Shown here: positions 1 to 64,000 of the stretch, in pieces
Numbering within the stretch: position 1 is the first letter of the stretch
Layout of the letters: each line of letters starts with the position of its first letter
Origin: Eledone cirrhosa
Lineage: Eukaryota
Assembly: GCA_964016885.1 (NCBI GenBank)
Contig: OZ024742.1
Coordinates: forward strand, 228,656,001-228,720,000
Direction: 5' to 3'
DNA: 64,000 bases
The notes under the pieces: generated by a model
Seen by the model: only the letters and a program-made list of their open reading frames with translations
Told to the model about the DNA's origin: nothing
The model's database searches: none
Program-made: the position numbers and the translations under genes

Positions 1-76
1 AGTGCGTGACTGGTACTTTATTTTATCGACCCCGTAAGGATGAAAGGCAAAGTTAACCTCGGCGGGATTTGAACTC
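1..76 (-). mobile_element. SINE family 1 fragment (central domain), cut by the window start
   Basis: Reverse complement of the 'gagttcaaatcccgccgaggttaactttgcctttcatccttacggggtcgataaaataaagtaccag' block seen in about 10 copies in this window. Confidence 0.8.
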
Positions 77-793
77 AATTGCCAGAAATAATAACAGAAC
101 ACACTCACTGTTTGGTTGGTTTTCGCTTCTGTATCTTTTATATCTCCATAGTTAATTCATTTGCCCATCAATGTTTATCACTGACTGACGAACGGTAAAA
201 AATACAGATATAAATACATATATATAGTCTAACAAAGTTCTTTCGTTGCACATCTGCAACATCATCATACCTGCTGTATTGTATGTATTGTAGTGTCTAC
301 GCCATTTTTATTTTCATATATATATACATAGCCAATTAAGACACTTCTTCCACGCATATCGATATTTGAAAACTTTCAAGCAATCTAAAACATTCTACAT
401 TATTACATAGCAGAATATATATATGTATGCATCCAACTGCATATACACTTAATTATACACACACACATGCACACACACACAGACACAGACACACACACAT
501 ATATATGTATAATATGTATATATGTATAATATGTATATGCGTATACATATATATAATTATAATTAAATTTATATGTATATGGTGAAGTATATATATATAT
601 AATCAAGTATATATGCATATGGAGGGATATATATAAGTATATGTGTGTTTGTGTTGCACGTTTGTATACACAATTAGACATTAAATAACAAATGTAAATA
701 TAAAATATGTTTAATGATGAAATCCATTATCAATAGTAAGTAGAGTAAATATATATTAAGAAATTACGATAATGGTTTCTAATTTTTAATAAT

Positions 794-978
794 TGTTTCT
801 ACTTTTGGCGCAAGGCCAGCAATTATCCCAGTGTATTACTGGTACTTTATTTTATCGACCGTAAGGATGACAGGCAAAGTTAACCTCGGCGGGATTTGAA
901 CTCAGACCATAAAGGGCCATAACTCTTTGCTCAAAGCATGGCGTCCGACCACCTACCGATACTGCCAATCCACCGCCC
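794..978 (-). mobile_element. tRNA-derived SINE family 1, full length, with ~17-bp target-site duplication
   Basis: A-box-like 'tggcagtatcgg', B-box-like 'gagttcaaatcc', tail 'ccttgcgccaaaagtagaaacaattatt'; TSD ttctaa(t/g)ttttaataat at 777-793 and 979-995. Confidence 0.85.
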
Positions 979-1161
979 TTCTAAGTTTTAATAATAATAA
1001 TAATAATGATAATAATTGTTTCATTTATTGGCCACAAAAGCCGATACAGAGGAGACAATACAAAGACTGGGACAGTGGAAGCTTTACACAAAAATCGAGT
1101 AAAATACAAATTAACAAAAATAATTAACAATAAATATATAGCAAAATAAATTCCTCAATAG

Positions 1162-1247
1162 AGGGCGAACTACCCAGGAGCGAACCACACAGGAGCGAAC
1201 CACCCGAGGGAGAATCACCCGGGGGAGAACCACCCAGGGGCGACTCA
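1162..1247. repeat. ~15-bp tandem repeat (about 6 units, ggagcgaaccacaca-like) in the 3' UTR of Tx1 copy A
   Basis: gggcgaactaccca/ggagcgaaccacaca/ggagcgaaccacccga/gggagaatcacccg/ggggagaaccaccca. Confidence 0.75.
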
Positions 1248-4072
1248 GATATTCCACCAATCCTTAACCACACGACACTTCGAAGCCACCCGGAAAGTAA
1301 CCAGCCTTCAGGCGCATGCTCAGAGTAGGCCCATTCACAGGACCATTCTCGCCACTAAGGGGGTTAGCACTTCTCTCTCCACCTTTACATTCCTTTCCCA
1401 TTGTAACTTGAGAAACGTGATGAGGGATTGGCCGTATCTATCTTCAGTCTTTTCAATCTGGTCCACCACACAACTTCTTTTGCTACCGCCACTTGACAGA
1501 GAAAAACTGCCTGTCATTCCTGACGAAAAGAAGGCACGGGGCGATCTTCACTACTGACTTGGTCAATAGCCGGATCCGACATACACGCGACAACAGCTGT
1601 TCGACATAACTCCACAAGTCAGTAATGCATGGACATTGGAAGAGTAGGCGCAGAACGCTTTCGTCGCTCTGTGCGCATCCATGGCAGGTAAGTCTGACAG
1701 CACTTCCGTATCCGTAAAGTGTATCTCGAAATGGCAGTGACCCCCCCCCCCCCGGTAGCACTGCCAAGCGACGGATTTCTGGAAGTTATCCATAACCGTC
1801 GACTCGAAAGGCCACTGAAATAAACTGGTTAGTTCGATTTCGTTGAAATCCAGAGATTCTCCGAGAGCGCCATCGCACTTGCCCACTAATAACTCTCTAT
1901 AGAACTCTAGAGTGGAAGTTCCACTGACCACATTGACCGTCTGGTGAAGGGCAGTGTATCTGGAGATGTCACAGCCTCAGCGCGTGTTTGGAAATCATCA
2001 GCCATGCATCATCAGTCGCTGGGTTTGCAGCTCGGCACCTGGAGAAGCAACTCCATCCCGTTCAACAACATCGTCGGCTGCTGGTCGGACGGACCGGTGA
2101 AGTTGCTCGTGGTTTGGTTCGGACCAGACCCACCAGGTTGATAAGAAATAGGACGAGGTAACGGGAAGGATAGTCACTTTCACCAAGAAATGAGCCGAGA
2201 GGAAGTTATTCCTAAAGTTGTCAAATGTATCCCTCTTGTTCTCGTCGTTTCTCATCAGCGTTACTAAGCCACGGCCCACAGAACTGGAAATAATCCCGTT
2301 CTACTGCCAGTTGTAGTAGATCGCTTCGAGGAGATCGAAGAAAAAGCCTTGCATATCTACATAAAGCTCATAGTGCAGACTATCCAAAACTGGGTGATTT
2401 CGTCTCGTACAGCCGACTAGGGCATCTCGAATCTCGGCTGACGTTATCACCCTTTCGCAGCGCTCTGCATCGGCTGGGGAAAATCGCGGGAGGCCGTCGA
2501 GGTAAGGACGGAATTTCGCCTCAGTCTCTGATCCCCAGCTCCCTTGAACAGCCGAGCAAAGTGTTGGTGAAAGGCCTCACACATCTCCCTGGAATCATTC
2601 AGCTCGCGTTCGTCTCGGTCCGTCAAATTCCGATTTGTGATTTTGTTACCACGCTGCGCCTCCACCGCCCGGACTCATCGAACAGAATGGGTTCCATCGT
2701 TTCTTAGAACACGCACCTTAGCTCTGACAATGCAACCTTTGTGTTTCGCGCTGAAGAATTGGTCTATTGCCATTCTCGCCGCTAGTACGTCAGTTGCAAT
2801 GCCACTGCAAATAGCCTCGTCTAATTTAGCTACCAGCCGCCTGCCTTCTTTTTTCTCTAACGCTACTTCTTTGCTAAAACTTATCGACATTACTGTAATC
2901 TCTCCATTGAGAGCTCCCCCTACCTGTTGTTGAAGACCCTACAGTCAACTTTTGCTTAACTAAATTGTTGACCCGGTCCCTGTAAGCCTCCCATGCCGGA
3001 AAAGACATGTTCAGCTTCCAGTAACCAGGTCCTAACCTGCGTGTCTTATCTAGGTCGACTATACAGATTAGAAACTCGTGATCTGAATGGACGACCGTTT
3101 GAAAGTGTGGACAACCTATACTATCCTTATCTATTGACCTCATATATAAAATATATAAAAACCTATCTATATACGATCTAGATGATCCTATGTGCTTGGC
3201 CCAGGTCCACACTGGCACAGCTGAACTGGCTGATAAGGTACTTGTGGCTTTTGTGTTCCCCCGTTCCTATCAGCTACTCCCACACGTGCGTCTCAGATGC
3301 CGTTCCAGTCCTCCTCTAACAGTAAAGGAGGAGACGTTCCCAGAAAGGCTTCCAAGCGCCTAAAGAAGTCCGGCTGTCCTCCCAAGTCGCGTCCGGGCAG
3401 ATCGACCTTCCCACGAGATCCAGGCCTTTCTTAAACAGCACTGCCACCCCACCTCCCATATCTCGAAGATATGATAGTTGTTGAAAATGGGAGATAGCGC
3501 GCATGTCAGAAATCCTGGTCTCGCTGACGGCAATCACATTCATATCTAGTGAGCTGAGGTCGTTCAACAGGTGACCCTGCTTCCAGGACAACCCCAGGCC
3601 ACGAATATTCAACCATCCCATGTTAAGATGGTCATGTTGGCTGGTTAATATAAGAGGGGAAAGGTTTACTTACCTCCCGGCGTCTTGTGGAGGTCAGGTA
3701 GTTCGCCCTTCATCGTTGGTGGAGTTTCCATTGGGAACATCTATATTTCAGTGTTCTCCTCTCCTTTGCTGCCATTACCTCTACCGGGACGTTTAAGTTG
3801 GCCCAAGTCTTTTCGCCTGGGCCAAACGTTCATTTTTTTCTGTTAAGTCAGAATTGTATAGCGTTTGACTCTTTGTCGCTGTGGCTGCGAAAGTACTCTT
3901 GTTTACGTTGTTGTTGCCGTTCTTTTTGGTGCTGCTGTTTTGTTGCATTCCATTGTTGCTGATAGTGTTGTTGTTATTCATGTTGTTGGTGTTATTGCTA
4001 TTCATGTGGTTGGTGTTATCGTTGTTGCTGCTGTTGTTCGTGTTGCCATTTTTGTTCGCATTATTGTTTTCA

Positions 4073-4178
4073 AAATCCCACCGAGGTTCACTTTGCCTTT
4101 CGTCCTTACGGGGTCGATAAAATAAAGTACCAGTAATGCACTGGGGTAATGGCTGGCCTTGTGCCAAAGGTAGAAAGA
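4073..4178 (+). mobile_element. 5'-truncated SINE family 1 inserted in ORF1 of Tx1 copy A
   Basis: SINE core plus tail; 13-bp TSD ATTATTGTTTTCA at 4060-4072 and 4179-4191. Confidence 0.85.
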
Positions 4179-4533
4179 ATTATTGTTTTCACTGTTTTTG
4201 CTGTTGTTATTGTCGTTATTGTCGTTGTTTTTGTTGTTGGTGCTGCCCAATGTGGTGCTGGTATTTGCAATGATTATGGGAGGAGGGCTATTACTCCACT
4301 CGACGTTTAAGTCGCTGGCACTTGACAGCTGACATAACGGGAGGGGACGTGTCTCGTTCATGTTTTTTTTTTAGGAAAAGAAATTAAAAAAAATAAGGTT
4401 CAAATATTTGGGCTCAAAGGCATATATTATGGGGTCGTCTTTACACAGGACAAATACAATAATTCAATGCAAAAACTTGAAAATTAACTAACTCACGGTT
4501 CAAACAAAAACACGTCTTCACAGACCGACAACC

Positions 4534-4585
<52 letters not shown>

Positions 4586-4828
4586 TTTTCTTTATTAACC
4601 ACAAGGGTTCACATAAAGTAGACATTAAGGACAGTACAGGACAATACAGGACGGTACAAATGGGCATTTCTGCGTGTAAAAAAACAGAGGTTGAAATAAA
4701 ATAACAAAGAAAAAATTCCCCAATAGGGGGGAGACTTCCAAGGGACATTTGTGGAGAAAGCCCATTAAAAGACCACAGTGGCCCTGACCACCAGGGCAAG
4801 TGCCCTCTCCCAGTTTTCCACCTTTAAT

Positions 4829-7800
4829 TTACAGACACATACTCAGAGAAGGCCCATTCATTCGGGCCAAACTTGCTTCTCTCACCCATCTTTCAACAAA
4901 ATGCTGGGAAGAGAGCACTTCCCGCTCTACCCTGATTTTCCTTTTCAAATGAAATTTGAAAAAGTTAATCAGGGCATCACCGAAGAGGTAAGTGCTCGTC
5001 TTCAGCCCTTTCAAACGTGTCCACCATACTATCTCATTCGCCATGGCCACCAGACAGATAAAAACTGCCTGCCCTTCCAGGCTAAAGGAAGGGGGCGGGG
5101 CAATCCTCACGATGGACTCAGCTGATAGCTGGATAGGTCCTACACGTGACAGCAGGTGTTCGACATAAACCCACGAGTCAGCAATGCTCGGACACTGGAC
5201 GAGTGCGTGCAGGACGGTTTCGTCGCCCTGCGCGCATCTCGGACATGCCCGGCTGACGGCACCTCCATGCCTGTAGAGTTTATCCCGAACTGGCAAAGCT
5301 CCTCGGTAGCACTGCCAGGCCAGGGATTTCTGGAAGTTGTCCATAGGCCCCGGCCCGAAAGTCCTTCCTAAGAGATTGGCTAGTTGATTTTCGTCGACGC
5401 CTAGAGTTTCTCCAAGTACGTCGTCGCTCTTCCCCTCCACTAATCCTCTATAGAACGCCGAGGTGGAGTTTCCACCGATCACATTGCCCGATTGGTCGAG
5501 GGCTGTGAGCGCCTGAAGACATTCCAGTCTCCAAGCGCTCCCTCTCGGTCTTCGCTTGACCCAGGACTGCAGCTCCGTCAAGGAGACGAGCTGGGGAAAA
5601 ACGTGTCTTGCAAACGGCGACCACACCTGATCACCGTCGAGGAAGAGGTGGAGATGTCGTAGCCTGAGCGCGTGTCTGCGCATCATCAGCCGCGGCATGT
5701 CCAGCCCTCCACGTAGCGGGTGTTGACAGCAGATGGACCGCCTGACCATCGGAGCGCGTCCCTTCCACAAGAAGCGAAAGAGCAAACGCTCCAGCACAGT
5801 CAGGCGGGGCTTAGGACAAGGTACGACGGTCAGGCGGTAGTAGATGACGGATGCGATGTACGCATTCGCCACCTCCGCTCGACCTTTCAGGGATAGCTTC
5901 CTCTCGGCCCATTTCTGGGTGAGAGAAGCCACCCTGCTCGTCACCTCGTCCCAGTTTTTGTCCGTCTGGAGGTCTGGACCGAACCAGACCCCTAGCAATT
6001 TAACCGGTCCGTCCGTCCAGCGCCCGACTACGCTGTTGGACGGCATGGACCTGCCTCTCCAGGTGCCGAGCTGCAGGCCCACTGACTTTTCCTGGTTGAT
6101 CATTGCTCCTGTCACCGCTTCGTATTCTCTTAGTGTAGTGCCGATCGCCTCGATGTGTTTGGCGTTCGACACCACTACGGTGACATCGTCGGCATATGCT
6201 GACACGGATCTTCCGCATCCTAGTTCGCGCGGGACCCCCCTCAACGTCTCCAGTTTGTGCAGTAATGGCTCGAGAGTCAATACGTACAATAGGGACGAGA
6301 GGGGACATCCTTGGCGGACCGAGCGCATGATGTTGAACGGTTCCGAAAGGTGACCGTTCACTCTCACTACAGAGCAGATGTCGCTGTGCATGGCAGCGAT
6401 CCAGCCTCTGAAGACGGGCCCAAAGCCAGCCGCCCTCAGGACTGCCGTTAGGTAACGATGGTCGACCCTATCGAAGGCTTTCGACTGATCTAAATTGATC
6501 AAAGACCCACCCGTGCCAGGTTCCCTAGCTACCCTCTCTACGATGTATCGCATGAGGTGGAGGTTGTCGTGGATGGATCTGTCGGGAATGGCGCATGTCT
6601 GTGCCTCTCCCACCAGACCACCAACGACAAGCGCCAACCTCTTTGCTAGCACCTTGGCCAAAATCTTGAACTCTGTGTTTAGCAGAGTTATGGGCCTAAA
6701 ATTATCTATGTTATCCCCCTTGTTCGGATCCTTTCTCAGCAGCGCCACCGCTCCTCGGCTCACAGAGCTGGGAATTCTCCCGTTCTGTTGCCAGTTGCAG
6801 TAGACGTCCGCCAAGAGGCCTCCGAACAAGTTTGGCATTTGTACGTAAAGTTCATAGGGCAGACCATCCAAACCAGGCGATTTACCCCTTGTGCAACTAG
6901 TCATTGCATCCCGTACTTCAGCGGTTGTTATCGGCTTTTCGCAACACTCCGCCTCAGTGGCCGAAAGCCGCGGCAGTCCGTCGAGGTAGACACTAAAGTC
7001 CATCCCTCGATCCGGCCCGCCACTGGCCCCGAACAGTTGAGCGAAGTGTCGCTGAAAAGTTTCACACATTTGCCCGGGATCGAGTAGCATGCGCCCGTCG
7101 TGGTCCACCAAAGACCGGATCGTGGCTTTGTTGCCACGACGCGCCTCCGCCACTCGGGCCCATTGAACGGCTTTCGTCCCCTCGTGTCTGAGAGCACGCA
7201 CCCTAGCTCTGACAACGCAGCCTTCGTGCTTTGCATTGAAGAATTGGTCAAGGGCCAATTTCGCCGCAAGTACGTCGGTCGCGATGCCTTTGCTAAGCGC
7301 CTCATCTAATTTTCTAACTAATTCTCCCTCTGCTCTATTTTTCTCTATTGCTAAAGTCTTACTAAACCTAATGGACTCTATTCTAATTGCTCTTTTCAGA
7401 GCAAACCACCACTTGTTGTTGACGATGGCCCCCGTCAACGCCCGCTTAACTAGTTCGCTAATCCGGTCTCTGTAGGCCTTGCGCGCTGGTAAGGACGCGT
7501 TTAGCTTCCAGTAGCCGGGTCCTCGTCTATGAAGCCTATCTAAGTCAAGCACACAGATCACGAATTTGTGGTCCGTGTAGCTGACTATCTTGAATTGTGG
7601 ACAGCCTATGCTAGACCTATCTATTTCCCTACAAAATACTCTATCTAGATATGATCTGGATGACCCTATGCGATTTGTCCAAGTCCACATTGGTACATTC
7701 GGGAAATCCATTCGGTACCTGTCAGACAGTTCAAAACGTCTGAGCAGGTTGGTGAGACTCTTGCACCCTCCTTCCCTATCCACTAATCCCACACAATCCC

Positions 7801-8248
7801 AGCGTGCATCTAAGATCCCGTTCCAGTCGCCCACTAACACTAAAGAGCGGGACGTTCCAAGAAAGGTCTCCAGACGCCGGAAGAAATCAGGCCGCCCTGC
7901 TCCTGTTGGGGCATAGACGGCCACTAACCTGAAAGCTTGCCCGTCTCCGCTGGTCACGTCCAGCACCACCAACTTACCTTCTGGGTCCAGGAAGATGGCC
8001 CGTATGGCAAGATCCAAACCTCTCCGAAAAAGCACAGCAACTCCTCCCCCCGATCCCGGACGGCTGGGAGATGCGTACACATCGTAGCCGCCGAAGATCG
8101 GTGCGAAAGCCTGTGCTTCGGAGATTCTGGTCTCGCTGATGGCCACTACATCTATGTTTCGTGACCTGAGGTCGTTGAGCAGGTGGCCCTGCTTCCATGA
8201 CGACCCCAAGCCACGCGCATTTATGCTGCCTATTCTGAGTGAGGTCAT
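4829..8248 (-). CDS. ORF2 of copy B: APE endonuclease, reverse transcriptase and C-terminal Cys/His finger (1139 aa, uninterrupted)
   Basis: APE motifs SINARG, SETR, VYAP, GDWN, YLDR, TDH; RT motifs KSPGLDG, RPITLLN, KAFDRV, RQGCPLS, YADD, KLLGV; CPRC..ETVLHALVQC. Confidence 0.95.
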   Translation of the reverse strand: MTSLRIGSINARGLGSSWKQGHLLNDLRSRNIDVVAISETRISEAQAFAPIFGGYDVYASPSRPGSGGGVAVLFRRGLDLAIRAIFLDPEGKLVVLDVTSGDGQAFRLVAVYAPTGAGRPDFFRRLETFLGTSRSLVLVGDWNGILDARWDCVGLVDREGGCKSLTNLLRRFELSDRYRMDFPNVPMWTWTNRIGSSRSYLDRVFCREIDRSSIGCPQFKIVSYTDHKFVICVLDLDRLHRRGPGYWKLNASLPARKAYRDRISELVKRALTGAIVNNKWWFALKRAIRIESIRFSKTLAIEKNRAEGELVRKLDEALSKGIATDVLAAKLALDQFFNAKHEGCVVRARVRALRHEGTKAVQWARVAEARRGNKATIRSLVDHDGRMLLDPGQMCETFQRHFAQLFGASGGPDRGMDFSVYLDGLPRLSATEAECCEKPITTAEVRDAMTSCTRGKSPGLDGLPYELYVQMPNLFGGLLADVYCNWQQNGRIPSSVSRGAVALLRKDPNKGDNIDNFRPITLLNTEFKILAKVLAKRLALVVGGLVGEAQTCAIPDRSIHDNLHLMRYIVERVAREPGTGGSLINLDQSKAFDRVDHRYLTAVLRAAGFGPVFRGWIAAMHSDICSVVRVNGHLSEPFNIMRSVRQGCPLSSLLYVLTLEPLLHKLETLRGVPRELGCGRSVSAYADDVTVVVSNAKHIEAIGTTLREYEAVTGAMINQEKSVGLQLGTWRGRSMPSNSVVGRWTDGPVKLLGVWFGPDLQTDKNWDEVTSRVASLTQKWAERKLSLKGRAEVANAYIASVIYYRLTVVPCPKPRLTVLERLLFRFLWKGRAPMVRRSICCQHPLRGGLDMPRLMMRRHALRLRHLHLFLDGDQVWSPFARHVFPQLVSLTELQSWVKRRPRGSAWRLECLQALTALDQSGNVIGGNSTSAFYRGLVEGKSDDVLGETLGVDENQLANLLGRTFGPGPMDNFQKSLAWQCYRGALPVRDKLYRHGGAVSRACPRCAQGDETVLHALVQCPSIADSWVYVEHLLSRVGPIQLSAESIVRIAPPPSFSLEGQAVFICLVAMANEIVWWTRLKGLKTSTYLFGDALINFFKFHLKRKIRVEREVLSSQHFVERWVREASLARMNGPSLSMCL

Positions 8249-8282
8249 GTTGAAAAGGAGTGGAAAAGATGGGAAAGACCAC

Positions 8283-10313
8283 TTACCTTACTTCTCGTAG
8301 GGGAAGGACGGCTTTTCCATCCTTTTCACTGCTTGTGGCCTCCTCAGGAAGGATGTCCTTATAAATCCTCCTGGAGAGTGCTTGTCGGAAGTCTCCGATG
8401 TCTTTGGGGAATTTTTGTTTTAGTGTCATGTACGTTTTCTGTGTGATGCGAGTGATTTGTATGTGTGGAGGTGGTGTGAATTTTGGGGTTGTTGTGTAGT
8501 CTTTTTCTGTGATGCTGGTGTTGTGTTGGATGTAGTGTAATAATTGCTTGTTGTTCAAATTTAATGCTGTGTAGTGTGTATCGTTTTGGTTGTTTTGTTT
8601 TGTTTGCGTTTGTTGTGGGTTTGTTTCTGTTTCGAATTTTGGTGACTTTTGTGGTGTAGGTGATGGTGGTGTTGGAGTTAATGATGGTGATGGTGTTGGT
8701 GTTTGGGTTGATGGGGTTGGTGATGCTGGTGTGGATGGTGGCATATCTGTCCTAACTTTTTTGTTTCTTAGTATATTTGTTTCCCTCTGTATTTTGTTTT
8801 TGGAGGGGGTAGGAAGAGAATTTTTTCTTTTTTGGTTTCTTTTTTTTTTCCGGATATCGTTTCCCACTCCTCGTCGTCACAATCTGTCTCCAGTTGTGAT
8901 AGGCCGGGGAGTGGAAAATCCTCCACAGCCGTTAGTTTTGGTTGTGGTGTGGTGGATGGTGTAGGCGCTGGTGCTAGTTCTGAAGCGTTGGGTGGTGGTG
9001 GTGTTGGTTTTGCTGGTGGTGGTAGTGGTGTTGGTTTTGCTACTGTTGCTGGGGTTGTTGCTGTTATAGTTGCTTCTGTTGTTGCTGCTACAGTTGTTGC
9101 TGGCATCTCTGCTACTGGTGGTGTTGATGGTTGTGTCACTGGGGTGGGTAGGAGAGGTGGCCTCAACCTTTTAGTCTGAGGGCAGAAAGCCCTTAGGTGG
9201 GTTCCTTCACCACAAACGACACACCTAGGTCTTCTGCCCTCGACAATTACCGTGAGGTGGCTGCCGTCAGTGAGGTCTATTACCTCTGGGATCTCCTCAA
9301 TGCTTTTTTGGTCCGCTTGGATCAGGAGCTCCATCCCAGATCCGGACCAGTTTTCCTGCTTTTCTTTTGCTATTGTTATTATTTTCGTGTTGGCCTCGAT
9401 GCCGGCGATGACAGCCGCTATTAGCCAGGGAATTTCGATGGCCGGTGGAACGTGGGTCACCCTGATCTTTACGCGTCTCTGGCCACAATAGCTTGGGACG
9501 AGTGTGAAGTCGTCACTTTTTAATGGGGCCATGGAGTGTTCTCTAGCCTCCTCTGGTGTTTCAAAGAACACATCCACGGTTCCATACTTTTGCCCACGTC
9601 TGATGTGGGTTTTTCTTGCCCACACATGTCCCAAAGCTTTTTGGATTTGGGACTCGGATGCCCGTTCCACTCGGCGCGATTTTACATTTATTGTTCTATA
9701 CGACACGGTGCACAGGCGCCGATGCTCCATTTTATTAGGTGGGGGTGGGGGGGTGGGGGGTGGGGGTGAGGCTGACCCTGTACCCATCTTTCTTTACCAT
9801 TTGTTTGGCATTTTCTAAATCTTCTTGAGTTACCGTGAACGCTTCGAATTGTTTTGCTACGATGGCGAAACTGAGGGTCGGTTTTATAATGTCATTGTTG
9901 TTGTTGTTGCTATCGTTAATATTAATTTTATTTTCAGTTGTGGTGGTGGTGACGTCAGTTGTCTTTGGTGGGGAAGAGTCCATTTTGCTTGATTTCATTT
10001 CGACGTCACGAGTTAATTTATTTTTTTCTTCTTTTGTTTCTGTTGTCGCGGTGGTGGTGGTGGTGGTGGTGGTGGTTGTCGCGGTGGTGGTGGTGGTTGT
10101 CGCGGTGGTGGTGGTGGTGGAGGGTTTAACACCTGCAGTCATTGGTAATGGCGGGAAATGAATGTCTGCCTGAGACAAATTTAAAATATTGCTACTGCTT
10201 ATATTTTTTTTTGTGTTGGCAAACGTAGTAACATTTACAATGGTGGTGTCGGTGTGAGGTGTTATTTTGTGAGGAAGGCTTTCAGCTGCTTCGTGCAGAG
10301 GGGAATTAGCCAT
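8283..10313 (-). CDS. ORF1 of copy B (RRM-like region, CCHC knuckle, Pro/Thr-rich linker), split over three frames
   Basis: Overlapping ORFs 9735-10313, 8768-9787 and 8283-8867; knuckle CVVCGEGTHLRAFC; frame changes lie near homopolymer runs. Confidence 0.8.
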
Positions 10314-10522
10314 TTTTTTTCAAAGAAATTTTTGGATAATAATAAAAGTTAAAATTTTGGGCACAAGGCCCCAATCTTTTTGGGTGTCCTTTTCGGAAAA
10401 CAATGTATGTGTGCTTATAAACAGTTTACAATAAAATTTTCCATAAATGGCAATTTTTAAACAAACGGAAATAACAAACCTTTGCCGAGCTCACGATAAT
10501 ACGATTTCCTACGTAGGTCGCC

Positions 10523-10563
<41 letters not shown>

Positions 10564-10824
10564 TTTCTTTATTAACCACAAGGGTTTACATAAAGTAGAC
10601 ATTAAGGACAGTGCAGGACAATGCAGGACGGTACAAATGGGCATTTCTGCGTGTAAAAAAACAAAAAACAGAGGATGTAACAAAAATAACAATGAAAATA
10701 ACAATGAAAAATTCCCCAATAGGGGGGAGACTTCGGAGGGACATTTGTGGAGAAAGCCCAGTAAAAAGCCACAATGACCCTGACCACCAAGGCAAGTGCC
10801 CTCTCCCAGTTTTCCACCTTTAGT

Positions 10825-13800
10825 TTACAGATATATACTCAGAGTCGGCCCATTCACTCGGGCCATTCTTGCTTCTCTCACCCATCTTTCAACAAAATGC
10901 TGGGAAGAGAGCACTTCCTTCTCTACTCTGATTTTCCTTTTCAAATGAAATTTGAAAAAGTCAATCAGAGCATCACCGAAGAGGTAAGTGCTCGTCTTCA
11001 GCCCTTTCAAACGTGTCCACCATACTATCTCATTCGCCATGGCCACCAGGCAGATAAAAACTGCCTGCCCTTCCCGGCTAAAGAAGGAGGACGGGGCAAT
11101 CCTCACGATGGACTCAGATGATAGCCGGATCCGTCCTAAACGCGACAGCAGGTGTTCGACATAAACCCACAAGTCAGCAATTTTCGGACACTGGACGAGT
11201 GCGTGCAGGACGGTTTCGTCGCCCTGTGCGCATCTCGGACATGCCCGGCTGACGGCACCTCCATGCCTGTAGAGTTTATCCCGAACTGGCAAGGCTCCTC
11301 GGTAGCACTGCCAGGCCAGAGATTTCTGGAAGTTGTCCATAGGCCCTGGCCCGAAAGTTCTTCCTAAGAGATTGGCTAGTTGATTTTCGTCGACGCCTAG
11401 AGTTTCTCCAAGTACGTCGTCGCTCTTCCCCTCCACTAATCCTCTATAGAACGCCGAGGTGGAGTTTCCACCGATCACATTGCCCGATTGGTCGAGGGCT
11501 GTGAGCGCCTGAAGACATTCCAGTCTCCAGGCGCTCCCTCTCGGTCTTCGCTTGACCCAGGACTGCAGCTCCGTCAAGGAAACGAGCTGGGGAAATACGT
11601 GTCTAGCAAACGGCGACCACACCTGATCACCGTCGAGGAAGAGGTGGAGATGTCGTAGCCTGAGCGCGTGCCTGCGCATCATCAGCCACGGCATGCCCAG
11701 CCCTCCACGTAGCGGGTGTTGACAACAGATGGACCGCCTGACCATCGGAGCGCGTCCCTTCCACAAAAAGCCAAAGAGCAAACGCTCCAGCGCAGTCAGG
11801 CGAGGCTTAGGACAAGGTACGACGGTCAGGCGGTAGCAGATGACAGACGCGATGTACGCGTTAGCCACCTCCGCTCGACCTTTCAGGGATAGCTTCCTCT
11901 CGGCCCATTTCTGGGTGAGAGAAGCCACCCTGCTCGTCACCTCGTCCCAGTTTTTGTCCGTCTGGAGGTCTGGACCGAACCAGACCCCTAGCAATTTAAC
12001 CGGTCCGTCCGTCCAGCGCCCGACTACGCTGTTGGACGGCATGGACCTGCCTCTCCAGGTGCCGAGCTGCAGGCCCACTGACTTTTCCTGGTTGATCATT
12101 GCTCCTGTCACCGCTTCGTATTCTCTTAGTGTAGTGCCGATCGCCTCGATGTGTTTGGCGTTCGACACCACTACGGTGACATCGTCGGCATATGCTGACA
12201 CGGATCTTCCGCATCCTAGTTCGCGCGGGACCCCCCTCAACGTCTCCAGTTTGTGCAGTAATGGCTCGAGAGTCAATACGTACAAGAGGGACGAGAGGGG
12301 ACATCCTTGGCGGACCGAGAGCATGATGTTGAACGGTTCCGACAGGTGACCGTTCACTCTCACCACAGAGCAGATGTCGCTGTGCATGGCAGCGATCCAG
12401 CCTCTGAAGACGGGCCCAAAGCCAGCCGCCCTCAGGACTGCCGCTAGGTAACGATGGTCGACCCTATCGAAAGCTTTCGACTGATCTAAATTGATCAAGG
12501 ACCCACCCGTGCCAGGTTCCTTAGCTACCCTCTCTACGATGTATCGCATGAGGTGGAGGTTGTCGTGGATGGATCTGTCGGGAATGGCGCATGTCTGCGC
12601 CTCTCCCACCAGACCACCAACGACAAGCGCCAACCTCTTTGCTAGCACCTTGGCCAAAATCTTGAACTCTGTGTTTAGCAGAGTTATGGGCCGGAAATTA
12701 TCTATGTTATCCCCCTTGTTCGGATCCTTTCTCAGCAGTTCCACCGCTCCTCGGCTCACAGAACTGGGAATTCTCCCGTTCTGTTGCCAGTTGCAGTAGA
12801 CGTCCGCCAAGAGGCCTCCGAACAAGTCTGGCATCTGTACGTAAAGTTCATAGGGCAGACCATCCAAACCAGGCGATTTATCCCTTGTGCAGCCAGTCAT
12901 TGCCTCCCTTACTTCAGCGGCTGTTATCGGCTTTTCGCAATACTTCGCCTCAGTGGCCGAGAGCCGCGGCAGTCCGTCGAGGTAGACACTAAAGTCCATC
13001 CCTCTACCCGGCCCACCGCTGCCCCCGAACAGCTGAGCGAAGTGTCGCTGAAAAGCTTCACACATTTGCCCGGGATCGAGTAGCATGCGCCCGTCGTGGT
13101 CCACCAAAGACCGGATCGTGGCTTTGTTGCCACGACGCGCCTCCGCCACTCGGGCCCATTGAACGGCTTTCGTCCCCTCGTATCTGAGAGCACGCACCCT
13201 TGCTCTGACAACGCAGCCTTCGTGCTTTGCATTGAAGAATTGGTCAAGGGCCAATTTCGCCGCAAGTACGTCGGTCGCAATGCCTTTGCTAAGCGCCTCG
13301 TCTAATTTTCTAACTAGTTCTCCCTCTGCTCTATTTTTCTCTATTGCTAAAGCCTTACTAAACCTAATCGATTCTATTCTAATCGCTCTTTTCAGAGCAA
13401 ACCACCACTTGTTGTTGACGATGGCCCCCGTCAACGCCCGCTTAACTAGTTCGCTAATCCGGTCTCTGTAGGCCTTGCGCGCTGGTAAGGACGCGTTTAG
13501 CTTCCAGTAGCCGGGTCCTCGTCTATGAAGCCTATCTAAGTCAAGCACACAGATCACGAATTTGTGGTCCGTGTAGCTGACTATCTTGAATTGTGGACAG
13601 CCTATGCTAGACCTATCTATTTCCCTACAAAATACTCTATCTAGATATGATCTGGATGACCCTATGCGGTTTGTCCAAGTCCACATTGGCACATTCGGGA
13701 AATCCAATTGGTACCTGTCAGACAGTTCAAAACGCCTGAGCAGGTTGGTGAGGCTCTTGCACCCTCCATCCCTATCCACTAATCCCACACAGTCCCAGCG

Positions 13801-14243
13801 TGCATCTAAGATCCCGTTCCAGTCGCCCACTAACACTAAAGAGCGGGACGTTCCAAGAAAGGTCTCCAGACGCCGGAAGAAATCAGGCCGCCCTGCTCCA
13901 GTCGGGGCATAGACGGCTACTAGCCTGAAAGCTTGCCCGTCTCCGCTGGTCACGTCCAGCACCACCAGCTTACCCTCTGGGTCCAGGAAGATGGCCCGTA
14001 TGGCGAGATCCAAACCTCTCCGAAAAAGTACAGCAACTCCTCCCCCGATCCAGGACGGCTGGGAGATGTGTACACATCGTAGCCGCCGAAGATCGGTGCG
14101 AAGGCCCGTGCTTCGGAGATTCTGGTCTCGCTGATGGCCACTACATCTATGTTTAGTGACCTGAGGTCGTTGAGCAGGTGACCCTGCTTCCATGACGACC
14201 CCAAGCCACGCGCATTTATGCTGCCTATTCTGACTGAGGTCAT
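10825..14243 (-). CDS. ORF2 of copy C (APE and RT) with one frameshift near 14044
   Basis: MTSVRIGSINARG starts at 14243; a C5 run where copy B has C6 shifts the frame; the rest is open to 10825. Confidence 0.9.
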
Positions 14244-14278
14244 GTTTAAAATAGAGTGGAAAAGATGGGAAAGACCAC

Positions 14279-16384
14279 TTACCGTACTTTTGGTAGAGGA
14301 GGGATGGTTTTTACATCCCTTTTCACTTGATCGTCTGGTTGAATCGTCCCTTCGGCTGGTCGTCGGCTCTTCTAAGAGAATGTCTGAATATACTCTTCGA
14401 TTGATAGTTCCTCCTAGGTCCCTGAAATCACCAACTGCGTTGGGGAATTTCGTTTTAATGTTTGTGTATTGTTTCTGTGCTATTTTTAGCAGTCTTATGT
14501 TAGTTGGCGTTTTGATTGGTGCTGGTATTATGTAGTCGTGTTGTGAAATGTCTGTGTGTTCAATTATGTAAGTCATTAGTTTCTTGTTGTGTGTATTTAT
14601 TGCCGTGCATTTGTTTTTCTGGGGGTGGGTGTGGTTCTGCTATTTTCTTGTCGTTGTTGCTGGGTGTGTGTGTTTTGTTGTTGTGTTTGCGATGTTGGTG
14701 CTTGTGGTGGTGGTGTTGAAGGTGTTGTTGTTGTTGTTGGCGGTGGGGTTGTCGCCGGTGGTGATGGTGGTGCTAGTGTGGGTGGTGATGGTGTTGGTGG
14801 TGTTGCTGCTGTGGGTCTCTTTGCAGTAGACTTTACCCTTTTCTCATTTCTTTCCTCCCTTTTCAAAGGCGACGATGCGCTGCTTCTGCGTTTGTGCCTT
14901 CTTACGACCTTTTGCCATCTCTCTCCCACCTCACACTCCATGTCTGATTCTGTGAGGTCGGGGAGGGGTACCAGCTCCACTCTTTCACTTGTTGTTGTTG
15001 GTGATGTTTGCACTGGAGTCTCTGTTGCAGCTGCATTTGGTATTGCTGTTGTTGTTGTTAATATTTCCACTGCTGCTGCTGTTTTTGATTTCCGTGGCGT
15101 GGGTATGGGTGCCACGGACCTATCGTTCCTGGTTGCCGCTTGTCCTGTTGGTGGTAGCCGTGGAGCCGGTTTCGGAAGGAGGGGGGTGTCTCCTTTCTCA
15201 GGGTCTTCTCGTTGCAGAAGGCCCTGAGGTGAGTCTTCGATCCACAGCGAAAGCATTTCGGGCGTTTTCCTTCAACACTTATGGGCAGTTGAGTGCCGTT
15301 ATCGAAGTCTATCACATCCGGGATAGCTTCGATGCACTCCTGGTTGGTTTGGATTAGCATCTCAATGGAGGTGCCGACCCAATCTTCTCTTACTTTTTTC
15401 TGTACTTGCAGTACAGTTGTTTTGTCCTCGATTCCGACGAGGACAGACGCGGCCAGCCAAGAAGGGCCATCCCGGGGGGGGGGGGGGGGGGCGTGGGTCA
15501 GTTTGACCCTCACAATTTTTTGCCCGCAGTAGGAGGGCACCAACACCATTTCATCGCTCCTTAGGGTCACTACGGATTGGGCCTTTGCCTCCTGGGGTGT
15601 GGCAAAAAGTACGTCTACAGTGGCATATTTTTTTTCCTCGGGTGATGTGCGTTTTCCGCTGCCACACAGACCCCAAGGCTTTTTGTATTTGAGCCTCTGT
15701 GGCTCTTTCCACCCTACGGGATTTTGTACTTACTGTACGGTACGTGACCGTACAGTGCTGTTGGGTTTCGAAAAATTTTTCCGCTGCCTTGCAGATTGCC
15801 CGGTGTCCATTCTTTGTCACCATCTTCTTCGCTTCCTCTAATTCCTCATTTGTTATGAGGATTGTTTCCAAGTTTTTCGCAATACCTGCAAATGAGATTG
15901 GTTTTTCTTTGCTGCTGTTGTTGTTGTCGTCAGAGCTGCTGTTACTTTTGTTGTTGCTGCAGGTACTACGACTACTGCCTCCGCCGCTGTTGCTGTGGTT
16001 GTTGTTGGTGTTGCTGCTGCTAATGCTGTTGTTGTTTATGCTGCTGGTGATGCTGTTGCGGCTGCTACTGTTGTTTTCATTGTCACTGTTGCTGTTGTTA
16101 TTACGGCTGCTACTGCTATTATTCCTGACGTCAGACGAATGAACTGGGTTTTCGTATTTCCCGCACACCTGTTTCGTCGCTGTCGTCGTCGTCGTGGAGA
16201 AACCTTGCACGCTTTGCACGAGACTTTTCTTTTCTTTCGTCACTTGCGAAAGAGAAGGGAGGGAGAGAGACACATTTAAAGAAGGGAGGGAGAGAGACAA
16301 TCTTCTCTCTGCTGTAGTGACGATTGAGGAAGAAGAAGACGGAATGAGTGGGAGTGACCTATGCAAATTCTTTTTCGTAGCCAT
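14279..16384 (-). CDS. ORF1 of copy C, frameshifted (Asn/Ser-rich N-terminus, CCHC knuckle)
   Basis: SFAGIAK..CTVTYRT..SRRVERATEAQIQKALG and CFRCGSKTHLRAFC are homologous to ORF1 of copy B. Confidence 0.75.
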
Positions 16385-16618
16385 GTTGTTTTTTTTGTTT
16401 AAAATAAATATTGGGTACAAAACCCCAATAAGCAGTTATTTAACCCCGAAGGGCCAAATAACGGGCAGAAAGACCCCTCTCACGAGGAGGAGGGTGTTTT
16501 TGTCTACAAGTTGGTCTAAGTTTTAAACAATTTACAACTGTTATAGCGTTCAAAATTTACAGTACCTTACAAAGCCGAGCCTCCGTCAACCATAGCATTC
16601 AATAATAATAATAATAAT

Positions 16619-17013
16619 GAACACAATGGACCTGACCGGGTAGTTTTTGACAAGGAAAACAGATCGTGCCTGATTGTAAATGTAGCCAGCCCATTTGACA
16701 CGAGAGTGCAAGAAAAGGAGAAAATTAACCGATACCAGGATTTAAAGTGAGAGTTAAAAAGGATTTGGGACTATCACGAGATCAAGATCGTCCCGATTGT
16801 CATATGAGCACTAGGTACTATCACAAAGAGTTTTCAAGGATGATTACAGAAGATTAGTCCAGCCCCGTTTTTTGGGACACTTCAAAAAGCATTCTTGCTA
16901 GGAACAGCGTGAACCCTCCGATACGTCCTGAATATCTGAGACTGCAGGTAGCGGCTTGATGTTCATTTGAATAAACTTTCCAGTTAAATAACATCAATGA
17001 CTGAGACTTAAAG
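16619..17013 (+). mobile_element. 3' fragment of an R4/Dong-like RLE LINE
   Basis: Matches 19367-19768 (endonuclease end and 3' UTR); followed by (AAG)n. Confidence 0.9.
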
Positions 17014-17160
17014 AAGAAGAAGAAGAAGAAGAAGAAGAAGAAGAAGAAGAAGAAAAAGAAGAAGAAGAAGACGAAGAAGAAGAAGAAGAAGAAGAAGAAG
17101 AAGAAGAAGAAGAAGAAGAAGAAGAACAACAACAACAACAATAATAATAATAATAATAAT
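17011..17160. repeat. Compound microsatellite (AAG)n(AAC)n(AAT)n
   Basis: Read directly from the sequence. Confidence 0.95.
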
Positions 17161-19768
17161 GGACACTAAAAATAGACTGGAAATAAAGTACAAAACTAGG
17201 AGGAAAAGGCTAAATATTATCACAGAGGAATTGAAGCAACGCATTGTAGCAAAGAGTGCAACAATTAGGCGATATGAGAGCAGAGTCAGTAAGTATAGAC
17301 AGAACCGCATGTTTGACAAGAACCAGAAGATGTTGTTTGGACAGCTTGAAGGGAAAGAAAGAGGCAACGACTTGTTCCCTGAGGCGGAACACACTAAGAC
17401 ATTCTGGAAAGGAATATGGGAGCAGGATGTTAAACATAATGATCAGGCAGTGTGGATTGAGACAGTACAAAAGGAGATTAGTGAACAGGCACACCAACAA
17501 ACTGATTTGAGTATCACAGTTGAAACTCTTAAGGGGCAGGCCAAAAAACTAACCAACTGGAAATCACCAGGCCCAGATGGTGTGCAGGGGTATTGGATTA
17601 AAAATGTAACATCCCTCCACCCGAAACTGACAACCATGTTCAATGACTGCTTGATGTCAGGTGAGGTACCAGAGTGGTTGACAAAAGGTACCACAGTTCT
17701 AGTAATGAAAGACCGAATCAAGGGTAATGATGTTACCAACTATAGACCTATCACATGCCTGTCCGTAATGTGGAAACTGTTGACAAGCATTGTGTCTGAG
17801 GAAATCTACCATCACCTCCACAAACAACTTGTTACCGGACGAACAGAAAGGATGCCGAAAGAAGTCCCGTGGTACAAAGGACCAGTTAATTATTGATAAG
17901 ATGGAAATGAGGAATTGCAAGAGGAGACACACTTGTCTTGCCATGGGATGGATAGACTACAAAAAGGCATTTAACATGGTGCCTCATTCTTGGATCACCA
18001 AAAGCCTAGAGATCTTCAAGGTGGCAGATAACATCAGACAGTTGTTGAGCAAAAGTATGAAGTCCTGGAAAACAGAGTTAACATCAGCTGGAGAATCCTT
18101 GGGAGGCGTGAAGATCAAGAGAGGTATCTTCCAGGGAGATAGTATGTCCCCTCTGTTGTTTGTCCTTGCCCTGATGCCCCTGACCATTATACTGCGAAAA
18201 GTGAGAGCAGGATACAAGTTGGGAAAGGGAGAGCTTACCATCAATCACCCATCTTCATGGACGATCTTAAGCTCTTCGGGAAGAGTGAGAAGGAGTTGGA
18301 TGTGCTTGTTGACACTGTCCGTATTTTCAGCAAGATATATGTATGCAATTTGGTATTAGTAAGTGTGGAGTCCTTGTGATGAAGAGGGGTAAATTGAGCA
18401 GAAGCAACGGAATCCAGGTACCAACAGGTGAGATGATAAAGGAAATTGACACTGAAGAAGGATACAAGTATTTGGGTATTCTGGAGGCTGATGACATCAA
18501 GAACAAAAAAATGAAGGAATTGATAAGATCTGAATACATTCTGAGAGTAAGGAGCGTATTAAAGTCACATCTGAACAGTAGGAATGCCATAAGTGCAGTA
18601 AATTCCCGAGCTGTGTCTATTATTAGGTACAGTGCGGGAATTCTGAGATGGAATGTTGCTGAACAAAAATAAATGGATAGGAAGACTAGGAAGCTATTTA
18701 CTATCTACAACATGTTCCACAAGAAGAGTGATGTCGATAGACTCTACTTAAGAAGATCTGAAGGTGGAAGAGGTCTTATCAGCATAGAGGACTGTGTTCA
18801 GATGGAGAAAAACAACCTACACAAATACGTGACTGATAGTAAGGAGCCAATGCTCAGAATTGTACTGAAGGAGAGGACAATAGACCAGGGGATGTCCAAG
18901 GAGGAAATAACAACAAGGAGAAAGAGCAGCCTTCATGAAAAAACCCTTCATAGTACCTTCTTTGAGAAAACTGAATTTGGAGATCCACAGACATAGAACT
19001 GGTTGAAAAGAGGAGACCTTAAAAAGGCTACAGAAGGAATCCTAATGGCTGCGCAAGAGCAGGCCCTCAAAACGAAGTGGTTGAAACACCATATTTACAA
19101 GGAGGAGGCTAGGCCACTGTGCAGGATCTGTGGAGAGAGAGAGGAGACTGTGGCTCACATTGTATCAGAGTGTAAACACATAGCCCAGACTCACTTTAAA
19201 GGCTGGAGACATGATGTGATGGGCAGGGTGATCCACTGGCACCTATGCAAAGTAAACAATTTACCACATTCTGAGAAGTGGTATGAACATAAGCCAGAGT
19301 CGGTGATAGAAAACGATCAGGTGAAGGTGCTGTGGGATTTTAGGATACAGACGGACACGAAACTGGAACACAATAGACCTGACCTGGTGGTTTTGGACAA
19401 GGAAAAAAGATCGTGCCTGATTGTGTATGTGGCCTGCCCATTCGACACGAGAGTACAAGAGAAGGAGAGGGAGAAAATTAACCGATACCAGGACTTAAAG
19501 TGGGAGGTAAAAAGGATTTGGAACTGCCATGAAGTCAAAGTGGTCCCGATTGTCATAGGCGCACTAGGTACTATCTCAAAAGGTTTCTAGGGATGGTTAA
19601 AGAAAATTGGCCCCGCCCCGCTTTTTGGAACGCTTCAAAAAGCATGCTTGCTGGGAACAGCAAGAACCCTCCGATACGTCCTGCATATCTGAGGCTGCAG
19701 GTAGTGGCTTGATATTCATTTCAACAAACTTTCCAGTTAACTAACATCAATGACTGAGACTCAAAGAA
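17161..19768 (+). mobile_element. 5'-truncated R4/Dong-like LINE (RT, CCHC finger, restriction-like endonuclease), with frameshifts and stops
   Basis: [79 protein letters not shown]; (AAT)n on both sides. Confidence 0.92.
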
Positions 19769-19769
19769 C

Positions 19770-19812
<43 letters not shown>

Positions 19813-20619
19813 GTATTGTAGTAATAATAAACTTCAACATCAATAGAAAACATTTATGGATGAATTAATCTGACCCTAGCTTGATAATCATTATTATCGA
19901 TCTACTGGTAATAATGCAAGCGAACGTAATTTAAAAACTCCTGGAAATATTAATCTTGTTTCGATTTATTTTCTTCGCTCTACTATATAAATTCGATATG
20001 TTCACTTTCCGATCATCTGAAGATGTCCCAATTCTTTGTATAAAAATATCCTAGGGCTAGGTTCCCACCAAGAACCTCTATTTAGATATACAGTGACATC
20101 TTCAACTATACACTTCGATCTGTTCATTTTCCGATCACCTTCAGATGCACAAATTCTTTGTATAAACACAATTTCGGGCTAAGCTCTCACAAATAATCTG
20201 TATTTAAATAAACTGTAGTACAAATACAGCGTAATTCCTAATAGAGGCGGATATGAACGCCTATAATACAATATAGTTGTGTATAATAAACACATAAAAC
20301 TCACTATGGTATCTTAAGCTGTGATCATATCACGACTACACCAGTAGCCGTGTGAGAACGCGAAAATCTGTTCCAGGAATTTATTCGTCTTCAGTAACGT
20401 TTACTTATTTAGTACTGAGGCAAAATAAGCTGTAGCTTATATAGATTTCGCAGATGGTACATCTAAGGAGATGCTCATTTGCTTAGAGCATGGACTTTAC
20501 TGGGTTAATGGGCTTATTAATTAAAAGTAGCACTAACAAAGTGTGATTCATAATAGAGGCCTATATGAAGTATATAATATATATTTATGTATGATAGTTT
20601 CTCGTTTAGGCACAACACC

Positions 20620-21052
20620 AGCAATTTGTGGGAAGGAAGAAGTCGATTAAATCGACGCCAGTACTTGACTAGTATTGTATTTGGCGAGATTTGAAAACAG
20701 AACGTAAAGGGTCGTAACGAAATAATGCAATGCTTTCCATCCGACACACTAACGAATTTTGCCAATGTATGTAGAATCGTAGGGGTGCCGTAGGAATATA
20801 CGGTGTTTCTTGGGCATTTTACACCTGGCGGAGTTCCCTCTTTCCAGGTCTGAACAGCCAATTGCTTCCAAAGAGTATGATAAAGAATTCACGAAAAAAG
20901 GGATATTGACTGTTACATTTTTATTTATCGACCTGGAAAGAGCGAAAGGCAAAGTTGTTCCCGGTTGGATTAGAACATAGAGCGCAGAGAGCCGGAACGA
21001 ATACTACAAAATATTCAGTTCGACGTTGTAACGACTCTATCGATTCGCCGCC
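20620..21052 (-). mobile_element. Two older, diverged SINE family 1 remnants (about 20620-20765 and 20915-21052)
   Basis: 'agtcgattaaatcgac..cagta' and 'tatttatcgacctggaaagagcgaaaggcaaagtt' resemble the SINE core. Confidence 0.6.
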
Positions 21053-21337
21053 CGATTCTGCCAATAGAGAACTTCAAACACTATCTTGATCGACTGAGAA
21101 CTGAGCTAGCTATGTTGTCATACGAGACTTTATTCACCATAAAGTCTTATAAAGACTATTTTTTCTATAAGTTTTCCATTCAATTTAGTTTTATCAACTA
21201 ATAGATTATTACTTTTTCTATCTTTCAATGTTTTACCGTAGGAAATCAATTGGGTTCTTATCTTTCAAGAAGTAATAATCACAAAAGTTTTATCTTTGAT
21301 AACTAATTCAACAGATAAAAACAAACTACTAGCACCA

Positions 21338-21377
<40 letters not shown>

Positions 21378-21394
21378 TTGTGTTATTATTACTA

Positions 21395-21452
<58 letters not shown>

Positions 21453-21917
21453 TAGTAATAATAACACAAAGACCAAAATCCAAAGAGGACTCTATTAGGG
21501 TGAAAGCAGAAACATTTTTTACTTAAACTTTTAATCTGTGCTAACAAAACAACAACAACAACAACAATAATAATGATAATATATATAAATATAATTAGTC
21601 AGAACAGTGACATATACAGGTGCTTAAGTTTCGTTGGGTTACACACCACAACTCATTCCCCCTCTTATATAAACAAAGATGACTACCCTCATAGAAGTTT
21701 TTAGAAAAAATAAGAGAGGTTTCTAAAGGTAGGTAATACTGAATTTAGCTCTGAGTAGACAAATCCTTTAAATAATGTAAAGGTAGGTAACTACGAAAAG
21801 GAAGCAACTTTTGTTGTACAAAGGAAAATTCAAATTTTCAATGCCCTAGGGACCACATTAGGCGATTTAGCGATCTCACTCTATAATTCTTAGTCTTTCT
21901 CTTTTTAGATAGATACA

Positions 21918-22277
21918 CACATATAACGTCGCGCCCTTATAATATCTGTCTGCATGTCTGGCTGTCTGCATTACGTCACTTCCTACAATTCGCTCTACGC
22001 CCAGAACGCGCCCTTATAATATCTGTCTGTATGTCTGACTGTCTGCTGCCTCCGGTTATTCAGCCACACTTGCTCAAGACAAATCTCACACTCATTCCGC
22101 AAACAGTTGGTAAGTGCACACAACTTCTTCCTCACGTTTTAAGCTAGTGTTGCTTACTTACGTACCACCAGACCCTTACTTCTCTGTCAGCCGTGGTTGT
22201 GGCAATACTAAGCTTAGCTAAGGCGGTTATATATTTCACAATACCTTATCCCGTGCAACGCCGGGTACCACTGCTAG
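21918..22277 (+). mobile_element. Non-autonomous Helitron-like element (3' terminus clear, 5' end uncertain)
   Basis: Hairpin cccgtgcaacgccggg (22250-22265), then CTAG at 22274-22277 followed by T; internal duplicated block with (CTGT)-like repeats. Confidence 0.65.
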
Positions 22278-22784
22278 TAGTTGATATTATTAGGAACGGT
22301 CAAAGGTGTATGATGGAACATTTTCATAGTATTTACTTTATGAATAGAAGATATACACCAATTCTGTAGCATTAACATAGTGCGTGTATTTAACAACGAA
22401 AAAAATCAGTCTGGCAAAATCCAATAGAAATCACATCTATTTATTAAATATACACGAAAAACAAACACTGAAACACAAATATAGAAACAGAAAGATATGT
22501 TTGTGTGTATATATATATAAGTATATATGTATATATATATATGTGTGTGTGTGAGTGCGTGTGTACCCACTCACATTAACTGTGACCGACTCTAATTCTA
22601 CAGAATTGATTGATGTCCAGCGTCTTTTTCAGCTATTGGGAGATAGAGACTTGATAGTTTTATGACCCTAACTGAAGACGATAGCAGTCGCCGTATTTTG
22701 ACTGGTTGATCTTCATATGAGGAAATAAATTCTGTGAGTGAACATCGTTAATTTTCTCCCTCATATCAAGGATTTGAAGACAAT

Positions 22785-22872
22785 TCATTTTCACCTGACG
22801 AGATCAGTGATAATCGATCATGGCTACACGATCGATCTATCTCTTATTGAAACATGTGTCGTGATTAAAATG
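22785..22872 (+). ncRNA. Minimal type I hammerhead ribozyme motif
   Basis: tcac CTGACGA [stem II atcgatc/gatcgat] GAA ACATGTGT C gtga; the base of stem II is imperfect. Confidence 0.65.
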
Positions 22873-23080
22873 ATTGGAAATGTATACCATGCCTTCGGAT
22901 CTTTATTTTGATACAAATACTCCGTTTTACATCATCTAGCTGTTCCCATAAATGGAATTGGAGATATACAAAAGCGTGGAGAACTTAATATTGCTCACAA
23001 AAATTTATCATCTCATGATGATATTTGTTTTTGAAATGCGCATAATAAAATACTTGGAACTCTTTTAACCATCTTTTGAT

Positions 23081-23146
<66 letters not shown>

Positions 23147-23217
23147 TATATATAAATCTTTCACTGTAAATGTATATATATATATACGTTTACACAAAGA
23201 GAGAGGGAGAGAGAGAA

Positions 23218-23425
23218 GGCACATAGCTACACATATAGGCACATAGCTACACATATAGGCACATAGCTACACATACAGGCACATATCTACACATACAGGC
23301 ACATATCTACACATACAGGCACATAGCTACACATACAGGCACATATCTACACATACAGGCACATATCTACACATACAGGCACATATCTACACATACAGGC
23401 ACATAGCTACACATACAGGCACATA
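23218..23425. repeat. 20-bp minisatellite (ggcacatagctacacataca), about 10 units
   Basis: Direct tandem repeats with no spacers. Confidence 0.9.
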
Positions 23426-23688
23426 CATACACAGATGCAATGAGAAAGAGACAGCAACATAGAGACGGATACATGCATCCGGTGTGTATGTATGCGTGAG
23501 TTTCCATCTATTGGCCTTGTGACTGCTTATTTAGGTGAAGTGTAAACTACTCATTACCTGGAATTAATTAGTTTTGTTTAGTAACGTGTCTCATTATATT
23601 TTTTACAAACTTAATTATGTGTTCTATATTTTAAACAACACCTGCCTGGACATTGAAATATATATATGTATATATATATATATTCTAT

Positions 23689-23762
<74 letters not shown>

Positions 23763-23892
23763 GAGGTTATATTTAATTTGTTGGGATTCAACAAGCTTAA
23801 ACATTTTTATAACTGATATAAAGCACTCAACAAATTAGTGCAGTAAATATACAATATATTAACAAATGGAAGCTATATTTATAAAACCATAT

Positions 23893-23960
23893 ATATTTTA
23901 TTATACATATTTCAAGGGCCACCAAGGCAAATTATGGTGCGCTTTCATCAGATAAAATAC
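23893..23960 (-). ncRNA. Hammerhead motif (left arm)
   Basis: Reverse complement of 24191-24258. Confidence 0.7.
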
Positions 23961-24190
23961 AATACAGATTTATTTGTTTTATAAATAAATATTGACATAC
24001 TCTGAAAAAAACAACCTTAACGGTTGGAGCTTTCTGGATAGTGGATATATTACATTTATTGAGGGTGTTAGAAAATTATGATTGAGTATGCAAATGAGTG
24101 TCCGAAAGATTGAAAAGATAAGGTTTATTTAAATTAAACTGTTGTAAGAAGGTGATATGTCAATATTTATTTATAAAACAAATCTGTATT

Positions 24191-24258
24191 GTATTTTATC
24201 TGATGAAAGCGCACCATAATTTGCCTTGGTGGCCCTTGAAATATGTATAATAAAATAT
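24191..24258 (+). ncRNA. Hammerhead motif (right arm)
   Basis: gtattttat CTGATGA aagcgcacca..tggtggccctt GAA ATATGTAT A ataaaatat. Confidence 0.7.
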
Positions 24259-24295
24259 ATATGGTTTTATAAATATAGCTTCCATTTGTTAATAT

Positions 24296-24371
<76 letters not shown>

Positions 24372-24400
24372 TTATATGTATATATATATATGTATATATA

Positions 24401-24465
<65 letters not shown>

Positions 24466-24520
24466 AATAAATAAATAAATATATATATACACACACACAT
24501 ATATATATATAGACACACAC

Positions 24521-27500
24521 TTCCCTAAAGTCCAACCCATCCTCAATGCGGCAGGGCGGTGGCAACGGGTGGTGTCAGAGCTATGCCGTCGGGAACTTCG
24601 GTTCCTGGTAGGGACACCCAAGGCGGATTGGTCTGGCACCCGGCGGTATTAGAGCCGCAATCCGGCAAAAGGACCTCTGGTGCAAATCCAAGAGGTGTCT
24701 GTTCCGGCAACCGGCGGCTTCGGGTCGTTTCTATCCCTATGTCTGTGGAGAATCTGCGGCAAACAGGACGTTTTCCCCCCTCGTTCATGCGGGTTTTTGG
24801 GGGACCGCTTGTGAATTCACTATGACACTTCTTCCATGACACTTCTTCCATGAATCCTACAAATACGAACTATGAATACGAATTGCCTTCCCGCTACGAA
24901 CACAATGCAAAGCAACAGCGCTCCTACCGCTATGGCTCTACAGACTACGCCCGCAGTAGACGAAGGAAGGAATTGAGGGTGGCGTGCTGGAACGTCCGAA
25001 CACTTCGTGACGACGGTGTCCAGGCACTTACAATGAAGGCTCTGCACAGGCACTGCGTTAGTGTCGCTTGCCTTTCAGAAGTTCGACATCCCGATGTTGG
25101 TCATCTTCCGATCAAAGTTCCTGGCGAGGACATCTCCTACCACTTGTACCATAGTGGCGTGACTGACAACAGTGGCTTTCACGGGGTCGCTGTAGCGCTC
25201 AGCTGGCGTGGCAGCCGATCTCACACCGACTCACGCTGGTTCGATTGAAGGGTCAAATCTCCAACGTCAGCGTAATTGCCGTCTACGCTCCCACACTCAA
25301 TGCGGACGAGGCGGACAAGACGAAGTTCTATGCCGATCTCCAAACAACCGTGGATGGCGTCCCCTCCAGTGATGTTCTCATTGTCACTGGGGACTGGAAT
25401 GCGCAGACAGGGCCGGCTGATGATACAACACGGCATATTCTAGGACGCTTCGCCCTAGGCGTACGCTGTGACAATGGTAAACGGCTCGTATCCTTCGCGG
25501 ATGCCAATCGTCTTATCGTCATCAACACCCGGTTCCAACATCCTTGGTGTCACCTCGTCACGTGGCGATCCAATGACGGAAGAACGGCCAATCAGATTGA
25601 CTACATCCTGGTATGATCTCATTGGGCCAGCTCAGTGATGGACTCGCGTGCGTATCTAGGGGCTGATACGGGCAGTGGGCATGGGTGAGACCATACTCTT
25701 GTTCGAGTAACCCTTCGTCTGCGGCAGCAAGCGAAACCTCCTCCCAACCGCCAGAAATGCGCGACTCAAGCTCGATGCTGGAAATGCTTTCCGGCTAGTG
25801 CTGCGAAATCGATTCCAAATGCTGAGTAACGAGTTTGCGGAGCAGACGGAGAGGGCAGCAGCCTGTGGTGACTCGCGCAAGCTCTATCAACTGGTGAAGC
25901 GGGCCAGCCGAAGCAGTACGGGTATCAGCGAGACGATCCGTGATCGGAACGGGGTGGTCATTACCAATCTTAATGACCGGCTAGTCCGATGGCGGGACCA
26001 TTTCTCCGAGCTGTTCAACCACCCACCACCACCCACGCCAACCTACGCGCAGCCTTCTGGAGAAGAATACGAGTGCAGCACTGCCCCTCCAATGGTTGAG
26101 GAGGTACGTAGTGTCCTGACACATCTCCGGAACAACAAGGCGTCGGGTGAAGATGGCTTTCCAGCTGAAGTCTACAAAGCCGAGCCTGATGTCTTCGCAG
26201 CTTGGCTCCATCGAGTCTCCTCCTTGGTGTGGGCGACGGAGCGGTTCCCTGGTGACTGGAGCGAGGCAACTTTCCTACCCTTCTTCAAAAAAGGCGACAG
26301 GAAACTGTGTTCCAACTACAGGGGTATCAGTTTAATCAGTTGCTGCCAAAACCTTTGCAATCTTTCTGCTGAAGAGGTTCCAGGCCATCCGTGATGTCCG
26401 TACCCGTCCTTCTCAGGGCGGCTTCCGTATAATGCAGGCGGACGGCATCCCAGTGAAGCTGCTTCGTCTCATACAAGGCTACTACCGGTCGACTCGGGCT
26501 CGAGTGAGGGTCTATGGTGGGGAGACGGAGTCGTTCGATGTTGGGACCGGTGTTCGGCAGGGGTGTGCGCTATCGCCAACTCTCTTTAACTACGCCATTG
26601 ACTACACTCTCAACACAGCGCTCCGGGATTACCCGGGCGTAGAGGTCGGGAGAGGGGTCGTAGTGACGAACCAGGCCTACGCGGATGACATCGTGCTGAT
26701 GGGCGCTAACGGAACAGATGTACAAAGTGCTCTCGAAAGGGTGCACACTGCAGCCGCTGCTGTTGGTCTACGAATCAATGCCCCGCCAAGTCGAGAGTCA
26801 TGACGTCACTGGTCTCGCCTGATGCCTAGCAGCCAATATCTCTCGAGGGCGTGGACCTGGAGGATGTGGAGTCCTTCGTTTACCTGGGCTCAACAGTGGT
26901 TCCAACGGGACAGGGCGCAGCCGAGGTCAAACGTCGCATAGGTGCTGCCAGATCCGCTTTTGGGCGCCTCCAGCGGTGTCTGTGGGACAGAAGAGAGATC
27001 ACCTCGGCGACCAAAGGGCGAATCTACCAGGCCGTCGTTCACACTATCCTCCTCTATGGCTGTGAAACATGGCCTATGAGGGTAGTCGATCAACGGGGGC
27101 TGGAGGTCTTCTACAATGACTGCCTCCGCCGCATTCTTCGCTGCCAACGCGTTGATCAGGTACATACCACCAGCCTTCGTCTTCGCCTGAATATTCGACC
27201 CCTTCCTTCAGTGCTTCTGCAACGGCGCTTGAGATGGTTTGGTCACGCATGCCGGCGCCCTGAGGGTGAACTGATCCGCGATGTTCTCCTCCCACCTCCA
27301 CTCCCTAACTGGAGCAAGCGTGTTGGCGGGCAGCTGAAGATCTGGGCAATGACGACCAAGGAGGACCTCTCCGAACTCTCAGGTCCGCAGGTAGTCGGCC
27401 TGCGCCGATGGAACCGTGACTGGCTCACTATTCCCAGTGACCTAGCCCGGGACCATCGTGCGTGGGCTGCCATGGTTCGGGAAGCCGCCAGAACAAGGGA

Positions 27501-27554
27501 AGAAGCCGGCTCAACCCGTCCAGGGTGAATGTTGACACAAGTACAAGTACAAGT
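24521..27554 (+). mobile_element. RTE-clade LINE with 5' UTR, internal deletions and frameshifts
   Basis: APE motifs ACWNVRTL, VYAPT, GDWNA, NQIDYIL; RT motifs NYRGISL, GVRQGCALSP, YADD, FVYLGS, LLYGCETW, RRLRWFGH; (ACAAGT)3 tail. Confidence 0.92.
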
Positions 27555-27640
27555 AGTATACATACACACACACACGGACGAATGGTTACTCCTTCATTAC
27601 GTTTATTGGTTGGTGACGCGGTCCCTGGATATATATATAT

Positions 27641-27788
27641 ATAGGAAAAGAGTCAGGACCCCGACGGCTGAGCTCCGGCCGTTTCGACAGCTAGACTCTT
27701 TTCCTTTTACCCACTCTACTACCGATAGTATCGAGTACTCTGATGCTTTATGGTCCACCTGGTTCCTTACCACACTTCCTTCGTTATA
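27641..27788. mobile_element. Short pseudo-LTR-like fragment with an inverted hammerhead 3' half; same family as 61513-61748
   Basis: aggaaaagagtc/gactcttttcct inversion; minus strand reads GAAACGGC..GCCGTC ggggtc. Confidence 0.6.
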
Positions 27789-28004
27789 AAAACCACAGAC
27801 CCTCCATCTCAACTCACCTTTTGAAAAGCAGAAGAACTGCAAAACCGGTAAAGGAATCAAATAAATATATATATTTAAAAAAAAAAAAAAAAAAAAAATA
27901 AGACTCCAGTTGCATTTTCGATTTCATCTCTTTTTCTTTATACTTTCACTAGGACACCTCGGTTATTTTTCAATTTGTAAAAAACCTCACTTTCTAATAT
28001 ATAT

Positions 28005-28130
28005 ATAAGGACAGACACTGGTCTGTTGGAGATGCAGGATATGGCAGCGATAATGAGGGACAGAGACCGCTGGAGAGAACTCGTCCATGGATCTCGGGAA
28101 TTTTACCCGCCTTAGATAGATAGAGAGATA
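28005..28130 (+). mobile_element. 3' stub of an RTE-like LINE
   Basis: Translates ..DTGLLEMQDMAAIMRDRDRWRELV..; (TAGA)n tail. Confidence 0.55.
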
Positions 28131-28166
28131 TATATTTAACTACATAATAAACAACACAATATAATT

Positions 28167-28238
28167 ATTCCATTACCAAAAGTTTCAGGAAACTAGACGA
28201 TCCTAACAGAAATGTCCAGCTCGTTCATCAGATGAAAT
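28167..28238 (-). ncRNA. Hammerhead motif within an inverted-repeat module (arms about 28134-28194 and 28410-28470)
   Basis: atttcat CTGATGA ..gagctggac/gtctagttt.. GAA ACTTTTGGT A atggaat. Confidence 0.6.
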
Positions 28239-28526
28239 AGTTATGTTTTGGATATGAATTTAATATCTATTAAAAATGAAAGTGAGGGTGAGTTAAAATA
28301 ACGGAAAAAATATATACACGCACACACACATTCAGATATACATACATGCATATACAGATAAAAATACATGTGCTGTAAGAGTGTATTAAGATGTAAGAGT
28401 GTATTTTTAAGTTTCCTGAAAACTCTGGTAATGGAATAATTATACTGGGTTTTTAATTATGTAATTAAATAGCTCTGTACTCATAGAGCACTCTTCTTTC
28501 CTTTACCTTTTCTACGGAAATATTTA

Positions 28527-28558
<32 letters not shown>

Positions 28559-28604
28559 GTGTGTGTATATATGTACATATATCTCTTAAAGTTTAATCTG
28601 TACT

Positions 28605-28655
<51 letters not shown>

Positions 28656-28816
28656 ACTTATATATGCACTATATATAATTATAAACAGGAAAGGTCAGTA
28701 ATTCTTTAGCACCTTATTACCAGTAAGAAAAATAGCACAATGTAAATACATCAGATGTTTTACAGAGCAGGAATATAAATTACAGAATAATCAAAACTAT
28801 GTTCAAAACATTTTAT

Positions 28817-28863
28817 TGCTGACAATCGTTTCTTCTAAACTTTCGTTTGGTTTCATCGGAGCA
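28817..28863 (-). ncRNA. Hammerhead motif with CCGATGA core in a solo pseudo-LTR fragment (about 28680-29150)
   Basis: tgct CCGATGA aaccaaac gaaa gtttagaa GAA ACGATTGT C agca; flanks are homologous to 33600-33780. Confidence 0.6.
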
Positions 28864-29549
28864 CTAGCAAATTTAGACATATAATTAACCCCCTATTCCA
28901 CAGAACAATTGTAAAGATACGTAGATATTACTGTGTCATATTTAAAGAGTGAAGATGATGTGGTCAAAGATGCGACAAAGATTATAAATTAATAATACAA
29001 CAATAATAGAAGAATTAAAGAAGAAAGTTACTCGCAAAATGAGGACGTTAGCGGTACATAGGCAAACGTATAGAAAGAATGCAGAGGTATTAGACATGTA
29101 CAGAATAACAGGGTAAAAAACAAGCAATGATACTAAGCATATATATCACAGTATGGCAAAGGTATCACATAATAACGTTCACACCCTGTTGCCATTTAAT
29201 TAGTTGGAAATAATTATTAATCTTCCTTTTATTACTACTAGCTATATGGTTCGCGATGTTAGGTGTGGCAGAGTAAGATATTTTAATGGTATTTTTATTG
29301 ATAAGATTATGGTATTTGTGGCCGACTGATTTTTTCTTCCAAATTATTAAAGATTGTTAACAGTTAATAAAGAAACGATTAAATAACATATACTGTGCCA
29401 CCAGCCATATATTTGATTACCTGCAGAGTTATCAGATCTAAATGTCGCAACACACCTATATGATATCTTGTAGTATACAGTTAATGATACTTCACATAGT
29501 CTGGAAACATAATGTAGACAGACTGCATAGAAACAACAAATCAGTATAG

Positions 29550-29740
29550 AGATGGCGCATGACTTAGTAGTGAGGTTGTTCGGCTCACGATCGCAAGATC
29601 GTGAACTCGATTCTCGGCGGTGCTTTGAGTCCTTGAATAAGACACTTTATTTCAAGTTGCTCCACTCCACTCAGCTAACAAAAAATAAGTTGTGTCTGTA
29701 ATATAAAGGTGCAGCCTTGCCGCCACAGTGTCACGCTGAA
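29550..29740 (+). mobile_element. tRNA-derived SINE family 2 (CORE-like gtccttgagcaagacactt block), diverged
   Basis: A/B-box-like head; related copies at 30936-31130 (+), about 43000-43125 (-) and 43296-43640 (+). Confidence 0.65.
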
Positions 29741-29812
29741 TACACAGTCACTTCCATATTAATTTTATGAGCGTTGATTAAACATCTGAAACACTATCAA
29801 CAATAACTTACT

Positions 29813-30496
29813 ATCATTAGGACGGCAGGTTGGCAGTATCAATAGAAGGTCGGACGCCCTGCTTTGCAGCATAGAGTTACGCCCCTTTATGATCTGAGTT
29901 CAAATCCTGCCGAAGTTAGCTTTGCCTTTCATCCTTATGAGGTCGATAAAATAAAGTACCAGTAATGTACTGGGTAATTGCTGGCCTTGTGCTCAAAGTA
30001 GAAACAATTATTAGGACGGTGAAGTGCTGTGGATTGGCAGTATCGGTAGAGCATCGGAAGTCATACTTCGCCTTTCATCAAACTTTGCCTTTCATCCTTA
30101 CGGGATCGATAAAATTAAGCACCAGTAATGCACTGGAGTTGATTTAATTGACTTTCCTTCCCCCCTACCAAATTATTGACCTTGTGCCTAAATCAGAAAC
30201 CATTATTAGGACGATGAAATCGACCCTGGCCAATAAATGAAACTGTTATTAGGACGGTGTGTAGGGCAGTGGATTGGCAGAATTGGTAAAGCGCCGGACA
30301 ACATGCTTTGCATTATAGAGTTACGGCCCTTTACGTTCTGAGTTCAAATCCCGCCGAGGTTAGCTTTGCCTTTTATCCTTACAGGGTCGATAAAATAAAG
30401 TACCAGTAATGCACTGAGGTCGATTTAATCGACTATCCCCTTCTTTTCAAATTGCTGGCCTTGTGCCTAAATCAGAAACCATTATTAGGACGGTGA
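29813..30496 (+). mobile_element. Tandem stack of three SINE family 1 copies plus a Tx1 3' stub, separated by five copies of one target site
   Basis: attattaggacggtg-like motif at 29813, 30007, 30202, 30245 and 30481. Confidence 0.85.
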
Positions 30497-30935
30497 GTAG
30501 TTTTCACTCACAAGGCTTGGGTCAATTCTATGTTGTGGCAAAAGCTGACAGAGACAGATATTGTCAGTCACAACTCACAACATCTAACGTTAAAAATTAA
30601 TGAAAAACAAGAGACGTTTTGCCGAAGTTATTGGCTTTTAAAAATAGGAACAGTGAAATGAAACTTTCGCTAAATATAACTTCAATTAAGGCTATATATA
30701 GCGAAACCACAAAGTTAAGTCACTCTAAATAAATATATTGATTCTATACATGAGACCCTCATTCAGTGCATGTTTAGTATGTTTATTACACAAATCAATA
30801 CGTACACACACACACACATACACCCCCACACACACACAGCGCACACACCGCACGCGCACACACGTACACACACGTAAACACACGCGCACACACGCGCACA
30901 CACGTACACGCACACACACATAAACATATATATAT

Positions 30936-31130
30936 AGACGTGTGGCTGAGTGGTTAGAGAATTGGATTCGCAATCTTGAGGTTGTGAGTTCGATTCCTAA
31001 ACCGGGCGATGTGTTATGCCCTTGAGCAAGACACTTTACTTGACGTTGCTCCTTCTACTTGGAGTTGCGTCCGATAGATAGTATTAGCAATGGGAAAGAC
31101 CAACGGAAACATTGTTTCCTCGGTCCGATT
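30936..31130 (+). mobile_element. tRNA-derived SINE family 2
   Basis: gtggctgagtgg (A box), gagttcgattcc (B box), cccttgagcaagacacttt. Confidence 0.75.
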
Positions 31131-31982
31131 TGACGAAAGTCGATCGACTGTCGATATATATATATTTGCACACGGAAAAACGGTTGCAGGGTACAAACAA
31201 ACAAAAGCATGTATTTTCCTCGTTCAGCCCCTCCTTGGAAGTTACAATTTAGTGACTAAGGGTGTATTATATTATTACTGCGTTTACTAAATTGCTTCGA
31301 AGAACAGCTACAGCAATGACAGTAGTTTCTTGAGGCTTTTTGATTCAAATGTTTATAGTATCTTTACATGTGAACAGATCGTTGCAAAAATTTGTAGTTT
31401 TAGAATAAATACATGAAATGTTAATGTAATACAATCACAGTTCCGTTTAGTACTGGTTTAATACATTTCTAGAATGTCATGCTAATGCGTTATTGTGTGT
31501 TGCGTGGCATTAACCTGTTGACTGCCGCGTATATTTTACACAGCCGCAGTTGCTGTGACGGTTTTTTTTCTTCAGAAAAATGAAGTTATGAACTGTTGGA
31601 GATGAGTTATCACGTCTGTGGCACTGGAATGCATACATGTTAGAACGTTTACGGCACTGAAGAGTAACAGTCAATAATGGAAAAACATAAAATTAACGAA
31701 AATGTAAAAGAGTTAATGTATGAATGTAGAAATAGATTTCACCAGATTAAATGTAGACATCATAGGTGAAATAATATTCAAGAGATTCTATGTGAAGCAG
31801 TAAAAGTAACACTTAGAAGGAGAGTAAGAACTGAGATGAAGAAAAGATGGATGGCAACTGAAACTTACAATATGCATTAGAATAAAGGAAGATACCAGAT
31901 CTCCAAACGGAACGTGAAACTAGGTAATTATAATCAAATAATCAAATACACCCACCCACAGGCCCCCCCTCTCTCTCTCTTT

Positions 31983-32022
<40 letters not shown>

Positions 32023-32407
32023 ATATATATACATTTACATATACATACATACACACATATATATATGTATATATATACATATACATACAGACGCGCACAC
32101 ACACATATATATATACATATATACGTATACATATATATATATATACATACACACACACGCACACAAACACCATTGTATATCAAGTCTTTGAAAATATATA
32201 AAGAATAGAATAGTAGAGGATAAACTTGTATTGTAAAGAGCCTGCAGTAGTCTATAACGATTGTCAAAAGACTAACCCGTACTTTCGACTGATTATTGCT
32301 GCATCTAAAACACGGTTACCTGCCCCCTCTCTCCGCCATTTTCCAAAACTCAGTTCCTTGCCTCTGGCCGTTCGTTCATTACCTACGTGAATTCATTGTT
32401 AATAGAC

Positions 32408-32555
<148 letters not shown>

Positions 32556-32676
32556 TGACTTAATGTTATAAGCTAAGCCTCACATAGACTTCACTGAACC
32601 TGGCTTCATTCCTATCTATCGATTGTTTTCGATACGGTAACTATGCAGTGTTATATATTTATATTATATTGTTTTG

Positions 32677-32803
<127 letters not shown>

Positions 32804-32896
32804 CATATATATATACACGCACACACATATATACATACATCTATATCTCTCTCCCTCTCTCTGTATCTCTCTCTCTCTCTATATATATATACATAT

Positions 32897-32939
<43 letters not shown>

Positions 32940-33024
32940 TATTTATATATATGTGTGCGTTTGTATAACTGTATACATACATACATATATATATATGTCC
33001 ATATATATATATATATATATATAT

Positions 33025-33078
<54 letters not shown>

Positions 33079-33322
33079 GGAAGTCGTTCTTTATTGCGAT
33101 CGTTCTATTGATGATTGTCAGTCTGGGAGTATAAAAGAGTAAAAGAAGAAAGGAAAATCCAGGAAGTCCATGCTGTTTCCCGTCTTTTGATAATGAGACA
33201 TTTCTAGGTGGTAAGGTAGGACTATCGGAAGTGAATGCATTGTCAAACTTCTAGTTAAAAGCATCAAATTATGTTCATAATATATCATATATGGTATAAT
33301 ATGAAATATATATATATGTATA

Positions 33323-33420
33323 CAGGGTGTCACCAATAAATGTATACATACTTCAACAGCATTCTAATAAATATTGCCTGTACAGTTAACCAAAGTATAT
33401 ATACACTTTTTGGGAACACC

Positions 33421-33423
<3 letters not shown>
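33323..33423. mobile_element. ~100-bp Tc1/mariner-like MITE
   Basis: TA|CAGGGTGT...ACACCCTG|TA with imperfect TIRs of about 30 bp. Confidence 0.75.
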
Positions 33424-33514
<91 letters not shown>

Positions 33515-33906
33515 TTAAGGATACTATTTATGGTTATGTATATAATAAAACCTTTTATGGTTATATATTTTTTATATACAAACCCCAAATAGTGAAAGAT
33601 AGTCATTCATTACTATCTTATTACCAGTAAGATAAATAGCTCAATGTAATAACATCAGTTGTTTTACAGAGCAGTTATATAGAGATTACAATAATCAAAG
33701 TTCAGTTTAAATCATTTATTTGCTTACAATTGTTTCCTCCAAACCGAGGTTTGGTTTCTTCGGAGTAACTATTTAGTGATCTATAACATACTTGACCTCC
33801 TTTTCAACACAAGAGACATATAAAAACATATGCATATATTGACCCACAGTGGGATGACATCCATCATAATGATATAGCATGGCAATTTACATATAAAGGT
33901 TAAAGG

Positions 33907-34212
33907 ATAAAAATAAAAATAAAAATAAAAATAAAAATAAAAATAAAAATAAAAATAAAAATAAAAATAAAAATAAAAATAAAAATAAAAATAAAAATAA
34001 AAATAAAAATAAAAATAAAAATAAAAATAAAAATAAAAATAAAAATAAAAATAAAAATAAAAATAAAAATAAAAATAAAAATAAAAATAAAAATAAAAAT
34101 AAAAATAAAAATAAAAATAAAAATAAAAATAAAAATAAAAATAAAAATAAAAATAAAAATAAAAATAAAAATAAAAATAAAAATAAAAATTTAAATTTAA
34201 ATAAAAATAAAA
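33907..34212. repeat. (AAAAAT)n hexamer array inside the pseudo-LTR
   Basis: About 50 units here, about 8 in the inverted copy (37243-37290). Confidence 0.95.
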
Positions 34213-35829
34213 CATTGGCAGTTTATGAAGATAAAGCAAGAGGAAAGTTTAGAGTAGTCAGTGTATGAAACAATCTCACGTGTAGCATGCACGCGTGTCT
34301 TATTTATACAGGATTAGAGTGCGGCAGACTGTTACTTGTAGGATCAGGCAGTTAAAGCAGGCAATCAATAGTATTATGTGGGCTGTATTGTTAAATCATT
34401 TTTTCGCATACACCTGTATGATATACAATCCCGAATGTAGAGAAACACCAAAATATCAAAAATATCAAACGTATTATAAAACATATTATAACATAGGCAA
34501 AACAGTACCACTGTCTTCGCACACACCACCACTCACATAATCCATGAAACGCAATATATAGACTACAGGTCTATCACACAATCCACGATGATTCAGCATA
34601 GAACCAAGTTATAAACCATATCTTGTCGATTCTTAATTAATAGATCATGTTGTTTAGTTTTGTGAGATGACATTATATTCCGGAAGTGTGTGTGTGACCA
34701 AGGGGAGTTAATGCGTAAGGGGAGGTAACTAACTGATTTTCATAGTTAAATTTATTATCCTAAATTACATTAATGGTGTTTCAAATAAGTCCCTATCATA
34801 TGATGTTATAACTAATTTCTAGATTAGGTTACTTATCTATAGGTTACAGTGTAGTCTATTAAGAAGTACTAAAGGTGTCTATATCAGGATGATTACCTTC
34901 TATTAAGGAGTGTCACACCTGAACATTCTATAAGAAGAGTCAGACCTCCAAATCAATGTTCTTTGTAAGTGTAGTCCACCCGCAGAACCCGGCAGGGTCT
35001 TATTATTATATATGACTCCCGGTAAGCTCTGGGTCATTGTATGTCTGAATCATTGGCAAATTTAAATATCACCAGGGTGGTCCGGAGATCAATTCTCTCA
35101 TATAAAGACACTAGTCTGGCCATCAAGCAATACATAAACTCCCATCTCATATATAAATTAAATTAGGTTTCTCATCTATAAATTACAGTGTAGTCTATTA
35201 AGAAGTACTAAAGGAGTTCATATCATGATGATTACAATCCAATATGGAGTGCCACACCTGAACAATCTATAAGAAGAGTCAGACTTCAAATTCAATTATA
35301 TGTATAAGGGTCTTATTACTATATAAGACTCCCGGTAAGTTCCGGGTCATTGTATGACTGAATCCCTGGTAAATTCAAATATCACCAGGGTGGTACGGGG
35401 ACCAGTTCTCCCATCGAAGGACACTAATCTGGCCACCAAGCAATACAGAAACTCCTAACTCATATATCACCTGTGCATAATTCATTGTACTCATCGTATA
35501 GAATATATAGTCCCTTTAATAATAAATTAATTACTTAATCATCCATCTATCCCATGGTGGCATTCCATGCACAGGATTATGTTAGCACAACCAATACAGT
35601 GTCTACAGTTTATATTAATCATAAATTTGTGCAATGCAGTCCAAGAAATCCAAGGCCAACATATCAGAATTAGAAGTACATGGGGGTATCTCCAAGGTAG
35701 ATGGTACTATAAGGTTGCCACTATTAGCTTTAGAGTATATAAATGGGTGTGGAGATGAGGTGTAAGGTGTGGCACTGATGCTACTTGCTAGAGGTGGTGA
35801 CGGGTTCAAGTCTGACATTGTTATATATA

Positions 35830-37108
35830 GGGTTTATAGTTTTGGAAAGAGTGTCGGAAGCGGTGTTGGCAAGATGTGAACACTTCTGATTTTTTATTAA
35901 GGAGATTATGGTTAGAGAAGATGATAGTATGGGTCTCTAGTAGACAGAGGTTACAAAATTTATTAGGTGGTTTGTACGATGTTGCATTACCTACCACTTC
36001 CCATTTAAGTGTATATAGTTTATTTTTAGTTTTAGATAGTGTATGTAGCTAGATAGTGAAGTGGAGTTGGCTAGAGTCTGTTTTTTGAAAGAGTGGAGGT
36101 GCGAATTGTATCTAGTTTTGAAGCAGTTAGAAGTAGAGCCTATATAGGTTTCAGAAGAGTTGTTAGTTGTGACTGTACATGAGTATATGATATCCTTGGT
36201 TAAGCATTTTTTATCTAAAGGGCAGGTTCTATTTGATCTACAGTTACAATTATTCTGGGTGTTAGTCTGCCGGTTAATATGCTGTGTAGATGTCTGGATG
36301 TTAGCTATAGGGTTATGGTTATGTGGGTTGTCGTTCCCATCGTTATTGTTTACACTAGTACTATTACTATTATTTCTATTGATATTAGGGTTAGTTGCTA
36401 TAATGTTATTTTGAATGTTATTTTGAAGGTTTATCGTCTGTTGTGATTTAGTTTGTTGGAAGTAAGAATTAATTTTTCTTTTATTACTACTAGCTATGTG
36501 GTATGCTAAGTTAGGCGTAGTAGAGTATGAGATTTTAATAGTGTTTTTGTTTAAAAGGCTATGGTACTTGTGGCCGGATGGGAAGTTTTTATCTAGTAGT
36601 GAGAAGAAAGCCCTAGGTAGGTTGGTAGAGACGTTTAGATTGAAAGGAGGGTTGAAAAATGTATTATTTCTTCTTCTATTTCTGTTTTTTATGTCTGGTG
36701 ATTTGTTTCCTTTTATGTTACTCTGGTAATTTCTGTGGTGTGGGTTACTTATGTTGTTATCATCTCTATTAGTGTGTGTGTGGTTGCTATTCTTATTATT
36801 AAATTTTCTCATGGACATGTTGTGCGAAATATTGTTGTAGCTATGCGTTTTTGTAGATAGGAACTCGATCTCTATATTATGGCCTGATCTAGCTATATAA
36901 TATTGCGAGTTATTGTTAAATATGTTTACGTCATAGCATAGATTAGAGATTCTATTAGATATTCCCTTAGAGATAGAGTTTAATATAGATCTAGGATGGT
37001 TAGACTTGGTATCTACGTAAATGAGTTTTTCATTAGGTTTGTGGAAAGGTGCATATATCATTGAGTCTAGGTAGAGTGTGGCGTCTAGGAAGTTGACGTT
37101 TTTAGTGC
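35830..37108 (-). pseudogene. C-terminal part of a Penelope ORF (RT thumb, linker, GIY-YIG endonuclease)
   Basis: VNFLDATL..YAPFHKPN..SNHP; FNPPF; CNC..CPL..C; DIIYSC..YIGSTSNCFKTRYNSH; continues after a frameshift to C-x-LC. Confidence 0.85.
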
Positions 37109-37429
37109 CTGATCCTACAAGTAACAATCTGCCGCACTCTAATCCTGTATAAATAAGACACGCGTGCATGCTACACGTGAGATTGTTTCATACACTGACT
37201 ACTCTAAACTTTCCTCTTGCTTTATCTTCATAAACTGCCAATGTTTTATTTTTATTTTTATTTTTATTTTTATTTTTATTTTTATTTTTATCCTTTAATC
37301 TTTATATGTAAATTGCCATGCTATATCATTATGATGGATGTCATCCCACTGTGGGCCAATATATGCATATGTTTTTATATGTCTCTTGTGTTGAAAAGGA
37401 GGTCAAGTATGTTATAGATCACTAAATAG

Positions 37430-37478
37430 TTGCTCCGAAGAAACCAAATCTTGGTTTGGAGGAAACAATTGTAAGCAA
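37430..37478 (+). ncRNA. Hammerhead motif with CCGAAGA core; mirror copy at 33720-33768 (-)
   Basis: ttgct CCGAAGA aa ccaaat cttg gtttgg ag GAA ACAATTGT A agcaa. Confidence 0.6.
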
Positions 37479-37580
37479 ATAAATGATTTAAACTGAACTT
37501 TGATTATTGTAATCTCTCTCTCTCTCTATATATATATTTATATATATATATATTTATATATATATATATTTATATATATA

Positions 37581-37616
<36 letters not shown>

Positions 37617-37657
37617 ATGATGTATGATATCATGCATGATGATATATATATATATAA

Positions 37658-38242
37658 GTAAATATCTTTAAGTCGCTTGGAAGCCTCGACAATGCAAATG
37701 GGTAAATCTCCGGGTAACAAGATCCGGTGGTGGAGAGAGAGATGTAAGTGGGTGTACGTTGAGATGCGTGGTGTGTATAAGATGTGTAGAAGAATGAAGG
37801 AAAGAGTATAAAGAATAAAATTAAAATAACAACACGAGAAAGAGTTACCTTGGGAGAGATTTAATTATCCCTATATATTTCGGATTCACATCCATCAACT
37901 GGGGTTTTTTTCCGGGGTGGGGGAAAGGTTGTCTGTGGGACAGGTGCGAAACGCGTCCTCCGCTGTTTGTTGTTTTGAATATCTGAGGTACTCAGCAGAG
38001 CGCGCGTGCGCGTGAAATGGGGTCGGTCGGGCAGAGGTCAGCGGCCGAATGAGGGAGTGGGGTGGCTCTAGCTGTCAGTCCATTCTCTGCTTGTTTGTTA
38101 AATGTTACTGTGTGTGTGTGTGTGTTGTTGTCTCGCTTGAGTGTGTGTGTGTGTGTGCGTGTGTTGTTGCCTTGTTCCTCTGTATTGGCAGTGCAGTATG
38201 TTCGTATTGTCGAGGCTTCCAAACGACTTAAAGATATTTACT
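37658..38242. mobile_element. Element with ~38-bp terminal inverted repeats between (TA)-rich tracts; degenerate hammerhead-like motifs inside
   Basis: gtaaatatctttaagtcgcttggaagcctcgacaat at 37658 is inverted at 38206-38241. Confidence 0.65.
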
Positions 38243-38509
38243 TATTATTCCACAATGCTTCAAGCAAACTTCAATACTCTCATATATATATTACACACAC
38301 ACACACATATATATATATATATGGTATATTATAATATATAATACATAAGATATGAAACGTATGATATGTTCACATGCCAACACAAGAGAAAGAATGAAGG
38401 GTTCATTCTACTGACATGGCTATAAAATTGAGGCTTGTTTGCATAATTGCAAACGAATCGAATGTTATTATTAATATTCGAAAAACTCAGATTACCTTTA
38501 TTGTATTCA

Positions 38510-38566
<57 letters not shown>

Positions 38567-38630
38567 GTAGAACACTGGAAGGTAATATCCGTAGTGGTAG
38601 AGCACTCAGGCCATGGGACGAGTTAGGTAG

Positions 38631-38769
38631 AAGTGGTTACACAACAGTTAGTTCACCATACGGAGAACAATTGTTTCACCCTAGCGGATCCTCAGCTCGA
38701 TTACGAGCTGAGGATCCGCTAAGGTGAAACAATTGTTCTCGGTATGGTGAACTAACTGTTGTGTAACCA

Positions 38770-38772
<3 letters not shown>
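38631..38772. ncRNA. 142-bp near-perfect palindrome made of two back-to-back minimal hammerhead motifs (38662-38699 on -, 38704-38741 on +)
   Basis: cgag CTGAGGA tccgctaaggt GAA ACAATTGT T ctcg on +, and an equivalent on -. Confidence 0.7.
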
Positions 38773-38811
<39 letters not shown>

Positions 38812-38812
<1 letters not shown>

Positions 38813-40043
38813 TAGCAGATGAGCCCGGTTGCACCTGGGGTTACTTTTTATTAAGTTAATAATTTGAAAAATATTATTGAAAGTTTATTATAAAGAAGCA
38901 GTATCAGGAAAATAAATAGAAATATGCACTTGGGGCTGGACGGCGTACAATGAGAAGTGGAGCGACGTGAAAAGAGTTGTTTATTAACAGCGAAATAGCA
39001 ATGTCGATGATATGCAAGTTTAAAAATGCATATTATGAAGGTTTGTATGATAGTTTACACTTTGATTGCCCTGGTCAGCAAGAGGGGCCTCTATATATTC
39101 GATGTTTATTAGAAGAGGGGGAAATAACTAATCCCAGTATTAGAACAGGGGGTTCGCAATGTAAGGGTTTTATTTCTTTTGTTAGAAAACAGTGACCTTT
39201 TTCGGTTTGGCATTTCGTAAAATTCTACTGCAGAATCGATTTCATAAAACTGTACTGTATGATCGTTATAGAAGTAATTAAATTTAATATAGAGCAACTG
39301 TAATTGAAAAATGAAAATGAAATGTACTCTAGAAGGCAACAGTTTTTAAATACGACAATGAATATTTAAAAAAAACTGAATTAATTAACTCGGCAACCAA
39401 AGGGCTTATAGAACCCATTCATTAAGTTCATAAAACGGTACTGTATGATCGTTATAGAAGTATTTAAATTTAATATAGAGCAACTATAATTGAAAAATGA
39501 AAACTTTAAACTTTTCATTTGACTTTGAAAAATACTACTTACTGTTAGTGGTGGTTAACAGGTATTAGAATTAAAATGAAAATAATATCGGAAAAAACGT
39601 ACTTGAGAACATGACTCCCTTCTTCGCAATTTAAGGGTTTTATTTCTTTTGATGGAAAACAGTGTCCGTTTTCGGTTTGACATTTCGTAAAATGGTACTG
39701 CAGAATCGATTTCATAAAACGGTACTGTATATTAACAGCGAAAGAACGCAGCGAAAGAAATTGATGAGTTTAAAAATTTGTATGAAATTGTAAATAAGAC
39801 AATGAATATTGAAAGTATTAGAACAGGGGGGAAATAACTCACCGAACGCGATAGTAAATATACCGTTTTGGGGCCCTAGGGACCACATTTTTCAAGTTAG
39901 AGATTTGAGACCTCGTCTATTTGCTTCCTTGGCACTTTTTACATAGCTGTGTAAATTTTCATGTCCGTCCGATCACGTCTACTACCATTTAACCGTGCAC
40001 AACTGAATTTCAACCACCACCCATTTCACAAATATATATTAGA
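38812..40043 (-). mobile_element. Non-autonomous Helitron with both termini
   Basis: Minus strand begins A|TCTAATATATATT and ends hairpin cccaggtgcaaccggg..CTAG|T; internal sub-repeats (39155-39330, 39425-39500, 39630-39730). Confidence 0.75.
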
Positions 40044-40207
40044 TGTAGGAGGTGAGTTTTATTGTAGCACAATAAAGCAATGTAAATATCGGATAAGTAG
40101 CACTCAACAGTTTATAGGACTGGAGTATAAATAATATAAGATCACTATGTTGATTTAACACTTCACTGCTCGCAAGTGTTTTTTAAGCTTCATATCATGT
40201 CTCCCTA

Positions 40208-40276
40208 ATTTTATCTGATGAGAACGCAAATATCAACCCATGATGATATTTGTTTTTGAAATGCGCATAATAAAAT
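40208..40276 (+). ncRNA. Minimal type I hammerhead ribozyme motif
   Basis: attttat CTGATGA gaac-caaatatca/tgatatttgtttt GAA ATGCGCAT A ataaaat; a core-less twin lies at 23005-23083. Confidence 0.75.
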
Positions 40277-40569
40277 ACATGGAACTCTTTTAACCATCTT
40301 TTGATCTTATATTATATATATATATATTACTTTCTCTCTCGCGCTCTATGTATCTGTCTACGTACTGTACTTACCTGCTAATCTGCCTTTCTGTCAGTCT
40401 GTTCATCTGTCTTCAGGACCAATGACTCTTTGTCATGAAAAAACGTCATGGAAGACCGTGTAACAATTAATCACATGACAGGTTATCTGGCATCCTATAA
40501 AATTGGTCAGAATCTCCTTATCTCCATTCCGAGCGATTTATAAATTAGACTTCCCATTGCTTCCATCCA

Positions 40570-40788
40570 CAGTCACGTACACACATGCCCACGCACACAT
40601 ACACATACTCACATACATCAACACACGCATTCACACACACATACACGCATTAACACCCACACCCTACACATTCACACACACGCACACACAGTCACACACG
40701 CGCACATACACACACACGCACACACACACATACACACATACACACAGAAACACGCACACACACACATTCACACACCCACCCACACATT

Positions 40789-40823
<35 letters not shown>

Positions 40824-41495
40824 GCGCACGCGCGTACACTCACCCACACACACACACACACATTCACACACACACACACACACACACGCGCGCGCGCGCA
40901 ACATGCTATTTCTAATCCGTCCTGTGACAACTGGAATGCGATACATATGTTATATTGTCCATGTTTGTGGCGAATTCTTTTCCGATAAATAAGGCATGAA
41001 TCAAATTTACAATAACACAGCCACTATCACCACGACCTCTACTAGCACCACCGCCACGATGAAGACGACTACCGCGACCTTTACTGTAACCACCAACAAC
41101 AGCAACAGAAACCAAACACCCTCACTATTATTAACATCGACTACAACGGCAATTAATGACGATATATGTACCACAAAATCAATAACGACAACAAAAAAAT
41201 AACATAGCCTCAACAACAACGGCAGCAAAAACAACAGTAATAACAATAACAATAAAATTGTTAACAAGGCTGAGAACAACACCAACAACGCCAACAACAA
41301 CACTAAAAAACAACAAAACAAATGAAATAAATCCACATACCATCACCATCACAACCATCCCCTTATCCGCCACTCCCTTCTCGACAATCACCGACCGTCA
41401 TTACCACCATCACAATAACAACAACAAAAACAATATCACTAACAATAATAACAGCAACAGTTGTAGACTTGCAACAGAGCGATGTTGTGATGATG

Positions 41496-41526
<31 letters not shown>

Positions 41527-41535
41527 CGATGGGCT
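40570..41535. repeat. Degenerate (CA)n followed by AAC/CAC/GAT low-complexity sequence
   Basis: Read directly from the sequence. Confidence 0.85.
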
Positions 41536-41812
41536 TAATGACGACAGCAACAGATCATATGCAATATGTCAAACACAGCCTGATATGTTTTCTATTAGCA
41601 GAAGACAGCTACTACATTATCTAACAACATTTGGAAGTTAAAAGAACTTATTAAAAATTTAGGCGGCCTCTCTGTCATAGTGTTATTTATTTAATTAGGC
41701 ATTCAGAAAATCTATAAAGTAAAATTGATGCCTATATTACCCAAGAGATTGCTTCCGAAGCTCTACTTCAAACCAAAAACATTGGCTGTCTTCTCAGATT
41801 GAGAGAGAGAGG

Positions 41813-41892
<80 letters not shown>

Positions 41893-42147
41893 CCCGTGTA
41901 TGTATGTGTTTCTGGTTTTATTATTTTATACAGTTTCCCCAATAGCCGGTTGGTAACATAGAAACAGAATTGTTTCGTTGGATTTTAGACATCAACTAGG
42001 TAAATGTGTCTATGTTTGAATGTGTGTTTGTGTGTGTACAGGTATAGATATTATTTCATGTGTGTACATTGTATAGTGTTTTGTCTACTACGTCGTGCCT
42101 CATCAGTCTGCCTGTCTTCTTATGTGTCTGTTTGTATCTATGTACTT

Positions 42148-42317
42148 TCGGTAGAGGGTCGGACGCCATGCTTTCCAGGATAGTTACGTCCCTTAACGAT
42201 CTGAGTTCAAATCCCGCCGAGGTTGACTTTGACTTTCATCCTTACGGGGTCGATAAAATAAAGTACCAGTAATTAACTGTGTAATTGCTGGCCTTGTGCC
42301 AAAAGTAGAAACAATTA
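42148..42317 (+). mobile_element. SINE family 1
   Basis: Near-identical to 46265-46432. Confidence 0.85.
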
Positions 42318-43697
42318 TCGAATTAAAGTAGATAGAGCTACGGTTACAAACGATTCGATACTAAGAATAGAGCAATTTTTATATTAAAAATATATATTAA
42401 AAGTGAAGAGAGTTCAGGATTTCAATTTGCTGCAGTTTTATTTGTCGACTCTTCAGAAATGCTATGTAGAATACTGGTAAAATAGTGCATATATAATGAA
42501 AGCAAAGATATGCCAAATAATGGGCAGCATCAGTCTATAGCCGAAGAAGAACAATGGACAAAAAAGAGAAGATTTGGATGACAATATTGGAGAGTCCCAT
42601 ATGCATAAATAGGCGCCTCTGTCCACTTTTTCCGTCTCTAAGAGCAATTTACATAACCTTTAATGATCGAATATTATTACACTTATATTTTGGTTCGGGC
42701 CTCACATTTTCAAATTTCAAACACTCTCGACGTTTCGATAACTTATAAGGTATATATATGTATAAGATACATATACACATAAAATGTGTATCTGTTGGAC
42801 CTCCGTCGCTTCAAACGACTAGTATTCCAGTCGAGTGAACAACGGAACAGCCTGCAAGTGAAACTAATGTGCAAGTGGCTGAGAATTCAGACATACACAT
42901 CTATCCTCAACATAATTCTCAGGGAGAGTCAACATGACTCAGTATATAACAAGGTTGGTCCCTTGAATTACAACTGCAACTCATTTTCCCAGCTGAGTAG
43001 ACTAGAACAATGAGAAATACAGTGTCATGCACAAAGACATAACGCGCCGCGAGGAATGGAATCCACGTCCTTAAGTTCTTGAGTAGTACACCATAATCAG
43101 AAGCTCCACATCTTCACGCACACAAAGTATAATCAGGGTGGACTCACAATGCTGAGTTATACAGAAAACCTTTTGAAAGGACATAAGTTTTAGTTCCATG
43201 AAACACGTAAATCCACAACTGTCACGTTGAGTCTGAAGTAAGACGTAGTTAACAAAAATAACTCACTCTCATTTAGTTATTCTACTTTATAGTAGTCGCA
43301 GCATGGCCGAATCGCTAAGAGATTCGCTTCGCAATCATTAGGTTTCGGGTTCGATTCCACAGCGTGGTATCTTGGGTAAGTGTTGTTTTACCATAGCCTT
43401 GAATCAACCCAGGCCATGTGAGTGCAATTGGGTAGATGGAAATGCTTTGGAAGCCCGTAGGATGGACTATACCTTAATTCAAAGGGCTAGTCTTATTACA
43501 TAGTGCCATGCAGAATCTCTCTAAGAATTACGTTTAGGGTACACATGTCTGTGGATTGTTTAGCCATTTACGTGTTAATTTCATGAACTAGCCGTTCCGT
43601 TGTTCTGACAACTGGAACACTCATCGTCGAAATAGACAGAGATCCATCGTCTTTAAACAAGTGGATTCTAATATTCCTATAAGAACATTGATATTTG

Positions 43698-43990
43698 TGG
43701 TTCACAAATAGCTTTACCATTTAAACATTTAATAGCTCTTTTTTTCATCAACAATGTATTTCACAGTTCTATTTCATATTTTGAAAATATGCCACGTAGA
43801 AATTTTCTATAATAAAATTTCAGCTAACATATTTTCAAAGTATATTATCTGGAAATTTATTATGGAAAATTTCCAAGTAGCATATTTTAAAATCTTAAAT
43901 AGAAATTAGAAATAAATAGAAATTATGAATAAACTGTTGTTAAAAAAATTAAAACTTTTAAACAGTAAATCTATTTATGGGTCACCCTGC
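43698..43990. mobile_element. Degenerate fold-back (mariner-like) MITE
   Basis: Left and right halves are imperfect reverse complements; right end is cacccTG. Confidence 0.5.
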
Positions 43991-44709
43991 ATTATGATAT
44001 TAAACATTTAAGGCAAATTAGAATAAGATTAATTTTAATATTATTGTGAGGAATGTAGTAGTGTTGACTCATCTTATTAGTTCCAGTCATGAGGCATCAG
44101 CCATACTGGGGCACCACCTTAAAAAGATTTAAACGATATTTAACTACACAGCCATACCTGTGCCTGTTCGTATAAACGCGTGTAAAGAGATACAATTGTT
44201 CGCCTCGTGGAAAGAATCAACTATAATAATATGCTATGTATGTTTGTATGTTTGTATATTTATATATATCGATTTAAAATTTACACACTCAAAGATTTAC
44301 AAATTTACTCATGCGTAGACACATACATACAAAGAGTTTCCTGTTTCAGCTAGGAAAGGGGAAGATATGTATACAAAAACACACACTAGACTTATACAAT
44401 GATATTAAGCGCACGCACGCACGCACGCAGGTACACACAATCATGCGCAAACACAAACACATAAATACACAAGCATACACACACACAGCCATACACACAC
44501 ACACACACAAACACATATATACACAAGCATATACACACACACACACACATGCACAAACACATACAGAAACACAAACTGATACACATCTAAATGACGTGAT
44601 AATGGGTGTATGCGCGTATACGTTAGTTATTATATATAAATACATACATATATATGAAATACAAAAATTACTCCATGTGAAAGAGACAAATACATGAGAA
44701 ACATTGTGT

Positions 44710-44805
<96 letters not shown>

Positions 44806-44810
44806 ACACA

Positions 44811-44916
<106 letters not shown>

Positions 44917-44934
44917 CATACACACACACACACA

Positions 44935-45023
<89 letters not shown>

Positions 45024-45438
45024 CACACACACACACAGACACAGGCACATACACACACAGAGACAGAGGGATCTACGCCACTCAAGATGTGAGTTAATGT
45101 AGAGAATATGCAAAAGATTCTGTGCCACATGCAGAAGACTTATAAAGCGAATGTTCTCAAAAAACTAATTATGATTTAAAAAATGGCCCAAAACAACAAG
45201 ATTCCTGATTTCTTCATTAGCCACAAGGGCTTGCGTATATAATATAGTAAGCATCAGATATTTACATGATAGTAATAATCCAGACTGATAATAATAATAA
45301 TATAGAAATAATAATAATAATAATATTTTAATGAAAATGATTTATTTATTATATAATACATTATATATGTGTGTAAAAAGTAAACAAATAACAAAGCAAA
45401 CGACACAGTACACCCCCCCTACATATATATATATATGA

Positions 45439-45487
<49 letters not shown>

Positions 45488-45609
45488 CATATATATATAC
45501 ATACATACATACATATTTATACGTACATATACATACATACATACATATACATACATGCAAACACATACATACATACATGCATACACATACATACATACGT
45601 ACATACATA

Positions 45610-45667
<58 letters not shown>

Positions 45668-46049
45668 AAATAATAATAGTAAACAGAATGCCAAACAGGT
45701 TAATAAAAAGCTTTACAAAGGTATAATGGATCGTATTTTATTTGGTTAAGATCATTTTATTATTTTTTTACATTCTATGATGTATATACATATGTATATA
45801 CATACATATATATACGTACATATACATACATACATATACATGCATGCAAGCACATACATACATACACATACATACATACGTACATACATACATTGGATTG
45901 TATTTTATTTGGTTAAGAGCATTTTATTATTTTTTTACATTCTATGATGGGAAGGAGTTAGTTATCTCTTTAATTATTAACGAAGGAAGACATAGGAGAG
46001 GATTTGTAAGGTTTCGTTTTGTATTACATGTTAGGAGTCATTATGTATT

Positions 46050-46431
46050 GGATTGGCAGTATCAGTAGAGGGTCGGAAGCCATGCTTTCCAGCATAGTTA
46101 CGTCCCTTTACGATTTGAGTTCAAATCCCGCCGAGGTTGACTTTGCCTTTCATCTTTACGGGGTCGATAAAATAAAGTACCAGTAATGCACTGGGTAATT
46201 GCTGGCCTTGTGCCTAAAGTAGAAACAATAATGTGTACATGTCTAGGGCGGTGGATTGGCAGTATCGGTAGAGGGTCGGACGCCATGCTTTCCAGCATAG
46301 TTACGTCCCTTTACGATCTGAGTTCAAATCCCGCCGAGGTTGACTTTGCCTTTCATCTTTACGGGGTCGATAAAATAAAGTACCAGTAATGCACTGGGTT
46401 ATTGCTGGCCTTGTGCCAAAAGTAGAAACAA
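46050..46431 (+). mobile_element. Two young SINE family 1 copies in tandem
   Basis: Near-identical units; attatgtat-like target repeated before, between and after them. Confidence 0.88.
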
Positions 46432-46813
46432 TTATGTATATATGTCTATCTGTCTGTATGCCTGTCTGTCTGTAAGCATCTATGTATGTATGTATGTACG
46501 TATGTACGTATATATGAACGTGCGTATGTGTGTATGAACGTATGAACGTATATATGTTTGTATGTATGTACGTATGTATGTACGTATGTACGTATATATG
46601 AACGTACGTATGTTTGTATGAACGTACGTATGTTTGTATGTATGAATGTACGTATGTTTGTATCTATGTACGTATGTACGTATATGTGAACGTACGTATG
46701 TATGCTTGTACGTATGAACGTACGTATGTTTGTATGTATGTACGTATGTACGTATATGTGAACGTACGTATGACGTATATATGTCTGTATGTATGAGTGC
46801 GTAAGTGTGTATA

Positions 46814-47117
46814 TTATCTCTTTCTCTTAATTTCGAGTATATTTTTTTGACCGGCCACCTTCCTGGTGGCAAGGTTGTAAAAGAAAAGAAATTGTCATCC
46901 CTTGAATCGCAAGAATGTTTTGCAAATTTTGAAGGTGCCAGCTATCGCAGCCATTTGTAAACTATGAATTAGGGAGCTGCGCTTTTTGTCCGCAAATCCA
47001 AGTTCAGTCATACTTTGGTCCAAGCGGGTTGGTATATAACCCGTAGCTCCAATAATGATGGGTATGAAGCTAAAGGTGTATCTTGGATACTGGATTTGTA
47101 AACTCCTCATCAATGGT
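46814..47117 (-). mobile_element. 3' fragment of R4-like family X
   Basis: Near-identical to 52465-52767; embedded in (TATG)-like repeats. Confidence 0.88.
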
Positions 47118-47170
47118 ATATATGTATTTATGCACGTATGTATGTATGTATGCATGTATGGTATGTATGT

Positions 47171-47457
47171 AGACTTTGTCAGGGCATTCTTCTAGGAGAA
47201 GGCAACTCAGGAAACTGGAATAACTCCGATATAAAACCTGCGTCTCAGTAGTTACCGATGATGTTCATCTTTTCTTCTTCTCTTCTTTTCGGGTTATAGC
47301 TACTGTCGCTCAGAGAGTGGGATTGGCTCAGTGCACAGTCTTTCCTTACTTTAAAAAATATCTTCAGGCACAGGCATTGCACAATAGAATTAATTAATAA
47401 TTATTAATAATGGTATATCGTGCAATGGCCATACTCGATAACGAGGGGGAAGCCATC
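47171..47457 (+). mobile_element. Non-autonomous RTE derivative, type 1 (truncated)
   Basis: 3' end identical to that of the RTE at 52282-52320; homologous to 56430-56710. Confidence 0.75.
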
Positions 47458-47886
47458 ATATCATGTATGTATGTATGAATGTATGTATGCTTGTATGTTT
47501 GTTTGTATATATGTATGCATTTATGCATGTAAGTACGTACGTATATATGTATGAATATATGTATGTATGTATATATGTATGCATGTTCCAATGTATCAGC
47601 AAATATGTGTATGTTTGTATATATCTATGAAAATATGTATGCCTATTTGTATGTGCCTCTGCAGGTATGCACATATACATGCATGGATGAATGCACACAC
47701 ACTCACGCACGCCACACACACACACATAAATATAAATTTCCTATGAGTTTAAATATAATACAGCAATATTACACATACATTATATGTACGTCACACATAC
47801 ATTATATGTACGAACACAAAAAAATCAATAATTTCAAATTTCATAATCATTTATAATATACACAAACATGTATATCTACATAGCAC

Positions 47887-48019
<133 letters not shown>

Positions 48020-48032
48020 TTATATAAAAATC

Positions 48033-48087
<55 letters not shown>

Positions 48088-48124
48088 CACTTTCTCTCTC
48101 TCTCTTTTTCTCTCTCTCTCTATA

Positions 48125-48162
<38 letters not shown>

Positions 48163-48708
48163 TGTGTGTGTGTGTGTGTGAGAGTGTACTTTAATAAAAT
48201 AAAGAACGTATAAAATACATACGTATTCTATACACTATGCATAAGAAACCCTATGAATTATGATGACAAGGGAATTATACATTATAGTGATTATGAGAAG
48301 TTGCCATTGATGTACCTATGTATGTATGTATGCATGCATGCATGCATGCATGTATGTATGTATGTATGTATGTATGTATGTATGTATGTATGTATGTATG
48401 TATGTATGTATGTATGTATGTATGCATGCATGCATGCATGTATGTATGTATGTATGTATGTATGTATGTATGTATGTATGTATGTATGTATGTATGCATG
48501 CATGTATGTATGTATGTATGCATGCATGTATGTATGTATGTATGTATGTATGTATGTATGTATGTATGTATGTATGTATGTATGTATGTATGTATGTATG
48601 TATCTATATATGTATGTATGTACGCACGCACATATGTATGTATGTACGCACGAACATATGTATGTACGCACGCACGTATGTATGTATGTATGTATGTATG
48701 TATGTATG

Positions 48709-48739
<31 letters not shown>

Positions 48740-48785
48740 TAATAATAGTAACAACAACAATAATAATAATAATAATAATAATAAT

Positions 48786-50547
48786 GAGATCTTCAAGGTA
48801 GCAGATAACATCAGACAGTTGTTGAGCAAAAGTATGAAGTCCTGGAAAACAGAGTTAACAGCAACTGGATAATCCTTGGGAGGCGTGAAGATCAAGAGAG
48901 GTATCTTCCAGAGAGATAGTCTGTCCCCTCTGTTGTTTGTCCTTGCCCTGATGCCCCTGACCATTATACTGCGAAAAGTAAGAGCAGGATACAAGTTGGG
49001 AAACGGAGAGATTACCATCAATCACCTCCTCTTCAATGACGATATTAAGCTCTTCGGGAAGAGTGAGAAGGAGTTGGATGTGCTTGTTGACACTGTCCGT
49101 ATTTTCAGCAATGATATATGTATGCAATTTGGTATTAGTAAGTGTGGAGTCCTTGTGATGAAGAGGGGGTAAATTGAGCAGAAGCAACGGAGTCCAGGTA
49201 CCAACAGGTGAGATGATAAAGGAAATTTACACTGAAGAAGGATACAAATATTTGAGTATTCTGGAAGCTGATGACATCAAGAACAAAAAAATGAAGGAAT
49301 TGATAAGATCTGAATACATTCGGAGAGTAAGGAGCGTATTAAAGTCACATCTGAACAGTAGGAATGCCATAAGTGCAGTAAATTCCCAAGCTGTGTCTAT
49401 TATTAGGTACAGTCCGGGAATTCTGAGATGGAATGTTGCTGAACAAAAAGAAATGGATATGAAGACTAGGAAGCTATTGACTATCTACAACATGTTCCAC
49501 AAGAGGAGTGATGTCGATAGACTCTACTTAAGGAGATCTGAAGGTGGAAGAGGTCTTATCAGCATAGAGGACTGTGTTCAGATGGAGAAAAACAACCTAC
49601 ACAAATACGTGACCGATAGTAAGGAGCCAATGCTTAGAATTGTACTGAAGGAGAGGACAATAGACCAGGGGATGTCCAAGGAGGAAATAACAACGAGGAG
49701 AAAGAGCAACCTTCATGAAAAATCCCTTCATAGTACCCTCTTTGAGAAAACGGAATTCAGAGATCCACAGACATGGAACTAGTTGAGAAGAGGAAACCTT
49801 AAAAAGGCTACAGAAGCAATGTTAATGGCAGCGCAAGAGCAGGCTCTCAAAACGAAGTGGCTGAAACACCATATTTACAAGGAGGAGGCTAGCCCACTGT
49901 GCAGGATCTATGGAGAGAGAGATAGGAGACTGTGGCTCACATTGTATCAGAGTGTAAACACCTAGCCCAGACTCACTATAAAGGCTGGAGACATGATGTG
50001 ATGGGCAGGGTGATCCACTGGCACCTATGCAAAGTAAACAATTTACCACATTCTGAGAAGTGGTATGAGCATAAGCCAGAGTCTGTGATAGAAAACGATC
50101 AGGTGAAGGTGCTATGGGATTTTAGGATACAGACGGACAAGAAACTGGAACACAATAGACCTGACCTGGTGGTTTTGGACAAGGAAAAAAGATCGTGCCT
50201 GATTGTGGATGTGGCCTGCCCATTCGACACGAGAGTGCAAGAGAAGGAGAGGGAGAAAATTAACCGATACCAGGACTTAAAGTGGGAGGTAAAAAGGATT
50301 TGGAACTGCCATGAAATCAAAGTGGTCCCGATTGTCATAGGCGCACTAGGTACTATCTCAAAAAGTTTCCAGGGATGGTTAAAGAAAATTGGCCCCGTCC
50401 CGCTTTTTGGAACACTTCAAAAGGCATGCTTGCTGGGAACAGCAAGAACTCTCCGATACGTCCTGAATATCTGAGGCTGCAGGTAGTGGCTTGATATTCA
50501 TTTCAACAAACTTTCCAGTTAACTAACATCAATGACTGACACTCAAA

Positions 50548-50549
<2 letters not shown>
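48786..50549 (+). mobile_element. 5'-truncated R4/Dong-like LINE, same family as 17161-19768
   Basis: Near-identical sequence; (AAT)n on both sides. Confidence 0.92.
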
Positions 50550-50624
<75 letters not shown>

Positions 50625-50667
50625 TACTATTAATAATTATTAATGCAATCGTGCAATGCCTGTGCCT

Positions 50668-52094
50668 ATCTCAGTAAAAAAATGGAGTGAAACAGGGGGA
50701 TATTCCAGCACCGACCCTGTTTGCCATATACTTTGCAATGGTTTTCTGTATTGCATTCAGGAATTGCGAGCATGGTGTTTACATCCGATATCGAACCTCA
50801 GGCAGCATATTTAACATCAGGCGCTTTGCTGCAAAGACAAAAGTATTTACATCAATCATAAGAGACCTCTTGTATGCAGATGATTGCGATCTTGTAGCGC
50901 ACACAGAGAGTGATATGCAGCACATTTTGAATGCATTTTCTGACGCTTCCACTGCCCTAGGATTGACTGTCAGTCTCAAGAAAACCGTCGTCATGTACCA
51001 ACCTGCCCCTGGTAAGCAGTACACTGAACCAAATATCTATGTGTATGGTAAATGACTTGGAGTGGTTGATCAGTTTGTCTACCTGGGAAGCACTGTCAAT
51101 CGATACAGCAACTTTGATAGTGAAATCTCACTTAGGTTTAGGAAAGCAAGTGATGCTTTCGGAAAGCTAGAAAGGCGACTCTGGGGTCGGCGAGACATAT
51201 GCAGGAGGACAAAGGCAAAGGTGTACAAGGCATGTGTGCTCTCTTGTCTTCTTTATGCCTGCGAGACGTGGGTCACATATCGACACCACCTTAAGCAATT
51301 GGAGCGTTTCCATCAGATGTGTCTCAGACGGATCCATGGCGTTCACTGGAGGGACCACATCAGTGATGTCGAGATTTTGGAAAGCTCTATGTGTGACAGT
51401 ATAGAGGCTCTTGTGCTTAAGCAACGACTCCGTTGGAGTGGTCACCTTGCCAGGATGAAGGATTCTAGAATACCAAAGCAACTCTTTTATGGAGAGTTAG
51501 TTAAAGGGAAACGACCGCCACATAAACCAAAAAAGTGGTATAAGGATTCCTTGAAAGCCTCTTTGAAAGACGCTAACATCTCTGCTGATACATGGGAAAA
51601 TATTGATGCTGATCGTGATAAATGGAGAAAGACTGTATATGAGGGAAAAGTTGCCATAAAGGCATCTCGAATCGCATACGAGAAAGTAAAGCGGCACTTC
51701 CAGACGGCGAGAGTCCTCCTATGGTGCTGACATGCAGCGTCTGTGCGAGACTCTGCATAAGCAAAGCTGGACTCGAAAGTCATCTTCGCAGTCATAAAGT
51801 AAGACCAGTGGTTGACTACCAGGCTGCTGTTGGAGATGCTACTCATCATGCTTGCCAAACATATGGTAGAGAATGTAAATCAGCAGGAGGACTCAAGCGA
51901 CATGCAAAAGTACATGAACTCCAACCACAGCCGGCTATTCCCAGCGAATGTTTTGGTTGCCGACTCTGTGCAAGACATTTTAGATCATTGGCTGGGCTAA
52001 AAAGCCACATTCGATCGCAGCGCTGTTAGTTGCTATCGTGTGTGTGTGTATAGATATGTTTATGTGTGTGCATGTGTGTGTATATATATATGTA

Positions 52095-52140
<46 letters not shown>

Positions 52141-52320
52141 GTTATTAATATATGTGTATGTATATGTATGTGTATGTATATGTATATATGTATGTATGTG
52201 TGTGTGTATATATATATATTTTTTTTAAATTATTTTTTTAAAATTTATTTATTTTATTTTTTTTTTTCTTATTTTTTTTTCTCGTGCAATGGCCATACTC
52301 GATAACGAGGGGGAAGCCAT
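50668..52320 (+). mobile_element. 5'-truncated RTE (BovB-like) LINE with three C-terminal C2H2-type fingers, microsatellite-rich 3' UTR and (ATGT)n tail
   Basis: VKQGDIPAPTLF, LLYADD, FVYLGS, LLYACETW, RLRWSGH, PKQLFYGEL; CSVC..HLRSH, CQTY..HAKVH, CRLC..HIRS. Confidence 0.88.
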
Positions 52321-52464
52321 CATGTATGTATGTATGTATGTATGTATGTATGTATGTATGTATGTATGTATGTATGTATGTATGTATGTATGTATGTATG
52401 TATGCAAGCATGTATGTATGTATGTATGTATGTATGTATGTATGTATGTATGTATGTATCTACG

Positions 52465-54402
52465 TTATCTCTTTCTCTTAATTTCGAGTATATTTTTTGA
52501 CCGGCCCCCTTCCTGGTGGCAAGGTTGTAAAAGAAAAGAAATTGTCATCCCTTGAATCGCAAGAATGTTTTGCAAATTTTGAAGGTGCCAGCTATCGCAG
52601 CCATTTGTAGACTATGAATTAGGGAGCTGCGCTCTTTGACCGCAAATCCAAGTTCAGTCATACTTTGGTCCAAGCGGGTTGGTATATAACCCGTAGCTCC
52701 AATAATGATGGGTATGAAGCTAAAGGTGTATCTTGGATACTGGATTTGTAAACTCCTCATCAATGGTCCGTAGATGTCCTCCTTCTCCTGTATTTTTCTG
52801 ACAACGTTTATATCAAGTGAGCAGCTGATCTGCACAACAGAACACGTTTTCAATGTGTGGTCCCAAACAACAATATCAGGCCAGTTGTGCTTTAATTTGG
52901 TGGCAGTTTTTATTTTCAGGTTCCACCAGTATTCCTTAGTGCCATCTGTCTCAATATATTCTTCCTCGTTTGTTAATTTTGTTTTCCGAAGTGCGTTCCA
53001 GATGGTTCTAGCTATCCCATCGTGTCTCATGGAGAGGTAGTAGCGAGATGACATTCTATCGCAGCTGGCAACAATGTGGTTTACATCCTCGATCTTTGTT
53101 TTACATAGCCTACATTTATTGTCAGCTGATGGTCCTCCCCTTTTGTGCAGCAGATATTTGGTTGGGAGTTCTTGTTCCTGTATTGCATAGAGATATCCCT
53201 CAAGGTGTGATGTCATAAACTTGTCGGAACTCCATGCCAGGCTTTTTGAGTGGTTTATCTCCTCTATGGTCTGTGTTTTACGTCTCAAGTATCCATGCAC
53301 AACTTTTTCTGTAAATTGGTCAATTTTTTCATCTTGTTTGAACATTGAATAGGATCTTCCGATTTCTCTGGGTGAGAGATTTATATCAGGCTTTATTCCA
53401 TATCTTTCCTCCAGATCAGTGGCTATTATAATGATATTTTTTTTTCATGCTCATAAACCTGGGCAAGATGGTTGCCAACCTTTTTCCTCTGTTGAAGATG
53501 TTGCTTCAGTGTTACTATCCGGGTCACATATGATGTTAATATGGATTTTAGACTCTGGCCACCTTCCTTGCATGAGAAGTATAGCCTATCCACATCACCA
53601 TTGATGTTAAAGTTCCCAGTAACACTGAGAAGTTTGCGAGTTCTAACATCCATCTCACTTAGTTCTTGCAATGACCAGTTCAGCAGGCCAAATGTTGGCG
53701 TTAGAATTGGCACAGCATAAGTATTGTGGGCAATGTATTTGTTGTACGCTGACAGTTCTGATGACCATATTTTCTTTACTCTTCTGAGGTATTCAGTTCT
53801 GGTTCTCTCCTTATTTATGGGTCCATCATATCTGACATTCTCATCCTGTCCAAGATATCTGTAGTTGTCACCTGACTGTAGAGGTTGTATTGTCAGACCG
53901 TTTATCTCTAGATTTCTAGAGGAGGGCAGAGCTCTTCCACGTTTTACTGCCAAATATGCACACTTGGACTCACCAAATTTCATTTTGATGTCTGTTGAAA
54001 ATTGTGTAATGAGGTCCAATTGTTTCTTGATGTCATTGATATTTGGCCCATACAACTTCAGGTCATCAACAAAGAAAAGATTGGAGATACTTCTGGACCC
54101 ACTTCCTGAGTAGGTAAGATAGTGGATTTAGTGAGAGAACGAAGAGTAGCACTGACAAGCTATCACCCTGAAAGATGCCCTTCTGGTAATGTATCGTATC
54201 AGTCTTAACTTGCTCCTTCTCACCTCTAAGGATCAAATTGGTGTACCAGTTCTTGGTCAGACGTTCAGCAGCAGCTACTAGTGGTTGTGGGACTTTGGCT
54301 AACTGTAAAGCCTTAACAATCCACCCATGAGGTACACTATCAAATGCTTTTTGATAGTCCAGCCACACCACAGTCATGTTTCTGCGATTCTTTGTTGTTT
54401 TT
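52465..54402 (-). mobile_element. 5'-truncated R4-like RLE LINE, family X
   Basis: [63 protein letters not shown]; (TATG)n on both sides. Confidence 0.9.
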
Positions 54403-54535
54403 ACGCATGTATGTATGTACGTCTGTATGTACGTACGCAGGTATATGCATGCATGTATGTATGTACGCACAAACACATGTATGTATGTATATATGTACGC
54501 ATGCGTATATGTATGTATGTTTGCATGTATGCATG

Positions 54536-54584
<49 letters not shown>

Positions 54585-54667
54585 AATGAATAATAACAGG
54601 TAGACATCATAAAAAGGTAATTTATTCCGTGTGCTTACAAGTGTTTCCACGGTGGTACTACCTATAC

Positions 54668-54782
<115 letters not shown>

Positions 54783-54794
54783 TTACATATGTAT

Positions 54795-55392
54795 GTATAA
54801 TCTCCATAGAGAAAGCCGGTTCCGGCATAGAAACAAGACTCTTTTATTGGAATTTACGCAACATCAACTAGGTAAATACACGTGTGTATGTGTGTGTGTA
54901 TGTATATGTGTGTGTGCTTGTGTGTGTGTGTGTGTCTGCGTGTGCGCGCACATGTATGGATGTTATTGCATGTGTGGATTTGCATGTTTTGAGTTATATA
55001 TATACACGTGCATATTGTTTTATGTCTTTACATGTGCATATGCAGTTATTATATATGTGTCTTTATATGTGTATATGCAGTTATTACATGCTGAATTTCT
55101 GAAATGTTTTATGTATTCTTACAGTTCCATTAATGGACTGTACTTGCAACTTCCTAACTAACCGTGCTTCTTCTGGTTCTGTGAAGGCCAGTTTCTCAAA
55201 ATTCGTACTTAAGTAGTTAGTAACATATCCCAGAGCCCCAATGATTACAGGTACGCATCTAAAGGTATAGTCAGCGTAGAGTATCTGCAGCTTCCTCATT
55301 AGTTCAGCACATCTGTCCTCCTGTGCACAAATTTTTAACATTATGTTAATATCTCCTGGACAGCTGATTACCACTACTGTGCATGCCTTCTT
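54795..55392 (-). mobile_element. 3' fragment of R4-like family Y (diverged)
   Basis: [27 protein letters not shown]. Confidence 0.8.
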
Positions 55393-55410
55393 TACTCAGT
55401 CACGCATCAC

Positions 55411-55441
<31 letters not shown>

Positions 55442-55480
55442 TGTATGTATGTATGTATGTATGTATGTATGTATGTATGT

Positions 55481-56085
55481 CAGGTCACCAGTTGGTGCTA
55501 CTGGTAACATGTATCCCAGTACAACCTGTCTCATGGTCGGGTCGTTGGCGACTAAACTGGCAACCCCACCAAGGTTTCTTGGTGAGGAGGGTGACTTTGG
55601 ACATCCTGCAGGACTAAAAACAAAACCTGTCAAAGGGCAAAGGAGCTCTTAAGAGTCGATAGCCATCCAAAATCACCGGGAGAGATGACCCCTTAGCCTT
55701 TGTCAAGGCAGAATTCTAGGAGAAGGAAAACTCTGATATAACACCTGCAACCCTGATGGTATCCAATGATGTTGACTTGTTCTTCTTTTTGGTAAATATC
55801 ATCTTGGTTAAGAGAGTGGGACTGGCTTTGTGCAGTGCCTTTGCTCACTATAAAAGCTTCACGGCACAGGCATTTTTTTATATCTGGAGTTCTCTCTGCA
55901 CTTGTCGTCACATGGTATCATGGGCCCTGCACTGTGTCAATATTTGTCACAAGTGTAGTGTTTATACCAGAGTTTTCAAGTCGCTGGCTGGACTAAAAAG
56001 TCACACTCGTTCAGCGCATCGGTAGGAGTTCTCCTACATGGATATAAAGTAGTGGCCGTACTCGAAAACGAGTTGGCAGCCACCA
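55481..56085 (+). mobile_element. Non-autonomous bipartite RTE derivative, type 2
   Basis: UTR-like head, last zinc-finger remnant (FKSLAGLKSHTRS), 3' hairpin; (TATG)n on both sides. Confidence 0.75.
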
Positions 56086-56167
56086 TGTATGTATGTATGT
56101 ATGTATGTATGTATGTATGTATGTATGTATGTATGTATGTATGTATGTATGTATGTATGTATGTATG

Positions 56168-56710
56168 TCTTTTGTCCTGCAGGGTGTCCAAAATCGCTCT
56201 CCTCACCAAGTAAACTTGGTGGGGTTGCCGGTTTAGTCGCCGACGACCCGACCATGAGACAGGTTGTACTGGGTTACATGTTACCAGTAGCACTCAAGAG
56301 TGACCCGACATAACCTGACAAACGGCGGAAGAACTCATAAGAGTCAACTCAACGGCCATCCAAAAGTGTGTAAATATATATATATATACACATGTACCGC
56401 ACGGTTAAACCACTGGGAGTAAAGGACCCCTAGCCTTTGTCAAGGCATTCTTCTAGGAGTAGGCAACTCAGAAAACTGGGATGACTCCGATATAAAACCT
56501 GTGGCTCAGTAGTTACCGATGATGTTGATATTTTCTTCTTTTCTGGTTATAGATACTGTTGCTCAGAGAGTGGGATTGGTTCAGTGCACAGTCTTTCCTC
56601 ACTTTAAAAAATATCTTCATGCACAGGCATTGCACGATAGAATTAATTAATAATTATTAATAATGGTATATCATGCAATGGCCATACTCGATAACAAGGG
56701 GACAGCCATC
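56168..56710 (+). mobile_element. Non-autonomous RTE derivative, type 1, with inverted 5' segment (56168-56310)
   Basis: The inverted piece matches 55481-55615; the forward piece resumes at the position homologous to 55624. Confidence 0.75.
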
Positions 56711-56717
56711 ATGTATG

Positions 56718-57148
56718 TTTTTCTGGTTTTATAATTTCACAAATTTTTGCCAATTGAGAGAGAGTCGGTTTCTAACATAGACACAAGAATCTCTCATTGG
56801 AATTTACACAACATGACCTAGGTATATATTTATGCATGTGGTTGCAGATATGGATGTTACTGTATGTGTGGATATGTATGTTTTGAGTTGAATGTGTGCA
56901 AGTGCATATGCTTTGTATATGTACATGTGTATATGCAGTTATTAGATACAAAACTTTCGGAATGTTTTACAAATTTTTACTGTTCCATTAATGGATTGTA
57001 CTTGTAATTTCCTAACTAGTTGTGTTCTTTCTGTTCCTGTGAAGCCCAGCTTCTCAAGATTTGTATTGAGGCTGTTACTAACATACCCCGGTACCCCAAT
57101 AATCACAAGCATAAATCTGAAGGTGTAATCAGGGTGGAGTATCTGCAG
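56718..57148 (-). mobile_element. 3' fragment of R4-like family Y
   Basis: Homologous to 57691-58125. Confidence 0.82.
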
Positions 57149-57161
57149 TATGTATGTATGT

Positions 57162-57612
57162 AGGGCAAAGGAGCTCTTAAGAGTCAATGACCATCCAAAA
57201 TCACCGAGAGAGATGACCCCTTAGCCTTTGTCAAGGCAGAATTCTAGGAGAAGGAAAACTCTGATATAACACCTGCAATCCTGATGGTATCCAATGATGT
57301 TGACTTGTTCTTCTTTTTGGTAAATATCATCTTGGTTAAGAGAGTGGGACTGACTTTGTGCAGTACCTTTGCTCACTATAAAAGCTTCACAGCACAGGCA
57401 TTGCTTTATATCTGGAGATCTCTCTGCACTTGTCGTCACATGGTACCATGGGCCCAGCACTATGTGTCAATAATTGTCACAGGTGTAGTGTTTGTACCAG
57501 AGTTTTCAAGTCGCTGGCTGGACTAAAAAGTCACACTCGTTCAGCGCAACGGTAGGAGTTCTACATGGATATAAAGTAGTGGCCGTACTCGAAAACGAGT
57601 TGGCAGCCACCA
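57162..57612 (+). mobile_element. Non-autonomous RTE derivative, type 2 (5'-truncated)
   Basis: Near-identical to 55633-56085. Confidence 0.8.
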
Positions 57613-57690
57613 TGTATGTATGTATGTATGTATGTATGTATGTATGTATGTATGTATGTATGTATGTATGTATGTATGTATGTATGTATG

Positions 57691-58910
57691 TTCTTTTGGT
57701 TTTATAATTTCACAAAGTTTTACTAATAGAGAGAGAGTCGGTTTCTAACATAGACGCAAGACTCTCTCATTGGAATTTACACAACATGAACTAGGTAGAT
57801 ATGTATGTATGCATGCATGTGTAGATATGGATGTTATTGTATGTGTGGATGTGTTTGTTTTGAGTTGTATGTGTGCATGCGTATATGCTTTGTATCTGTA
57901 CATATGTATATGCAGTTATTAGATGCAAAAGTTTTGAAATGTTTTACATATTTTTACTGTTCCATTAATGGATTGTACTTGTAGTTTCCTAACTAGTTGT
58001 GTTCTTTCTATTCCTGTGAAGCCTAGCTTCTCAAGATTTGTATTGAGGCAGTTACTAACATATCCCAGTGCCCCAATAATCACAGGCATAAATCTGAAGG
58101 TGTAATCAGAGTGGAGTATCTGCAGATTTCTCATCAGTTCTGCATAAATATTCTCCTTTTCACTAATCTTTGATATTATATTGGCATCTGCTGGGCAGCT
58201 AATCTCCACTACTGTGCATGTTTTCTTCTCCCTGTCTCATATCATAATATCTGGTCTGTTATGCCTGCATTTTATTGGGGTTTTACTGGAACATTCCACC
58301 AGTACTCTTTCATATTATGTACATGGATGTCTTCCACATTGTTGTAGCTTTTAATGTGTTTATTATCGGGGCTGTCCTTTTTACGAACTGCATTGTACAG
58401 TGTTTTGGCCACTACATCATGCCTCATAGGTAGATAGTACCGCGATGACATATTTGGACAGCTGCTGATGACATGGGTGATATCCTCGATGTTAGTTCTG
58501 CAGAGTCTGCACTTGTTATCACATCTAGGTGTTTTGCCTGCATCCCTATCTCTTTTGTGAATCAGGTATTTCGTTCTAATTTCCTGTTCTTTGATTGCAA
58601 AAGCGTATCCTTCAAAGTGGGAACCAATATAACGGTTGTTGGTCCAAGATAGACTACTTTCCTTATCTATATTACTCTCACTCTGGAGCTTCCTGGCAAC
58701 ATATCCATGCATGATTTTTTGCTGATAGGCATGCAGTTTGTCATCCATGGATTCACTGCGATACTGCTGAGAGAAATCCCTGGGTGTGAGTTTTTGATTA
58801 TCACACAGGGAATATCTCTCAAGGAGTTGCTTCCCAACTCTAATGATCTTATCTGTTTCATGCAAAAAGACTTGCTCGAGAAGCGGGCTCCTACGCCTCG
58901 AGGTTCGTAG
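57691..58910 (-). mobile_element. 5'-truncated R4-like RLE LINE, family Y
   Basis: EGYAFAIKEQEI, CRLC..EDITHVISSC, MRHD, HNRPDI, EISCP..EKENIY..PVIIGALG; (TATG)n on both sides. Confidence 0.88.
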
Positions 58911-59110
58911 ATGTATGTATGTATGTATGTATGTATGTATGTATGTATGTATGTATGTATGTATGTATGTATGTATGTATGTATGTATGTATGTGTGTAT
59001 GTATGTGTGTGTGTATGCATGTATGTGTATACACACACACACGTCTCATGGGCCTCTGAATACACGAGCATAAATCCAGAGTAGCAGTATTCTAACCCGG
59101 CCTTAATAAA

Positions 59111-59209
<99 letters not shown>

Positions 59210-59254
59210 TATATACATATATATATACATATATATATACATATATATATATAT

Positions 59255-61475
59255 ATTGTTATACTTTGGGAGGGTCATGTTGCCAATAAGAAACAGACGC
59301 ACCAGTTGCTTTCACTTCAATTTATTATAATAAATTTATAAATTTAGGAATTTATAAATTTCCGGTTGGTTGGTTCCACAACCAGATGGTTGTTTATATA
59401 TTGTCAAAGTTCTTTCGTCACACATTCTGTGACCTCTTCAGTGACTGGTTACTCTCGCTGATTATGCTGCGGAGGTCCTCCGTGCTGTCACATACATCTG
59501 GGGACATTTCAATGATGATGATGATGATGAAATGTCCCCAGATGTATGTGACAGCACGGAGGACCTCCTCAGCAGAATCGGCGAGAGTAACCTATCTAGG
59601 GACCTAACAAACTGCATAATAGGTAGTATGGATGTTGTGTCCCTGTATCCATCTATTGACGTGGATTTTGCTGTGGAGAAATGCGTAGAAATGATCAGTG
59701 AGAGCAATGTTGAGTTCCGTGGGATTGATACCAGTGAGCTGGGACTCCTACTTAAACTTACCTAGAGTAATAATTACCTAGACACATATGACCTTAGCAA
59801 CCTGTGCCCTACAAGACCAGCAAGAGGCAGACCACCTACCATTACCTCAATGGCCAAGAAAACCCACACAGATAGATGGAACGGGTGGACCAGAGCCATA
59901 CGGACCCCCGAAAACCACGATGAACTAAAGAAAAGGATTGCACATGCGGTGGGGGCCAGCATAAAATTAACCCTTAAGGAACATATGTTCAAATTTAATG
60001 GAAAAACATATGCCCAAGAGGAAGGAGCAGCTATTGGTGTTAGCATTGCAGGCGACATAGCTAACTTATTCATGGTATGGTGGGACAGTAGACTTAAACT
60101 TAAACTTAAAGAACAATTAGAAGACCCCTTAACCCTGATAATGTACTCCCGCTACGTTGATGATATAAACATCGTAGTTAAGACACCCCCACTAGAGAAC
60201 AGTCAGGAATTAGAGAAAAACACAATGGAAAGCATCCAGCAAATAGCTAACTCCATCCACCAGAGTATTAGAGTTACTATAGACTACCCAAGTAAACACC
60301 CCAACCATCGATTACCTGTACTAGACACAGAGCTCTGGTTAGATACCATTAATAACAAAAAAAAAAACAAATCCTCCATTCCCATTATGCCAAACCTATG
60401 ACTTCCAAATATCTGATCCACCGAAACTCAGCTGTTTCGGACCATACCAAAATCAACATACTGATTGCGGATTTGGTACGGGTGATGAGAAACGTGTCCT
60501 GCATGTGCAACCCCGAAGAACTAGAGAGACACATACAACACTTCATCCACCGTATGCAGTTCTCTGGTTACAATCAGAGAGATAAAATCAGAGTGTATAG
60601 AGGAGCCAGAACCAAATGGGAAAAAATGGTAAATAATGACACAAATGGGACCTGCCCTTGGAATAGGAGCAAATTTTGGAATAGAATAGAAAGAACTAGG
60701 AATAAGGCTAATAGAATAAACTCATGGCATGATAGCAATAAATACCAGAGTGTAATGTTCATCAATACAACCCCTAGAGGTGAATTAGCTTACAAATTTA
60801 GAAGGGCCCTAGATAAACATAAACTCAATATTAAGATAGTAGAAAGACCAGGTACCTCCATAAAAACACTTATTAGCAAAACATACCCTTTTCAAAGACC
60901 CCCCTGTATAGATAAGAAATGTATAACCTGTTAATTAAGCCCCCATATTAACTGTAAAACCAGAAATGTAGTATATAGCATAAGATGTACTGAAGGACAA
61001 TGTAGAGACAAAAATATAGTGTACATAGGTGAGACAGCTCGTAGTGTAGGGGAACGGATAAATGAACACTGGCGAAACCTTCAAGATAGTAAAGAATCAT
61101 CTGTACTCTACCAACATGCTAAAATAGAACATAAGGGTAAATTAGAGAACATAGAAATAAAAATAGAATCTACACACAGAAAAGACGCAATGTTTAGACA
61201 AATCACAGAGGCAATAAACATAAAAGAATTACAACCAAAATTAAATAGAAAACATGAGTGGAACAGCAACATCACAATTTACAATTAAGGACAAAATGAA
61301 AACACACACGCACATAGAACAAACAACCAATCTGTAACATGTAAATAAACAAATGAATAAGAGAAAGCAACTGGTGCGTGTGTCTCTTATTGGCAACATG
61401 ACCCTCCCAAAGTATAACAATATCGGTTTCAACACACGTTTTCAGATAAAGAATCTTGCTAAACAAATTCAGAAA

Positions 61476-61478
<3 letters not shown>
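59255..61478 (+). mobile_element. 5'-truncated Penelope-like element (RT and GIY-YIG) with an inverted 5' segment
   Basis: SMDVVSLYPSI, QEEGAAIG, YSRYVDD, LPVLD; NVVY..YIGETAR..ERINEH..EAINI..PKLN; 59256-59312 is inverted at 61363-61421; (TA)n flanks. Confidence 0.9.
59403..59445 (-). ncRNA. Hammerhead motif in the inverted pseudo-LTR
   Basis: gtca CTGAAGA g gtcac agaatgt gtgac GAA AGAACT T tgac. Confidence 0.7.
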
Positions 61479-61512
<34 letters not shown>

Positions 61513-61515
<3 letters not shown>

Positions 61516-61748
61516 CGGAAGAAATGTGGAATGTGGTAAGGAACTAGGTGGACCATAACGCACCAAAGTACTCAATACTTAGTGTAGTAGAGTGGGTAAT
61601 AGGAACGAGTAAGACCCCGACGGCTGAGCTCAAGCCGTTTCGACGGCTAATTCTGGTCCAGAATTAGCCGTCGAAACGGCTTGAGCTCAGCCCAGAATAT
61701 GCCGTCGAAAGGGCTTGAGCTCAGCCGTCGGGGTCTTACTCGTTCCTA
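61513..61748. mobile_element. Pseudo-LTR-like fragment with fold-back and three hammerhead 3' halves
   Basis: 61600-61656 is inverted twice downstream; GAA ACGGCTTGAGCTCAGCCGT C ggggtc. Confidence 0.65.
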
Positions 61749-61789
61749 TATATATATATATGTATGTGTGTATGTGTGTGTATGTGTTT

Positions 61790-62212
61790 GTAGTGATGCC
61801 TGTACGTCACCCATGTCTCACAAGCGTGCATTAATGATGTGACAACACATGTATTGTACACATATGCTTTCGTCTGCAGAGAGATCCCATGTTGAGATCA
61901 TTGACGTGCCTTATATTTACCAAAATCATGACTTACTTTCTGAATCCTGAGATTCCCTTCATCCTCCTAGCTGCAAGACTTCATCACAGTGCTTCGCAGT
62001 TAAACAAACTTTTCAACTACACCATTGACGCTTTCCACACACAAAGATATTATTCTCTCTGTACTGCATTCATGGCACCGATTGCAGTATACCTACGGCA
62101 TCCCTGAGACTTATTGCCAGCCTCATGGCAGTGCAAGCCTTCTCGAAAGCATCCGTCAAATGTTGCTTATCTACAAGGCCACAATCATCAGCATAGAACA
62201 AATCTATCACCG
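61790..62212 (-). pseudogene. Old RTE RT fragment related to 50668-52029
   Basis: Minus-strand translation DLFYADDC..DAF..VVEKFV..TKAYVYNTC..HACETWVTY with stops. Confidence 0.75.
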
Positions 62213-62218
62213 CTAGGT

Positions 62219-62486
62219 TGGAGAATGGCGCCTGGTCGTAATTTTGGAAGTGCCTGTTAATATATATGTGTATGTTTTATATTGAAAATACAACTGTGCT
62301 CCAGTTTGATCACTTTTCTTTTATTAAGAACTTTCCTATCTCTAAACTAAGCATAAAGAAACAGAAAGGAAAGACGAAAAATTCTCAATAAAAATGATCA
62401 AACTGGAGCACAGTTGTATTTTCAAGATAAAACATACACATATATATTAATAGGCACTGCCAGAATTACGACCAGGCTCCATTCCA
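62219..62486. mobile_element. MITE-like element with ~95-bp imperfect terminal inverted repeats
   Basis: cctggtcgtaatt..ctgtgctccagtttgatca is inverted at 62394-62485. Confidence 0.65.
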
Positions 62487-62745
62487 GCCTAGTGGTTGTA
62501 AGTCGTCATGGACGTAACTTAAGACCTGTACGTATGGCATGGATACATGTATTTTATATGTATAACTCATAACTCATTGACACTGTTCTATGTAACTAAT
62601 ATATTTTATATCCATGTCTGTTAAGATATCCTCATTGAATATGAGCTAGCCTCGTCCACGATAACAATCGCTTCTGCTATGTATCCTTATCCTGTGTTGG
62701 AATTATCAAACATTTCAATAAACGTTTCATTTACTACTGCATTTA

Positions 62746-64000
62746 TCTCGGAGCCGTTCGAAATCGCGCGGTTCATCCGACAAGGGTGCCCTCTCTCCTC
62801 CCTTCTGTATGTATTGACTCTCGAGCCACTACTTCGGAAGTTGGAGTTGTTGCAGGGCATCCCTTTTGAACCGGGATTGCGGAAAGCGGCGTCGGCCTAC
62901 GCCGATGACGTAACAGTAATGCTGTCGACGGCCTCCGAAATCGGGGCGATCGGCACCTTACTGGAGGAGTACGAAAGGTTTACAGGGGCTAAGCTGAACC
63001 AGGACAAGTCGATCGGTTTGCAACTCGGCACGTGGAGGGGAAAACCGATGTCCTCCGATGGCGTCGTCGGACGCTGGACGGAGGGCCCGGTGAAGTTGCT
63101 CGGGGTCTGGTTCGGACCAGACCTCCAGGTGGAGAAGAACTGGGGTGAGGTTACGAACAGGGTGTTTGCACTGACCCAGAAGTGGGCCAGTTGAAAGCTA
63201 TCCCTGAAAGGTCGGGTGGAAGTGGCGAACACCTATATAGCGTCCGTCATCTACTACCGGCTGACCGTCGTGCCTTGCTCAAGGGAAACCCTCGCCAAGA
63301 TGGAGCGCGCACTCTTCCAATTCCTTTGGAAGAAGCGGGCTCCTTTGGTGAGGAGATACATCTGCTGTCAACACCCTTCGAAAGGAGGGCTGGGGACGCC
63401 GTGACTAATGATGCGTAAACACGCATTAAGGCTACGGCACCTCCACGTATTCCTCGCCGGTCAACCGGTGTGGGCCCCGTTTGTGAGACGAACCTTTCCC
63501 AGACTCGTCTCACTCACCGAGCTGCAATCCTGGGTCAAGCAAAGACCGAGAAAACTGGGCGCCTGGTACACTGAGTGTGCCCAGGCGCTCACGGCCCTCT
63601 GGCAGGCGGACCCGGTTATCAGTGGACACTCCACCGCGACATTCTATAGAGGGCTGGTAGGCAGCAGGTGCGACGACGCCCTCGGAGAAGCCCTAGACAT
63701 GGAGGAAGACGAACTGGCCAGCCTGTTCGATAGGACATTCAGCCCGGGACCTATGGACAACTTCCAGAAGTCCCTGGCCTGGCAGTGCTACCGAGGGGAT
63801 CTGCCCGTTCGAGAAAAGCTCTACAGACACGGGTGCCCGGGTAGGGACCCCGCCAAAAAGATCTTCCCCAGATGCGTGTGCGACGAGGAAACCGTTGCAC
63901 ACGCATTGGTACACTGCTCGGGCGTAGCCAATCTGTGGGGCTATGTCGAACGACTGCTGTCACGGGTGGGACCGATCCGGTTGACCACCGAGGCCATTGT
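62746..64000 (+). mobile_element. 5'-truncated Tx1-clade ORF2 fragment (copy D, diverged subfamily), runs off the window
   Basis: RQGCPLSSLLYVLTLEPLL, YADD, GLQLGTWRG, MDNFQKSLAWQCYRG; contains in-frame stops. Confidence 0.9.

Follow-up and report, generated by a model that had tools for sequence, protein, structure and literature searches.

A SINE family of Eledone cirrhosa probably copied through a shared 3' tail by ATT-targeting Tx1-like LINEs, and an array likely built by repeated insertion at one target

The window analysed here, a 64-kb stretch of the Eledone cirrhosa genome, carries near its middle a compact array (29813-30495) in which copies of one short interspersed element (SINE) and a fragment of a long one (LINE) alternate with copies of a 15-nt motif that we read as target-site duplications (TSDs):

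29813..29827 (+), TSD copy 1, with three mismatches, its last bases overlapping the head of SINE S1
29828..30006 (+), SINE S1, short form, without an internal block of ~30 nt; 92% identical to the short-form consensus
30007..30021 (+), TSD copy 2, exact; preceded by A and so not a Y|ATTATT site
30022..30201 (+), SINE S2, an internally deleted long form; 87% identical to the long-form consensus
30202..30216 (+), TSD copy 3, with one mismatch
30217..30244 (+), 28-nt stub of a Tx1 family-A 3' end, 5'-truncated
30245..30259 (+), TSD copy 4, with one mismatch
30260..30480 (+), SINE S3, full long form with a tRNA-like head (A- and B-box-like motifs), body and 3' hairpin tail; 92% identical to the long-form consensus
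30481..30495 (+), TSD copy 5, exact

The arrangement reported by the first-pass annotation, five motif copies bracketing three SINEs and a short stub, is borne out, the stub measuring 28 nt rather than ~25 bp. When up to two mismatches were allowed, the motif had four matches in the 64-kb window, all within the array, whereas 100 shuffles of the window averaged 0.17 matches and never gave more than 1. Apart from a gap of 3 nt in the loop, the stub resembles a family-A tail, and its 17-mer at 30227-30243 is, as had been claimed, identical to the 3' end of Tx1 copy A (reverse complement of 1018-1034), these being its only two occurrences in the window. The three SINE units are 83-87% identical to each other and differ in their 5' junctions. 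Past its ATTATT, the re-used target (29820-29828 and the other motif copies) is a single mismatch away from the opening 9 nt of the SINE head, a near-match that may have aided the 5' joining of S1.

The LINEs related to the stub occupy the first 16.6 kb of the window, where a minus-strand stack of copies C, B and A runs head to tail, with (ATT)n between the copies and a SINE after the last:

790..979 (-), short-form SINE directly behind the tail of copy A, with its own 17-nt TSD starting ATTATT
1017..4533 (-), Tx1-like copy A, degenerate, with a 3' tail (about 1017-1045) of family-A type
4585..10522 (-), Tx1-like copy B, with a frameshifted ORF1 carrying a CX2CX4HX4C knuckle, an open 1152-aa ORF2 and (ATT)n on both sides
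4829..8287 (-), ORF2 of copy B: APE endonuclease, reverse transcriptase (RT) and zf-RVT
10335..10377 (-), hairpin in the 5' UTR of copy B that resembles the SINE tail (16.4 bits on the tail profile introduced below)
10562..16600 (-), Tx1-like copy C, with an ORF2 90% identical to that of B, a B-type tail and a 5' UTR that differs from B

ORF1 proteins of the Tx1 clade carry a CCHC zinc knuckle, and the CX2CX4HX4C knuckle is visible in the ORF1 fragment of copy B at 8768-9793. The ORF2 domains of copies B and C are PF03372, PF00078 and PF13966. The closest named relative of ORF2 comes from Argonauta hians (73% identity over the RT region), the sole clade-named match is a coral 'Transposon TX1 149 kDa protein' (307 bits), and human L1 ORF2p scored 186 bits in a separate search. 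A metagenome scan with ORF2 returned no relative, and its ESM Atlas matches were generic RT/endonuclease clusters only. An RT tree built without curated Tx1 or L1 references splits the copies of this genome into A, B/C and D, each a supported group, and leaves the assignment to Tx1 rather than L1 tentative. Across five types of Tx1 5' UTR a long palindrome with a variable loop lies ~20-60 nt before the start of ORF1 (10335-10377, 16400-16430 and 4390-4425, all on the minus strand, and loci L008 and L136), with compensatory differences between B and C.

Other repeats share the window. A third Tx1-like group, D, found at 62600-64000 (+) and in loci L151, L045, L048, L056, L251 and L285, keeps the tail hairpin but has (ATCT)n at its end and is a clade of its own. 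An R4/Dong-like LINE ending in (AAT)n lies at 16640-19790 (+) and 48786-50650 (+); as 10 of 30 Tx1-B copies precede the reverse complement of an R4/Dong-like tail, B often inserts there in the opposite orientation. An RTE-like fragment at 25711-27560 (+) ends in (CAAGTA)n. Inverted repeats of 96-98% identity (33681-34356 and 37100-37517) surround a GIY-YIG-like frame (35991-37187, -), an arrangement that suggests a Penelope-like element. Two older SINE copies on the minus strand (20591-20766 and 20909-21060) are 70-76% identical to S3, the first keeping the same tail layout, and two tandem short-form SINEs at 46040-46440 (+) have diagnostic changes in common, which may reflect one subfamily or a local duplication.

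The SINE was followed through the 3.0-Gb assembly with a search profile built from 30 copies and applied to a sample of 120 evenly spaced 10-kb stretches (1.2 Mb). The profile had 247 matches covering 2.9% of the sample, 158 of them with a complete 3' end and flanks, which scales to ~400,000 3'-complete copies genome-wide. The element is short (about 185-220 nt), non-coding and highly repeated, and both 5'-truncated copies and TSDs are present; 99 of the 158 copies are of the short form, 41 of the long form and 18 unclassified. The A- and B-box-like motifs of its head are 67 nt apart, and neither ARAGORN nor Rfam matched it to a tRNA or another known RNA family. Abundant tRNA-derived SINEs of an octopod, named OK, OR1 and OR2, to which the SINE here may or may not belong, were reportedly described by Ohshima and Okada in 1994. 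A reading as a MetaSINE, a type marked by a 66-bp Meta domain behind the head, found no support: by eye the body is unlike the BivaMeta and BivaMD alignments, and its motifs are absent from the accessible part of the same supplement file. Median divergence from the consensus is 6.5% for the short form, none of whose 99 copies lies within 3%, and 14.1% for the long form; a young subfamily shows 98-99% identity across its best 39 other copies.

Directly 3' of the SINE, 116 of the 158 sampled copies have an exact ATTAT and 141 have it with at most one mismatch, and ATCT repeats follow none of the 158. Likewise, one exact short-form tail pattern followed by ATTAT has 123,857 matches genome-wide, and its ATCT-type version has 10. 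TSDs were detected for 67 of the 158 copies, as compared to 2-7 in five permutations, and non-simple TSDs, of median length 16 nt, for 44, as compared to 0-2. As 43 of these 44 left TSD copies start with ATTAT (at most one mismatch), ATTAT belongs to the target and not to the tail alone. Ten of the 44 adjoin the tail of another SINE upstream and were set aside when the preceding base was examined; in all 34 remaining TSDs position -1 is C or T (background 60%, P=2.5e-8). The SINE target is thus Y|ATTATT, and insertion duplicates ~16 nt from ATTATT onward. The ATTATT bias on which the first-pass annotation depends therefore holds for the family.

Such a target explains how arrays may grow in place. 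The left TSD copy would always retain Y|ATTATT, and the right copy would do so only where C or T is the last base of the new tail; since the left copy keeps it, the site would survive each insertion and stay open to further hits. As the tail of S1 ends in A, so that TSD copy 2 follows A, S1 likely entered the left-hand copy after S2. Arrays of the identical layout, TSD-(SINE-TSD)n, have been proposed in bivalves to come about by tandem DNA duplication or by unequal recombination between TSDs (excerpts of PMC11481361). Against this, the array contains one short-form SINE, two long-form SINEs that differ from each other, and a LINE stub, and the 5' junctions are unlike; as its units are only 83-87% alike and come from three templates, it did not arise by duplicating identical DNA units, and we give this origin hardly any weight. 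Elsewhere in the sample, 9 of 23 classifiable adjacent SINE pairs (28 pairs in all) are of mixed form, and the 11 adjacent short-short pairs are 73-94% identical, as compared to 81-96% (5-95% range) for random pairs, with none reaching 95%. Template jumping between RNAs is unfit for the array, whose spacers are non-element DNA; it could account for a few adjacent pairs without a unique spacer, such as L055 and L044. The earlier view that the target is regenerated as a TSD and that arrays grow by separate insertions is supported by the TSD copies and the differing units. Contigs from four runs were dominated by SINE copies and gave no sign of an empty allele.

Re-use of a site is common. A SINE or Tx1 tail lies within 32 nt upstream of 33 of the 158 SINEs, as compared to 36 of 1,200 random ATTAT sites. 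Set against the 158 SINEs, the sample offers 1,253 Y|ATTATT run-starts (ratio 0.126), and by our own estimate a neutral model on these sites already predicts re-use of roughly 8-13%, so that the observed re-use is only about twice what a narrow target would give. Site re-use thus follows largely from a narrow and crowded target. The suggestion that one site was used four times is supported by the five TSD copies, and such re-use is common across the genome.

That a SINE borrows the tail of its LINE is a textbook principle. In the SINE and in families A, B/C and D alike, the tail consists of a predicted stem of 3-4 bp, a CUUGU-type loop of five bases, a spacer rich in A, and GAAA; ATT repeats follow it in the SINE, A and B/C, and ATCT follows it in D. 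The stems are GGCC/GGCC in A, AACC/GGTT in B/C, (T/C)GCC/GGC(A/T) in D and TGGC/GCC(A/T) in the SINE. An end-anchored profile made from 140 of the 158 SINE tails, with the ATT left out, scores A tails at 14.2-20.3 bits, D at 3.7-18.6, B/C at 7.3-8.1 and the stub at 10.1. Eight tails of RTE and R4 elements score between -11.3 and 4.8 bits, where the 99th percentile of random positions is 4.2 and the best R4 tail reaches 4.8 (P=0.008); RTE elements of this genome end in (CAAGTA)n, (GAT)n or TA-rich repeats, and R4 elements in (AAT)n or (TACA)n. Tx1-like tails thus fit the SINE profile better than those of RTE and R4, the two other groups compared; no 3' end of CR1 or L2 was recovered in the roughly 2 Mb of DNA examined. 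The first-pass annotation had aligned the SINE tail with that of copy C, and both read as quoted, but A fits better (14-20 versus 7-8 bits). As ATCT-type D tails score as well as A tails, the hairpin is not specific to the ATT families.

Three of the four stem pairs are altered on both sides among 15 hand-picked tails from about four lineages, a covariation score reached by none of 500 shuffles, and slid structures score lower. Folding energies are unremarkable (z from -1.06 to +1.30). The common stretch is only ~26 nt, and unanchored local alignment is marginal, with A-tail medians of 18-24 against a shuffle 95th percentile of 22-23. When the profile is slid along whole elements, internal chance matches reach 10-12 bits, exceeding the B tail. 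The family-B 5' UTR hairpin, moreover, is as close a match to the SINE tail as the 3' tail is, which counts against tail sharing.

It is conceivable that Tx1 moves the SINE by loose recognition, the ATT end mattering alone as primer and the hairpin being derived from, or merely like, the Tx1 5' UTR hairpin. The copy B 5' UTR motif, with its 16.4 bits, aligns with the S3 tail in 18 of 21 columns and has the stem polarity of the SINE (GGC/GCC), and a long palindrome recurs at the same place in five 5' UTR types. However, the 5' UTRs differ from one another in the loop, whereas the true 3' ends of both SINE and LINE agree in position, spacer, GAAA and ATT. In addition, 1.2 Mb of this genome contains 5,946 ATTAT run-starts, so that a template could hardly be selected by ATT alone. 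We therefore hold loose recognition to be unlikely, and favour a tail recognised in its own right.

The partner might also be a LINE that our sampling missed, either CR1, L2 or a low-copy L1/Tx1 element, in which case the likeness to A-D would stem from older ancestry or chance. CR1 is among the recently active LINEs of Octopus vulgaris (Table 1 of PMC13282606), and a partner of a few thousand copies could escape the roughly 2 Mb in which no CR1 or L2 end was recovered. Yet in all DNA examined the SINE body lies upstream of 353 of 371 SINE-type tails; the remaining 18 were judged by eye to be weak matches, the B 5' UTR, or SINEs that had been truncated or had diverged, and the strong non-SINE matches to the tail motif are Tx1 ends. 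A TSD of 16 nt is typical of L1/Tx1 rather than of CR1/L2, which would count against a CR1 or L2 partner. A missed LINE seems to us quite improbable, somewhat more so than loose recognition, and the Tx1-like elements of this genome remain the preferred carriers.

Among these, the length of the ATT run separates the families. Of 30 B copies, 29 sit within runs of at least five ATT units (median 15), and full-length B copies mostly have ATT runs on the 5' side as well. Family A has short ATT runs, with medians of 1 and 3 in two sets, one of which was chosen by a pattern containing ATTAT, and ATCT repeats follow the tails of D copies. The SINEs are not seen in long runs: none of 73 lies in a run of more than four units, and none of the 30 youngest in a run of more than two. 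Family B/C might nonetheless be considered as the main driver, as it has many copies with an open 1152-aa ORF2, ends in ATT and is matched in youth by some SINE copies; but its preference for long runs and the lower score of its tails as compared to A make this very unlikely. D is excluded as the main driver because it ends in ATCT.

A co-oriented SINE lies within 35 nt of the tail for 28 of 59 A copies as compared to 3 of 30 B copies (P=4e-4). Locus L213 mirrors the array, with a SINE tail, a TSD, a 33-nt A stub and the same TSD again (19-20 nt). TSDs of family-A LINEs are plausible by eye in 3 of 30 loci (L213, L205 and L222), the other 5' ends being mostly outside the loci or decayed. The best family-A copies are 91-96% identical to one query and the young SINE subfamily reaches 98-99%, so that family A is a less certain driver for the youngest SINEs; the ages of the SINE and family A overlap. 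Judged by tail and short targets, the older family A, and not the young B/C, is most likely the best fit to the SINE. The first-pass annotation had assigned the SINE to an ATT-targeting Tx1 family; a Tx1-like partner and the ATTATT bias are supported, the partner appears to be A rather than B/C, and mobilisation itself we infer from these features.

Taken together, we consider it probable that the SINE is copied via the shared tail by ATT-targeting Tx1-like LINEs, most likely of family A, and that the array reflects four separate insertions into one target. Target-primed reverse transcription is the established mechanism of LINEs. In the present case the endonuclease would nick the bottom strand at AATAAT|R, the freed DNA end would pair with the AUU end of the RNA and prime reverse transcription, and a cut of the top strand ~16 nt away would give rise to the TSD. 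The RNA would be selected by ORF2p binding to the 3' hairpin of the SINE transcript, comparable to the stem-loop work on L2 elements (excerpts of PMC4176376).

The comparisons with known systems below draw on excerpts of the cited papers. The closest is crocodilian SINEU, for which mobilisation by Tx1-Mar was inferred from a common target and tandems sandwiching one TSD were read as sequential insertions (Kojima 2015, PMC4494074). Both systems thus pair a SINE with a Tx1-clade carrier and show tandem copies around a TSD, but SINEU has snRNA heads, poly(A) tails and a Mariner target, and for SINEU-1 no LINE with the same 3' end was found (PMC4494074), whereas the SINE of Eledone cirrhosa has a tRNA-like head, a tail hairpin shared with its LINEs and a 7-nt ATT motif as target. 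The first-pass annotation knew of no description of the pairing; a Tx1 partner and tandems around TSDs are known from SINEU (PMC4494074), and the shared 3' tail is the part for which we found no description. UnaSINE/UnaL2, ZfL2-1 and ZfL2-2 likewise combine a conserved loop and an exchangeable stem with short terminal repeats; they belong to the L2 clade and are assay-tested, whereas the present pair is L1/Tx1-like, has a stem of 3-4 bp and is known from sequence alone (PMC4176376). ZmSINE2/3 with LINE1-1_ZM, and SINEX-3_CR with L1-1_CR, also join an L1-superfamily LINE to a SINE through a common hairpin tail, but in the excerpts such L1-clade pairs are confined to plants and algae (PMC3472496, PMC3747384), and none of the SINE/LINE pairs tabulated in 2013 has a Tx1 partner or comes from a mollusc (PMC3747384).

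Kibi, with (TC)n, and Koshi, with (TTC)n, are microsatellite-targeting Tx1 families (cited in PMC4494074). Each keeps one simple repeat, as A and B/C keep ATT and D keeps ATCT here; their repeats are others, and the excerpts mention no partner SINE (PMC4494074). In bivalves the SINE partners named are CR1, CR1-Zenon, L2 and Nimb (PMC11481361). SINEs are one of the main repeat classes of octopus genomes (PMC8967140, PMC13282606), and the accessible octopus repeat literature lists L1-Tx1 and SINEs without their pairing and, as far as we found, names no carrier for octopus SINEs. The literature searched, which did not extend to Repbase and Dfam, yielded no tail-sharing SINE-Tx1 pair. On the features of the tails and targets, this is likely a stringent SINE-LINE pair that is general in the genome, in a clade for which we found none reported.

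We lean, by a narrow measure, towards a further reading, that of a first stringent-type LINE in the Tx1 clade: a whole octopod Tx1 radiation would read one CUUGU hairpin, its families would differ in the ATT or ATCT of their terminal repeat and target, and a SINE carrying the hairpin and an ATT end would thereby have reached its ~400,000 3'-complete copies, roughly one per eight Y|ATTATT sites. The analysis provides a testable candidate carrier for a SINE family that covers ~3% of the genome. If true, it would place hairpin-based RNA recognition in an animal lineage of the L1 superfamily and would bear on the proposal of Ohshima, as given in the excerpts, that stringent recognition is ancestral in the L1 clade and was relaxed later (PMC3472496). 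Families that have the same hairpin and different targets would offer a natural comparison of RNA recognition and DNA targeting.
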